49,970 nt of DNA, taken from contig JBBRLU010000001.1 in the NCBI GenBank assembly GCA_038231175.1, positions 1-49,970 on the forward strand, in the 5' to 3' direction. Positions 1-49,970 of the stretch are shown here, piece after piece. Made by a program: the position numbers and the translations under genes. The notes beneath the pieces were generated by a model. It did not search any database, had not been told where the DNA came from, and worked only from the letters and a program-made list of their open reading frames with translations. The stretch is from Candidatus Saccharimonadales bacterium. Lineage in GTDB: Bacteria; Patescibacteriota; Saccharimonadia; Saccharimonadales; UBA4665. The first letter of the stretch is position 1; each line of letters opens with the position of its first letter.

Positions 1-1
1 A

Positions 2-3000
2 AGCCTCAGCCAGACGCTGCCTGTGGCCGTTCAGGGCAACATCACCAAGACCGGCGCCCTGACCGCTGGCTCGATTGCTGCCGGCTTTGGCACGATTAGC
101 ACCGCCAGCAACATTACCACCCGTACCGCTATCCAGGGTGGCACAGTTACCGCTACCGGTGCCCTCAGTGGTAACAGCCTCAGTATCAATGCTGGTGCCT
201 TCGCCGTCAGCAGCACCGGCGCGATAACGGCTGCTACCGGCATCACCACCACCGGCAACGTCAGCCAGACCGGCACCGGTACATTCAGCACCGGCACTGG
301 CGCTGTCAGCTTAAATGGTGCTGCTACTGCCAGCAGCACCTTAGCGGTGCAGGGCGCTGGTGGCCTGACCTTGGGCGTCGCTAGCACCACCAGTGGCCTG
401 CTCAACTTTGCCAGCAGCACCAGTGCCAACATCGCTAGCTTGCAAGCTGCTGCCCCGACCGGTACCGGTACCGGCACCTACACCTTGCCAGCCCTTGTCG
501 GCGGTACCAGCGACTTCATCTGTGTCAAGAACATCAATAACTGTAACGGCGTCAGCGCCACCGGCGGCAGCGCCAACTACGTCGCCCGCTTTACCGGCAC
601 CAGCACCCTCGGTATCGGTACGCTCTACGACAACGGTAGCTTTGTCGGCGTCAATACCCAGACCAACAGCGGCACGCTTAGTATTCAGAGCAGCGGCGCT
701 GCTGCCAGCGCCATCTTTGCTCAAGGCGCTGCCAGCGCTACCACCCCAGTGGCCGTCATTAAGGGTGGCGCTACTCCGGGCATCGGTGGCGACTTACTAC
801 AGCTGCAAAGCTCAGCCGCTGTCGTCGCTAAGGTTGATGCCAGTGGTAACGTCCTCGGTACCAGCTTCGACACCGTCAGTGCCGGCGCCCTTAACATCGG
901 AACTACCAATGCTACCAGCATCGGCCTTAAGCAGAACACCAGCGTTACCGGCAGCTTGAGTGTCAGCAACGGCCTCAGCGTCAGCGCTGGCGCCAGCAGC
1001 TTTGCCGGCAACGTCAGCATCACCGGTGCCAACACCCTGTCCGTCGGCACCGGCGCCACCAGCCTCGGCGGCACGCTAGCTGTCACCGGTAGCAGCACCT
1101 TTACCGGTTTGGCCACCTTCAACGGCGGCGTCACCGTCGCTAATAACAGTAACTTCAGCCAGACCGGCAGCGGCAGCTTTAGCACCGGCACCGGCGCCAT
1201 CAGCCTTAACGGCGCCACCACTATCGGCAGTAGCTTGAACGTCAGCGGCGGTAGCGTTACCGTCGGCTCAGCCGGTCAGTTCACCATCGGTACCACTGGC
1301 AACGTCGCTACCAGCGGCTCCGTCCTCGGTGCCAGCTTCGATGTCAACGCCGCTGGTGCCCTCAACATCGGCACCACTAATGCCACCGTCATCAACCTTA
1401 ACAAGAACACCAGTATCACCGGCACGCTGACCCTGTCGACGCTGGGCGCTGCCGGTGCCACCCAGGTCTGTTACAACGCCAGTAACCAGATTGCCACCTG
1501 TTCCAGCACCTACGAAGCTACCACCGGCACCGACTTTATCCGCAACCAGACGGCGCAGCAGACTACCGCTAACTTCAACATCCAGGCCCGCGCTACCAGT
1601 GTGGCGGCCGTCATCCAGGGTGCCACCGGCCAGGATATTACCGATTTCGTCAGCGCTGGCGGCGCCACTGTCGCCAAGATCGACGCCAGCGGTAACCTGA
1701 CCGCCGTCCAGGGAACCTTCAGCGGTGCCGTCAACGCCAACGGTGGTGTCTTCCTCGGTGCCAACCAGAACCTGTCACTGGCTACCGGTACTGGCACCAT
1801 CACCCAAGGCTACAGCAACACCACCGGCTCGGCCGACAGCCGGACCATCGTCAACACCGCCACCAGCGGTGCCAGCACGGTCAACGGCATCGCGCTCAAC
1901 TTGAGCGGCTCGGCCAACGGCGTCGGCTCTAACACTACCACCGGTATCAACCTTGGCAACGTCGCCGCCGCTACCGGCAACGCCTTCTACGCCTTCAAGG
2001 TCGGTACCGGCTACGCCGATATCCTGAACTACAACGGCACCAGCGTCATTAACGGTTCTGGCCAGATTAACTTAGCCCAAGCTTTCGGTACGCTCGGCGT
2101 CAGCAACGGCGGTACCGGTACCACCAGCCTGACCAGCAACGGCATCCTCTTCGGCAATGGTACCGGCGCTATCCAAGCTACTTCATCACTCGCCGGCGCC
2201 GTCCTGGTAACCGATGCTACCACCAGCTTGCCATCGCTCAGCCAGACCCTACCGGTAGCCGTCCAGGGCAACATTACTAAGACCGGTGCCTTGACCGCCG
2301 GCTCGATTACCAGCTTCGGCACCATCAGCACCGCCAACACCATCGCCACCAGCAGCACCTTAAGTGGTGGTGTCGTCAACGCCACTACCGGCTTTACCAT
2401 CGCTGGCGCGGCTGCCAGCGGCCAATTCCTACGTGGTAACGGCACTAACTTTGTCTCGAGCACGATTGCCGGTACCGACATCGCGGGCACGCTCTTCACA
2501 CTGGCCGGCTCGGCCGGTACGGCCCAGAACGTCAGCGGTGGCAGCACCGTCTCGGTCCTGAAGGGTGCCAGCAACAACCTGACGACCACCGCTAGCGCCA
2601 CCAACACGCTGACCGTCGACATCATCAGCAACCCAAGCTTCAGCGGCGCCGTTACCAGCACCGCCAGCACCACCGGCTTGGTCGCTTCCGGCGCGCCGGT
2701 GGCCGGCAGCGGTATCACTTCGCTGTTACAACTTGGCGGTGCCATTGCCGCCGGTAACGTCAGCACCAACGGCGGTACCTACTTCGGTATCAACCAGCCG
2801 GCTACCGGCGCTGGCTCGGCTGCCGACTTCATCAACTTCCAGAACAACGGCATCGTCAAGCTACAAGTTACTAGCGCTGGCTTACTGAACGCCGCCGGTG
2901 GCTTTGCGGTTGGTGCTAACACGGGCAACTCACTTACCTGTGCTGCTGGCTTTGGTGTCACCGGTAGTACCTTTAACGGCGGTATTCTGACCGCTGGCAG

Positions 3001-5923
3001 CTGTAACCAAACCGTTGCTACCTTACAGTCGGCTTACACTGCTTCTGGTGCGACTAATCCTCAGATTCTACTCAGCTCAGCTAACGGCGGTATCAAGATC
3101 CAGGACGGTACGACCCCAGTTACTGGTAACTTAATCCAGATTTCTAACAATGGTGGAACTACCAATTACTTCGGCGTCAGCAGCAGCGCCGTCAGCATCA
3201 CTGACGCCTTGAACGTAACTGGCGGCTACACCCAGAGCGGTACGGCCAGCAATACCTTCCTCGGTGCCACCACCTTTAGCGCCGCCGGTACCGGCGCCAG
3301 CGTTACGAACGGCTTTGCCGTTGGTACCACCAACCAATTCACCGTTAACGGCGCTGGTAACGTCGCTACCAGCGGCACCGTTGCCCAGAACTACAGCACC
3401 GCTAACGCCGGTGCTACCAACGTCCACAGCGTTAATGCTACTACTACTAACGCTACGGCTACGGCCGCTACCATCAACGGCAACAGCATCAGCCTTGTCG
3501 GCACCACCAACAGCCTCAGCACCAACATCCTCAACGCCGTCAACCTGACCAACGTTGCGCCGCTGACGGGCAACCAATTCAACGGTATCGTCATCGGTTC
3601 CGGTTATGATAACCCGATAACTATTGCCGGCAACTCGATCTTTACACCTGCTGGGATTATCCAGAACGGTGCCTTTAGTACCGGCACCACTTACAGCAAC
3701 ATCACCAAGATCGGCACCGTTACGGCCGGTGTTTGGAACGCTACCACAATCGCTCCAGCCTATGGCGGCACCGGCTCAACAGCTATCCCAACTAACGGCC
3801 AGCTCTTGATCGGTAACGGCGCAACTTACACTGCCGCCAGTTTAACGACTGGTGCGACCAGTGGCTTGACCCAGACTGCTGGCGCCGGTTCACTCGGCCT
3901 AGCCGTGAACTACGGTTCAGCCGCCAGTACTGCGGTCCAAGGTAACACTACCTTCACCTGTACTGGTGGCACCGGTAACTTAACCGGAGGCGCCAACGTC
4001 ATTACGCTTGGTACCGGTGGTACTTGTGGCACCATCAACACCGTGACGAACCCATCGTTCAACAGCGTTACCATTGCCAACACCACCAACACCAACACCG
4101 CCCTCGCTATCCAAAACGCTGCCGGCAATGCCTCACTCGCCTACGACACCGTCAGTGGCACGCTTAAGATCTACGACGTCAGCGTTACACCTCCAGTTAA
4201 CTACGCAGCAGTCAACTACACCGGTAACACTGCCACCTTTGCCGCTTCGGCCGGTATTACCCAGGTTGGCACCGGCACCGGTACGAATACGCTTAACCTG
4301 GTATCCGGTAGCGGTGGTATCAACGCCAGCGGCAACACCACTATCCAAGGTACTAGCACCTTCAACGTCCTTGGTGGTCTGACTACACTCAGCGCCGGCT
4401 TAACCGCGAGCGGTGCGGCCGTCAACCTCAACGCCTCATCCAACTTTGTAACTAACATTAACACCGGTACTTCAACTAGCAGTGTTGCTATCGGTAACTC
4501 GCTGAGTACTGGTACGACAATTCAAGGTAAATCCACGATTGCTGCCATTAATATCAACGGCTTTACAGTGCTTTCAAATACTGCTAACGCGACTACCTTC
4601 CAGGTCCAAAACGCCGCTGGGGCCACTATGTTGACTGTTGATACCACAAACACCGCCGATGGCTTTAACCTCGCTACCGAAGGCGGCGCTGAAAACGCCG
4701 GTACCTTCGCTACTAAGTTCACGGCCTTCGGTGCTGGACCAGTTATTAGCCGTGACATCACAGCTGGCGAAGTCCCAAGTGGTGGTGCGAGCGCTAAGGT
4801 TGCTACCACCGCCGCTGCTAACACCGGATTGCAGTACAATATTGGCGCCGCCCTAGCCGCCAGTACCACTTACAACGTTAGCTTTACCGTCAAGTCGAGT
4901 GTTGCCATGACGACCCAGCTCAAGCTAGACTACTACCGCCAAACCGGTTCGCTCGACGCCAGCTGTGTCAACGCCTTTACCGCCTTTACGGTGTCCACCA
5001 CTAGCTTTAGTAAAGTAAGCTGTTCGTTCACCACCAGTGCCACAGCCGGCGCAGCCACAGCCTTCCTAGCCATCTACCAGTCAGACGCCACGGCCCGCAA
5101 TATCTTCATCGATAACATCGCCATTGTTGCTCAGAACAACTCCAGCGCTGTTCAGACAACTGGTCAGCTGCGCGTCGGTGGTGCTACCGGCCAAGGCTTA
5201 ACGTTGTTCACTGTCGACAGCTTTGCTACAGCGCCGATTGCCAAGGGCACCAACACAATTAACAGCGCACTACTTGGCTCAATGTATTACGACACCACCA
5301 TCGGCAAGCTCCAGTGTTACGAAGCCAGCGGTTGGGGTGCCTGTGGTAGCTCGCCAAACGTGAGTGTTAACTTGATCCCTGAATACGTCGGCGCCGTCTT
5401 GCACGGTACCGGTATTGGCACCTTAACGTCTGACCTGTGTTCCAATCAGTTGGCCCTTAACACCGGTCTCTGTGCAGCCAGCGCCGACGACTACAATTAC
5501 TACCAGTGGACGTCACCGCAAGCTACTGGCCAGACCTACAGCATCTACGTCCGCTACCAACTACCAGCTACCTTCAAGAACTTCTCCGACGACAACACCG
5601 TCAAGCTGACGGCTCGTACTTCTAGCACTGCCACTGGTGGCGCCGCACCGCTCGCCAACGGCGTCCAATACACCATGTACTACACCAACAGCTCTACCGG
5701 CACCACCACCACTTGTGGTTCGACCACCACCGTTACTACCTCCGCCAACGCCTGGCAGACGGTATCACTCGGCGGCGCCGGCGAAACTAACTGTACGGCC
5801 GCCAGTGGTCTAACCGGTGGTCTTGGTCCTAACTCGATCGTGACCTACAAGATTGATGTCACCGCCAGCAGCACCTCAACGGCCTACGTCAGTAACCTGA
5901 GCTTCCTAACGATTGGCCAATAG
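2..5923 (+). CDS. Giant Gly/Thr/Ala/Ser-rich repeat surface fibre/adhesin-like protein, 5'-truncated by the window edge (more than 1973 codons visible)
   Basis: The frame is open from nt 2 (SLSQTLPVAVQGNITK...), and the same peptide recurs internally at nt ~2226-2350, so the GTG at 23 is not the true start. Degenerate beta-helix-like repeats (FSTGTGA[IV]SLNGA, ALNIGTTNAT, DASGN) and GGTG motifs are present. A jelly-roll/CBM-like segment lies at about nt 4660-5135 (ends FIDNIAIV). The C-terminal region carries paired cysteines. Stop codon TAG at 5921-5923. Confidence 0.85.
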   Translation, partial: SLSQTLPVAVQGNITKTGALTAGSIAAGFGTISTASNITTRTAIQGGTVTATGALSGNSLSINAGAFAVSSTGAITAATGITTTGNVSQTGTGTFSTGTGAVSLNGAATASSTLAVQGAGGLTLGVASTTSGLLNFASSTSANIASLQAAAPTGTGTGTYTLPALVGGTSDFICVKNINNCNGVSATGGSANYVARFTGTSTLGIGTLYDNGSFVGVNTQTNSGTLSIQSSGAAASAIFAQGAASATTPVAVIKGGATPGIGGDLLQLQSSAAVVAKVDASGNVLGTSFDTVSAGALNIGTTNATSIGLKQNTSVTGSLSVSNGLSVSAGASSFAGNVSITGANTLSVGTGATSLGGTLAVTGSSTFTGLATFNGGVTVANNSNFSQTGSGSFSTGTGAISLNGATTIGSSLNVSGGSVTVGSAGQFTIGTTGNVATSGSVLGASFDVNAAGALNIGTTNATVINLNKNTSITGTLTLSTLGAAGATQVCYNASNQIATCSSTYEATTGTDFIRNQTAQQTTANFNIQARATSVAAVIQGATGQDITDFVSAGGATVAKIDASGNLTAVQGTFSGAVNANGGVFLGANQNLSLATGTGTITQGYSNTTGSADSRTIVNTATSGASTVNGIALNLSGSANGVGSNTTTGINLGNVAAATGNAFYAFKVGTGYADILNYNGTSVINGSGQINLAQAFGTLGVSNGGTGTTSLTSNGILFGNGTGAIQATSSLAGAVLVTDATTSLPSLSQTLPVAVQGNITKTGALTAGSITSFGTISTANTIATSSTLSGGVVNATTGFTIAGAAASGQFLRGNGTNFVSSTIAGTDIAGTLFTLAGSAGTAQNVSGGSTVSVLKGASNNLTTTASATNTLTVDIISNPSFSGAVTSTASTTGLVASGAPVAGSGITSLLQLGGAIAAGNVSTNGGTYFGINQPATGAGSAADFINFQNNGIVKLQVTSAGLLNAAGGFAVGANTGNSLTCAAGFGVTGSTFNGGILTAGSCNQTVATLQSAYTASGATNPQILLSSANGGIKIQDGTTPVTGNLIQISNNGGTTNYFGVSSSAVSITDALNVTGGYTQSGTASNTFLGATTFSAAGTGASVTNGFAVGTTNQFTVNGAGNVATSGTVAQNYSTANAGATNVHSVNATTTNATATAATINGNSISLVGTTNSLSTNILNAVNLTNVAPLTGNQFNGIVIGSGYDNPITIAGNSIFTPAGIIQNGAFSTGTTYSNITKIGTVTAGVWNATTIAPAYGGTGSTAIPTNGQLLIGNGATYTAASLTTGATSGLTQTAGAGSLGLAVNYGSAASTAVQGNTTFTCTGGTGNLTGGANVITLGTGGTCGTINTVTNPSFNSVTIANTTNTNTALAIQNAAGNASLAYDTVSGTLKIYDVSVTPPVNYAAVNYTGNTATFAASAGITQVGTGTGTNTLNLVSGSGGINASGNTTIQGTSTFNVLGGLTTLSAGLTASGAAVNLNASSNFVTNINTGTSTSSVAIGNSLSTGTTIQGKSTIAAININGFTVLSNTANATTFQVQNAAGATMLTVDTTNTADGFNLATEGGAENAGTFATKFTAFGAGPVISRDITAGEVPSGGASAKVATTAAANTGLQYNIGAALAASTTYNVSFTVKSSVAMTTQLKLDYYRQTGSLDASCVNAFTAFTVSTTSFSKVSCSFTTSATAGAATAFLAIYQSDATARNIFIDNIAIVAQNNSSAVQTTGQLRVGGATGQGLTLFTVDSFATAPIAKGTNTINSALLGSMYYDTTIGKLQCYEASGWGACGSSPNVSVNLIPEYVGAVLHGTGIGTLTSDLCSNQLALNTGLCAASADDYNYYQWTSPQATGQTYSIYVRYQLPATFKNFSDDNTVKLTARTSSTATGGAAPLANGVQYTMYYTNSSTGTTTTCGSTTTVTTSANAWQTVSLGGAGETNCTAASGLTGGLGPNSIVTYKIDVTASSTSTAYVSNLSFLTIGQ

Positions 5924-5969
5924 GTTGACGCCCGGGCGGGGCAGGGACTAGCTCACCGGATGCCGCTTA

Positions 5970-5978
5970 TGGTACAAT
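5970..5978 (+). promoter_or_regulatory. Candidate extended -10 promoter (TGGTACAAT) for the Kelch-repeat gene
   Basis: TGGTACAAT matches TGnTAnAAT in the 100-nt gap between the fibre gene and the ATG at 6024. There is no good -35. AGGAG lies further downstream. Confidence 0.3.
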
Positions 5979-6023
5979 TGCGGTACACGGAGACACCAAC
6001 ACTAGGAGCAAAAAACAGAAAAA

Positions 6024-9000
6024 ATGGACTACCCAACAAGGCCTCGCCTAGCCGACGCGCCACCGGCAGCGTTAGCGCCGGCTGTGGTCCAAGCGGCCTC
6101 TGTTACGGCACCTAAAACAATATCCCTTCAGATTAGATTACCGCGGTCATGGGCTCGACCGCTGCGCTGGCTCCACCAGAATGCCCAGGCCCACCGCTAC
6201 GTAGTCCGCTTTGGGGTGGCTGTGGTCATCAGTACGATTTTAGTTGGTGAGGTCATCCCGCTCATCCAACCGCGCCTAGCTGCCAAGGCCTATGCCTACG
6301 AAGACGCCGCTTCGCTGTTACCAGATAAAAATGGAGCCATGGGCGGGTTACTACGGCTTGATGATAAAACCCAAGAATTCACTTTTAATGCTGGCTATGA
6401 TCCATTTGCCGCCAACCCCGGTGGGCTGAGTAACACTGGTGGCGCCCTAATAAGTGCGACGGCCCACGTCGATGGCAGCAAAGGCGTCCAAGTAACCGAC
6501 CCAACCAATAAGGTCGACTTTACCATCAAGCCAAAATTTGACCTGCTGCCTGGCCACAAAGATGGCAACCGCCTGATCTACCCATTAGCCGATCGCAGCG
6601 GCTGGCTAGTCTACACCATGCAGGCCCGCGGTGTTAAAGAAGACGTTATTCTAAACCGCAGTAATGGCGATTCGGCCAAGTATGCCTACAACTTGGTCCT
6701 GGGTGATGCCTTTGCCGCCCGACTCCTCCCCAGCGGTGACATCGGCATCTACGGCTCGAGCCTGCCAATAAACGGCCAAGTCAGTACTAGCAATGATAAA
6801 GATGCCCAGCTGTTAATTAAAGTCCGCAAACAAGCGGTAAAAAATAATTTGTTATACACTCTGCCAGCGCCATACGTAAAGGGTATCCATAATAAGGAAG
6901 CTAGCGTCAAAACTAATTACAGCTTGAAGGGCAGCGTGCTGAGCGTTAACGTGTCGGGGCTCAAGCACGCCAGCTACCCACTCACCATCGACCCGAGTGT
7001 TTACGTTAAGAGCGCCCAAAAACTTATGCGTGGTAACAACGAAACCAACGTCGACTTTGACGTCACCAACAACCAGATTTTGAAAGGTTCGGTAACGGGT
7101 GCCCGTATTCCTGATTGGTCGGTCGGTCCAAACAGCCTACCGGGTAAAGTCTGGAACGCCGGTGTGGTCGTGGCCGGCGGCTTTATTTACGTCATTGGTG
7201 GTAACAGTGGCAGCGCCGATTTGTCGACCGTTTACTGGGCTCAGCTCGATACTGTTCTAGCTAGTACCAACGCTAATTATCAAGATATCGGTACCTGGCA
7301 AACCAACGCCGGTTATAATTTACCTAACGCCCGAGTAGGGATAGGAGCTATCGCCTATAACGGTTACTTGTTTGCGATTGGTGGGCAGGGCGCCAGTTGT
7401 AGCTCGGGTGCCACCGCTGGCAGCACCACGGTCTGTAACACCGTTTATACCAGCAAGCTAGGCGCCAATGGCGAGCCTAATACCTGGGTGCAGCGTGGTA
7501 ACCTGTCGACCGAACGTCGCTATGCCGGTGTCGCTGCCTTTGAGAACCGGATGTACTTATATGGAGGCCAAAGCGGTGCCAGTGGCTATACTGGTAGCGT
7601 CGCCACATCCGAATACGCCGAAATAAACCCCGATGGCTCTCTGGGTACCTGGACCACAACTGGCGCCGGCAGCCAGCTATCGACCGCTCGCTACGGCCTG
7701 AGCGCCATGGCCTACAATGGCTATGTCTATACGCTCGGTGGGCGTACAGCCGGCGGCGCCGTCAATACCGTCGAATACGCCAAAATTACCTCGACCGGGC
7801 TCAACACCTGGCAAGCCACCAACGGCTTCACGACCGGTCGGCTGAGCCTTGGTGGCGCAATCGCTACGGCCCTCAATGGTTATATGTACGTTTCCGGTGG
7901 CTGTACGACCACAGATGCCAATGGTAACTGTACCGCCAATGCCACCGACCTTCAGGTGGCCAGTATAAACTCCGATGGCACATTATCGACCTGGACCACG
8001 CAGCAGCAAGTCAACAACGTTACGCCGACTAGTATTAGCCGGACATCGTACGGTGGCGGACTGGTTGCTTGGCGGGGCACCATTTATTCAGTGGGCGGTT
8101 GCAGCGCCGCTATGGTTACCAATAATTGCCCGGCTGCCTCGACTCTAACCACCAACGTCTGGGGGGTTGTAACTGATGACGGCTTTGTTGGGCCATCACA
8201 GTCAGGCACTGGTGTGGCGACGCCGTTGCCAGCAGCCGCTGGAGGCTTGGCTGTTGGGGTGGTTATCAATAACGGTTACATCTACTCGGTAGGTGGATGT
8301 ACCATTACATCGGGAGCGTGCACCTCCACCGCCGGTACGATTTACTATATGCCGATAGCTAGCAACGGCTCCATAGGTACTACCTGGGCAGTAACTACGA
8401 AAGGAATAGGCCAGGCTGCTGGTGCTGCCGTAGGGCTAGCAGCTATCGGCATTGCGGTATTTAATAATACAATGTTTGTTACCGGTGGTGAGACCAGTGG
8501 TGGTGGTGCCTCAGCCAACACTTATTCAGCACCGATTAATCCCTCAGGTGATATCACTACCAACTGGGCAACTGCTACCGGTACCAGCAGCGCGCTAGCC
8601 GCTGCAGTACTCAGTCCTTTTATGTTTGCCCGCACTAATTTAACGACACCTAGCCAAGGTTATCTATATACCGTGGGCGGTTGTACCGGCACTACGTCGT
8701 CGATTGGCTGCACTGGTTATGTGGCAACGGTGCGACGCTGTAATATCACAGCCACCGGTGTAACAGCCGCCAGCTGCGCCAATCAAACGATAATCCTACC
8801 CAATACCGGTATCGGCATCTTTGGTGGTGCTGTGTACGGTAACTTCATCTATGTGGCTGGTGGCGCCAATGGCGCCGGTGCTGCCCAAACGAATACCGTT
8901 TATTACGCAAAATTCGATGCCAGCGGCAACTTGGTTAACCCGACAGATGGCACCGCCGCCAGCGGCTTTAAATTAGCTACCGGCACCTTAACGGAAATCC

Positions 9001-10790
9001 GTCGACGTACCGCCGCTTTTGCTGTTAATGGCTATTTGTATGTTTTGGCCGGTCACGATGGTGGTGCTAACGTGACCTTGAGCGATATGCAGATTGGTAA
9101 AATTAATACCGAAACCGGGGACATTACGGCCTTTAGTGCCAACGCCAATTATCCAAACAGCAACCCGGTCCCCTATGCTATTACCGCCCGTTGGAACTAT
9201 AGTGGCGCCGCCGCCAATGGCAATATTTATGTGATTGGTGGCTGTAGCAATGGCAGCCCGCCCAACACCTGTGGAACGGCCGGGGTAGATCGCGTCACGC
9301 AGTATATACAGGTCTATAACAACTACAGTGGTTCACCTGCCCAATACAGCAGCACTAATGCTCCGGCTACCACCAGGATTGGAGGCAGTTCAGTAATTTA
9401 TAATGGCCGCATGTACGAAGCTGGGGGCTGTTCCGACATTGCTTGTACAACGGTTACAAATAGCCTCGAGGAGGCGCCAATAAATGCTGATGGAACCCTA
9501 GGCACCTGGACAACAACTGGCATGACGGCCATGGGTACTGCCCGCACCTTCTTTAAATTACTGACAGCCAATGGATATTTGTATGCGTTAGGAGGGCAGG
9601 GCACGAGTGCAGCAACCAGTGCTTTGTCTACGACCGAACGGGCCACGATCGCCACCAACGGCACGGTCGGCGCCTGGACGGCCGATACCACACTTGGTAG
9701 CGCGGGTGGCTCGACCGCGGCGGTAGTAGCCAACTCGCGCAGCGCGCTAAGCGGAGTAGTCTATAACGGCTATATTTATGCAGCGGGTGGTTACAACCAA
9801 GCCAATGCCAGTCAGTCGACCATCTATTACGCGTTGTTAGACACCTCGACCGGTGCCATCGGCACCTGGGCAGCTACGACTAACACCTTTGCTACGGCCC
9901 GTAGCGGCCTCAGTGTGATTGCCTATAACGCTACTTTTTACGTGCTCGGCGGCTTTGATGGCACTAACTATTTACCCGATGTCCAATTTTCAAAGATTAC
10001 AAATGTCGGCAATATTACTACCGCCTTTGCTTTTACCACCAACATGCCCCAGCCCATAAGCAACGCCGTCGTTTACGCCGCTAATGGCTTCATGTACGTC
10101 ATTGGCGGGCGCTCGGCGGCAACTACGTGTACCAACAACACATACGTCAATAATATTATAGCCAACTCTACCATCGTCAATGGTAATAATCCGAGTGGTC
10201 TCGGCAACTGGTCGCAAACCAGCGTAGTCTATGGCACGGCCGCCTCCAGCGCTCGTTATGGGGCCTCGGTAGCCTATGACTCTGGTAAAGTTTACATCTT
10301 AGGCGGCGGTTGTTCGGCCATGGTAGGTGCCACGCCGGCCGACAAAGCTTACTATTCGACCATTCAAGCCCAGCCACAGATCGCAAAATACGGTTATGTT
10401 ATCGACGCAGGCAGTGATGTCTTCCCATCCAAAACCTTATTCAACGGTCTAGACAACGGCATTGGGGCCAGCTGGCAGCTCAATTACCGTTCTTCAACCG
10501 CAGCCGCTGCAGCTTGGGGCCAGAATACTATTTTTGGTAAAACTACACTCGGTACGCCGCAGGCCTATGTGCCGGTAGACAGTGCCGGCACCAACACTAA
10601 CTTCTCGCAGTACCACTATATCGAATTGACGATTGATGTCTCCCAAGCCTTTGGTTTTCCGGAAGACGTCAGTCGTGGCCCGACCATCACCGACTTAACC
10701 TTCCAGTTTACTTCCGATCCGAGCAAGCGTTTACGTAACGGCAAAACCTTCATTGGCGGCGAACAGCAGCCATTGGATACACCGTTCTAG
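6024..10790 (+). CDS. Membrane-anchored Kelch-repeat (beta-propeller) surface protein, 1588 aa
   Basis: N-terminal Pro/Ala-rich segment followed by a hydrophobic helix (YVVRFGVAVVISTILVGEVIPLI). I count 18 blade signatures of the type NGY[ILV]Y..GG (GGFIYVIGG, NGYLFAIGG, NRMYLYGG, NGYVYTLGG ... SGKVYILGG), each typically followed by W/T-rich strands (GTWTT, NTWQ). Confidence 0.85.
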   Translation: MDYPTRPRLADAPPAALAPAVVQAASVTAPKTISLQIRLPRSWARPLRWLHQNAQAHRYVVRFGVAVVISTILVGEVIPLIQPRLAAKAYAYEDAASLLPDKNGAMGGLLRLDDKTQEFTFNAGYDPFAANPGGLSNTGGALISATAHVDGSKGVQVTDPTNKVDFTIKPKFDLLPGHKDGNRLIYPLADRSGWLVYTMQARGVKEDVILNRSNGDSAKYAYNLVLGDAFAARLLPSGDIGIYGSSLPINGQVSTSNDKDAQLLIKVRKQAVKNNLLYTLPAPYVKGIHNKEASVKTNYSLKGSVLSVNVSGLKHASYPLTIDPSVYVKSAQKLMRGNNETNVDFDVTNNQILKGSVTGARIPDWSVGPNSLPGKVWNAGVVVAGGFIYVIGGNSGSADLSTVYWAQLDTVLASTNANYQDIGTWQTNAGYNLPNARVGIGAIAYNGYLFAIGGQGASCSSGATAGSTTVCNTVYTSKLGANGEPNTWVQRGNLSTERRYAGVAAFENRMYLYGGQSGASGYTGSVATSEYAEINPDGSLGTWTTTGAGSQLSTARYGLSAMAYNGYVYTLGGRTAGGAVNTVEYAKITSTGLNTWQATNGFTTGRLSLGGAIATALNGYMYVSGGCTTTDANGNCTANATDLQVASINSDGTLSTWTTQQQVNNVTPTSISRTSYGGGLVAWRGTIYSVGGCSAAMVTNNCPAASTLTTNVWGVVTDDGFVGPSQSGTGVATPLPAAAGGLAVGVVINNGYIYSVGGCTITSGACTSTAGTIYYMPIASNGSIGTTWAVTTKGIGQAAGAAVGLAAIGIAVFNNTMFVTGGETSGGGASANTYSAPINPSGDITTNWATATGTSSALAAAVLSPFMFARTNLTTPSQGYLYTVGGCTGTTSSIGCTGYVATVRRCNITATGVTAASCANQTIILPNTGIGIFGGAVYGNFIYVAGGANGAGAAQTNTVYYAKFDASGNLVNPTDGTAASGFKLATGTLTEIRRRTAAFAVNGYLYVLAGHDGGANVTLSDMQIGKINTETGDITAFSANANYPNSNPVPYAITARWNYSGAAANGNIYVIGGCSNGSPPNTCGTAGVDRVTQYIQVYNNYSGSPAQYSSTNAPATTRIGGSSVIYNGRMYEAGGCSDIACTTVTNSLEEAPINADGTLGTWTTTGMTAMGTARTFFKLLTANGYLYALGGQGTSAATSALSTTERATIATNGTVGAWTADTTLGSAGGSTAAVVANSRSALSGVVYNGYIYAAGGYNQANASQSTIYYALLDTSTGAIGTWAATTNTFATARSGLSVIAYNATFYVLGGFDGTNYLPDVQFSKITNVGNITTAFAFTTNMPQPISNAVVYAANGFMYVIGGRSAATTCTNNTYVNNIIANSTIVNGNNPSGLGNWSQTSVVYGTAASSARYGASVAYDSGKVYILGGGCSAMVGATPADKAYYSTIQAQPQIAKYGYVIDAGSDVFPSKTLFNGLDNGIGASWQLNYRSSTAAAAAWGQNTIFGKTTLGTPQAYVPVDSAGTNTNFSQYHYIELTIDVSQAFGFPEDVSRGPTITDLTFQFTSDPSKRLRNGKTFIGGEQQPLDTPF

Positions 10791-10799
10791 GAACAGATT

Positions 10800-11837
10800 A
10801 TGTTTAAGAAGATATTAAAAACCAGCACCGAAACATCAGACCCTCAGCAGGCCGAGTCGTGGGCAAAATGGCTTAGCGATGAGCCGTTTGAGGCGCCCCA
10901 CATAGCTACGCCACCGCCTCAGTCGGAAGCTATAGCAACGCCTCAGCCGGCCGCCTCAGCTGCGCCCGCAAGCCCGCCGCGTGGCCAAACCTACCGGGCT
11001 AATTATTGCCAACCGGCGCGTAGCTATACGGCTTCGCCGCCAGTCCTTCAGCGGCGTCCAGCGACTGTAATGCCGCCCACGGCTACTGCGCCAGTAGCGA
11101 ACGCCGCGTCTGCGCCCATGGGGGCTAATGAACCACAAGCCACGCCTACCGTCTCACTACAGATTTCTATTCCGGCCGTCAAGGTGCCACACGGCGTGCG
11201 AACAACCGCTGTCGCAGCCCAACGGCTAGCTGTCATATATGCTCGCGCTATACAGCGCCTGGCCTTAACAGTCTATACCTCGGCTAAGGCCCACAAGCGA
11301 GCAACTAGCGGGCTAGTTGTAGTCGGCGCAGTTGTAGCCGTAGGCTTGATAGGTGCCCAAGTTTTTACACAAATCAAGCATTCGCCGGGGACTCGAGCAA
11401 TACCAACTGCAGCGGCTAGCGCTGTACAACCAGCGGCTGATCCGACGGTACCTGCGCAGCCGACGTTCGCCGTTGTGATTCCTAAATCGCGTCCAGAACT
11501 GGCTCAGGCCACAGCTGGAAAATCGTTCTTTGACAGTAAACGTAACAGCTATAGCTACAATGATGACTTCCAATACAGGACTATCCTAGTCAGTGAGCAG
11601 TTAGTACCAGCCAAATTTAAGACCGAGGGCGAAGCCCTGACGAACGTTGCACAACAAGTGGGCGCTAAAGAAGTTATGGCCACGGCTAACGGCGCCGCAT
11701 ATCTGGGTACCGATGCCAAATCTGGCCAGCAAACCATCGTCTATGTTACGAAAGGCATTCTGATATTCATCCAAAGTCCTTTCAGTTACACGGCCCTCAA
11801 ATGGCAACCGTATCTAGAAGCTTTACACCAGGTGTGA
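10800..11837 (+). CDS. Single-pass membrane protein, function unknown (Pro/Ala-rich N-terminus, one TM helix, ~150-aa C-terminal domain)
   Basis: The ATG lies 9 nt after the Kelch gene stop. TM segment is GLVVVGAVVAVGLIGAQVF. It shares a TVSLQISIP motif with the Kelch protein N-terminus (TISLQIRLP). No family recognised. Confidence 0.6.
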   Translation: MFKKILKTSTETSDPQQAESWAKWLSDEPFEAPHIATPPPQSEAIATPQPAASAAPASPPRGQTYRANYCQPARSYTASPPVLQRRPATVMPPTATAPVANAASAPMGANEPQATPTVSLQISIPAVKVPHGVRTTAVAAQRLAVIYARAIQRLALTVYTSAKAHKRATSGLVVVGAVVAVGLIGAQVFTQIKHSPGTRAIPTAAASAVQPAADPTVPAQPTFAVVIPKSRPELAQATAGKSFFDSKRNSYSYNDDFQYRTILVSEQLVPAKFKTEGEALTNVAQQVGAKEVMATANGAAYLGTDAKSGQQTIVYVTKGILIFIQSPFSYTALKWQPYLEALHQV

Positions 11838-11875
11838 CCAAAAAATTTATCCACAGGATTTTAGCAATAAAACAC

Positions 11876-11905
11876 TTTACAACCAGGGTAGTAGGGGTCT
11901 ACAAT
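11876..11905 (+). promoter_or_regulatory. Sigma-70-type promoter, TTTACA-18 nt-TACAAT, with no start codon nearby
   Basis: TTTACA at 11876-11881 and TACAAT at 11900-11905 with an 18-nt spacer. No ATG/GTG with a Shine-Dalgarno sequence (SD) follows within 40 nt. Confidence 0.45.
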
Positions 11906-12084
11906 TAAGTTCAGATTACACAAAACAAACAGCAGATCAAACCAATAAACAAATGAACACAAATAACTCAACTATTAGACGCTTCGCCTTTGGTGCCTCT
12001 CCGTAACTCCTACGGATAGGTAGCCAGTAAACTAAAACCAAAAACTATAGCAAATAAACAAAAAATCAAAAAAGGGCCAAGATC

Positions 12085-12207
12085 GTGAAACGAGACAAAA
12101 AACAACAAGACGACCGATTATTAAAACAGTTAACTCGTCAGGAAAGAAAACAGCAGGAAGCTTTAAGAAAACTTATCTTAAGCGACAAGCTATTCCAGTT
12201 CGTGTGA
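12085..12207 (+). CDS. Possible 40-aa Lys/Gln/Arg-rich small ORF (GTG start) inside the A-rich unit
   Basis: VKRDKKQQDDRLLKQLTRQERKQQEALRKLILSDKLFQFV. Weak SD (AAGGG) about 9 nt upstream. The composition could simply reflect the A-rich DNA. Confidence 0.2.
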   Translation: MKRDKKQQDDRLLKQLTRQERKQQEALRKLILSDKLFQFV

Positions 12208-12245
12208 TCCGTTAAGCCCCGTTAGAAAAACAAAAACAAACATAT

Positions 12246-12275
12246 AAAAACGCCAGGTCCAAACTGGCGTTTTTT
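12246..12275 (+). terminator. Rho-independent terminator
   Basis: AAAAACGCCAG-gtccaaa-CTGGCGTTTTTT: GC-rich stem with a 7-nt loop, followed by a T-run and preceded by an A-run. Confidence 0.75.
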
Positions 12276-12347
12276 CTGCATCTGTTAAAGTATGCTATGG
12301 CTAGTACTATACGGCTATTTTTATATAGTTTTGATAGCTTGAGCGGC

Positions 12348-12375
12348 TTGGCGCGGCGCTCGAAAATGCTATACT
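12348..12375 (+). promoter_or_regulatory. parA promoter, TTGGCG-16 nt-(TGc)TATACT; the start codon is 12 nt downstream
   Basis: Extended -10 TGCTATACT at 12367-12375. No SD before the ATG at 12388. Confidence 0.45.
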
Positions 12376-12387
12376 TACACTAAGCTT

Positions 12388-13146
12388 ATGACACAAAAAA
12401 TTATTGCCGTGGTGAATCAAAAGGGAGGAGTGGGGAAGACCACAACCACTATTAACGTTGCCGCTCAGTTAGCCTCTGCCGGCCATTCGGTTTTACTAGC
12501 CGACCTAGATCCGCAGGGCAACGCTACTAGCGGATTGGGTCTCGATAAACACGGTCCGGTAACAATGTATGAATTACTATGCCACGACCAGCAACTGCCG
12601 CAAGCGGTGCTGGAAACCAACGTCGCACAATTATTCGTCATTAGTGCCAATACCAATCTGGCCGGCGCCGAAATCGAGCTCGTCGACCGCGAGCGCCGCG
12701 AATTTGCCTTGCAGCAGGTGCTGCAAGCCGCCGACTACGACTACATCGTCATCGATTGTCCGCCGTCGCTCGGTCTGCTGACTATCAATGCCTTGACGGC
12801 TGCCACTCAGGTACTGATGCCGGTCCAGGCCGAATACTACGCACTGGAAGGTCTTAGCCAATTATTAAACACCGTCCAAGCCGTCAAGCACAGCACCAAC
12901 CCCGAGCTCGAACTATTAGGCGTCGTCCTGACGATGTACGACAAGCGCACCAGCCTCAGCGAACAAGTCCGTGACGAAGTTAAAAAATACTTCGGCGAGA
13001 ATCTATTCACGACCGTCATCCCGCGCAACATCCGGCTGGCCGAAGCACCAAGCTACGGCAAGACTATCTTTGAACACGATAAGTGGAGTAAGGGTGCCCG
13101 GGCCTACAAAGCGCTGACTAAGGAAATTATCAGCCGAACCCAATAA
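12388..13146 (+). CDS. parA: ParA/Soj chromosome-partitioning ATPase
   Basis: Deviant Walker A NQKGGVGKTTT, DLDPQGN, IVIDCPPSLG; 252 aa, typical length. Confidence 0.92.
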   Translation: MTQKIIAVVNQKGGVGKTTTTINVAAQLASAGHSVLLADLDPQGNATSGLGLDKHGPVTMYELLCHDQQLPQAVLETNVAQLFVISANTNLAGAEIELVDRERREFALQQVLQAADYDYIVIDCPPSLGLLTINALTAATQVLMPVQAEYYALEGLSQLLNTVQAVKHSTNPELELLGVVLTMYDKRTSLSEQVRDEVKKYFGENLFTTVIPRNIRLAEAPSYGKTIFEHDKWSKGARAYKALTKEIISRTQ

Positions 13147-13167
13147 CTGGTGCGCCGCAACAGCGAC

Positions 13168-14037
13168 TTATTGTAACTGAGCTAGTATTTTGTGTAGTTC
13201 GTCGTCGGACCTGAACGTGATTTCCAAACGACCACCTTTGGCGGTGCGCTTAAGCTGGACCGCTGCGCCCAGCTGTTTGGCCAGGGCCCTGGTAGCCGGG
13301 GTTTCGGTTTCGATGCGTTGGCGGACGGCGGCCGGCTCTTTGACACCGGCTTTGAGGCTGGCGACGTAGCGCTCGGCTTGGCGGACGCTCCAAGCTTGAT
13401 TGATAATGTGCTGGAGTAGGCTAGCTTGTTCCTTATCCTGGCCCTTCAAGGCTAAGATTGCTCGGGCGTGGCCCTCGCTGATCTGGTGACTGGCCAAGGC
13501 CGCCTGGGCGGCAGTCGGTAATTGTAATAAGCGCACCAGATTATTGACGGTCGACGGAGCTTTGCCGAGTCGTTTGGCGATGACTTCGTAGGCCACCGAG
13601 AACTGATCGTGCAAGCGGTGCAGACTGAGGGCCTGTTCGAGTGGGCTTAAGTCGACGCGCTGGACGTTTTCGACCAGGGCGATCTCTAATTGCTGCAATT
13701 CCTTTAAGCTGCGGACGATGGCCGGCACGGTGTTTAAGCCGGCCAGTTTAGCGGCTCGCCAGCGGCGCTCGCCGGCTACGATCTGGTACCGCTTGTTGCC
13801 GAGTGATCGGACTACCAGCGGCAACAGCACGCCGTGCTCGGTAATCGAGTCGGCCAGTTCTTGCAAGGCACCGGCGTCAAAGTGACGGCGCGGTTGCCTG
13901 GCGTCGGCCTCGACGCTATCGAGCGCCAGCTTCTGGATCCGCTCATCGTCATTCGGCAGCAGCAGCGTCTTGTCGAACGTCTGGGGCAACAAGGTTTCAA
14001 ACCCGCGTCCGAGACCCCGTTTTGGTGTTTGGCTCAT
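13168..14037 (-). CDS. parB: ParB/Spo0J partition protein
   Basis: ParB-box GERRWRAAKLAGL, an N-terminal RGLGRG motif, and an HTH region (SQEELAKRLGK-like: VAYEVIAKRLGKAPSTVNN). Confidence 0.9.
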   Translation of the reverse strand: MSQTPKRGLGRGFETLLPQTFDKTLLLPNDDERIQKLALDSVEADARQPRRHFDAGALQELADSITEHGVLLPLVVRSLGNKRYQIVAGERRWRAAKLAGLNTVPAIVRSLKELQQLEIALVENVQRVDLSPLEQALSLHRLHDQFSVAYEVIAKRLGKAPSTVNNLVRLLQLPTAAQAALASHQISEGHARAILALKGQDKEQASLLQHIINQAWSVRQAERYVASLKAGVKEPAAVRQRIETETPATRALAKQLGAAVQLKRTAKGGRLEITFRSDDELHKILAQLQ

Positions 14038-14070
14038 ATTACTATAAGCGTAGCATATGCCTAATCAGTA

Positions 14071-14796
14071 TTAAAACGATTTAATCTGATTGGTCGGGAA
14101 AACCCGGACCACCAGTTTGCCGACGATCTGATTGGCGTTGATCGGGCCGAAGGCTCGGGAGTCGAGCGAATCGGGACGGTTATCACCGGACACGAACAAC
14201 TGATCGGTGCTGAGGGTGACATCTATATCACCGGAAGTAGTCGGGAAGTTGGGGTAGGCGTAGCCCAGGGTCTTGTCGGGTTGGAAGCCGTCGGGGTGGG
14301 CGCCGTTATGGATCGTGATGGTGCCGTCTTTGACGACTACCCGGTCACCGGGCAGGCCGATGACACGCTTGATCAGCTGCTTGCTATCTTCTTGGCCGAA
14401 CTGGCCGAGACCGCTCTCGGTAAAGACGATGACGTCGCCGCGCTTAGGGATATAGGCGTGGTGCGTCAGACGGGCCCAGGTACGCGGCACCTTCCAGATA
14501 ATCAGCTTATCCTGATTCTGCAGCGTCTGCTGCATGCTGGGGCCGTCGACCTGGTAGGAGCGGAAAACGAAGCCGATCATGAATAAGGCGACCAGCAGAG
14601 CCGTCACCAGGATGCCGACCGTCGAGGCGAAATCACGCCAGCCGCTACCGCTGTTATTATCGCCGCTGCGGGCTGCCGTAGCCGAGGGCAAAGGTGTGAT
14701 GCGTGGTTCTGTCTGAGCTTGGACGGGGGTCAGATTACCCGGCGGCTGGTGGACCGGATCGGGCTGGCGAGCCGGTGGTAAAATGTCGTTGTTCAT
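14071..14796 (-). CDS. lepB: Signal peptidase I (S26) with Pro-rich N-terminal extension and TM anchor
   Basis: Catalytic Ser box GPSMQQTL, Lys box KRVIGLPGD, and the GDNRPDSLDSR box. Confidence 0.9.
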   Translation of the reverse strand: MNNDILPPARQPDPVHQPPGNLTPVQAQTEPRITPLPSATAARSGDNNSGSGWRDFASTVGILVTALLVALFMIGFVFRSYQVDGPSMQQTLQNQDKLIIWKVPRTWARLTHHAYIPKRGDVIVFTESGLGQFGQEDSKQLIKRVIGLPGDRVVVKDGTITIHNGAHPDGFQPDKTLGYAYPNFPTTSGDIDVTLSTDQLFVSGDNRPDSLDSRAFGPINANQIVGKLVVRVFPTNQIKSF

Positions 14797-14805
14797 TAAT
14801 AGTCA

Positions 14806-14814
14806 ACTATACCA
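14806..14814 (-). promoter_or_regulatory. lepB extended -10 (TGGTATAGT on the - strand), 9 nt from the ATG
   Basis: The reverse complement of 14806-14814 reads TGGTATAGT. Only 9 nt (tgactatta) separate it from the start codon, and there is no SD. Confidence 0.4.
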
Positions 14815-14854
14815 TAGGTGATAGGCACAGGCGTTGTTAAATAATCGTTAGCGG

Positions 14855-14884
14855 TTTACAGATTAAGCGTTAACGAGTTATACT
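14855..14884 (+). promoter_or_regulatory. LCP-gene promoter, TTTACA-18 nt-TATACT; the ATG is 13 nt downstream
   Basis: TTTACA at 14855-14860 and TATACT at 14879-14884. No SD before the ATG at 14898. Confidence 0.45.
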
Positions 14885-14897
14885 ACAGGCACTAAAG

Positions 14898-16631
14898 ATG
14901 GATAGTTCGCGATACAAGCGGCGTGAAACACAAACAAGACGCCACCTAACAAACGATTTCCGGGGACCAGCTGCAGCGGTCCGATCGGCTCGTTCGATGG
15001 ACCCTTTTACGGTCAGCCGACCGACCACCCCCTCGGCACAAGCGCCAGCCGCGCCGGCAGTGCTGGCTGTCGCCCCAGTTCAGCTAGTACCAGTGCAGCG
15101 CGCCCCTGATCCGGCGCCAACCTTATTAGAGCCGATAACCGTCGCTCGGGCGCCGCAGCCGCTAGCGCCAGCCGCCAGTGCCGATCAACCGCCTAGCGGC
15201 CTACCGAACCGGCCGCTGCCTATCAGCATGGCCATCCCTGGCGCCCCCAGCCCCGAAAAAGCGGCCGGCGTCAGAGTCTTGAAGAGCCGCTGGAAAGCCA
15301 TCCGCAAGTGGACCTTCCGTAGTACGGCCATCGTCTTAGTGTTGGTGATCGCCGGCGGCGGCCTGGTCGTATCCCAAGGCTGGCTGAAGGCTAAAAAAGT
15401 TTTTCGTGGTGGTACTAGCTCGGCGGCCGCCCTGCAGACCAATGTCAATCCACAGTTATTAAAAGGTGAGGGCGACGGCCGGATCAACGTCCTGCTGCTC
15501 GGCCGCGGTGGCGGCAGCCACGACGCCCCTGACCTGACCGACACCATGATGGTAGCCAGCATCGACCCGGTCAACCACACCTCGACGCTGCTCAGCATCC
15601 CACGCGATATGTATGTCAAGGTCGACGGTGCCGGCTCGATGAAGATCAACGCCGCCTGGGAAACGGGCAAATATAAGTACCTCGGCAAAGTCTCACCCAA
15701 CAACCCGAGCGCCCAGGGAACGCTGGCCGGTTTTACGACCGTCGACCAGGTCGTCGAGAAGGTTATCGGCGTGCCGATCCATTACAACGTACTGATTGAT
15801 TTTGACGCCTTCAAGCAGGCCGTCGACACCGTCGGTGGTGTCACGGTCACGGTGCCGGAAAACCTGGTCGACCCGACCATCGCTTGGGAAAACGCCAATA
15901 ATCCGATTATCGCTAAAGTCGGCGCCCAGAACTTTAACGGCCGCCAAGCTTTGCTCTACAGTCGATCGCGCGAAACCAGTAGCGACTTTGCCCGTGGCCA
16001 ACGCCAACGTGCCGTCTTACTAGCCCTCAAAGAAAAAGTCAGTACCCTCGGCACGCTCGCCAACCCGACCAAGCTGGCCAGCTTAGCCAACGCTTTCGGC
16101 AGCAACGTCCAGACCGACCTCAGCCTCAGCGACGCCACCCACTTTGCCGACATCATCAAGGATATCAATAACACTAACGTCAACTCCATCGGCCTGGCCG
16201 ATGCGCCCAACAGCTACGTCACTACCGCTACTGTCGGCAACCAGTCGGTCGTCCAGCCCAAGGCTGGTGACGGAAACTTCAGCGCCATCCAGACCTTTGT
16301 CCGGGGCCAGCTGAAAGACCCGTACCTCATGAAAGAGCAGGCCAAGATCCAGGTCTATAACGGTACCACCGTGGCTGGCCTGGCCGGGACCCAGGCCGAT
16401 ACCCTCAAGAGCTATGGCTACACCGTCACCGGCACCGGTAACGCCCCGACCAAGGGCTATGCCCAGACGATAGTCGTCGACCTGACGGCCGGCGCCAAGA
16501 AATATACCAAGCACTACCTCGAGCAGCGTTACGGCGTAACGGCGGTGACGACACTGCCGGACGCTACGATTACCCCGAATGGCGCCGACTTTGTTATCAT
16601 AGTAGGGAATGATTCGACCACTACTAACTAA
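14898..16631 (+). CDS. LytR-CpsA-Psr (LCP) family cell-wall glycopolymer ligase with C-terminal LytR_C-like domain
   Basis: Pro/Ala-rich N-terminus, a TM helix, the LCP core (NVLLLGRGGG...DLTDTMMVASIDP...LLSIPRDMYV...RSR...DFARGQRQ), and a C-terminal IQVYNGTTVAGLAG segment. The start could be a downstream Met. Confidence 0.85.
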   Translation: MDSSRYKRRETQTRRHLTNDFRGPAAAVRSARSMDPFTVSRPTTPSAQAPAAPAVLAVAPVQLVPVQRAPDPAPTLLEPITVARAPQPLAPAASADQPPSGLPNRPLPISMAIPGAPSPEKAAGVRVLKSRWKAIRKWTFRSTAIVLVLVIAGGGLVVSQGWLKAKKVFRGGTSSAAALQTNVNPQLLKGEGDGRINVLLLGRGGGSHDAPDLTDTMMVASIDPVNHTSTLLSIPRDMYVKVDGAGSMKINAAWETGKYKYLGKVSPNNPSAQGTLAGFTTVDQVVEKVIGVPIHYNVLIDFDAFKQAVDTVGGVTVTVPENLVDPTIAWENANNPIIAKVGAQNFNGRQALLYSRSRETSSDFARGQRQRAVLLALKEKVSTLGTLANPTKLASLANAFGSNVQTDLSLSDATHFADIIKDINNTNVNSIGLADAPNSYVTTATVGNQSVVQPKAGDGNFSAIQTFVRGQLKDPYLMKEQAKIQVYNGTTVAGLAGTQADTLKSYGYTVTGTGNAPTKGYAQTIVVDLTAGAKKYTKHYLEQRYGVTAVTTLPDATITPNGADFVIIVGNDSTTTN

Positions 16632-17361
16632 GGTCAAGCCGACTGCCGGTTTTGCCAATATCTTTCACTTGCTGCTGCTGATCACGCTGCCGGCCGTAGT
16701 GTTCATTTTAGTCCGCCTGAATTTTGAGCTGTTGGCGCTGAACACCATCATTCTTAGTAAGTGGCGGATGTTTGCCGTCCGACCACGCTTCTGGGCAGCT
16801 AATATCCGGGCTAACGCCATCGATATCATCGTCGGACTGTCGGCCGTCTTATTCATGACTCATTCAACCAGCCTGGCGTTGCAGGGGTTGTATGCCGTGT
16901 CATACGGCGGCTGGCTGATCTTTATCAAACCGCGTAGCAGCTTGTTATTCACGTCTTTGCAAGCCGCGATCGGCCAGTTATGCGGCCTGATGGCGCTGTA
17001 TCTGACCTGGGCCGCCGGACCGCTGGTCGGGCTGGTCTTCGTGACCGGCATCATCTGTTTCTTGGCGGCCCGGCACTTCTTTGATAGTTTCAACGAGCCG
17101 TACGCTAGGCTGCTAGCCTTCCTGTGGGGTTATTTCGGCGCCGCCCTGGCCTGGCTGCTGGGGCACTGGCTGCTGTTTTACCAACTGATCGCTCAACCGA
17201 CGCTGCTACTGAGCGCCCTGGGGTATGGTCTAGCAGTTTTATATTACTTAGATCACCACGGCCGGCTCAACAAAGGTCTGCAACAACAGTTTGTATTAGT
17301 CATGTTTGCCATTATCTTGCTGGTCCTGACGCTGTCCGATTGGGGCGATAAAGCCGTCTAA
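16609..17361 (+). CDS. Polytopic integral membrane protein, function unknown
   Basis: About 6-7 hydrophobic helices. The ATG overlaps the LCP gene 3' end by 23 nt. No motif recognised. Confidence 0.6.
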   Translation: MIRPLLTKVKPTAGFANIFHLLLLITLPAVVFILVRLNFELLALNTIILSKWRMFAVRPRFWAANIRANAIDIIVGLSAVLFMTHSTSLALQGLYAVSYGGWLIFIKPRSSLLFTSLQAAIGQLCGLMALYLTWAAGPLVGLVFVTGIICFLAARHFFDSFNEPYARLLAFLWGYFGAALAWLLGHWLLFYQLIAQPTLLLSALGYGLAVLYYLDHHGRLNKGLQQQFVLVMFAIILLVLTLSDWGDKAV

Positions 17362-17450
17362 GGGTGCTAATTTTAATTGCGAAAGCCTGCGCACTAGCTT
17401 AAGATTAATCTGAACAAGTCAGATAAAAGTCATTATGTGGAGGAGTTACC

Positions 17451-18791
17451 ATGCCTGATGTACCAGCCGACCAAGCAACCACCGCACCAAAACCCGATGT
17501 GGTTGCGCCAGCGCCTAGGGCAGCTTCGGCGGCTAATCGCCGTAGCGTCACTTTAACGCTTCCAGAATTAAAACGGCCAACCGTAGCTGTTGTGCTGACC
17601 AGCGGCCGGCTGCGCAGCGGTCTGCTAGCTGCCGCTTTTCTGCTGACGGCCGTCCTCGGCGGCGTCGGTGGTGGCTGGCTCGAAGCCCACCAGGAAAACA
17701 ACGGCTCCGGCTTCGGCTTCGGTGGTGGCTCGCTCAGTAACCAGAAGAAGATCGTCAGTAGCCAAAGTCAGCTCATCAGCCAGATAGCCAAGACTGTCGG
17801 TCCCAGCGTCGTCAGCGCTGCGCCGACCGGTTTCGAGAGCTTATTCGGCTCCAGCGGTGGCAGCGGTTCGCAGATGGTAGCCGCCGCCGGCACCGGCATC
17901 ATCATCCGTAAGGACGGCATCATCGTTACCAACCGCCACGTCGTACCGGCAGGCACCAACAGCGTCAGTGTCACGCTGAGCGACGGCACCGAATTAAAAG
18001 ACGTCAGCGTCATCGGCCGCACCAAAACCAGCGACACCCTCGATATCGCCTTTTTAAAGATCAATGACGCTAAAGGTCATAAACTGACGGCGGCCCGTAT
18101 CGGCGACTCGTCGACGGTCCAGGTCGGTGACGACGCCGTCGCTATCGGTAACGCCCTCGGCCAGTTCCAGAACACCGTCACCAGCGGTATTATTTCCGGC
18201 TATGGCCGGACCGTCCAAGCCAGCTCCGGCGGCGGTGACGGCAGTGCACCCGCCGCCCCCGGCGACACCGAGAACCTCGACAACCTGTTTCAGACCGACG
18301 CCGCCATCAATGAGGGCAACTCCGGCGGGCCGTTGGTTAACCTGAACGGGCAGGTGATAGGCATCAATACCGCTATCGCTGGCAACGCCCAGAACGTCGG
18401 CTTCTCAATTCCGATAAACGATGTCAAAGGCCTGATCAGCTCGGTCCTGAAGACCGGCAAAGTCGTCCGGCCGTACCTCGGCGTCCATTACGTCGCCGTC
18501 ACGGCCGACGTCGCCAAGCAGTTCGATCTACGTGTCAGCAACGGCGCGTTCATCGCCCCGGCCTTAGCCGCCAGCGACTCGTCGGTGGTCCTCGACAGCC
18601 CGGCCGACAAGGCTGGACTGAAAGAGCGCGATGTCATCACCAAAGTCGCCGGCCAGAACATCGACCAGACCCATAGCCTGACCAGCCTGCTCGGCCAACA
18701 CCAACCCGGCGACAAGATAGCCCTGACTATCGTCCGTGACGGCAAGACCCGGACCGTCGATGCCACGCTCGGCGCCACCCCGGTTAACTGA
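17451..18791 (+). CDS. htrA: HtrA/DegP-family serine protease (S1C) with one PDZ domain, membrane-anchored
   Basis: Triad contexts TNRHVV, DIAFLKI and GNSGGPLVNLNGQVIGINTAI. C-terminal PDZ (GDKIALTIVRDGK). SD GGAGGAG precedes the ATG. Confidence 0.9.
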   Translation: MPDVPADQATTAPKPDVVAPAPRAASAANRRSVTLTLPELKRPTVAVVLTSGRLRSGLLAAAFLLTAVLGGVGGGWLEAHQENNGSGFGFGGGSLSNQKKIVSSQSQLISQIAKTVGPSVVSAAPTGFESLFGSSGGSGSQMVAAAGTGIIIRKDGIIVTNRHVVPAGTNSVSVTLSDGTELKDVSVIGRTKTSDTLDIAFLKINDAKGHKLTAARIGDSSTVQVGDDAVAIGNALGQFQNTVTSGIISGYGRTVQASSGGGDGSAPAAPGDTENLDNLFQTDAAINEGNSGGPLVNLNGQVIGINTAIAGNAQNVGFSIPINDVKGLISSVLKTGKVVRPYLGVHYVAVTADVAKQFDLRVSNGAFIAPALAASDSSVVLDSPADKAGLKERDVITKVAGQNIDQTHSLTSLLGQHQPGDKIALTIVRDGKTRTVDATLGATPVN

Positions 18792-18795
18792 ACTG

Positions 18796-18828
18796 GTGAA
18801 TGTTGGACTTGAATTGACCAACATTTAC
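18796..18828. promoter_or_regulatory. Inverted repeat (11 bp arms, one mismatch, 11-nt spacer) overlapping the antitoxin promoter; probable operator
   Basis: GTGAATGTTGG-acttgaattga-CCAACATTTAC, located between the htrA stop and the phd-like ATG. Confidence 0.45.
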
Positions 18829-18837
18829 CAGGATAAT
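18809..18837 (+). promoter_or_regulatory. Promoter TTGAAT-17 nt-GATAAT, 6 nt from the antitoxin ATG
   Basis: TTGAAT at 18809-18814, GATAAT at 18832-18837, ATG at 18844. No SD. Confidence 0.4.
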
Positions 18838-18843
18838 CAAGGT

Positions 18844-18981
18844 ATGCCTAAAGTTATCTCTATCTACGACGCCAAGACTAATCTCAGTAAATTAGTCAAA
18901 CAAGCCGAAGCCGGCCAGACCATTTATATCGGGGATTACGGTAAGCTGCAAGCCATCCTGGCACCTGCGCCGGCCAAGTAA
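18844..18981 (+). CDS. Phd/YefM-type antitoxin, short (45 aa; only the N-terminal domain is present)
   Basis: MPKVISIYDAKTNLSKLVKQAEAGQTIYIGDYGKLQAILAP matches the Phd/YefM N-terminal pattern (..AK.NLS.L...V..G..I.I...GK..A.L.P). It lacks the usual C-terminal toxin-binding half. Confidence 0.7.
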   Translation: MPKVISIYDAKTNLSKLVKQAEAGQTIYIGDYGKLQAILAPAPAK

Positions 18982-18985
18982 AAAT

Positions 18986-19381
18986 ATAATAATCGACACC
19001 CACACGCTAGTCTGGTTGCTATTCGGAGAAGAAAAGTTGACGCCTATAGCAAGAGCAGCAGTTGAACAGGCAGAGCAAGTTTCGGTCTCTATAGTTTCGC
19101 TCTGGGAGCTCGCAATTAAATTTAGTGCGCAAAAACTTCCCTATGCTCCTTCTGTATTAGCTGAAGGTATTGTGTAACTAGGAGTTGCTGAATTACCAAT
19201 CCGAAATCAGCACCTTGTCGTCCTTCCAAGAGTAAAATCGCTGCACAAAGACCAGTTTGACAGGCTACTAATTGCCCAAGCTCACAGCGAGCGCAGTTAC
19301 TTCCTAACGGCCGATAAAAATATTCTGCAGTCCTCGTACCAAACTATCGACGCGACGCGTCAAGCAGCGGCCTTGAGCTGA
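18986..19381 (+). pseudogene. VapC-like PIN-domain toxin, disrupted (in-frame TAA at 19175-19177; no canonical start codon)
   Basis: The frame reads IIIDTHTLVWLLFGEEKL...SIVSLWELAIKF...GIV*LGVAELPIRNQHL..LPRVKSLHKDQFDRLLIAQA...LTADKNI. All four PIN acidic positions are recognisable. The first codon context is ATA ATA ATC with no upstream in-frame ATG/GTG/TTG. The 3' end overlaps the prmC 3' end. Confidence 0.7.
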
Positions 19382-20208
19382 AATAACTGAATGAAGCAGG
19401 CCGTCTTGGTATGGCTATAGCCGCAACCATCGGCAATAGCTGCTAATGCTTCATGCGAGTCGGGCAAGGCCTCAGTTAAAATATACAACGGCTTATTTGC
19501 AACGATTTTGATCTGGCCGAATAGTTTACGATATAAATCCAGGCCATCAGGGCCACCAAAGATGGCAATCTTCGGCTCGTGCCTGGCAGCCGTGTTAATT
19601 ACAAAATCATCTGGCACGTAGGGTAGGTTGCACAGTAGGACATCGAAGCCGTGGGGAGCATTAGCCAGTAAGTCGCTGTGCACGACCGGTGTGGCCGTAG
19701 ACAAATTTATAACGTTCGTCTGAGCAACGGCCAAGGCCGCCTCATCGATCTCTAACAGCGTAACCTGGGCCGTCGCTAGTTCCAGAGCGGCCGTAATACC
19801 GAGGGCGCCACTACCGGTTCCGACGTCGGCCAGTCGCCACGTCCGGCCGTCCAGCGGTACCAGGGTTCGGTAGTCCAAGCCGGTAATCAGCTCTTTGAGC
19901 AGGTCGATCATGGTCTCGGTTTCCGGGCGTGGCACCAGCACCGCCGGTCCGACTACGAACTCCCGGCCATAAAATTCGGCATGGCCGCGCACATAAGCGA
20001 GTGGCACATGAGCGGCCCGTTGCCTGAGCAACTTTGTGAGTCGTCTGACCTGGAGGGCTGATAATTCCAGCTCCGGGTGGGCCAGAATATAGCCTCGATC
20101 ACGGGCCGTGGCGTCGGCTAACAGCACCAAGGCGTCCAGCCGAGCAGTGGCGATCCCGGCACCGTTAAGCTGGGTGACGGCCGGCTGCAACCATTCCTGA
20201 ACAGTCAT
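19360..20208 (-). CDS. prmC: Release-factor glutamine N5-methyltransferase (PrmC/HemK)
   Basis: SAM motif DVGTGSGALG and an NPPY-like motif CNLPYVP. It sits immediately downstream of prfA. Confidence 0.88.
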   Translation of the reverse strand: MTVQEWLQPAVTQLNGAGIATARLDALVLLADATARDRGYILAHPELELSALQVRRLTKLLRQRAAHVPLAYVRGHAEFYGREFVVGPAVLVPRPETETMIDLLKELITGLDYRTLVPLDGRTWRLADVGTGSGALGITAALELATAQVTLLEIDEAALAVAQTNVINLSTATPVVHSDLLANAPHGFDVLLCNLPYVPDDFVINTAARHEPKIAIFGGPDGLDLYRKLFGQIKIVANKPLYILTEALPDSHEALAAIADGCGYSHTKTACFIQLFQLKAAA

Positions 20209-20216
20209 ACTTATAA

Positions 20217-21275
20217 TTATTCGCTGCTGATCAGTTCGTGTTCGGCGGCTAAGAGGGCAGAAATGAGGTCGTCGATATCACCGGCTAAAGCGCCCGGGAT
20301 GTTGGAGCGCGAGTAGCCGATCCGGTGATCGGTGATCCGGTCCTGCGGAAAGTTATAAGTCCGGATCTTTTCGGAGCGGTCGCCGGAGCCGATCAGTTTT
20401 TTGCGGGCGTCAGATAATTGCTGGGCTTCGCCGTCGATCTTGATCTGTAGTAAGCGGGCCCGTAATACGCCCATGGCCTTGGCCTTGTTTTTGATCTGCG
20501 ATTTCTCGTCCTGGTTCGACACCACTAGACCGGAGGGCAGGTGGGTGATACGGACGGCCGAGTCGGTGGTGTTGACCGATTGGCCGCCGTGGCCGCCGGA
20601 GCGGTAGACGTCGATCCGCAGGTCGCCGGGGTTGATCTCGATATCTTCTTCTTCGGCCTCTGGCAAGACGGCGACCGTGACGGTAGAAGTGTGGATCCGG
20701 CCTTGGCTCTCGGTGCTGGGCACGCGCTGGACGCGGTGGACACCGGCCTCAAATTTCAGTTGTTTGTAGGCTTCGACGCCGCGTAGGGCAAAGGTAACAT
20801 CTTTAAAACCACCGACGCTGTCATTGGCCGACTCGGTTAATAACTCAAGTTTAAAGTTATGGACTTCGGCCCAGCGGGCATACATGCGGTACAGCTCGCC
20901 GGCGAACAGGCTGGACTCGTCGCCACCGGCGGCGGCCCGGATCTCGATGATCACATCACGGTCGTTATTGGGGTCGGTCGGGGTCAGAGCCTCGATCAGC
21001 TTGGTCTCAGTGGCCGCTAAGGCAGTGTCTATGTCGGCAATTTCCAGGCGAGCCATGTCCTGTACGTCGGCGTCCTGGCCGTGTAACAGTTCCTCGGCCG
21101 ACAGCCTGTCGGCGCTCAGCTTGGCCTTCAAAGCGAATAATGCCAGCAGATCGTCGACGGCACTCTTGCGTTTGGCCAGCTTAGGGTAGCTTGGGTCGCT
21201 GTAAATCGACGGCTCGGCTAGCTTGGCGCCCAACTCGGCCTGCTCGGTTCGTAATTGTTGTTCTTTGGCTTCCAT
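20217..21275 (-). CDS. prfA: Peptide chain release factor 1
   Basis: GGQ motif ([21 protein letters not shown]) and an RF1-type PxT tripeptide context ([16 protein letters not shown]). Confidence 0.95.
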
Positions 21276-21294
21276 ATGTTGTCAGTATCCTATA

Positions 21295-21330
21295 AAAAAC
21301 GGACCACGTACAGTGACGCGGTCCGTTTAT
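21295..21330 (-). terminator. Rho-independent terminator downstream of rpmE
   Basis: The - strand reads AAACGGACC-gcgtcactgtacgt-GGTCCGTTTTTT, a 7-9 bp stem plus a T-run. Confidence 0.7.
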
Positions 21331-21341
21331 TAGTTTTGTAG

Positions 21342-21716
21342 CTAGGCCTTGGCGGCAGGAGCTGGGGTAAGCTTGGCGCTGGCGCCGGCAGTTTCAGCTT
21401 TTTCAATCTTGGCGGCGGTGCGCTTGGCGGCTTTCTGAGCCTGAGCGGCCCGCTTATCTTTGTTGGCGGCACCGGCAGCGGCGCGGGCCTTAAACTTGTC
21501 GACGCGACCTTCAATATCGAGGATGCGCTCTTCGCCGGTAAAGAACGGGTGACTGGCGGCGCTGATGTGCACCTTCAGCAGCGGGTATTCTTTGCCGTCA
21601 TCCCACTTGGTGCTGCCTTCGGCAGCTACCGTCGAACGGGTCAGAATCCGGGCGCCATTGTTTAGGTCTTCAAAGACTACCAGGCGGTAATTATCGGGGT
21701 GAATGGCTTTTTTCAT
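21342..21716 (-). CDS. rpmE: 50S ribosomal protein L31 (type B, no CxxC) with ~45-aa Lys/Ala-rich C-terminal extension
   Basis: MKKAIHPDNY...ISAASHPFFTGEERILDIEGRVDKF. SD GAGGA lies upstream of the ATG at 21716. The longer ORF call (to 21776) is an upstream extension. Confidence 0.88.
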   Translation of the reverse strand: MKKAIHPDNYRLVVFEDLNNGARILTRSTVAAEGSTKWDDGKEYPLLKVHISAASHPFFTGEERILDIEGRVDKFKARAAAGAANKDKRAAQAQKAAKRTAAKIEKAETAGASAKLTPAPAAKA

Positions 21717-21848
21717 AACTTGTCCTCGTGCTCGGTTAATTCGTTGGTTAGCGGTGAGCGGGGCCGCAGTCAACATTTATGTAATATCTGATATTGTACA
21801 CCTCTGTTAACCAAAACTCAAGACTGACTCTGAGCAGTCATCTTGGCT

Positions 21849-22628
21849 ATGCCAAAGTGCTGGCGCTTTGAAACTATCGGCGATCGTAGTTTAACACATC
21901 ACATGCAAGTCACTATTGGTGCTAATCCGGAAAAGCCGCTGCTCGAGGCCCAGCTGACACACCAAGCAGTCGAGGTGCTGATGGGGCGGCCGGGGTTTGC
22001 CGAGCTACGAGCTAGCTTTACTTCGCCAGGTGGCAACAAAGATATCCGCCAGAGTCAAACCAACGACCATGAAACATACTCACTACTAGCCAAACGCATC
22101 GGTAAGCGTCCACAACAAGCCCACGAGCAGCACCTGCGGCCATTCGTGAGGTTATTGGAATGGGGCTGTATCGTCAAAGATTCCGAGGACGCTGTTACGA
22201 CTAGTCTGCAGGAGATTGAGTCGCAGCCATCACTCAGTGGTGAGTATCATGTCGAAACCAGGGTCCTATGGCCACAAACGCAAGATGAACAGGTCATAGA
22301 GTTCGCCACCACGGCGATGCAGCAATTTGGTAAGCAGCTACGGTTCGGTGCCTATAATCAGCCTTCGAAATACGACTGTGAAATCGGGTTGACCTACCGA
22401 CAAAAAATTAAAAGACTGACCGACGAAGACGAGCACGTCAGGGAAGGCTTCAGTACCGTCGATATCCATACGTTTGCCAGCAGCTATCCCCGGGCACGGG
22501 GTGCCTTTTGCGATAAGGATTATTTTTTCGAAATAGCTGGCAACCGGCTCAAATCGCACACAGAGCAGCTGATTTACCTCGTCGGCGTAACCGCCATCGG
22601 CTGCGCTGACCAGTTTGCGTCTTCTTAG
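21849..22628 (+). CDS. Hypothetical cytoplasmic protein (259 aa), no recognisable family
   Basis: Long ORF with ordinary amino-acid composition and no TM helix or signal peptide. The start is uncertain (TTG 21843 or ATG 21849). Its C-terminal motif SHTEQLIYLVGVTAIG resembles that of the next ORF. Confidence 0.55.
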   Translation: MPKCWRFETIGDRSLTHHMQVTIGANPEKPLLEAQLTHQAVEVLMGRPGFAELRASFTSPGGNKDIRQSQTNDHETYSLLAKRIGKRPQQAHEQHLRPFVRLLEWGCIVKDSEDAVTTSLQEIESQPSLSGEYHVETRVLWPQTQDEQVIEFATTAMQQFGKQLRFGAYNQPSKYDCEIGLTYRQKIKRLTDEDEHVREGFSTVDIHTFASSYPRARGAFCDKDYFFEIAGNRLKSHTEQLIYLVGVTAIGCADQFASS

Positions 22629-22669
22629 CTAATCGCTCATGCTTGCAATTAAAGCTTATTCGTTCAAGA

Positions 22670-23368
22670 ATGAATCCTATGGAAAATCTGCGCTTCACTA
22701 TCGACACCGTAACTGAATCCGGTAGCCGGCTATCTATGGACATCCCCGACAAGATGCTAGGACGCTTCGAGATCAATAGCTATGGTTTACAGGGGGATAT
22801 TTCCCGTCGAAACGGTATCATCAGCGTCAGCGATAGCGGTGCAGGTGTCCGATATTCTTTTGATTTGGGCCGAGCCGGTAGTGCGACCGGACGCGATCAG
22901 CTTCTACAGACAGCCGTAGCACTCATTAAAACAGCCCAAGCTACCGCGCTTATCACTACATATGATTGCGCCGATGCATACGTCTCGCTAGCTCCGATCG
23001 TTGGTGGGCACTTGAAAATCGCCGGTCGCAAACTGCCATTGAATGTCGTTCTCCCGAGTGATGTTTTGAAACTGGTGGACACCGATCCAGCCGTCCGGGT
23101 CATGCGTGATGTCTACGAAGATTTACTCGATCCTTACGGCGATAGCCTGTCTTCAAGGGGTAAGGTCGGTATCGACCTCGACCCTGATAATGGTCTATCG
23201 ATGTGGCTTGGCAGCTCCCAAACCGAAATGATTAGTTCAAGAAATTATGATCGTTCAGCAGCATCTGTAGTCCTGGGCGGTGAGGTCAGCGGCCACGCCC
23301 AGCAGCTTGTGCTGATGGCCGGCGCCATCAGCCTCGGCCGAACCGTCGAACAGCTCGAATCAGCCTGA
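22670..23368 (+). CDS. Hypothetical cytoplasmic protein (~232 aa), no recognisable family
   Basis: Long ORF. The start is uncertain (TTG 22643, ATG 22670 or ATG 22679). C-terminal motif GHAQQLVLMAGAISLG. No TM helix or signal peptide. Confidence 0.55.
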   Translation: MNPMENLRFTIDTVTESGSRLSMDIPDKMLGRFEINSYGLQGDISRRNGIISVSDSGAGVRYSFDLGRAGSATGRDQLLQTAVALIKTAQATALITTYDCADAYVSLAPIVGGHLKIAGRKLPLNVVLPSDVLKLVDTDPAVRVMRDVYEDLLDPYGDSLSSRGKVGIDLDPDNGLSMWLGSSQTEMISSRNYDRSAASVVLGGEVSGHAQQLVLMAGAISLGRTVEQLESA

Positions 23369-23375
23369 CTTAGGG

Positions 23376-23404
23376 TTGAATCTAGCAATCATATCTGTTA
23401 AACT
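23376..23404 (+). promoter_or_regulatory. rpsB promoter, TTGAAT-17 nt-(TGt)TAAACT
   Basis: TTGAAT at 23376-23381 and extended -10 TGTTAAACT at 23396-23404. This predicts a ~90-nt leader. Confidence 0.5.
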
Positions 23405-23442
23405 GACAAAGTAACAAATTAAGCAGCTTGGGAACCAATCCT

Positions 23443-23473
23443 CCCGATTGCCATCCGTGTAGGACCAATCGGG
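23443..23473 (+). promoter_or_regulatory. Hairpin in the rpsB 5' leader (8-bp stem CCCGATTG/CAATCGGG, 15-nt loop)
   Basis: Perfect 8-bp complementarity. An upstream copy of CCAATC (23435-23440) could pair alternatively with GATTG. Confidence 0.4.
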
Positions 23474-23503
23474 CACCCTTGCAAAGAGAAAGGACACACC
23501 ACC

Positions 23504-24286
23504 ATGGCGACCAACGTCGACATTAAAGATCTATTAGCGGCCGGAGCTCACTTCGGTCACAAAACTAGTCGCTGGCACCCCAAGATGGCACCGTTCATCC
23601 ACAGCAAGCGCAACGGGACGCACATTATCGACCTCACCAAGACGGTCACCAGCCTGGAAGCGGCGCTCAATTTTATCAGCGACACCACCGCTGCCGGCAA
23701 GCAGACCTTGATGGTCGGCACCAAACGCCAGGCCCAGGACATCATCAAAAAACTAGCCGAAGACACCGGTATGCCCTACGTCACCGAGCGTTGGCTCGGC
23801 GGCATGCTGACCAACTACAACACTATCGGTGGCCGCGTCAAGCACCTAAAGAGCCTGGAAGAGCGGATGGCTAACGGCGAACTGGCCGCCAAGTACAACA
23901 AGCTCGAGGTCCAGCGCTTCCAAGAAGAAATCGACGAACTCAATCGTTTATACGGCGGCATCAAGGACCTGGCCAGCAAGCTCGGCGCCGTCTTTATCGT
24001 CGACATCACCCACGACACCAACGCCGTCCGTGAAGCCAACAAGATGGGTACGCCGATCGTGGCCATCACCGACACCAACGCTGATCCGTCACAAGTAAAG
24101 TACCCGATTCCAGCCAACGACGACGCCATCAAGACCATCCAGCTGATTGCCGACTACGTCGCCGCCGCCGTCGCCGAAGGTAAGGCCAAGACCAAGAAGG
24201 TCGAGGACAAGACCGACGCCCCAGCACCTGCTAAAGCTAAAGCTCCAGCAGCCGATCCCGCACCAGCTCCCGCCGATAAAGCTTAA
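23504..24286 (+). CDS. rpsB: 30S ribosomal protein S2 with Ala/Pro/Lys-rich C-terminal tail
   Basis: LLAAGAHFGHKTSRWHPKM and TERWLGGMLTN. Confidence 0.95.
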   Translation: MATNVDIKDLLAAGAHFGHKTSRWHPKMAPFIHSKRNGTHIIDLTKTVTSLEAALNFISDTTAAGKQTLMVGTKRQAQDIIKKLAEDTGMPYVTERWLGGMLTNYNTIGGRVKHLKSLEERMANGELAAKYNKLEVQRFQEEIDELNRLYGGIKDLASKLGAVFIVDITHDTNAVREANKMGTPIVAITDTNADPSQVKYPIPANDDAIKTIQLIADYVAAAVAEGKAKTKKVEDKTDAPAPAKAKAPAADPAPAPADKA

Positions 24287-24323
24287 GCCCACTAACCCTC
24301 AATTAAACAAAAGGAGATCACCT

Positions 24324-24920
24324 ATGGCCGTAGATATCGAAACCATCAAGCGTCTTAAAGACCTGACCGGTGTCGGATTGACCGACGCCAAAGCCGCGCT
24401 CGATGAGAACGAAGGCGACTTTGACAAAGCTTTGCAAGCGATGCGCAAAAAAGGCCTGACCAAAGCCGACAAGCGCGGTGAGCGCGAAGCCCGGGCCGGG
24501 ACTATCGGCAGCTATAACCACGACAATCGCATCGGTGTCCTGGTAGAGGTTAACTGCGAGACCGATTTCGTCGCCCGTGGCGATATCTTTGCCGAACTGG
24601 TCAAGGACGTAGCTATGCACATCGCCGCTACCAGCCCGCAGTTCGTGACTATCGACGAAGTCCCAGCCGAAGAAGTCACCAAGACCAAGGCCGAATTCAG
24701 CGACAAAGCGATTGCCGATGGCAAGCCCGCCGGCATGGTCGACAAGATCGTCGAAGGCCAGCTCAAGAAGCACTTCGCCGAGCGCTGCCTGCTGGACCAA
24801 CCGTTCATCAAGAACCCCGACATCACCGTCGGCGAGCACGTCAAACAACAAGCTGCGCTGATGAACGAAAACGTCGTCGTCCGCCGCTTCAGCCGCCTCG
24901 CCCTTGGCGAATTAGCCTAA
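24324..24920 (+). CDS. tsf: Elongation factor Ts (short form, 198 aa)
   Basis: MAVDIETIKRLKDLTGVGLTDAKAALDENEGDFDKA and VEVNCETDFVAR. SD AAGGAG lies 7 nt upstream of the ATG at 24324. The ORF-track start at 24147 overlaps rpsB and is spurious. Confidence 0.93.
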   Translation: MAVDIETIKRLKDLTGVGLTDAKAALDENEGDFDKALQAMRKKGLTKADKRGEREARAGTIGSYNHDNRIGVLVEVNCETDFVARGDIFAELVKDVAMHIAATSPQFVTIDEVPAEEVTKTKAEFSDKAIADGKPAGMVDKIVEGQLKKHFAERCLLDQPFIKNPDITVGEHVKQQAALMNENVVVRRFSRLALGELA

Positions 24921-24940
24921 AATAGCTCTATAACTAAAAA

Positions 24941-24968
24941 ACAGCGGTAGCAATGACCGCTGTTTTTT
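24941..24968 (+). terminator. Rho-independent terminator after tsf
   Basis: ACAGCGGT-agcaatg-ACCGCTGT followed by TTTTT. Confidence 0.8.
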
Positions 24969-25000
24969 ATTACACTTACTAATATAACGAAAGGCTGTTC

Positions 25001-25564
25001 ATGAATCCCAACGACATTATCACCCGCGCCCAGACCAAGTTTAACCAGGCCCTAGAGCATTTTCAGAACGACCTTAAAAGCCTAAGGACGGGTCGAGCCA
25101 GCGCCGCCATGCTCGACGGCGTCGTCGCCGAAGCCTATGGCGCGCCGATGCCGCTCAACCAGCTAGCAACCATTACGACGCCTGAAGCCCAGCTGATCCA
25201 AGTGGCGCCTTTCGACATTGCTAACTTGCAGGCTATCGTCACCTCCATTCGTAACAATCAGAATTTGGGTTTAAATCCGACCGACGACGGCCGTGTTATT
25301 CGTCTCCAAATTCCGGCTTTGACCGAAGACCGCCGCCGCGATATCGTTAAACAACTCAGTCAAAAACAGGAAGACGGCATGGTCCGTCTACGGGCTGCCC
25401 GGAAAGATGCCAACGACGAGATTGCTAAGGCCAAGAAGGATAAAGACGTCGGTGAGGACGACGCTAAGCGCCTCGAAAAGCAGATTGATGACGCGCTTGC
25501 TAAATCGCGTGGCGACATCGAAGCTGCCGCCGGCGCCAAAGAGCGCGAACTGATGTCGCTGTAG
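25001..25564 (+). CDS. frr: Ribosome recycling factor
   Basis: 187 aa; LRTGRASAAMLDGV... and IPALTEDRRRDIVK, typical of RRF. Confidence 0.93.
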   Translation: MNPNDIITRAQTKFNQALEHFQNDLKSLRTGRASAAMLDGVVAEAYGAPMPLNQLATITTPEAQLIQVAPFDIANLQAIVTSIRNNQNLGLNPTDDGRVIRLQIPALTEDRRRDIVKQLSQKQEDGMVRLRAARKDANDEIAKAKKDKDVGEDDAKRLEKQIDDALAKSRGDIEAAAGAKERELMSL

Positions 25565-25569
25565 GAAAA

Positions 25570-25779
25570 TTACTGACCGTTGTTGAGTGTTGGCGTCGGT
25601 ACATTTACATTGATATTTGTACTTTTGCCCTTAGCAAATGGGTGATACACAACAACCCAGAAAACTACTAAGGCAACAATGACTAGAAACAGCAGAACGG
25701 CCAGTGAACCGCCACGGCGGCGCTCTTTTACGACCACTGGCTCGTTTACGGTTTGGCGATCATCGATACTGTCTGACAT
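25570..25779 (-). CDS. Small single-pass membrane protein (69 aa), unknown function
   Basis: MSDSIDDRQ...RRRGGSLAVLLFLVIVALVVFWVVVY... Strong SD (AAGGAG) upstream of the ATG. The rest of the 173-aa ORF call runs antisense to rseP. Confidence 0.55.
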   Translation of the reverse strand: MSDSIDDRQTVNEPVVVKERRRGGSLAVLLFLVIVALVVFWVVVYHPFAKGKSTNINVNVPTPTLNNGQ

Positions 25780-25847
25780 GGTAGGACTCCTTATACTGCT
25801 TATAATCCGAATGTACGCCCATAATGACAGCGGGGCTGTAAGAATTT

Positions 25848-25856
25848 TGGTACAAT
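25848..25856 (+). promoter_or_regulatory. rseP extended -10 (TGGTACAAT), 8 nt from the ATG
   Basis: TGGTACAAT at 25848-25856, ATG at 25865, no SD. Confidence 0.45.
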
Positions 25857-25864
25857 AGACTGAC

Positions 25865-27022
25865 ATGTCTGTTTTGTTACTAATTATCGGGCTAATCCTA
25901 TTTGTCGGATTAGTCGTCATCCACGAGTTCGGCCACTTCATCGCTGCTCGCCGCGGCGGTGTCGAAGTCGAAGAGTTCGGTATCTTTTTCCCGCCGCGGC
26001 TCTTCAAATATAAGACCAAGGGTGGTTGGCTGTTTACCATCAACCTATTGCCACTCGGCGGTTTCGTGAAGCTCAAGGGTGAGCACGACACCGATACCGA
26101 GAAAGGCAGCTACGGTGCCGCCAGCCTGAAGACCAAGACTAAGATCATGGCCGCCGGTGTTTTAATGAACCTGGTGGTGGCCCTGGTCTTATTGACGTTC
26201 CTAGCCTTGATCGGTTTGCCGAAGCTGATCGACAATCAGTTTACCGTCAAAAGTGACACCAAAATTTCGCGCCAAGAAGTCTTATTACGCTTCATCGAGC
26301 CTGGTAGCCCGGCTGCTAAGGCCGGCCTGGTAGCCCAGGATCGCTTAGTGTCGGTGCAGGGAACGGCCATCAGGACGCCGAAGCAACTACACGACCTCAC
26401 GACTGCCAATCCTGGTAAGACCGTCACGATCCGTTACACGCACGATGGTCAGACCCGCGACGTCAAGACCACACTGAGGACTGAAGCCCTAGTCAGAGCC
26501 AGTCAAAAAACTGATAATCCGAAGGGTTATCTGGGTGTCGAGCCAGTCGCTTTCTCGCTGCAGCGCTCTACCTGGTCGGCGCCGATCGTGGCCGTCGGCT
26601 TCAGTGCCCAAATTACGAAGTTAACCCTCCAAGGACTCGGTCATGCCGTCGGTGGCTTAGGCAGCTTGATCGCCGGCACTGTCACCGGTAACACCACCGC
26701 CCGGCGCCACGGCCAAGCCTCGGCCAGCAGTCAGGTTTCCGGTCCCGTCGGCATCTTCTTCGTCCTCAAGACCGGTAGCCTGCTCGGCTTTCAGTTTATG
26801 CTGTTGATCATCGCCATCATCTCGCTGACGCTGGCCATCATGAACATCTTACCGATCCCAGCCCTCGATGGCGGCCGGCTGTGGTTGACCCTGATCTCCC
26901 GGGGTGTCTTTAAAACGCCACTCAGCGCCCACCGCGAGGAAGTCATTAACGGCACCGGCTTCGTAACGCTGCTATTACTCATCGCCGTCATTACCTTTGT
27001 CGACGTTAAGCGCTTCTTCTGA
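25865..27022 (+). CDS. rseP: RseP-type site-2 protease (M50 zinc metalloprotease) with PDZ domain
   Basis: HEFGHFIAAR (HExxH), a PDZ segment (GSPAAKAGL), and NILPIPALDGG (the LDG motif). Confidence 0.92.
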   Translation: MSVLLLIIGLILFVGLVVIHEFGHFIAARRGGVEVEEFGIFFPPRLFKYKTKGGWLFTINLLPLGGFVKLKGEHDTDTEKGSYGAASLKTKTKIMAAGVLMNLVVALVLLTFLALIGLPKLIDNQFTVKSDTKISRQEVLLRFIEPGSPAAKAGLVAQDRLVSVQGTAIRTPKQLHDLTTANPGKTVTIRYTHDGQTRDVKTTLRTEALVRASQKTDNPKGYLGVEPVAFSLQRSTWSAPIVAVGFSAQITKLTLQGLGHAVGGLGSLIAGTVTGNTTARRHGQASASSQVSGPVGIFFVLKTGSLLGFQFMLLIIAIISLTLAIMNILPIPALDGGRLWLTLISRGVFKTPLSAHREEVINGTGFVTLLLLIAVITFVDVKRFF

Positions 27023-27816
27023 TGCCACCAGTTTCTCGGGCCATGATACCGGACACTACCGCCAATAAGACGCTACACCGCGTACCATGGCCGATCGCGC
27101 TCGGCCTATTCTTTGTGATCGCTATCTTCTTCATGTCACAGCTGGTCGGTGGTCTGGTGGCTTCGATTTATCCGCTTATCAAGCATTGGACCAAGTTACA
27201 GACGACTAACTGGCTAGCCAGTTCGGTCTTGGCGCAGTTTATCTACGTGCTGGTGGCCGAACTGACCGTGATCGCCGCCGTTTACTGGTTCTTGAAGCTG
27301 TATAAGCGTGGCTGGGGTGCCATCGGGCTGCATAAGCCACAGTGGCGTGATGCCGCCTACGGCCTGGCCGCCGTCATCCCGTATTATATTTTTTTCTTAA
27401 TCACCGTCAGTATCGCCAGTAAACTGATTCCCGGGCTCAATGTGACGCAGCAACAGGAGATCGGCTTCACTAACGTCCACGGCAGCCTAGCGCTGGCCCT
27501 GACCTTTATCAGCTTGGCCATCCTGCCGCCGCTGACCGAGGAAATCCTGGTACGGGGCTTCTTATATACGACCTTCAGGAAAGGCCTACCGATTCTGTGG
27601 GCGGCCATCCTGACGAGTCTGGTGTTCGCTTCGGCTCACTTGCCGGAAGGTGGTGCCGCCGGACCGCTCTACATCGCGGCTATCGACACCTTTATCTTGT
27701 CGATGGTACTGGTCTATCTCCGTGAGAAAACCAGCAACCTGTGGGCCGGAATCACGCTGCACGCCATTAAGAACGGTGTCGCTTTCTGCGCGCTGTTCAT
27801 CTTCCACATGTCGTAA
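27022..27816 (+). CDS. CPBP-family (CAAX/Abi-type) intramembrane glutamic protease
   Basis: PLTEEILVRGF (EExxxR), FASAHL, HAIKNG. The ATG overlaps the rseP TGA by 1 nt (TGATG). Confidence 0.85.
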   Translation: MPPVSRAMIPDTTANKTLHRVPWPIALGLFFVIAIFFMSQLVGGLVASIYPLIKHWTKLQTTNWLASSVLAQFIYVLVAELTVIAAVYWFLKLYKRGWGAIGLHKPQWRDAAYGLAAVIPYYIFFLITVSIASKLIPGLNVTQQQEIGFTNVHGSLALALTFISLAILPPLTEEILVRGFLYTTFRKGLPILWAAILTSLVFASAHLPEGGAAGPLYIAAIDTFILSMVLVYLREKTSNLWAGITLHAIKNGVAFCALFIFHMS

Positions 27817-27843
27817 CAGGGTGTCTTAGCAGCCTGAATAGGG

Positions 27844-27849
27844 TACAAT
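27844..27849 (+). promoter_or_regulatory. proS -10 element (TACAAT), 9 nt from the ATG
   Basis: GGGTACAATaaacggattATG. No SD and no clear -35. Confidence 0.3.
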
Positions 27850-27858
27850 AAACGGATT

Positions 27859-29127
27859 ATGAGACTATCCCGATTATTTACCAGCACTACTAAGAACGTC
27901 CCGGCCGACGAGACCGCCAAGAACGCCCAACTACTCATCCAAGCCGGCTTTATCCACAAAGAAATGGCCGGCGTTTACGCCTACTTGCCGCTCGGCCTGA
28001 AAGTGTTAGAAAACATCAAAACCATCGTCCGCGAGGAGATGAACGCTCTCAATTCCAACGAACTGATTATGACCAGCTTGCAGCGCAAAGAGCTGTGGGA
28101 AACCACTGGTCGCTGGGATGACGCCACGGTCGACGTCTGGTTTAAGAGCCAGCTCAAGAATGGTACTGCCGTCGGTTTCGGTTGGTCGCACGAAGAACCG
28201 ATTACTAACATGATGAAAAATTATGTCACCAGTTACCGTAACCTGCCGGCCAGCGTCTACCAGTTCCAAACTAAGCTGCGTAACGAACTACGAGCCAAGA
28301 GCGGGATTATGCGCGGCCGGGAGTTCGTCATGAAAGACATGTACATTTACGCCCGCTCGCAAGCCGAAAATGAAAAGCTGTATAACCAGGCCATGGCCGC
28401 CTACCTGCGGGTATTTGAGCGTGTCGGCCTGGGCGACATAACCTTCGTAACTTCAGCTTCTGGCGGCGCTTTCACTAAGTACAGCCACGAATTTCAAACT
28501 ATTACAGAAGCTGGCGAGGATATCATTTATGTTAATCGTGACAAAAAGCTAGCTATTAACGAAGAGGTCTACAACGACGAGGCCCTGGCCGAACTAGGCA
28601 TAGAAAAAGCCGGTCTAGAGAAGGTCAAAGCCGCCGAGGTTGGCAATATCTTTAATTTTGGTACTGAAAAAAGTGAGCAAATGGACTTCAGATATGACGA
28701 TGAGAACGGCGAAAAGCAGTTCGTCCACCTCAGTTCTTACGGTATCGGTATTACGCGCTTGATGGGTGTCGTCGCCGAAGTCTTTGCCGATGACAAGGGC
28801 CTGGTCTGGCCCGAGAATATCGCCCCCGCCAAAGTCTATTTGGCTCGGCTTGGTGACAGTACCGCCACCGTGGCGGCGGCTGACGACCTATACAATCGCT
28901 TGACTGCGGCCGGCACTAGTGTACTATATGATGACCGCGATATTCGTCCCGGCCAAAAGTTCGGCGACGCCGATTTGATGGGTATCCCGTACCGGGTAGT
29001 AATCAGCGACAAAACGGTCGCCGCCAAAACAGTTGAACTCAAGGCCCGCAGCGCTGCCGAAGCCAGCTTAGTCGACCTCGCCAAACTGGCCGAAACGCTA
29101 GGTATTCCGGCCTCGACATTGCTATAA
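27859..29127 (+). CDS. proS: Prolyl-tRNA synthetase, bacterial type lacking the INS editing domain (422 aa)
   Basis: N-terminus MRLSRLFTSTTKNVPADETAKNAQLLIQAGFI..GVYAYLPLG. Class II motif 2 region FQTKLRNELRAKSGIMRGREFVMKD. The length is too short for the ~180-aa insertion domain. Confidence 0.9.
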   Translation: MRLSRLFTSTTKNVPADETAKNAQLLIQAGFIHKEMAGVYAYLPLGLKVLENIKTIVREEMNALNSNELIMTSLQRKELWETTGRWDDATVDVWFKSQLKNGTAVGFGWSHEEPITNMMKNYVTSYRNLPASVYQFQTKLRNELRAKSGIMRGREFVMKDMYIYARSQAENEKLYNQAMAAYLRVFERVGLGDITFVTSASGGAFTKYSHEFQTITEAGEDIIYVNRDKKLAINEEVYNDEALAELGIEKAGLEKVKAAEVGNIFNFGTEKSEQMDFRYDDENGEKQFVHLSSYGIGITRLMGVVAEVFADDKGLVWPENIAPAKVYLARLGDSTATVAAADDLYNRLTAAGTSVLYDDRDIRPGQKFGDADLMGIPYRVVISDKTVAAKTVELKARSAAEASLVDLAKLAETLGIPASTLL

Positions 29128-29188
29128 TAGCGGTATCTTATCCCAGTCCAGAACAGTCCGGTTGATTTTTTAAGGAGGAATTACATAT

Positions 29189-29647
29189 ATGAAGAAGTTG
29201 TTTAAATTGACCCAATCCGGTGTTGATGAATTGCAGGCCGAACACGACGCTGCCGTAACCAAGCGCCCAACCATCGCCGAATCCATACGCAGTGCCCGCG
29301 AACTCGGTGACTTAGCCGAAAACTCCGAGTACCAGACGGCTCGGGCCGACCAAGATCGCAACGAGGGCCGCATCAGTGAGCTCAATAACATCTTGCAGAG
29401 CGTCGAAATTATCGAAAAGCCCAAGAGCGGTTCTAAAGTCCAGCTCGGTTCCAAAGTAACGCTCAAGGGCGCTAAAGCCAACAAAGAGTTCCAGGTTGTG
29501 GGAACCGTCGAAGCCGATCCGTTAGAAGGCAAGATTTCTGACGAGTCACCGATCGGCAAAGCGCTGTTAGGTAAGAAAGTCGGCGACAACGTCGAGATCA
29601 AGACCCCGGCCGAAACCGTTACTTACGAACTTATAGCCATCAACTAG
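29189..29647 (+). CDS. greA: Transcription elongation factor GreA
   Basis: ARELGDLAENSEYQTAR. 152 aa. SD AAGGAGG. Confidence 0.93.
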   Translation: MKKLFKLTQSGVDELQAEHDAAVTKRPTIAESIRSARELGDLAENSEYQTARADQDRNEGRISELNNILQSVEIIEKPKSGSKVQLGSKVTLKGAKANKEFQVVGTVEADPLEGKISDESPIGKALLGKKVGDNVEIKTPAETVTYELIAIN

Positions 29648-29649
29648 CC

Positions 29650-31158
29650 ATGGCGACGCTGAAAGAGCTCCGCGACGAACGACTCCGCAAATTGGCGGAC
29701 CTGAAAGTCCTGGGCGTCAATCCATACCCGGCCAAAGCCGATCGCAGCCACAAAGAGCTAGCCGTCAAAACAGATTTTGAACAGCTCCAAGGTAAGGTCG
29801 TCACAGTACTAGGCCGCATCATGAGCATCCGAAAATTCGGCAAAATCGCCTTCGTCGTCATAGAAGACGATAGTGATAGCTTACAGCTCTTTTGGAAGCA
29901 CGACGAGGCTGCTACAGCTGACCGCGCCAACAGCGAGCTGCTATTAAGTAATATCGCACTGCTAGACCAAGGTGACTTTATCGAAGCCACGGGCGAGGTT
30001 ATCAAGACTCAAACTGGCGAAGAGTCGGTGCAGGTCACAAAGATGCGCCTGCTCACCAAATCATTACGACCGATGCCGACCCGCCAAGAAGGCTTTACTA
30101 ATAAGGAAGAGCGCCTACGCCGCCGTTACGTCGATATGAACGTCAACCTAGATGTCCGACAGCGCTTTGTCCGCCGCAGTAAATTCTGGCAAGCCACCCG
30201 CGATTTCCTGAATCATAACGATTTCATAGAAGTTAACGTACCGGTTCTCGAGCACACCACCGGCGGCGCCGATGCCAACCCTTTCGTGACGCACATGGAC
30301 GCCCTGAACCAAGACTTTTACCTCAGAATCAGCCACGAGCTACCATTGAAGCGCTTACTTGGGGCTGGCTTCGAAAAAGTCTATGACATCGGTCCGCGTT
30401 TCCGGAACGAAAACTACAGTGATGAACATCTGCCGGAACACGTTGCCATGGAATGGTATTGGGCATACGCCGACTGGCGCGATGGTCTGAACTTTATGAC
30501 CGATCTATACCGCCACGTCATGCAGACAACCTTCGGTACGTTGCAGTTTAAGCTTGGCAAGTTCGACGTCGATCTAACCAAAGACTGGGAGGAATTAGAC
30601 TATGTTCAAACTATTCAGGATCGCTACGGTATTGATCCCCTTAATTGTACGCTGGAAGAAGTCCAGCAGGCGCTCAAGGCCAATAAGCTAGAGGTTGAAA
30701 AGACCGAAAACATCCCCCGTGGTATCGATAAACTATGGAAAAATATCCGCAAGGATGTGGTCGGCCCGGCCTGGTTGGTTAACACGCCGCTATTTATCAG
30801 CCCGCTAGCTAAGACCAACCCCGATCGTCCGGAAACCACCCAGCGCTTCCAAGCCGTGGTAGCCGGCAGCGAACTGTGCAACGGCTTTAGCGAGCTCAAT
30901 GACCCGCAGGAACAGCTGCAGCGGTTTGTCGAGCAACAACAGATGCGCGACGCCGGCGACGACGAAGCCATGATGCTCGACATCGATTTTATCGAAATGC
31001 TGGAATACGGCATGCCGCCTGCCTGCGGCCTGGGCTTTTCAGAGCGTGTCTTTTGGATTTTTGAAGGCGTCACCGCCCGCGAAGGCGTGCCGTTCCCGCA
31101 GCTGCGCAGCGAAATTGACGACACCACCAAAACAATCTACCCAGATCTGAAACTGTAG
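29650..31158 (+). CDS. lysS: Lysyl-tRNA synthetase, class II
   Basis: OB-fold N-domain (GRIMSIRKFGKIAFVVIED), RRRYVDM, motif 2 region FRNE, and motif 3 region GLGFSERV. Confidence 0.93.
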   Translation: MATLKELRDERLRKLADLKVLGVNPYPAKADRSHKELAVKTDFEQLQGKVVTVLGRIMSIRKFGKIAFVVIEDDSDSLQLFWKHDEAATADRANSELLLSNIALLDQGDFIEATGEVIKTQTGEESVQVTKMRLLTKSLRPMPTRQEGFTNKEERLRRRYVDMNVNLDVRQRFVRRSKFWQATRDFLNHNDFIEVNVPVLEHTTGGADANPFVTHMDALNQDFYLRISHELPLKRLLGAGFEKVYDIGPRFRNENYSDEHLPEHVAMEWYWAYADWRDGLNFMTDLYRHVMQTTFGTLQFKLGKFDVDLTKDWEELDYVQTIQDRYGIDPLNCTLEEVQQALKANKLEVEKTENIPRGIDKLWKNIRKDVVGPAWLVNTPLFISPLAKTNPDRPETTQRFQAVVAGSELCNGFSELNDPQEQLQRFVEQQQMRDAGDDEAMMLDIDFIEMLEYGMPPACGLGFSERVFWIFEGVTAREGVPFPQLRSEIDDTTKTIYPDLKL

Positions 31159-31167
31159 GAAAAAATT

Positions 31168-31665
31168 GTGACCGGCGCCGAACTTTCACTAGCACCATCC
31201 AGTGTCCGCGATAGGTTCCTTGACCTCGCTGCCTTAGTCTGTCGCCAAGAATATATGTCTATGACGTCGACTGATAGCAGTCGGACCCACGTTTGGACTC
31301 CGGCAACCCAGACCGCCTTCAGCGAACCGGTAAAACTCAGTCAAATTGATTGGACGTCGCATCCGCAGTGGAATAATCAATTCAGTGTCATCGCAGCCGA
31401 ATTTAGTCTTCTAGGCGTTACCGATATGTCAATTTACGTCAGCCGTAATTTTCGCGATCACGACAAGTTCGACGACACGCTGAACAATGACGGATTAGCC
31501 ATTCTCGCGCTAAATGCTTTTGAGAGATCATTTCTAGCACACCGCCACCAGGCCTGCTTAGACGCGGTCGAGGCTAAAAAAGTCGAAGCCGCAGCCGAAC
31601 TAGCTCGTAACTCAGCCCCGAAAGAACCGATCAGAATTACCGATAACCGCCGGATCAGCCTCTAA
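31168..31665 (+). CDS. Hypothetical protein (165 aa from GTG; alternative ATG at 31255)
   Basis: The ORF begins 9 nt after the lysS stop. Its TAA overlaps the next ATG (TAATG). No family recognised. Confidence 0.5.
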   Translation: MTGAELSLAPSSVRDRFLDLAALVCRQEYMSMTSTDSSRTHVWTPATQTAFSEPVKLSQIDWTSHPQWNNQFSVIAAEFSLLGVTDMSIYVSRNFRDHDKFDDTLNNDGLAILALNAFERSFLAHRHQACLDAVEAKKVEAAAELARNSAPKEPIRITDNRRISL

Positions 31666-32033
31666 TGGTCGTTAGTCAGGATCAGTTTGCTGGCTTCATA
31701 ACCCAGGCCCACGATAGCCTGCCGGGCGAGCACGCCAGTAGTCTGAAAAACGTCGCCATCGTCTGGCAGGACGAGCCGACCCCCGAGCAACGGGTCCAAT
31801 TAGAGCTGCGTAACGACCAGACGCTGCTAGGCTTATACGAAGGCGTCCCGCTCAGCGCCAGGCAAGGGCATACTAATCTGATGCCCGATAAGATCACGCT
31901 CTTCAAGGGGCCGCTAGAACGCCAAAGCCCGACCCTGATCGCCCTGAAAGAGCAGATCAGACATACGCTATGGCATGAGATCGGCCATTATTACGGCCTC
32001 GACCACGATCGCATCCGTGAGCTGGAGCGGTAA
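31665..32033 (+). CDS. Minimal zincin-like metallopeptidase family protein (Zincin_1/DUF1025-like), 122 aa
   Basis: C-terminal HEXXH in the family-typical context: ITLFKGPLERQ...IRHTLWHEIGHYYGLDHDRIRELE. Confidence 0.75.
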   Translation: MVVSQDQFAGFITQAHDSLPGEHASSLKNVAIVWQDEPTPEQRVQLELRNDQTLLGLYEGVPLSARQGHTNLMPDKITLFKGPLERQSPTLIALKEQIRHTLWHEIGHYYGLDHDRIRELER

Positions 32034-32036
32034 CGT

Positions 32037-32990
32037 ATGGAAGAGTTACCGGAAAACTTAATTGATGCGCAAGCTGCACTACCACTAAATGAAGAGGCGA
32101 GCTGGCATCAGCGCCGCCTGGATGCGGCCGATAGCCGATCTATCACCAAGTTAGCGATTGCTATCGGTAGCGTCATGAACGGGCGACTACACCGTGAAAT
32201 AGGTCTGTTACCGAATGAGCCGATATTATTCAAGGATCGCGGGTATTTCGAGGATCCGTGGAATTTATCATTAACGCTCAGGGAAGATGATGGGACGTAT
32301 TTTTACGGTCAGAGTGAAGGAGTCTGCGTCCTACCCGTGCCTACCACTTATAATGATCGAGCGATCAGACTACTAGTCGTCCATAGCGTGGCGGTCATTG
32401 CCCAGAACAGCATTCCCGGGCAGAACGGGCATCGCACCGTCGCGACGGCGCATATACCGGTCAGCAGCCATAATTTTAGGCTGCTTCGCGACGAGGCGAC
32501 GGCTTTCGTCAGCCAGACGTCGCCAGAAGATAATCGATCTGAGCAATTGATAAATGTCGCTCAAGATTTTAGCAACTGCCGCAACCAGGTGTTTATAAAA
32601 AATCGCATTGCGAGCGGTCCGGCTGCGATTGAAGCGAGCGCTAGAATCGATGAGCTAGAGGCGCTGGTCGGTCCTCGTGGCTGCGGTCTGGTGGTCGAAA
32701 GCCCGTATGCCTATAGCGTCGATGCCGACCGCAGTGGCATCATGCGACTGCGCCCGACGACCTGCCTGCGTGGTAAGGCTCAATATGCAACATTCTTAGG
32801 TATCAGTGATTTTGCGGCGTTCGATCGCCGGCTGGTCGCCGTTGATTATCAGCGCTTCAATTATGATCTGCACGATGGTCTGTTCATGGGCTTGGCCCTA
32901 TCTGACCTGGCGACTGCCCGAGCTGGACTGAAACGCCAGGCATTGCTCATACCTTTGAGCGGTAACGATTTTAAGTACCATCATCCTTAA
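32037..32990 (+). CDS. Hypothetical protein (317 aa), no recognisable family
   Basis: The ATG is 3 nt after the zincin stop. Ordinary composition, no TM helix or signal peptide. Confidence 0.55.
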   Translation: MEELPENLIDAQAALPLNEEASWHQRRLDAADSRSITKLAIAIGSVMNGRLHREIGLLPNEPILFKDRGYFEDPWNLSLTLREDDGTYFYGQSEGVCVLPVPTTYNDRAIRLLVVHSVAVIAQNSIPGQNGHRTVATAHIPVSSHNFRLLRDEATAFVSQTSPEDNRSEQLINVAQDFSNCRNQVFIKNRIASGPAAIEASARIDELEALVGPRGCGLVVESPYAYSVDADRSGIMRLRPTTCLRGKAQYATFLGISDFAAFDRRLVAVDYQRFNYDLHDGLFMGLALSDLATARAGLKRQALLIPLSGNDFKYHHP

Positions 32991-33014
32991 GAGGGAACCG
33001 GTCGCTCGATGCTG

Positions 33015-33020
33015 TACACT
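33015..33020 (+). promoter_or_regulatory. -10 element (TACACT), 8 nt from the HAD-gene ATG
   Basis: ctgTACACTagtacgatATG. No SD. Confidence 0.3.
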
Positions 33021-33028
33021 AGTACGAT

Positions 33029-33661
33029 ATGAAGACGGTAATTTTTGATTTTGACGGCACGCTGGTCGACAGTTTTAAAGTCGCCATCGAGGTCGCCCAC
33101 GAGCTGACCCATCGCAGTATCTTAGTCCAGCCCGAGGAAATCGTCCGGCTGCGCCAACTGCGCCTGTTGGACGTCGCCAAAGAACTGAGATTACCGCGTT
33201 GGCAGTGGCCCCTCTTAATAATCCGTGGCCGCCGGCTGATGACGAAACGCCTCGACGAAGTGGTGCCGTTCACCGACATGCCGGAAGTCATACGGCAGCT
33301 GCACGAGAGCGGCTACAATCTGCTGGTCATGAGTTCCAATAGCCAGGCCAACGTCCAGCGGGTGCTCGACGTCCGCAGCCTCAGCCAATACTTCAGTTAC
33401 ATCAAAGGTGGCATCGGCCTGCTGGGTAAACCGAAAGGCCTGCGCCAGCTGATCCGGCAGGAAAAACTGCTACTAGCCGATTGCATTTATGTCGGTGACG
33501 AGCCCCGCGACGTCGAAGGGGCGCGCAAAGTCGGTATGCCGTGCATTTCGGTTACCTGGGGCTTCAACGCGCCGGAACTGCTGCGCGATCATCAGCCGTT
33601 AGCCGTCGTCAATACACCACAAGCACTACGAAAGGAGCTAAAAAAATGGGGCGGAAAATAA
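33029..33661 (+). CDS. HAD-superfamily hydrolase (phosphoglycolate-phosphatase-like)
   Basis: Motif I VIFDFDGTLVDS, motif II VMSSNS, motif IV VGDEPRDVEGA. Confidence 0.85.
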   Translation: MKTVIFDFDGTLVDSFKVAIEVAHELTHRSILVQPEEIVRLRQLRLLDVAKELRLPRWQWPLLIIRGRRLMTKRLDEVVPFTDMPEVIRQLHESGYNLLVMSSNSQANVQRVLDVRSLSQYFSYIKGGIGLLGKPKGLRQLIRQEKLLLADCIYVGDEPRDVEGARKVGMPCISVTWGFNAPELLRDHQPLAVVNTPQALRKELKKWGGK

Positions 33662-34929
33662 GCACTAAGCCATTACCGGCCGAAATTGTCAGCATCACCA
33701 AACTGGTCCATGGCGGGCAGGGACTAGCCCAGCTGGCCGACGGCCGTAAGGTCTTCGTCTGGAACGCCTTACCGGGCGAAACCATCCGGGCCCAGGTTAT
33801 CAAGCAGAAGAGCTCCTACTGCGAAGCTATCGCCGAGGAGATCATGGTCGCCAGCCCGGAGCGGGTTGAGCCCAAAGAAAGTAACTACCTGTCGACCAGC
33901 CCCTGGCAAATTATGAAGTTCAGCGCCGAAAACGAATACAAAAAAAGTATCGTCCTAGAATTATTCGGCCACGAAAAGGTCGAACTGCCAGCCGTCGGCA
34001 ACGTCGTCCACGGCGCCCAGGAATGGCACTACCGCAACAAAATGGAGTACAGCTTTTGGGGTGACGACGACGGCTTGCACTTAGCGCTGCACCAACGAGG
34101 CACGCACGGTAAACAAATTGTCACCGGCAGCGAACTGGCAATGCCAGCTATTGACGCTGCAGCTAACGCCGTAGCTACTCAGCTTTCGGCTATGCAAGCC
34201 CGCGCTGGCGACCTGAAAACCATCATGGTCCGGGCTGACGCCGAGGGCAACGCCGTCGGTGCATTGTTTGTAAAACTTGAAAGCTTTAAAAGGTTAGAAC
34301 TGCCAGCCGAACTGAAGGGCTTACGCGTCTATCATTCTAATCCCCAGAGTCCAGCTTCTGTGCCCACTAAACTATTATATGAACTCGGCGACACCACATT
34401 GCACGATAGTATTAAGGGCAATCGCTTGGCCTACGACCCGGTCGGCTTCTTCCAGGCCAACGTGCCCGTCTTTGAAAAAGCCGTGCAAAGTATACAAAAG
34501 GCTACCGCTAAGGCTACCAAGATTATCGACTTTTACAGTGGCGTCGGGTCCATTGGCTTAAGCCTAGATAACACCACAACTCTAGTAGAAACCGACGGCC
34601 TAGCCACCGACATGGCCAAAATCAACGTCGGCCAGCGGCCCATCGAGGTCGTCAAAGCCAGCGCCGAAACGGCGCTCGACTTCGTCGTGCCCGACGCCAC
34701 GCTGATCGTCGATCCACCGCGCGCCGGCCTCCACCAAAAGGTCGTCGACCGCCTACTAGCAGTGCAGCCACCGCAGATTATCTATCTCAGCTGCAACCCG
34801 GCTACCCAGGCCCGTGACTTAAAATTATTGGCCGAAACCTACACCATCAGCCAATTCGAAATCTACAATTTCTTCCCCAAGACACCGCACATCGAAACGC
34901 TAGCCGTTCTTAAGCGCCGAAACGTTTAG
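33646..34929 (+). CDS. TrmA/RlmD-family RNA (uracil-5-)-methyltransferase with N-terminal TRAM-like domain
   Basis: The N-terminus (KLVHGGQGLAQLADGRKVFVWNALPGE) is TRAM-like. FFQAN, DFYSGVGSIGL (SAM binding), VDPPRAGL, and YLSCNPATQARD (catalytic Cys). SD AAAGGAG precedes the ATG at 33646. It overlaps the HAD gene by 16 nt. Confidence 0.85.
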   Translation: MGRKISTKPLPAEIVSITKLVHGGQGLAQLADGRKVFVWNALPGETIRAQVIKQKSSYCEAIAEEIMVASPERVEPKESNYLSTSPWQIMKFSAENEYKKSIVLELFGHEKVELPAVGNVVHGAQEWHYRNKMEYSFWGDDDGLHLALHQRGTHGKQIVTGSELAMPAIDAAANAVATQLSAMQARAGDLKTIMVRADAEGNAVGALFVKLESFKRLELPAELKGLRVYHSNPQSPASVPTKLLYELGDTTLHDSIKGNRLAYDPVGFFQANVPVFEKAVQSIQKATAKATKIIDFYSGVGSIGLSLDNTTTLVETDGLATDMAKINVGQRPIEVVKASAETALDFVVPDATLIVDPPRAGLHQKVVDRLLAVQPPQIIYLSCNPATQARDLKLLAETYTISQFEIYNFFPKTPHIETLAVLKRRNV

Positions 34930-34931
34930 CC

Positions 34932-34940
34932 TGATAGACT
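34932..34940 (+). promoter_or_regulatory. Extended -10 (TGATAGACT), 6 nt from the nuclease-gene ATG
   Basis: cTGATAGACTataactATG. No SD. Confidence 0.35.
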
Positions 34941-34946
34941 ATAACT

Positions 34947-35732
34947 ATGGCCAACAACTACTTCCGCGAGCGCTCCAAGCCCTACCAACCAGGGCAGGCG
35001 ACGGCCTTTAAAGTTTCGCGCTCCAAGATCGAGCTGTTCATGCAGTGCCCACGCTGCTTCTGGCTCGATGTCCGGCTCAAGATCACTCGACCCAGCAGTC
35101 CGCCGTTTAATATCAATAAGACTATCGACGAACTATTCAAAAAAGAGTTCGACCGTTACCGCGCCAAGGCCGAGCCGCACCCGCTGATGCTCGACAACCA
35201 AATTAAGGCCGTGCCGTATCAACACGCCGACCTCGACCAGTGGCGCCACAATTTCACCGGGGTTATCGCCGTCCATGAGCCGACTAATCTGCACGTCTTC
35301 GGCGCCGTCGACGACGTCTGGGTAACCGAGGAGGGCGAGCTGATCGTCGTTGATTACAAAGCCACCTCTAAGGACAAACCGGTCAGTATCGATAGCGACT
35401 GGCAGATCAGCTATAAACGACAGCTGGAAGTCTACCAGTGGTTATTACGCCAGAATGGTTTCCCGGTCAGCGATACCGGCTACTTCGTTTATACCAACGC
35501 CCGGCTCGACCTCGACGGCTTCGGCGACAAATTGGAATTCACCACCAAAGTCATACCTTATACCGGCTCCGACAACTGGGTCGAGCCGACGCTTAAAAAG
35601 ATGAAAGCCTGCATGGACAACGACGCCATGCCGCCGGTCGGCGACAGCATCATGGGCGGCCCCTGCGAGCATTGCAGCTACGCCCGCGCCCGCACCGAGC
35701 TGACGCTCAAAGTCCTACGCCAAGCTAAGTAA
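34947..35732 (+). CDS. PD-(D/E)XK nuclease, Cas4/RecB-like with Cys cluster
   Basis: GAVDDVWV...ELIVVDYKATS (D...DxK) and the QhxxY-like YKRQLEVYQWLL. Cysteines lie at CPRC (N-terminal) and C...CEHC (C-terminal). Confidence 0.75.
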   Translation: MANNYFRERSKPYQPGQATAFKVSRSKIELFMQCPRCFWLDVRLKITRPSSPPFNINKTIDELFKKEFDRYRAKAEPHPLMLDNQIKAVPYQHADLDQWRHNFTGVIAVHEPTNLHVFGAVDDVWVTEEGELIVVDYKATSKDKPVSIDSDWQISYKRQLEVYQWLLRQNGFPVSDTGYFVYTNARLDLDGFGDKLEFTTKVIPYTGSDNWVEPTLKKMKACMDNDAMPPVGDSIMGGPCEHCSYARARTELTLKVLRQAK

Positions 35733-36119
35733 TGCGGCGTTATCCATTTTCTGAGCCAGTTTTTTATCAAAGGTGAGCAACGGGCTAGCATCAGCTTGGT
35801 CAGCTTCCAAGGCCAGATAACAATCAACTACCGATAAGCTGGAGTGAGCCTGGTAGGGAACAAGTAATCGGGCAAAAAACTCTCTATTAAATTCGAGTCG
35901 GCCTTCGGCCATGAGAAACACAATAATGTCGGCAATAGCTGTGCGGGAAAGGCGGTAATTTTTTTCGAGTACGAATATCATTTCAATCAAAGCTTGATCG
36001 GCAATATGAAAGGTCTGGCCAGAAGCTAGGCGGGTGGCAACTAACGCCGCCTGATCAGGCAAGTCACCTAAAATCCACCGTAATAGACAATTAGTGTCTA
36101 GACTAGCTCGAGCGGCCAT
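35715..36119 (-). CDS. vapC: VapC-family PIN-domain toxin
   Basis: MAARASLDTNCLLRWILGD... It is 134 aa and overlaps the upstream AbrB-type antitoxin gene by 17 nt. Confidence 0.8.
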   Translation of the reverse strand: MAARASLDTNCLLRWILGDLPDQAALVATRLASGQTFHIADQALIEMIFVLEKNYRLSRTAIADIIVFLMAEGRLEFNREFFARLLVPYQAHSSLSVVDCYLALEADQADASPLLTFDKKLAQKMDNAALLSLA

Positions 36120-36390
36120 ACTTCTCAGTTACCTGGGCGGCCTGGCCGTCGCCGTTTTTATAGTCAACTGCTAGCGACCGCAGTTTTGCCTCAGTCAGTC
36201 CGATTTTTTTAAAGTGTGCAGCCAGATTCTGTTGAATATCCTCCAACGTCGGTGCTGCCGTGATAATAATTTCTTGCTTGTCGTTTAATGAAAAATTAAC
36301 TTGTTGGCCAGGTTCAATATGTAATGACCGGCGTAGGGCGACCGGCAACGTTACCTGACCTTTCGAAGTTATAGTAGAAAAATAAGTCAT
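36103..36390 (-). CDS. vapB: AbrB/SpoVT/MazE-fold antitoxin (VapB)
   Basis: TITSKGQVTLPVALRRSLHIEPGQQV is a swapped-hairpin barrel signature. 95 aa. Confidence 0.8.
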   Translation of the reverse strand: MTYFSTITSKGQVTLPVALRRSLHIEPGQQVNFSLNDKQEIIITAAPTLEDIQQNLAAHFKKIGLTEAKLRSLAVDYKNGDGQAAQVTEKYGRSS

Positions 36391-36420
36391 AAGTATTACT
36401 TTAGCAAAATGTAATACTTA
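36390..36420. promoter_or_regulatory. Perfect 10-bp inverted repeat (TAAGTATTAC-11 nt-GTAATACTTA); probable VapB operator
   Basis: It abuts the vapB start codon and overlaps the -10/spacer of the vapB promoter. Confidence 0.6.
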
Positions 36421-36427
36421 CAGTCAA
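36398..36427 (-). promoter_or_regulatory. vapBC promoter, TTGACT-18 nt-(TGc)TAAAGT, 7 nt from the ATG
   Basis: The - strand reads cTTGACTgtaagtattacattttgcTAAAGTaatacttATG. Confidence 0.5.
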
Positions 36428-36435
36428 GGTAAGTT

Positions 36436-36465
36436 TTGCAGCGGGGTAGTTCTTCCAGGTATACT
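36436..36465 (+). promoter_or_regulatory. serS promoter, TTGCAG-18 nt-TATACT, 6 nt from the ATG (leaderless geometry)
   Basis: TTGCAG at 36436-36441, TATACT at 36460-36465, ATG at 36472. No SD. Confidence 0.5.
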
Positions 36466-36471
36466 GTTGGT

Positions 36472-37815
36472 ATGCTAGACATCCAATTTATCCGCGACTA
36501 TCCACAACTCGTCCAAGACAAGTCGGCCCAGAAGGGCTACAAGGTCCGGGTTGACGAACTCTTAGAGCTCGACGGCCAGCGCCGCACGCGCCTGACCCAG
36601 ATCGATGAACTGCGCGCCCGGCGCAACGCCCAGGCCGCCGAACTCAAGCAGGCCCAGCCGTCGGACGAGCAGATCGCCAACGGCAAGCAGCTCAAAGAAG
36701 AGCTAGCAACGCTCGATGTTGATCTGGCGATGATAGACGATAAGTACACCAGCTTACTGAAACAGATTCCCAATATGCCGCACGACGACGTGCCGGTCGG
36801 TGCCAGCGAAGACGATAATGTCGTGATCAGACAAGTCGGCGTCAAGACCGAATTTGACTTCCCGGTCAAGACCCACTGGGAACTGGCCGAAGCCAAGGAC
36901 CTGATAGATAAGGACCGCGCTACCAAGGTCGCCGGGCCGCGCTTCGCTTACATCAAAGGCGGGTTGGTCGAGCTGCAGTTCGCCATCATGCAATTCGTCC
37001 AAAGAACGCTAGCCGATGAAACGGTGCTACAGAAACTGATTGACGAAAACGAGCTGAACATCCCAGCCAAACCCTTCGTGCCAGTCCTGCCACCAGCTAT
37101 GATTAAAACCAGCATCTACGAGGCCATGGACCGCCTAGAGCCGCGTGACGACCGCTATAAGGTCGGTGAGGAAGTTGATGATTTATGGCTGCAGGGCAGC
37201 GCCGAACACACCCTGGGCTCGATGTACGCCGATGAGATTCTGCTGGAAAGCGCCTTGCCAATCCGCTACGTCGGCTACCTGACCAGTTTCCGTCGTGAAG
37301 CCGGCACCTACGGTAAAGACACCGAGGGTATTATCCGTATGCACCAGTTCGATAAGCTCGAGATGGAGGTCTTTAGCACGCCAGAAACAGGATTGGACGA
37401 GCATAAATTACTCTGCGCCTTGCAAGAGTATCTGGTCCAGCAGCTAGAACTGCCGTACCAGATCTTACAAAAGTGTACCTTCGACATCGGTAAACCCAAC
37501 GCCCGGGGCGTCGATCTGGAGACCTGGATGCCGGGGCAGAATAAATACCGTGAAACCCACACCGCCGATTACATGACCGATTATCAGAGCCGCCGCTTAA
37601 AGACCCGTTTCCGGCGCCAGCCGCACTCGGCCCAGGCGATCGTCGATGTCACTGCTAGCAAACCAGTCGTCGGCCTGGTGCACACCAACGATGCTACGGC
37701 TTTCGCGCTTGGCCGGATCATGGTCGCCATCATGGAAAACTACCAGACCGCCGACGGAAATATCAGAATTCCAACCGTGCTGCAGCCTTACATGGCTGAC
37801 AAAACCGAAATCTAG
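36472..37815 (+). CDS. serS: Seryl-tRNA synthetase
   Basis: MLDIQFIRDYPQ, an N-terminal coiled-coil arm, FRREAG (motif 2), and the C-terminal ALGRIMVAIMENYQ. Confidence 0.92.
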   Translation: MLDIQFIRDYPQLVQDKSAQKGYKVRVDELLELDGQRRTRLTQIDELRARRNAQAAELKQAQPSDEQIANGKQLKEELATLDVDLAMIDDKYTSLLKQIPNMPHDDVPVGASEDDNVVIRQVGVKTEFDFPVKTHWELAEAKDLIDKDRATKVAGPRFAYIKGGLVELQFAIMQFVQRTLADETVLQKLIDENELNIPAKPFVPVLPPAMIKTSIYEAMDRLEPRDDRYKVGEEVDDLWLQGSAEHTLGSMYADEILLESALPIRYVGYLTSFRREAGTYGKDTEGIIRMHQFDKLEMEVFSTPETGLDEHKLLCALQEYLVQQLELPYQILQKCTFDIGKPNARGVDLETWMPGQNKYRETHTADYMTDYQSRRLKTRFRRQPHSAQAIVDVTASKPVVGLVHTNDATAFALGRIMVAIMENYQTADGNIRIPTVLQPYMADKTEI

Positions 37816-37911
37816 GCCGTCTTACGTTGCCGAAGCGGCGTATAATTAAGGCTAGACCTGGAAGACCAAAGACCCCAGCGCTAGGCAATTAAAATTCAAA
37901 AGGAGACGACG

Positions 37912-38304
37912 ATGATACAAAAGTTTGAAATCAGCGGTGTCCACTTAGCGGTCAACGACGACCTACGTAAATATGTAACCCGCAAGATCGGCAACCTCGA
38001 TAAATATCTGGCCCGTGGCAGCCGCGCCAGCGCCCACGCCGAAGTCTTTTTGAAAGAAAATAAAGCCAAGAATAAGCAGCACGCCACCTGCGAGGTCACG
38101 CTACACCTGCCGCACGAGACCATCAGTGTCCACGAAACGACAATTAATCTATACGCCGCCATCGACATCGTCGAAGCCAAATTAAAGCATCAGTTACAGA
38201 AATATAAGGAGCAGCACGCCGACGGCAGACTGCGTCGCCACCTGTTTGCCCGCTTCCGCCGTCATGAGGCAGCTACCATTACGCAGCCCCAGCCCGAGGT
38301 CTGA
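37912..38304 (+). CDS. hpf: Ribosome hibernation-promoting factor / RaiA family (short form)
   Basis: MIQKFEISGVHLAVNDDLRKYVTRKIGNLDKY...DLYAAIDIVEAKLKHQLQKYKE. SD AAAGGAG. Confidence 0.88.
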   Translation: MIQKFEISGVHLAVNDDLRKYVTRKIGNLDKYLARGSRASAHAEVFLKENKAKNKQHATCEVTLHLPHETISVHETTINLYAAIDIVEAKLKHQLQKYKEQHADGRLRRHLFARFRRHEAATITQPQPEV

Positions 38305-38341
38305 AAAACGCTCTCTGTCATAATCTGTAAATTGTACGTCG

Positions 38342-38357
38342 CTTTTGCCGGCAAAAG
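38342..38357. repeat. 16-bp perfect palindrome CTTTTGCCGGCAAAAG immediately upstream of a TATAAT box
   Basis: Self-complementary 16-mer between hpf and secA. TATAAT lies at 38362-38367. Confidence 0.5.
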
Positions 38358-38417
38358 TGGTTATAATAGCGCTATACATTTGCCAGAGTTTCTAATACCG
38401 GAGAGGGTTAAGCGTTC

Positions 38418-41024
38418 ATGAATACTGTCTTAAAGAAGATTTTGGGTGACCCACAGGCTAAAACCGTCAAACGGTTGCGTAAGCGGGTGGTCTTAGTCAA
38501 CGCCCTTGGCCCAAAGTACCAAAAACTGACCGACAAACAGCTGCAGGCACAAACCGCCGAGCTCAAGAAGCGTCTCGCTAGGGAGTCGCTCGATGCGATC
38601 CTGCCCGATGCTTTCGCCGTCGTCCGCGAGGCTGCCAGCCGGGTGCTCGGTCAGCGCCACATCGACGTCCAGCTCATCGGTGGAATGGTGCTCCACGAAG
38701 GTAACGTCGCCGAGATGAAGACCGGTGAGGGTAAGACCCTGGTAGCTACGGCGCCAGTTTACCTGAACGCCCTTAGCGAGCAGGGCGTCCATGTCGTGAC
38801 CGTCAACGACTACCTGGCCCAGCGCGACGCTGGCTGGATGGGCCAGGTCTATAATTTCCTGGGTATGCAAACCGGCGTCATCTTGGGCGACCACAGCTAC
38901 ATCTTTGACGCTCAGTATAGTAATACCGAGCACGAAGACCCACGGCTCAGACACCTCAAGCCCTGTACCCGTCAGGAGGCCTACGCCGCCGACATCACCT
39001 ACGGCACTAACAACGAGTACGGCTTTGATTACCTGCGCGACAACATGGTCCGCGAAGAAGACCAACTGCGCCAGCGCGAATTGAACTTCGCCATCGTCGA
39101 CGAAGTCGACTCGATCCTGATCGACGAAGCCCGCACGCCGCTGATCATCAGTGCGCCGAGCGTCACCAGTGGCACGGCCTACGACCAGTTCTCGAAGGTC
39201 GTCCGCCAACTACGTAAAGAAAAGCATTTCGAAACCGACGAAAAGCGCAAGACCGTCATCTTGACCGATGCCGGCGTCGAACTGGTCCAAAAAACATTAG
39301 CTATCGATAACCTGTATGGCTCGGAAAACATCCGTACCATCTACCACCTGCAACAGGCGCTACGGGCCCACGCCTTATTTACCCGCGACAAAGACTACGT
39401 CGTTACCAAGGACGGTGAAGTCGTCATCGTCGATGAGTTTACCGGCCGTCTGCTGGCTGGTCGCCGCTACAACGAAGGCCTGCACCAGGCCATCGAAGCC
39501 AAGGAAGGTGTCGAGGTCCAGCAGGAAAGCATGACGCTGGCCACCATCTCCTTCCAGAACTATTTCCGCCTGTACAACAAACTCGGTGGTATGACCGGTA
39601 CGGCCTTGACCGAGGCCGAAGAGTTCCACCAGATCTATAAATTGGACGTCGTCGAGATTCCGTCCAACCGCGTCATCGCCCGCCTAGACCGCACCGACCG
39701 TATCTATCGCACCGAAAAGGGTAAGTTCAAGGCCATCGTCCGCGAAGTCAAGGCGCTGCACACCAAGGGCCAGCCGGTGCTGATCGGTACGGTATCGATT
39801 GAGAAGAACGAGAAGCTGGGCGCCATGCTGACCAAAGCCAACATCCCACACCAGGTCCTGAACGCCAAGAACAACGAACGCGAAGCGGCCATCGTCGCTA
39901 AAGCCGGCGAAAACGGCGCCGTGACCTTGGCGACCAACATTGCCGGACGTGGTACCGACATCGTCCTGAACGATGAGACCAAAGGCCTCGGCGGCCTGTT
40001 CGTGCTCGGTTCCGAACGCCACGAATCGCGCCGCATCGATAACCAGCTGCGAGGCCGCTCCGGTCGCCAAGGCGACTTAGGTGTCACCCAGTTCTTTGTC
40101 AGTACCGAAGATGATCTGATGCGTATCTTCGGCGGCGACCGCATCAGCACCATCATGGACCGGCTGAACGTCGACGACGAGACGCCGATCGAGAACCGTC
40201 TGATCTCGCGATCACTCGAAAAGGCCCAGGAAAAGGTCGAAGGCTACCACTTTGACCAGCGGAAAAGCGTCGTCCAATATGACGATGTCATGAACCGTCA
40301 CCGTAAAGCCATCTACAGCATGCGCCGCGAAGTCCTGCGCAGCAGTGACATCAGCAAGCGTATCGCCGCCTTGGTCAACGAAGAAGCCCATGACCTGGCG
40401 TTGTCACCGCTGGTGACGACCGACCAGTACGAAGTCGTCCTGCGCGAGACTTTTCCATTTGACGAGCCGACCCTTGACCGGCTGTTCGATTCTGACGCCA
40501 CCAAGTTCGAGCAAGTCCTGACCACTGAAGCTAACGAACTGTACCAATCACGCGAAGCGGCTTTCCAGACCGAGGTCATGCGCAAGGTCGAGCGCGACAT
40601 CTACCTGCAGATCTTGGACAATTTATGGATGCAACACCTCGAGAACATGGATCACCTGCGTGAGGGTATCCACTGGATGAGCGTCGGTCAGCAGGATCCG
40701 TTGGTCGAATACCGCCGCCGCGGCCAGATGCTGTTCGAAGAAATGCAGCAGACGCTACGCCACGACGTCGTCCGTGGTCTGTTCCATGCCCAGCCAATTA
40801 CCGGCGAGGACCTACTGCGCGCCACCGAAACCGAACTGACCCGGGCTGCCCGCAGCAGTATCGAAAACGGCCGCCAGATTACCAATAACGCCAACGAATT
40901 TGACGAAGCTGACTTTAACGATAAAGCCGCTCCGGCCCCCAAGGCTAAACAGCCGACGGCCATCAAGAAGGCTCGCAAGACCGAGCGCAAACGTAAGACT
41001 ACCGCTAAACGGCGCAAAAAGTAA
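38418..41024 (+). CDS. secA: Preprotein translocase ATPase SecA (basic C-terminal tail, no Cys zinc finger)
   Basis: MKTGEGKTLVA (Walker A), FAIVDEVDSILIDEARTPLIIS, and TNIAGRGTDI. The tail ...KKARKTERKRKTTAKRRKK contains no cysteines. Confidence 0.96.
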   Translation: MNTVLKKILGDPQAKTVKRLRKRVVLVNALGPKYQKLTDKQLQAQTAELKKRLARESLDAILPDAFAVVREAASRVLGQRHIDVQLIGGMVLHEGNVAEMKTGEGKTLVATAPVYLNALSEQGVHVVTVNDYLAQRDAGWMGQVYNFLGMQTGVILGDHSYIFDAQYSNTEHEDPRLRHLKPCTRQEAYAADITYGTNNEYGFDYLRDNMVREEDQLRQRELNFAIVDEVDSILIDEARTPLIISAPSVTSGTAYDQFSKVVRQLRKEKHFETDEKRKTVILTDAGVELVQKTLAIDNLYGSENIRTIYHLQQALRAHALFTRDKDYVVTKDGEVVIVDEFTGRLLAGRRYNEGLHQAIEAKEGVEVQQESMTLATISFQNYFRLYNKLGGMTGTALTEAEEFHQIYKLDVVEIPSNRVIARLDRTDRIYRTEKGKFKAIVREVKALHTKGQPVLIGTVSIEKNEKLGAMLTKANIPHQVLNAKNNEREAAIVAKAGENGAVTLATNIAGRGTDIVLNDETKGLGGLFVLGSERHESRRIDNQLRGRSGRQGDLGVTQFFVSTEDDLMRIFGGDRISTIMDRLNVDDETPIENRLISRSLEKAQEKVEGYHFDQRKSVVQYDDVMNRHRKAIYSMRREVLRSSDISKRIAALVNEEAHDLALSPLVTTDQYEVVLRETFPFDEPTLDRLFDSDATKFEQVLTTEANELYQSREAAFQTEVMRKVERDIYLQILDNLWMQHLENMDHLREGIHWMSVGQQDPLVEYRRRGQMLFEEMQQTLRHDVVRGLFHAQPITGEDLLRATETELTRAARSSIENGRQITNNANEFDEADFNDKAAPAPKAKQPTAIKKARKTERKRKTTAKRRKK

Positions 41025-41031
41025 CCGCCGC

Positions 41032-42363
41032 ATGAAGCATACCGTTCAAGAAATAGAGCTAGCTAATGGCGCCAAAGGCCTGCTGGTCCATATCCCTGAC
41101 GCCAGCGTCATGACCTTCGACATCAACTTCCGGGCCGGCGAATACCTGGTCGAAGCGGCCAAGTGGGAAGTACCCCACCTCATGGAGCACGTGCTACTCG
41201 GAGCCAACGAGCTAATTCCGCGGGCCCGCGATTTTCAAGCTGAGCTCGAAAAAAATGGTGCCTACAGTAACGCCACGACCGGTGTCTACGACATCAGTTA
41301 CGAAGCCGAATGTGCCGATTTTGAGTGGGACCGGGTGCTTGGACTGCTGCTGATCGCCATCGCCAAGCCGCTGTTCTTAGAAGAAGAATTCCAGGCCGAA
41401 TTCGGCAACGTCCAAGAGGAGATGGTGGCCCGTAGTAATAATCACTTCCGGCGCCTCAGTCTGGAAATGCGCAAGGCTTTGGGCCTGATCGCCAAGACCG
41501 ATGCCGAACGCCTGGAGCTGATGTCGAACGTCAACGTGGCCGACGTCCGCGCTCATTACCAACGGACACACCACACACCCAATATGCGCTTCGTCGTCGC
41601 CGGCAATCTGACGGCTGCCCGTAAGAGTATGCTCGAAAAATTGTTTGCCACGATCGAACTACCAACTAACGGTGAACGTTTTGAATTACCTTCAGAAATC
41701 CCAAAACACCTGGAAAAGCCGGTCTACGTGCCGAACGATAATGTCGAAAACCTGTATTTTTACATCGATACTTTCCAAAGCGGCCGCATCGATGACGGTG
41801 CTACCGACGCCCTCAATCTTATCAACACCATGCTCACCGAAACGCTGTACTCCAAGATTCTCGGTACCGCCCGCGAGCGTGGTCTGGTCTATGGTATGAG
41901 CTCCGGCCTAAGCCAGACCAGGGATGCCAGCAATTGGTGGTTCGGCGCCCAGGTATCTAATAAGAATGCCCCGGCGTTACTCGACATCGTCGTCGACGAG
42001 CTCGAGAAAGTCCTGATCGGCGACATTTCAGAGGACGAAATCGCCGCCACCAAACAGTACGCCTTGGGCCGCTTCCAACGCTCCGGTCAGACCGTCGGCG
42101 GTACCGCCGCCGGTTATTCCGGGCGCTATTTCTTCGACGAAGTCGTCGAAAATTACTACCAGATTCCGGCCCGCATCAAGGCCGTCACCAAGGACCAGAT
42201 AATAACCGTCGCCCGTTCGATGTTCGCCGAAAAAATGTGGGGTTTCGGTGTGCTTGGCAACTGCGGCGAGCAGTTCTCGATCGATCTGCGGCAACAACTC
42301 AAGCCGTTGTGGAGCGAAGCTCTCAAAAAGGCAGAGGCGGTGCACGATGGACGACCTGTCTAG
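41032..42363 (+). CDS. M16-family (pitrilysin/insulinase-like) zinc peptidase
   Basis: Inverted zincin motif HLMEH (HxxEH) near the N-terminus. 443 aa from the ATG at 41032. The ORF-track start at 40900 lies inside secA. Confidence 0.8.
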   Translation: MKHTVQEIELANGAKGLLVHIPDASVMTFDINFRAGEYLVEAAKWEVPHLMEHVLLGANELIPRARDFQAELEKNGAYSNATTGVYDISYEAECADFEWDRVLGLLLIAIAKPLFLEEEFQAEFGNVQEEMVARSNNHFRRLSLEMRKALGLIAKTDAERLELMSNVNVADVRAHYQRTHHTPNMRFVVAGNLTAARKSMLEKLFATIELPTNGERFELPSEIPKHLEKPVYVPNDNVENLYFYIDTFQSGRIDDGATDALNLINTMLTETLYSKILGTARERGLVYGMSSGLSQTRDASNWWFGAQVSNKNAPALLDIVVDELEKVLIGDISEDEIAATKQYALGRFQRSGQTVGGTAAGYSGRYFFDEVVENYYQIPARIKAVTKDQIITVARSMFAEKMWGFGVLGNCGEQFSIDLRQQLKPLWSEALKKAEAVHDGRPV

Positions 42364-43438
42364 TCAAGCCAGCCAACTGCAATCAGCCGTCCAGGCCGCC
42401 AGCGCCAGACTGACTATTCCAGCCCTACAAGTCGAACTAGCGACGTTGCAAAATCAGTCCGAAGCCCCGGACTTTTGGAATGATAATCTGCAGGCCCAAG
42501 CCGTCATGAAGCAGATCAGTAAGCTCGAGGCCCGGGTCGCTCCCTGGTTACAGCTACAATCGGCCGTGGCCGATCTGACGGAGCTAGCCGCGCTCAACGA
42601 CCCCCAAATGACCACCGAACTACAGACCCAGCTGGTGGCTGCCAGCCAGACGTTCGGCGCCCTTAAAGAAACCCTCAAACTGAATGGCCCCTACGACGAT
42701 TACGACGCCATCGTCAGCATTCACGCTGGGGCAGGGGGCACCGACGCCCAGGATTGGGCGGCCATGTTACTCCGGATGTACCTGCGATTCTGTGAGAAAC
42801 AGGGCTGGTCCTACCAGACGTTAGACGAATCGAGCGGCGACGAAGCCGGCCTCAAAAGCGTGACCCTGGAAATCAGCGGCAGCTTTGCCTACGGCAACTT
42901 AAAGAGTGAGCACGGCGTCCACCGACTTGTCCGGCTCAGTCCCTTTAACAGCGACAACCTACGCCAAACCAGCTTTGCCAAAGTCGAAGTCACGCCTAAG
43001 ATCGACAAGCCCGACGACCTGGTCATCGATGACAAAGAACTAAAGATCGACGTCTACCGCAGCGGTGGCCACGGTGGCCAAAGTGTCAATACCACCGATA
43101 GCGCCGTCCGCATAACCCACCTGCCAACCGGTTTGGTAGTGGCCATCCAGAACGAGCGCTCGCAGCTGCAGAACCGCGAGACGGCCATGACCATCCTGCG
43201 CGGCCGGCTGGCGGCTTTGCAGCTCGAACAGCACCAGGCCGCCGTCAGCGAGCTAAAGGGGCCGAACCAATCGGCCGAGTGGGGCAACCAGATCCGGTCG
43301 TACGTGCTCCACCCATACAAGCAGGTCAAAGATCTGCGCAGCCGCTACGAAACCAGTGACCCGGACGCCGTCCTCGACGGTAATCTCGACGAAATCATCG
43401 ACGCCTACCTAGAATACGCCCTCGCCGATAACGCCTAA
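42347..43438 (+). CDS. prfB: Peptide chain release factor 2 (single uninterrupted ORF)
   Basis: SPF tripeptide (RLVRLSPFNS) and GGQ ([21 protein letters not shown]). The ATG at 42347 overlaps the M16 gene by 17 nt. Confidence 0.93.
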   Translation: MDDLSSQASQLQSAVQAASARLTIPALQVELATLQNQSEAPDFWNDNLQAQAVMKQISKLEARVAPWLQLQSAVADLTELAALNDPQMTTELQTQLVAASQTFGALKETLKLNGPYDDYDAIVSIHAGAGGTDAQDWAAMLLRMYLRFCEKQGWSYQTLDESSGDEAGLKSVTLEISGSFAYGNLKSEHGVHRLVRLSPFNSDNLRQTSFAKVEVTPKIDKPDDLVIDDKELKIDVYRSGGHGGQSVNTTDSAVRITHLPTGLVVAIQNERSQLQNRETAMTILRGRLAALQLEQHQAAVSELKGPNQSAEWGNQIRSYVLHPYKQVKDLRSRYETSDPDAVLDGNLDEIIDAYLEYALADNA

Positions 43439-43473
43439 GGACGGCGCTAGCCGTAACCATAAGCGCCAGCCGG

Positions 43474-43482
43474 TGCTATACT
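43474..43482 (+). promoter_or_regulatory. ftsE extended -10 (TGCTATACT), 7 nt from the ATG
   Basis: ggTGCTATACTgatagtaATG. No SD. Confidence 0.45.
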
Positions 43483-43489
43483 GATAGTA

Positions 43490-44188
43490 ATGATTCTTCT
43501 CGACCGGGTAAGTAAGACCTATAATCGCAGCCTAGGACCGTCGCTAGACCGCATTAGTCTGCACGTCGAGGCCAAGGAATTCGTGATCGTGGTCGGGCAG
43601 AGCGGGGCCGGGAAGACCACCTTGCTACGCTTACTGACCCGTGAGGAACGACCGAGCTCCGGCAAGATCATCATCGGTGGTATCGACTACGATAAGCTCA
43701 AGGATAAGGATATCCCGCTGTTACGCCGCAAGATCGGCGTCGTCTTCCAGGATTTCAAACTACTGCCCAACAAGAATGTCTTCGAGAACGTCGCCTTCGC
43801 CCTGGAAATCGTCGGTATCGGCAGCCGCGAGATCAAGCATACCGTGCCCAAAGTCCTCGACATCGTCAACCTGAAGGGCAAAGAAAAGCGCATGCCCCAC
43901 GAATTATCCGGTGGTGAGCGCCAGCGCGTGGCCATCGCCCGGGCCATCGTCCGCCAGCCACGGATCCTGATCGCCGATGAACCGACGGGCAACCTCGACC
44001 CTAAGCACGCCTGGGATGTCATCAAAGTCTTGGAAAAGATCAACCGTTACGGCACCACGGTGCTGCTGACGACGCACAACGCCGATGTCGTCAATAAACT
44101 GAAGCGTCGGGTGGTGACGCTGGAGCACGGTAAGATTGCCAGCGACCGCGCCAACGCCAATTACGAGGTAACTAAAGATACCGTATGA
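43490..44188 (+). CDS. ftsE: Cell-division ABC ATPase FtsE
   Basis: GQSGAGKTT (Walker A), LSGGERQRVAIARA (signature), ILIADEPTGNLD (Walker B). Confidence 0.92.
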   Translation: MILLDRVSKTYNRSLGPSLDRISLHVEAKEFVIVVGQSGAGKTTLLRLLTREERPSSGKIIIGGIDYDKLKDKDIPLLRRKIGVVFQDFKLLPNKNVFENVAFALEIVGIGSREIKHTVPKVLDIVNLKGKEKRMPHELSGGERQRVAIARAIVRQPRILIADEPTGNLDPKHAWDVIKVLEKINRYGTTVLLTTHNADVVNKLKRRVVTLEHGKIASDRANANYEVTKDTV

Positions 44189-45141
44189 GCCGTAATTTTA
44201 AACGAAAATTAATCACCTTCTGGCGGATTATCACTACCGGCATGACCAACTTTATCCGCAATGCCAGCCTGGCGATCGCGGCTATCGCCGTCATGGTCGT
44301 CACCCTGACCATCGTCCTGTTCTCGCTGATCGCTAACGCCACCTTTACCAACACCATCGCCCAGATAACCAATAAGATCGATATTTCAGTCTACCTCAAG
44401 GACTCCGTCACGGTTCAGCAGAAAGATAAATTCGTAGCCAGCATCAAACGGTTGTCCGACGTCAATCAGGTCAGCTACTTATCAAAAGACCAAGCGCTGA
44501 AGGCTTATATCCGCGATAACAACAAAAATCCGCAACTATTATTGGCTATCAATGCTACCGACAACCCGTTGCCAGCTACTATCAAGATCAAGCCCCGTGA
44601 CCTGAATAAGATCGCTACCATTAAAAATTTCTTAATCACGCCGGCCAATGCCGCCTTGCAGACCACCGATTCGCCGTCCTATAACGGTGACCGCAAGCAG
44701 GCCATCGACACCATTACCCACGCCACCAACGTCCTACGCGAGATCGGTGTCGCCTCGGTCATCCTGTTCACCGTCATCTGTGCGCTGATCATCTTTAATA
44801 CCATCCAGATGGCGATCTTTAACCGCCGCGACGAACTCACCATCATGCGCTTGCTCGGTGCCAGCACCAGCTATATCCGGGGCCCGTTCGTGGTCGAAAG
44901 CGCCATCTATGGTATCTTGTCGGCAATCATCTCGATGGTCATCGTCAACGCCGCCTTCCTGGCCTCCAGTAACGCCCTTCAGGCAACCAGTCTGGGGCTG
45001 TTGGACATCAATTTCGCGGCCCAGTTCTTCGGCAGTCATTTCTTCAAACTTTTGTTACTCCAGCTGCTAGTTGGTATACTGATAGGGATCGCCTCGGCTA
45101 CCATCGCTACCCGCCGTTACCTGAAGTTCAAGACCAAATAG
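44185..45141 (+). CDS. ftsX: Cell-division permease-like protein FtsX
   Basis: ATGA overlap with ftsE. One TM helix, a large extracytoplasmic loop, and three C-terminal TM helices. MRLLGAS motif. Confidence 0.88.
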   Translation: MSRNFKRKLITFWRIITTGMTNFIRNASLAIAAIAVMVVTLTIVLFSLIANATFTNTIAQITNKIDISVYLKDSVTVQQKDKFVASIKRLSDVNQVSYLSKDQALKAYIRDNNKNPQLLLAINATDNPLPATIKIKPRDLNKIATIKNFLITPANAALQTTDSPSYNGDRKQAIDTITHATNVLREIGVASVILFTVICALIIFNTIQMAIFNRRDELTIMRLLGASTSYIRGPFVVESAIYGILSAIISMVIVNAAFLASSNALQATSLGLLDINFAAQFFGSHFFKLLLLQLLVGILIGIASATIATRRYLKFKTK

Positions 45142-45200
45142 CCGGCGTTCCACGATTTTAAAGAACCGCTAACACAGACTTGGCCATGGGAGGGTAGTAA

Positions 45201-45229
45201 TTGAAAAACTTGCAGGCTTATGCTATATT
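45201..45229 (+). promoter_or_regulatory. Promoter TTGAAA-17 nt-(TGc)TATATT for the CHAP hydrolase gene
   Basis: TTGAAA at 45201-45206 and TGCTATATT at 45221-45229. This predicts a ~43-nt A/C-rich leader lacking an SD. Confidence 0.5.
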
Positions 45230-45278
45230 ACTAGTACAAACGTACCAAATAAAAACCACCAAAAAAAACAACATCATC

Positions 45279-46454
45279 ATGGCATCTCTCAAAACACTTA
45301 CCAAAGTCGCCTTTAAGCACCGCCTGGTCTCGGCCGTCCTAGCCGCCATGATGCTGGTAGTGCCCTCGATCCAGGTTGCCTCAGCTCTGTCGACCCAGCA
45401 GCTACAAGACCAGATCAACCAGTTAAACGCCGCCAACAGCGACTCCCAATCAAGCGTCAGTGGCCTCCAGGGTCAAGCCGCAAACTACCAGGACGCCATC
45501 AATAAATTACAAGAGCAGATCAGCTCGATCCGGGCCGCCATAGCCGCCAGTCAAGCCAAGCAGACAGACCTGCAGAACCAGATCACCGCCAACATCGCCC
45601 TGATCGCCCAAAAGAAAGCCATGCTCGGCGAAGACATCAAGGCCATGTACGTCGACGGCACGCCCAGCACCATCGAGTTGCTAGCGACCAGTAACAACCT
45701 CAGTGATTACTTCGATAAGCAGGAGTACCGCACCAAAGTGCAGGGTAAATTACAGGACACGCTCAAGCAGATCGCCGCCCTGCAACAACAGTTGCAAGCC
45801 CAAAAAGCCGAGGTCGAGCAATTGCTGACCACTCAGAATCGGCAACAGTCGCAACTCGACGCCAGCCAAGCCGAGCAGAGCCGCTTACTGACGCTTAATC
45901 AGCAACAGCAGGATGCCTATAACAACCAGATCCAGGCCAACAAGAGTCAGATCGGTGAACTGCAGCGCCAGCAAGCCGAGATTAACCGCCGCAACTCGCT
46001 GGCCGCCAACGTTCAAGCCAGCGGTGGCAATGGCGGCGCCTGCGATAACGGTAGCGGCAATGGCGGCTACCCGATGCCATGGTGTGACGCTGCTCAGGAC
46101 ACCATCCCCACCATCAGCTACAGCTCCGACCCGATAAACCGCGAGTGCACCTCCTTCGCCTACTGGTACTTCACCAGCCAAGAGGGTAACTCGTTGCACG
46201 TCACTGGAAATGCCAAGGACTGGGTCTACACCGCCAACCGCCCCGTCGACACTACGCCGGAAGTCGGCGCCATCGGTATCAGTACCGCCGGCTATTACGG
46301 TCACGTCATGATCATCCTGGCGCTATCCGGGCAAAATTATCACGGCTTTACGGTCGCTCCCGGCTATGTCCTGACCATGAGCATGAACTACGACTACGCC
46401 GGCCATTTCCACGTCGACCAGCGGGCCGCCAGCAGCCTCTATTACATCCATTAA
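45279..46454 (+). CDS. Secreted coiled-coil + CHAP-domain peptidoglycan hydrolase (PcsB-like architecture)
   Basis: Signal/anchor LVSAVLAAMMLVVPSIQVASA. About 230 aa of Gln/Leu-rich heptad-like sequence. C-terminal CHAP domain with Cys (NRECTSFAYWYF) and His (YYGHVMIIL). Confidence 0.85.
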   Translation: MASLKTLTKVAFKHRLVSAVLAAMMLVVPSIQVASALSTQQLQDQINQLNAANSDSQSSVSGLQGQAANYQDAINKLQEQISSIRAAIAASQAKQTDLQNQITANIALIAQKKAMLGEDIKAMYVDGTPSTIELLATSNNLSDYFDKQEYRTKVQGKLQDTLKQIAALQQQLQAQKAEVEQLLTTQNRQQSQLDASQAEQSRLLTLNQQQQDAYNNQIQANKSQIGELQRQQAEINRRNSLAANVQASGGNGGACDNGSGNGGYPMPWCDAAQDTIPTISYSSDPINRECTSFAYWYFTSQEGNSLHVTGNAKDWVYTANRPVDTTPEVGAIGISTAGYYGHVMIILALSGQNYHGFTVAPGYVLTMSMNYDYAGHFHVDQRAASSLYYIH

Positions 46455-46478
46455 AATCTTCGCCGGCTACGACTTAGC

Positions 46479-46487
46479 TGTTATACT
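46479..46487 (+). promoter_or_regulatory. ctpA extended -10 (TGTTATACT), 8 nt from the ATG
   Basis: gcTGTTATACTtaagcctaATG. No SD. Confidence 0.45.
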
Positions 46488-46495
46488 TAAGCCTA

Positions 46496-47710
46496 ATGGA
46501 CTTTAAAGACAAACAGGGTAAGCCGGGAAGCAAGTTACGGACGCTCAAGTACCTGCTGGTGGCCGCGGTCATATTCGCTGCCGGCGTTGGCTATGGTGAT
46601 GGACGACTCAGCCTTAACTTACCCCACGGCAACAAGCCGATCGCCAACGGCCTGCCCGATAAGTTAGACTACAGCTCGCTCAACGAAGTCTATCAAGCTG
46701 TCAAAGACAACTATAACGGTCAGCTCAGCCAGAGCCAGATCATCGACGGTCTTAAACACGGCCTGGCTGGTGCCGCCAAAGACCCTTATACCGTCTATTT
46801 TACCGCTAAGGAAGCCAAGGATTTCAGCGACCAGCTCAACAACTCGTTCGCCGGTATCGGCGCCCGCCTGAGTAAGGATGCCGACGGTAATCTGATCATC
46901 GGCGAAGCCATCGCCGGTTTTCCAGCCGATAAGGCCGGTCTGAAGAAGCAGGATATCATCGCCGAAGTCAACGGCACCCAGACCAGCACCCTGACGCTCG
47001 ATGACGCCATCAGTAAGATCCGCGGCCCGGCCGGCTCGACCGTCAAACTCAAACTTGTCCGTGATAAGTCGCAGACGCTCGACATCAGCGTCGTCCGCCA
47101 GACGATAAACCTGCCCAGCGTCACCACTAAGACGCTCGACGGTAAAATCGGTTATATCCAGATCGGTACCTTTGCCAACGATACCTCCAGCCTGATGCAG
47201 AAAGCTGCCCAGCAATTCAAAGATGCCGGCGTCAAAGGGGTCGTGCTCGACCTCCGCAACGACCCCGGTGGTCTGCTGGAAGCCGCCGTCAATGTCTCCA
47301 GCCTGTGGCTGCCGTCCGGCACCAACGTCCTGCAGGAACGCCGCGGTAACACCGTCACCCAGAACTACAGCGCCGTCGGTGGCGACACTCTGCACGGTAT
47401 TCCGACCGTCGTCCTGATCAACGAGGGCAGCGCCAGTGCCTCCGAGATTACCGCCGGTGCCTTGCACGATAATAAAGCCGCCCGCCTGATCGGTACCAAG
47501 AGCTACGGTAAGGGCGTCGTCCAGCAGCTGATCAACCTCAGCGACGGCGGCCAACTGAAGGTCACCGTCGCCAGTTGGTATCGCCCTGATGGTCAGAACA
47601 TCAATCACAAGGGCATAACACCGGACGACGTCGTCAAACTGTCCGATGAAGATATCAAAGCCGCCAAAGACTCACAGCTTGACGCCGCTAAAGCCTACCT
47701 CAGCAAATAG
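46496..47710 (+). CDS. ctpA: Carboxy-terminal processing protease (S41) with PDZ domain
   Basis: N-terminal TM helix, PDZ (GFPADKAGLKKQDII), LDLRNDPGG, catalytic-Ser region NEGSASASEI, and catalytic-Lys region TKSYGKG. Confidence 0.9.
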   Translation: MDFKDKQGKPGSKLRTLKYLLVAAVIFAAGVGYGDGRLSLNLPHGNKPIANGLPDKLDYSSLNEVYQAVKDNYNGQLSQSQIIDGLKHGLAGAAKDPYTVYFTAKEAKDFSDQLNNSFAGIGARLSKDADGNLIIGEAIAGFPADKAGLKKQDIIAEVNGTQTSTLTLDDAISKIRGPAGSTVKLKLVRDKSQTLDISVVRQTINLPSVTTKTLDGKIGYIQIGTFANDTSSLMQKAAQQFKDAGVKGVVLDLRNDPGGLLEAAVNVSSLWLPSGTNVLQERRGNTVTQNYSAVGGDTLHGIPTVVLINEGSASASEITAGALHDNKAARLIGTKSYGKGVVQQLINLSDGGQLKVTVASWYRPDGQNINHKGITPDDVVKLSDEDIKAAKDSQLDAAKAYLSK

Positions 47711-47740
47711 TTGCTCAGGGCCAGCCGCTCGTGCTAAAAT
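47711..47740 (+). promoter_or_regulatory. pyrG promoter, TTGCTC-18 nt-(TGc)TAAAAT
   Basis: TTGCTC at 47711-47716 and TGCTAAAAT at 47732-47740. It is followed by a 25-nt leader containing GAGAGG. Confidence 0.45.
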
Positions 47741-47765
47741 TTACGGAAAGAGAGGTGAGTTTGTA

Positions 47766-49373
47766 GTGGCAGGTAGCACGAAGTATGTGTTTGTAACTGG
47801 TGGTGTGCTTTCCGGATTAGGCAAGGGTATCACGGCCGCCTCGATCGCCAACCTACTCAAAGCCCGCGGCCTGAGTGTCAATCTCCAAAAATGTGACCCT
47901 TATCTTAACGTCGATGCCGGGTTGCTCAACCCCCGCGAGCACGGTGAGTGCTTCGTTACCCGTGACGGTGCCGAAACCGACCTCGACCTCGGTCACTACG
48001 AGCGCTTCATCGACCAGCAACTGACCCAGGTCAGTTCATTGATGAGCGGCCGGGTACTGCTGAAAGTCATCCAGGACGAGCGCAGCGGTAAGTACGAAGG
48101 CAAGTCGGTCCAGATTATTCCCCAGGTCACCAGTACCATTCAGGACTATATTGCCGAAGCCGGCGCCGGGCACGACGTCCATATCGTCGAAATCGGTGGC
48201 ACCGTCGGTGATTACGAATCGCTCAGTTTCATCGAAGCCATCCGCGAGTTTAGCATGCGCGTCGGCCGCGAAGACTGTCTGTACGTCCACCTGGTCTACC
48301 TGCCATACCTCGGCGCCAGCCAGGAGATCAAGACCAAGCCGGCTCAGAATTCGGTCCGTGAACTACGCGGTCTGGGTATCTTGCCGGACATCCTGATGGC
48401 CCGTTCCGAAGCTCCGGCCCACGAAAGCGTCAAGAAAAAATTAAGTTTATTCTGCGGCGTCGCCGAAGAGGCCATCGCCTTATTGCCCAACGCCCGTAGC
48501 ATCTATGAGGTCCCACTGACCCTGGAAGACAGTGGTATCACCGAAGTTATCATCAAGCGCCTCGGCCTTCAGACCGGCCCGGCAGATCTGGAACCATGGC
48601 GGGCCATGGTCAAGCGGGCTACCACCAGCTTTGAAAAGACCGTCACCATCGGCATCGTCGCCAAATATATGGACAACGCCGATACCTATCTCAGCGTCTT
48701 CGAAGCCCTCAAGGCCGCCGCCTGGTGGAACGACGTCAACGTCGACCTGCGATGGGTCGACGCCGCCCAGCTCGGCGACAGCCAGGATGTCGCCGCCGAC
48801 TTGGCCGCCTACGACGGCGTCGTCGTTCCCGGTGGCTTCGGCTCACGCGGTGTCGACGGCAAGATCAAAGCCGCCCAGCACGCCTTGACCACCAAGCTAC
48901 CGTATCTCGGCCTCTGTTACGGCCTGCACATGGCCGTCATCGCCGCCGCCCGGCTGCACGGTTTAGACAAAGCTAACACCACCGAAGTCGACCCGACCAC
49001 GCCCGACCCGATTATCGCCACCATCGCCGGCCAAGAGGGTAAACAAAGCACCGGCGGCACCATGCGCCTCGGCGACTACAGCTGCAACCTAACGCCCGGC
49101 AGCCTGGCCGCCAAACTCTACGGCGCTGCGCAGATCGTCGAACGTCACCGCCACCGCTACGAGTGCAACGCCGACTATGTCGACCAGTATGAAAGCTGGG
49201 GCATCCGTGCCGTCGGCACCAACCCGGAAACCAAACTGGTCGAAGTTATCGAAGGCGTCGACCACCCATTCTTCCTAGCTAGCCAGTTCCACCCCGAGCT
49301 CAAAGGCCGCCCCACGGCCGCCCACCCAATGTTCGATGGCTTCATCAAAGCCGCCATCGCCAAACAACAGTGA
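47766..49373 (+). CDS. pyrG: CTP synthase
   Basis: TKYVFVTGGVLSGLGKGI and the glutaminase domain LGLCYGLHM...HRHRYE. A GTG start at 47766 preceded by GAGG is the most plausible. The ORF-track start at 47646 lies inside ctpA. Confidence 0.93.
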   Translation: MAGSTKYVFVTGGVLSGLGKGITAASIANLLKARGLSVNLQKCDPYLNVDAGLLNPREHGECFVTRDGAETDLDLGHYERFIDQQLTQVSSLMSGRVLLKVIQDERSGKYEGKSVQIIPQVTSTIQDYIAEAGAGHDVHIVEIGGTVGDYESLSFIEAIREFSMRVGREDCLYVHLVYLPYLGASQEIKTKPAQNSVRELRGLGILPDILMARSEAPAHESVKKKLSLFCGVAEEAIALLPNARSIYEVPLTLEDSGITEVIIKRLGLQTGPADLEPWRAMVKRATTSFEKTVTIGIVAKYMDNADTYLSVFEALKAAAWWNDVNVDLRWVDAAQLGDSQDVAADLAAYDGVVVPGGFGSRGVDGKIKAAQHALTTKLPYLGLCYGLHMAVIAAARLHGLDKANTTEVDPTTPDPIIATIAGQEGKQSTGGTMRLGDYSCNLTPGSLAAKLYGAAQIVERHRHRYECNADYVDQYESWGIRAVGTNPETKLVEVIEGVDHPFFLASQFHPELKGRPTAAHPMFDGFIKAAIAKQQ

Positions 49374-49381
49374 TAAAATAG

Positions 49382-49410
49382 TTGTTTACGGTTGCCAAGC
49401 TACCTAATCT
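49382..49410 (+). promoter_or_regulatory. Promoter TTGTTT-17 nt-TAATCT, 8 nt from the receiver-gene ATG
   Basis: TTGTTT at 49382-49387, TAATCT at 49405-49410, ATG at 49419. No SD. Confidence 0.4.
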
Positions 49411-49418
49411 ACGCTACC

Positions 49419-49913
49419 ATGAGCAGTATGCAACCAACATCGCCCGACCCAACCGACCCTATCAAACCAATGCCACCAACACCTGCTAGCGATGCCGTCC
49501 TGGCCCCGACGCCGGCCATGGCCGCCCAGCCCAGCGAGCACCCCAAGCGTATTCTGCTCGTCGAAGACGACGACGCCCTAGCTAACGTCTACGTTATGCG
49601 TCTCCAGGCCGAAGGCATGGACATCCGTCGCGTCGCCAACGGCGAGGACGCCCTGGCGGCCGTCATCAGTTATCATCCAGACTTAGTGTTACTCGACGTC
49701 ATGATGCCCAAGGTCAGCGGTTTCGACGTCCTCGACATCCTCCGTAACACGCCAGAAACTGCCAACACCAAGATTATTATGCTAACTGCCTTAAGCCAGG
49801 AAAGCGACAAGGCCCGTGCCGAAAGCCTGGGTGTCGACGACTACCTCGTCAAATCCCAAGTCGTCATCGCCGACGTCGTCGACCGCGTCAAACACCACCT
49901 CAACATCAACTAG
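49419..49913 (+). CDS. Stand-alone response-regulator receiver (CheY-like) domain with ~45-aa Pro-rich N-terminal extension
   Basis: ILLVEDDD, LVLLDVMMP (phospho-acceptor Asp), MLTAL, DDYLVKS (conserved Lys). No output domain. Confidence 0.85.
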   Translation: MSSMQPTSPDPTDPIKPMPPTPASDAVLAPTPAMAAQPSEHPKRILLVEDDDALANVYVMRLQAEGMDIRRVANGEDALAAVISYHPDLVLLDVMMPKVSGFDVLDILRNTPETANTKIIMLTALSQESDKARAESLGVDDYLVKSQVVIADVVDRVKHHLNIN

Positions 49914-49921
49914 CCCTCCCA

Positions 49922-49946
49922 CTGCCCACTAGCAGGGCAGCTTATT
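49922..49946 (+). terminator. Possible weak terminator hairpin (CTGCCC-actagca-GGGCAG then CTTATT)
   Basis: 6-bp GC stem 9 nt after the stop codon. The T-tract is poor. Confidence 0.3.
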
Positions 49947-49970
49947 GACATATATTAAAGCTTATGCTAA

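Follow-up and report, generated by a model that had tools for sequence, protein, structure and literature searches.

What do the three same-strand genes at the start of the window (the whole 49,970-nt stretch of Candidatus Saccharimonadales DNA analysed, which is an entire contig) encode, and do their products work together? An initial annotation had seen in them one operon for a surface structure made of a repeat fibre, a Kelch protein and a single-pass partner. The gene limits were reproduced exactly (Table 1): a spacer of 100 nt separates the fibre stop codon (TAG, 5921-5923) from the Kelch ATG at 6024, and 9 nt separate the Kelch stop codon (TAG, 10788-10790) from the small-gene ATG at 10800, the AGGAA before which overlaps the Kelch stop. 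Since the fibre reading frame is open to base 2, it is 5′-truncated and, as had been proposed, its 5′ end lies outside the window, beyond the contig end. Our reading, to which we give about an even chance, is that the trio encodes a co-expressed and usually co-transcribed glycan-binding surface fibre apparatus specific to Saccharibacteria, whose products would act as a complex.

Table 1. Coordinates of the three genes and of the features of their products in the window
Feature	Position	Strand	Description
Fibre gene, 3′ part	2..5923	+	1973 codons + stop; ORF and translation
Fibre shaft	2..4678	+	T/G/A/S/N-rich, almost uncharged, paired Cys
Fibre CBM_4_9 jelly-roll	4679..5146	+	fibre aa ~1560-1715; Pfam PF02018
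Fibre C-terminal domain 2	5168..5920	+	fibre aa ~1723-1973; second CBM-like beta-sandwich
Kelch gene	6024..10790	+	1588 aa, type-II (N-in/C-out) membrane protein, 18 Kelch blades
Kelch cytoplasmic tail and TM helix	6024..6266	+	aa 1-58 with TISLQIRLP, a motif seen again in relatives; TM aa ~59-81
Kelch membrane-proximal N-domain	6279..7148	+	aa 86-375, conserved, motif MRGNNETN(I/V)DFDV; alignments
Kelch blades	7149..10346	+	aa ~376-1441, eighteen blades, conserved Cys pairs
Kelch C-terminal beta-sandwich	10347..10712	+	aa ~1442-1563; AF2 strands at construct 1054-1175
Kelch C-terminal tail	10728..10787	+	...RLR(N/H)GKTF.GG.QQPLDTPF, near-invariant columns, predicted disordered
Small gene	10800..11837	+	345-aa bitopic membrane protein
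Small-protein ectodomain	11475..11834	+	aa 226-345; alignment of 67 sequences

The host had been described as a reduced-genome organism, and named homologues together with the titles of 78 relative loci (Saccharibacteria/Saccharimonadales) identify it as a Saccharibacterium (CPR/TM7). The genomic context in the window is housekeeping (parAB, lepB, LCP, htrA, prmC, prfA, rpmE, rpsB, tsf, frr, aminoacyl-tRNA synthetases, secA), and with such chromosomal neighbours a prophage or mobile-element origin was rejected. Neither pilin features nor pilus genes were found in the window, and tRNA and Rfam scans of it gave no matches. Searches with all three proteins matched 0 PHROG and NCBIfam families and, in the PDB, no sequence relatives beyond generic Kelch domains; together with Pfam, they uphold the view that the proteins fit none of the characterised families of adhesins or S-layer proteins. 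An SLH-anchored S-layer protein was rejected, as Pfam gave no SLH match in the three proteins. Sortase substrates were rejected likewise: no LPXTG motif lies near the C-terminus of any of them (...LSFLTIGQ, ...QQPLDTPF, ...YLEALHQV), the sole LPNTG being internal, at Kelch aa 925.

The fibre shaft has an unusual composition (aa 1-1480: T 17%, G 16%, A 14%, S 11%, N 9%; D+E+K+R below 3%). It carries Cys pairs at 174/181, 490/500, 980/1001 and 1320/1342, the fibre as a whole having 8 close pairs. Self-BLAST of the shaft protein revealed no clear periodic repeat, and repeats at the DNA level are short (81-93%), with nothing longer. N-glycosylation was considered and dropped, since N-x-S/T sequons are not enriched (44 vs 38.5 +/- 5.1 in shuffles). 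From species to species the full fibre length runs between roughly 950 and 6397 aa; shaft length changes about six-fold between conserved ends, as expected of a spacer joining two functional ends. In complete fibres of relatives, a Sec signal peptide with A-x-A directly precedes a conserved N-domain (with NFQGRL); the fibre is thus predicted to be exported by Sec. PDB sequence and profile searches with the fibre and with this N-domain returned nothing meaningful.

The initial annotation had recognised no catalytic motif in the fibre; to its description can be added one recognisable domain, a CBM_4_9 module (aa 1571-1682, 31.2 bits vs a gathering cut-off of 25.9, E 3e-7). The AF2 model of the fibre C-terminal part (pLDDT 78.7) folds into two beta-sandwiches; pLDDT is about 90 in the CBM_4_9 region, where Foldseek matches CBM22, CBM4-2 and CBM16, and confidence is low in the monomer model over the last 75 shaft residues. 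Each of the two C-terminal halves matches 4xup, a structure with CBM22-1 and CBM22-2 in tandem (E 1e-9). Domain 2, the hallmark of the fibre family, is marked in alignments by the motif GSMYYDTT..QCYE..GWG.CG and three Cys pairs. It has 1292 representatives and sits at the extreme C-terminus in all matches listed; it is reused there in many proteins of differing length, including paralogues elsewhere in the genome, and has one weak viral relative. The tip is ~40-50% identical across the group, as conserved as the rest of the fibre. From domain matches and models, the fibre end is predicted to consist of two sugar-binding, CBM-type lectin modules. One fibre homologue is named trimeric autotransporter adhesin by JGI; this candidate was discarded because no YadA_anchor/TAA Pfam domain is present and the C-terminus is a CBM-like beta-sandwich.

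Anchoring of the Kelch protein at its N-terminus and its eighteen blades, both noted at the outset, were recovered. In a hydropathy scan only one strongly hydrophobic stretch stood out, near aa 63-81, with basic residues ahead of it. Eighteen ‘Y-x-x-G-G’ blade signatures lie between aa 389 and 1424, Pfam matches Kelch_1 (E 1e-24) and Kelch_KLHDC2_KLHL20_DRC7 (E 8.5e-34), the PDB sequence matches are KLHL, Keap1 and designed SAKe proteins, and the AF2 model (pLDDT 83, pTM 0.86) was matched by Foldseek to six-bladed Kelch domains with a TM-score of up to 0.8 (normalised to target). All these agree on membership of the Kelch-repeat beta-propeller superfamily, and we read the eighteen modelled blades as three six-bladed propellers. 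The N-domain gave only sub-threshold DUF7948 matches in Pfam (9/55 members) and no sequence relatives in the PDB. The C-terminal beta-sandwich is in alignments the most conserved part of the protein; sub-threshold TcdB_toxin_midN matches occur in 19/47 members, and PDB sequence and profile searches with the C-domain found nothing meaningful. The tail that follows, with AF2 pLDDT below 50 over the last 20 residues, is a candidate docking peptide. The ectodomain has 9 close Cys pairs. Topology and model together predict that the protein is held in the membrane by its N-terminal helix, with propellers, beta-sandwich and flexible tail outside the cell.

As had been suggested, the small protein is predicted to be single-pass; its outside domain is small. 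Its aa 1-168 form a cytoplasmic, Pro/Ala-rich part with the motif TVSLQISIP, and one TM helix with basic residues on its N-side follows at about aa 169-191 (hydrophobic segment at about aa 171-189). Taken together, Sec peptides in complete fibres, TM helices with N-side basic residues and close Cys pairs argue for an extracellular location, and the surface assignment of the initial annotation stands, all three products being predicted extracytoplasmic or membrane-anchored. A word search gave one relative of the small protein; the rest of the family was recovered by synteny and iterative HMM searches. DUF4367 (PF14285) is matched by 5/67 members (best E 4.7e-5) and not by the window copy, and the PDB holds no sequence relatives of the ectodomain. 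An alternating-hydrophobic cytoplasmic motif ending in Pro before the TM helix is common to Kelch and small proteins; it is present in part of the family only, and the loose pattern matches 20% of a control set.

These features raise the possibility that the small protein is a bitopic anti-sigma/RseB-like sensor reporting fibre or Kelch engagement to the cytoplasm. The sub-threshold DUF4367 matches, a cytoplasmic part of 170 aa and the case of SEML1_0325, a Southlakia protein built in the same way that ECOD assigns to the RseB C-terminal domain, are in keeping with such a role, and the motif common to Kelch and small proteins could be a common cytoplasmic docking site. Yet the cytoplasmic part is of low complexity, Pfam finds no domain in the 345-aa protein (zf-HC2/RskA anti-sigma domains included), no sigma factor or regulator is conserved among the genes flanking the trio, and both the DUF4367 link and the shared motif are partial, so that we consider contact sensing very unlikely. 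For the weakly DUF4367/RseB-C-like ectodomain, judged by its profile matches, an accessory or sensor role fits as well as an anchor; the label ‘anchor’ is a guess.

Do the three genes belong together? A search of species-representative genomes gave relatives of the Kelch gene in 140 stretches, nearly all of them bearing Saccharibacteria in the title, and gene order was compared in 78 fetched loci. Wherever a fetched locus has enough flank, the order fibre-Kelch-small and the strand are kept; the one exception is L018, where the Kelch gene has neither a fibre nor a small gene nearby. A fibre homologue precedes the Kelch gene in 66 loci and a small homologue directly follows it in 76, with gaps of at most 150 nt in 49/66 and 69/76 and medians of 72 and 21.5 nt. 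The loss of synteny that would have undone the initial proposal was thus not seen. The genes flanking the trio differ between loci, and its order and adjacency persist even where the Kelch proteins of different lineages share only 35-45% identity; the same arrangement in relatives is not chance. Linkage conserved despite differing flanking genes argues for the glycan-binding fibre apparatus. In a few relatives other genes, even an opposite-strand parAB, sit between trio members, and strict co-transcription is therefore not universal: the proposed single operon fits the tight spacing of most loci. A PilM/FtsA-like gene downstream of the trio in L003, which might have linked it to type IV pili, is only a local feature, not conserved among loci.

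Linkage could also reflect co-regulation only, the Kelch protein being a lone multivalent lectin or a glycan-processing enzyme for scavenging and the fibre an independent adhesin. Extracytoplasmic Kelch propellers of bacteria include enzymes and lectins, e.g. NanM and galactose oxidase, and JGI auto-names some homologues ‘N-acetylneuraminic acid mutarotase’. The solitary Kelch gene of L018, the fibre paralogues without Kelch neighbour and the tolerated intergenic insertions also speak for separate functions. But no enzyme family was matched: generic Kelch models alone hit, no NCBIfam or enzyme-specific Pfam model did, and a NanM mutarotase or galactose oxidase-type enzyme was rejected on this ground. 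In addition, the trio outlasts changes of neighbourhood at a divergence where co-regulation usually maintains less, and both the disordered tail, invariant as it is, and the conserved domains outside the propellers have the look of surfaces for protein-protein contact. We regard two independent functions as quite unlikely.

In ~30 relatives, the fibre gene has just upstream of it a gene whose WxLIP_PGBD-like product bears a TM helix at its C-terminus (WxLIP_PGBD is matched by 21/27 members of this family). This gene is absent in the lineages closest to the window, and the window itself contains no upstream region. No WxL domain was detected in T/S-rich paralogues. This peptidoglycan-binding-like gene ahead of the trio agrees with an explanation in which the twin CBM end is a non-covalent anchor to the bacterium's own wall glycopolymer and the fibre part of an S-layer- or glycocalyx-like coat with the Kelch protein as membrane scaffold, serving envelope integrity or spacing and not host capture. 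SLH, WxL and GW modules are such non-covalent wall anchors. The last 250-aa domain, C-terminal in many proteins of different length, behaves as wall-anchor modules typically do. The near-chargeless, Thr/Ala-rich composition is common in surface-layer proteins, and the tip is conserved, not diversified; this would suit a ligand that is itself conserved and that might lie in the bacterium's own wall instead of that of a host. Against this, Pfam finds no SLH, WxL or other known wall-anchor domain in the three proteins, the conserved N-domain would become a distal end to which no role is given, fibre lengths of 3-6 thousand residues far exceed the needs of any coat, and a dedicated triple-propeller partner is given no reason. 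An envelope role of this kind is in our view unlikely.

We therefore return to the glycan-binding fibre apparatus. Kept together in many related species and uncharacterised (literature searches found no description of it), the fibre-Kelch-small trio makes a good candidate for a device by which the cell surface attaches. The fibre would be secreted via Sec and its signal peptide cleaved. A cleaved fibre with no covalent or membrane anchor of its own would then have to be retained and organised by the membrane-anchored Kelch platform, and the small protein may help in this retention. With its length of about 1 to 6 thousand residues, the uncharged shaft would push the twin lectin tip away from a very small cell, and the tip would bind the cell-wall polysaccharide of a host or partner bacterium; this binding would start or stabilise episymbiotic attachment. 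Saccharibacteria in culture grow fixed to Actinobacteria, and the binding of TM7x depends in part on glycans of the host cell wall (PMC11623550). Fibre paralogues that share both terminal domains and have no adjacent Kelch gene count against the apparatus, as neither fibre end is then exclusive to a Kelch partner; so do the unrelated genes that interrupt the trio in some relatives. A more elaborate version, which we think improbable, is a Saccharibacteria-specific attachment organelle in which fibres of up to 6,400 residues would dock by a conserved end on the triple-Kelch platform, the Kelch tail would plug into the DUF4367-like domain, and capture of distant host wall glycans would be coupled inward through the shared cytoplasmic motifs.

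Apart from type IV pili, little is known of the means by which episymbionts among the CPR/Patescibacteria locate their hosts and stay on them. The strains that serve as genetic models come from the mouth, and in one of them at least, Southlakia, the trio is apparently missing, as its annotation tables list no Kelch protein; Southlakia being an obligate epibiont, the trio is therefore not required for epibiosis in general. For environmental Saccharibacteria it is a concrete and testable candidate surface apparatus. It takes up ~1-2.5% of a ~1 Mb genome (about 11.8 kb here, about 25 kb with the 6,397-aa fibre) and newly defines three families so far without assigned function: the NFQGRL/MYYDTT fibre, the triple-Kelch membrane protein and the small DUF4367-like partner.

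Several known systems resemble parts of this apparatus. The Southlakia protein SEML1_0325 is RseB-C-terminal-like, non-essential and has no fibre or Kelch neighbour (PMC10633639). Compared by architecture, it shares with the small protein a cytoplasmic N-part, one TM helix, an ectodomain of about 110-120 aa and a total of ~350 aa; its gene is not placed beside fibre and Kelch genes, and the window protein reaches no DUF4367 score. NanM and galactose oxidase likewise use extracytoplasmic Kelch propellers to act on or bind sugars, with one propeller and a defined catalytic site, whereas here three propellers are combined with two unrelated domains and a TM helix. PilY1 of Pseudomonas and PilX2 have beta-propeller ectodomains proposed as glycan-binding pilus adhesins. 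PilX2 of Nanosynbacter lyticus TM7x is a proposed glycan-binding adhesin whose deletion lowers host binding (PMC11623550). It is a pilin with one seven-bladed RCC1-type propeller, part of a type IV pilus, in contrast to the three six-bladed Kelch propellers and TM anchor described here.

The Saccharibacteria envelope is of the monoderm type. In Lactobacillales, WxL/Csc clusters encode WxL proteins and a WxL-interacting protein (DUF916). They too are multi-gene clusters for non-covalent surface complexes in monoderms, and the WxLIP_PGBD-like gene of relatives adds to the likeness; Csc clusters are not known to include a Kelch protein or a giant fibre, and no WxL domain was detected here. A fibre with a CBM jelly-roll at its tip is also the plan of receptor-binding tail fibres and minor tail proteins of Arthrobacter and Bacillus phages, where the CBM is of CenC type. 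This likeness is at the fold level only (BFVD Foldseek matches, E 1e-9 to 1e-11): a phage tail-fibre family was rejected, with 0 PHROG families and no tblastn match against 50,697 phage genomes. The mosaic adhesive trimers (MAT) of Bdellovibrio bacteriovorus are reportedly long surface fibres whose C-terminal tips recognise prey or host envelopes. MAT fibres are trimeric, are not known to have Kelch or DUF4367 partner genes, have diverse tips where the tip here is conserved, and belong to a diderm. Likened by architecture, not sequence, both systems occur in a bacterium living on bacteria and combine one conserved end with a fibrous shaft and, at the C-terminus, a tip for binding, which here is a predicted one.

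The initial annotation had described three same-strand genes with spacers of 100 nt (fibre to Kelch) and 9 nt (Kelch to small gene), and ORF listing with translation bore this out (see the table). An AGGAA in the second spacer overlaps the Kelch stop codon. As the window spans the whole contig (49970 bp), the fibre gene is cut by an assembly break. Its first ~120 bases (window 1-121) recur at 2237-2350, still within the fibre gene, with 81% identity, and the protein motif LPVAVQGNITKTGALTAGSI is present twice in the fibre, in this segment repeated 2.2 kb downstream. The internal repeat is probably the cause of the break at the contig end.

Coordinates of the module, its shared motifs, the neighbouring partition locus and two fibre paralogues
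Feature	Position	Strand	Remarks
Fibre gene, 3' part	window 2-5923	+	5'-open ORF, 1973 codons
Kelch gene	window 6024-10790	+	1588 aa
Small gene	window 10800-11837	+	345 aa
ISLQIRLP motif	window 6120-6143		Kelch aa 33-40
VSLQISIP motif	window 11151-11174		small protein aa 118-125
parA/parB	window 12388-14037		immediately downstream of the module
Fibre paralogue, 815 aa	locus L083, 8001-10448		shares signal peptide, N-domain and last domain; lacks CBM_4_9
Fibre paralogue, 846 aa	locus L084, 8001-10541		shares signal peptide, N-domain and last domain; lacks CBM_4_9

The remaining window is ordinary chromosome (parA, parB, lepB, an LCP protein gene, htrA, prmC, prfA, rpmE, rpsB, tsf, frr, rseP, proS, greA, lysS, serS, secA and prfB), and scans of it found no tRNA or Rfam elements. 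The prfB (RF2) ORF, listed at 42248-43438 with a GTG start, shares ~115 nt with the M16 peptidase ORF before it, and its PCRF domain is not reached until residue 61. The small gene and parA are 550 nt apart, and between them lies a GC-rich palindromic hairpin with an A-run on one side and a T-run on the other (12246-12274, AAAAACGCCAGGTCCAAACTGGCGTTTTT), which looks like a bidirectional terminator. A ParA-like gene is also found close downstream of the module in about 15 loci, and in one relative (L011) parAB (7943-9606) lies on the opposite strand between the fibre and Kelch genes. This points to a tendency for the module to sit near the partition locus, presumably not far from the origin.

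To the Kelch protein we could align 355 scored relatives over nearly the full length, at 38-73% identity, and scanning a single genome for each species gave 140 confirmed stretches. All source-named relatives are Candidatus Saccharibacteria or Saccharimonadales, and the titles of the 78 loci kept are almost all Saccharibacteria, Saccharimonadia or Saccharimonas, in agreement with the reduced-genome host proposed at the outset. Ca. Saccharimonas aalborgensis (L060) is one of the carriers. The few titled Limnocylindria, Pristimantibacillus, Parcubacteria etc. are probably mis-binned. The word 'Kelch' is absent from the Tn-seq annotation tables of the cultured epibiont Southlakia epibionticum (PMC10633639 supplement), the one annotated genome from oral lineages that was covered; these lineages may lack the module.

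To follow synteny, ORFs were called in all loci; the queries run against them were the C-terminus of the fibre, the N- and C-domains of the Kelch protein and a profile of the small-protein C-domain built by iteration. Co-occurrence in related genomes, raised as a check by the initial annotation, was found: in every locus with enough flank except L018, the fibre, Kelch and small genes follow one another in this order and on the same strand. The fibre-Kelch gap is at most 150 nt in 49 of the 66 loci having both (median 72), and the Kelch-small gene gap in 69 of 76 (median 21.5). The flanks beyond the trio vary from lineage to lineage. Conserved order, short gaps and differing flanks thus make the trio an autonomous, strongly linked module, and that the three proteins function independently looks distinctly improbable. 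The earlier suggestion of a single operon holds for order, strand and spacing in most loci, but in a few, unrelated genes are inserted (the opposite-strand parAB of L011, beta-lactamase-like genes, secreted propeller-like proteins). Judged from gene arrangement, the trio is usually, though not always, a compact operon. L018 is the only locus with a full-length Kelch homologue (7571-12967) and, in the fetched flanks, neither a fibre upstream nor a small gene downstream; this homologue may represent a second copy or one that was rearranged.

Complete fibres from relatives are exported by the Sec route: they carry a signal peptide ending in A-x-A, directly followed by a conserved N-domain with the motif ..(I/L)NFQ(G/A)RL...G..V.DG.YN..F.IY...WTE...V.NG..SV.LG. 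The shaft is rich in T, G, A, S and N, with less than 3% charged residues and paired cysteines. Among relatives, the shortest fibres have a total length of about 950 aa and the longest 6397 aa. The complete 6,397-aa member (P0366; locus L085, 1-9651) ranks among the largest bacterial proteins; its gene is followed directly by a Kelch gene (P0016) and a small gene encoding 293 aa.

The fibre ends in two CBM-type modules in tandem (window 4679-5920). An AF2 model of the last 493 residues (67-sequence alignment, pLDDT 78.7) shows ~75 low-confidence shaft residues, then two beta-sandwich domains, the first of which is CBM_4_9 (Pfam, above threshold). With Foldseek both domains together align to 4xup, a CBM22-1/CBM22-2 tandem (E 1e-9), other matches being CBM4-2, CBM16, SGBP-B and the Vip3 C-terminal CBMs. 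Its matches among viral structures are CBM-bearing tail fibres and minor tail proteins from phages of Arthrobacter and Bacillus; this resemblance of the predicted structure is at the level of the fold only. No match to the fibre was found in PHROG, NCBIfam, PDB sequences or phage genomes.

Exhaustive searching with a profile of the final ~250 residues gave 1292 cluster representatives. Among the 150 of these that were listed the domain is always at the extreme C-terminus, and the ten looked up were all unnamed or 'hypothetical protein'. The two shorter paralogues in the table adjoin an ATP synthase operon and have no Kelch gene. A viral contig (L086, IMG/VR UViG_3300034378_000025) encodes a 218-aa protein (7791-8447) weakly matching the core of the last domain (33% over 88 aa, PEYxGAVL and YYxW included), followed by an 819-aa ORF.

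The Kelch protein is membrane-anchored and faces outwards, with an N-in/C-out topology in which basic residues precede a helix at about aa 59-81. Its conserved 290-aa N-domain has only sub-threshold matches to DUF7948, and no PDB relative of it was found. After it we counted eighteen blade signatures, the number first reported. The AF2 model built for aa 389-1588 from an alignment of 66 sequences (pLDDT 83.2, pTM 0.86) fits three six-bladed propellers packed together; its best Foldseek matches are the six-bladed Kelch domains of KLHL12/17/20, Keap1 and LZTR1 and the designed SAKe6 proteins. A conserved beta-sandwich follows (TcdB_toxin_midN sub-threshold in 19 of 47 members), then a near-invariant tail, ...SDPSKRLR(N/H)GKTF.GG.QQPLDTPF, disordered in the model. 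The ectodomain has nine close cysteine pairs in the window copy, several at positions invariant among relatives; the cysteine pairing is of the disulfide type. Pfam and NCBIfam gave no enzyme-specific family match.

The small protein is likewise anchored with its ectodomain outside: a ~170-aa, low-complexity, Pro/Ala-rich cytoplasmic part leads into one TM helix and, past a short linker, an ectodomain of 120 aa conserved among 67 aligned relatives. Pfam DUF4367 is matched by five of the 67 (best E 4.7e-5), the window copy having no match, and no PDB relative of the ectodomain was found. We see only a slim chance that this protein has a contact-sensing role. Southlakia SEML1_0325 (350 aa, DUF4367 at 244-350), likened to it by architecture alone, maps to the ECOD RseB C-domain, is non-essential and is unlinked to any fibre (PMC10633639 supplement). 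Both membrane proteins of the module carry a cytoplasmic alternating-hydrophobic motif with a terminal Pro, 20-50 residues ahead of the TM helix. A loose form of it occurs in 34 of 76 small proteins and 14 of 65 Kelch N-termini, versus 20% of control ORFs.

Some 30 loci with short fibres have additional co-directional genes upstream (e.g. L030 1004-6272, L026 1024-6408, L003 1208-6584), which are absent in L006, L007 and L061. They encode two to three secreted, T/S-rich paralogues, a WxLIP_PGBD-like protein of ~330 aa (family matched by 21 of 27 members) and an Ig-like protein of ~320 aa, the latter two with a C-terminal TM helix. This gene content suggests a larger surface-protein cluster in the short-fibre clade.

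Once cleaved, the fibre would lack an anchor and would have to be held by another component; the invariantly linked Kelch and small proteins would be the most economical candidates. In these membrane proteins conservation is highest not in the propeller blades but in the N-domain, the C-terminal sandwich and the disordered tail, which look like protein-protein interfaces. The shaft would act as a variable-length spacer with a conserved end on each side. Those Saccharibacteria that are in culture grow attached to Actinobacteria, and glycans of the host wall have been implicated in TM7x binding (PMC11623550); we therefore favour, at about an even chance, an attachment fibre that is directed at glycans and presented on a Kelch platform. 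The main alternative reverses the polarity, the C-terminal module being a non-covalent anchor to the cell's own wall and the fibres forming a coat. The conserved tip, the reuse of the C-terminal module by paralogues and the WxLIP_PGBD-like peptidoglycan-binding protein encoded just upstream in ~30 relatives speak for it, and we rate it as unlikely.

No description of the module was found in the literature. It belongs only to the generic Kelch and CBM_4_9 domain families, and not to TAAs, LPXTG proteins (as had been noted from the start), SLH S-layer proteins, phage tail-fibre families, anti-sigma factors or Kelch enzymes. That it is a distinct organelle-level system seems doubtful to us. Rather, domains of known type, with the known general purpose of a surface fibre or adhesin, appear in a new, lineage-specific three-component arrangement of putative function. 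Without being a member of any of them, the module works most like lectin-tipped fibre adhesins, such as the mosaic adhesive trimer (MAT) fibres of Bdellovibrio and phage receptor-binding fibres, and its gene organisation recalls the multi-gene WxL/Csc surface-complex clusters of monoderm bacteria.
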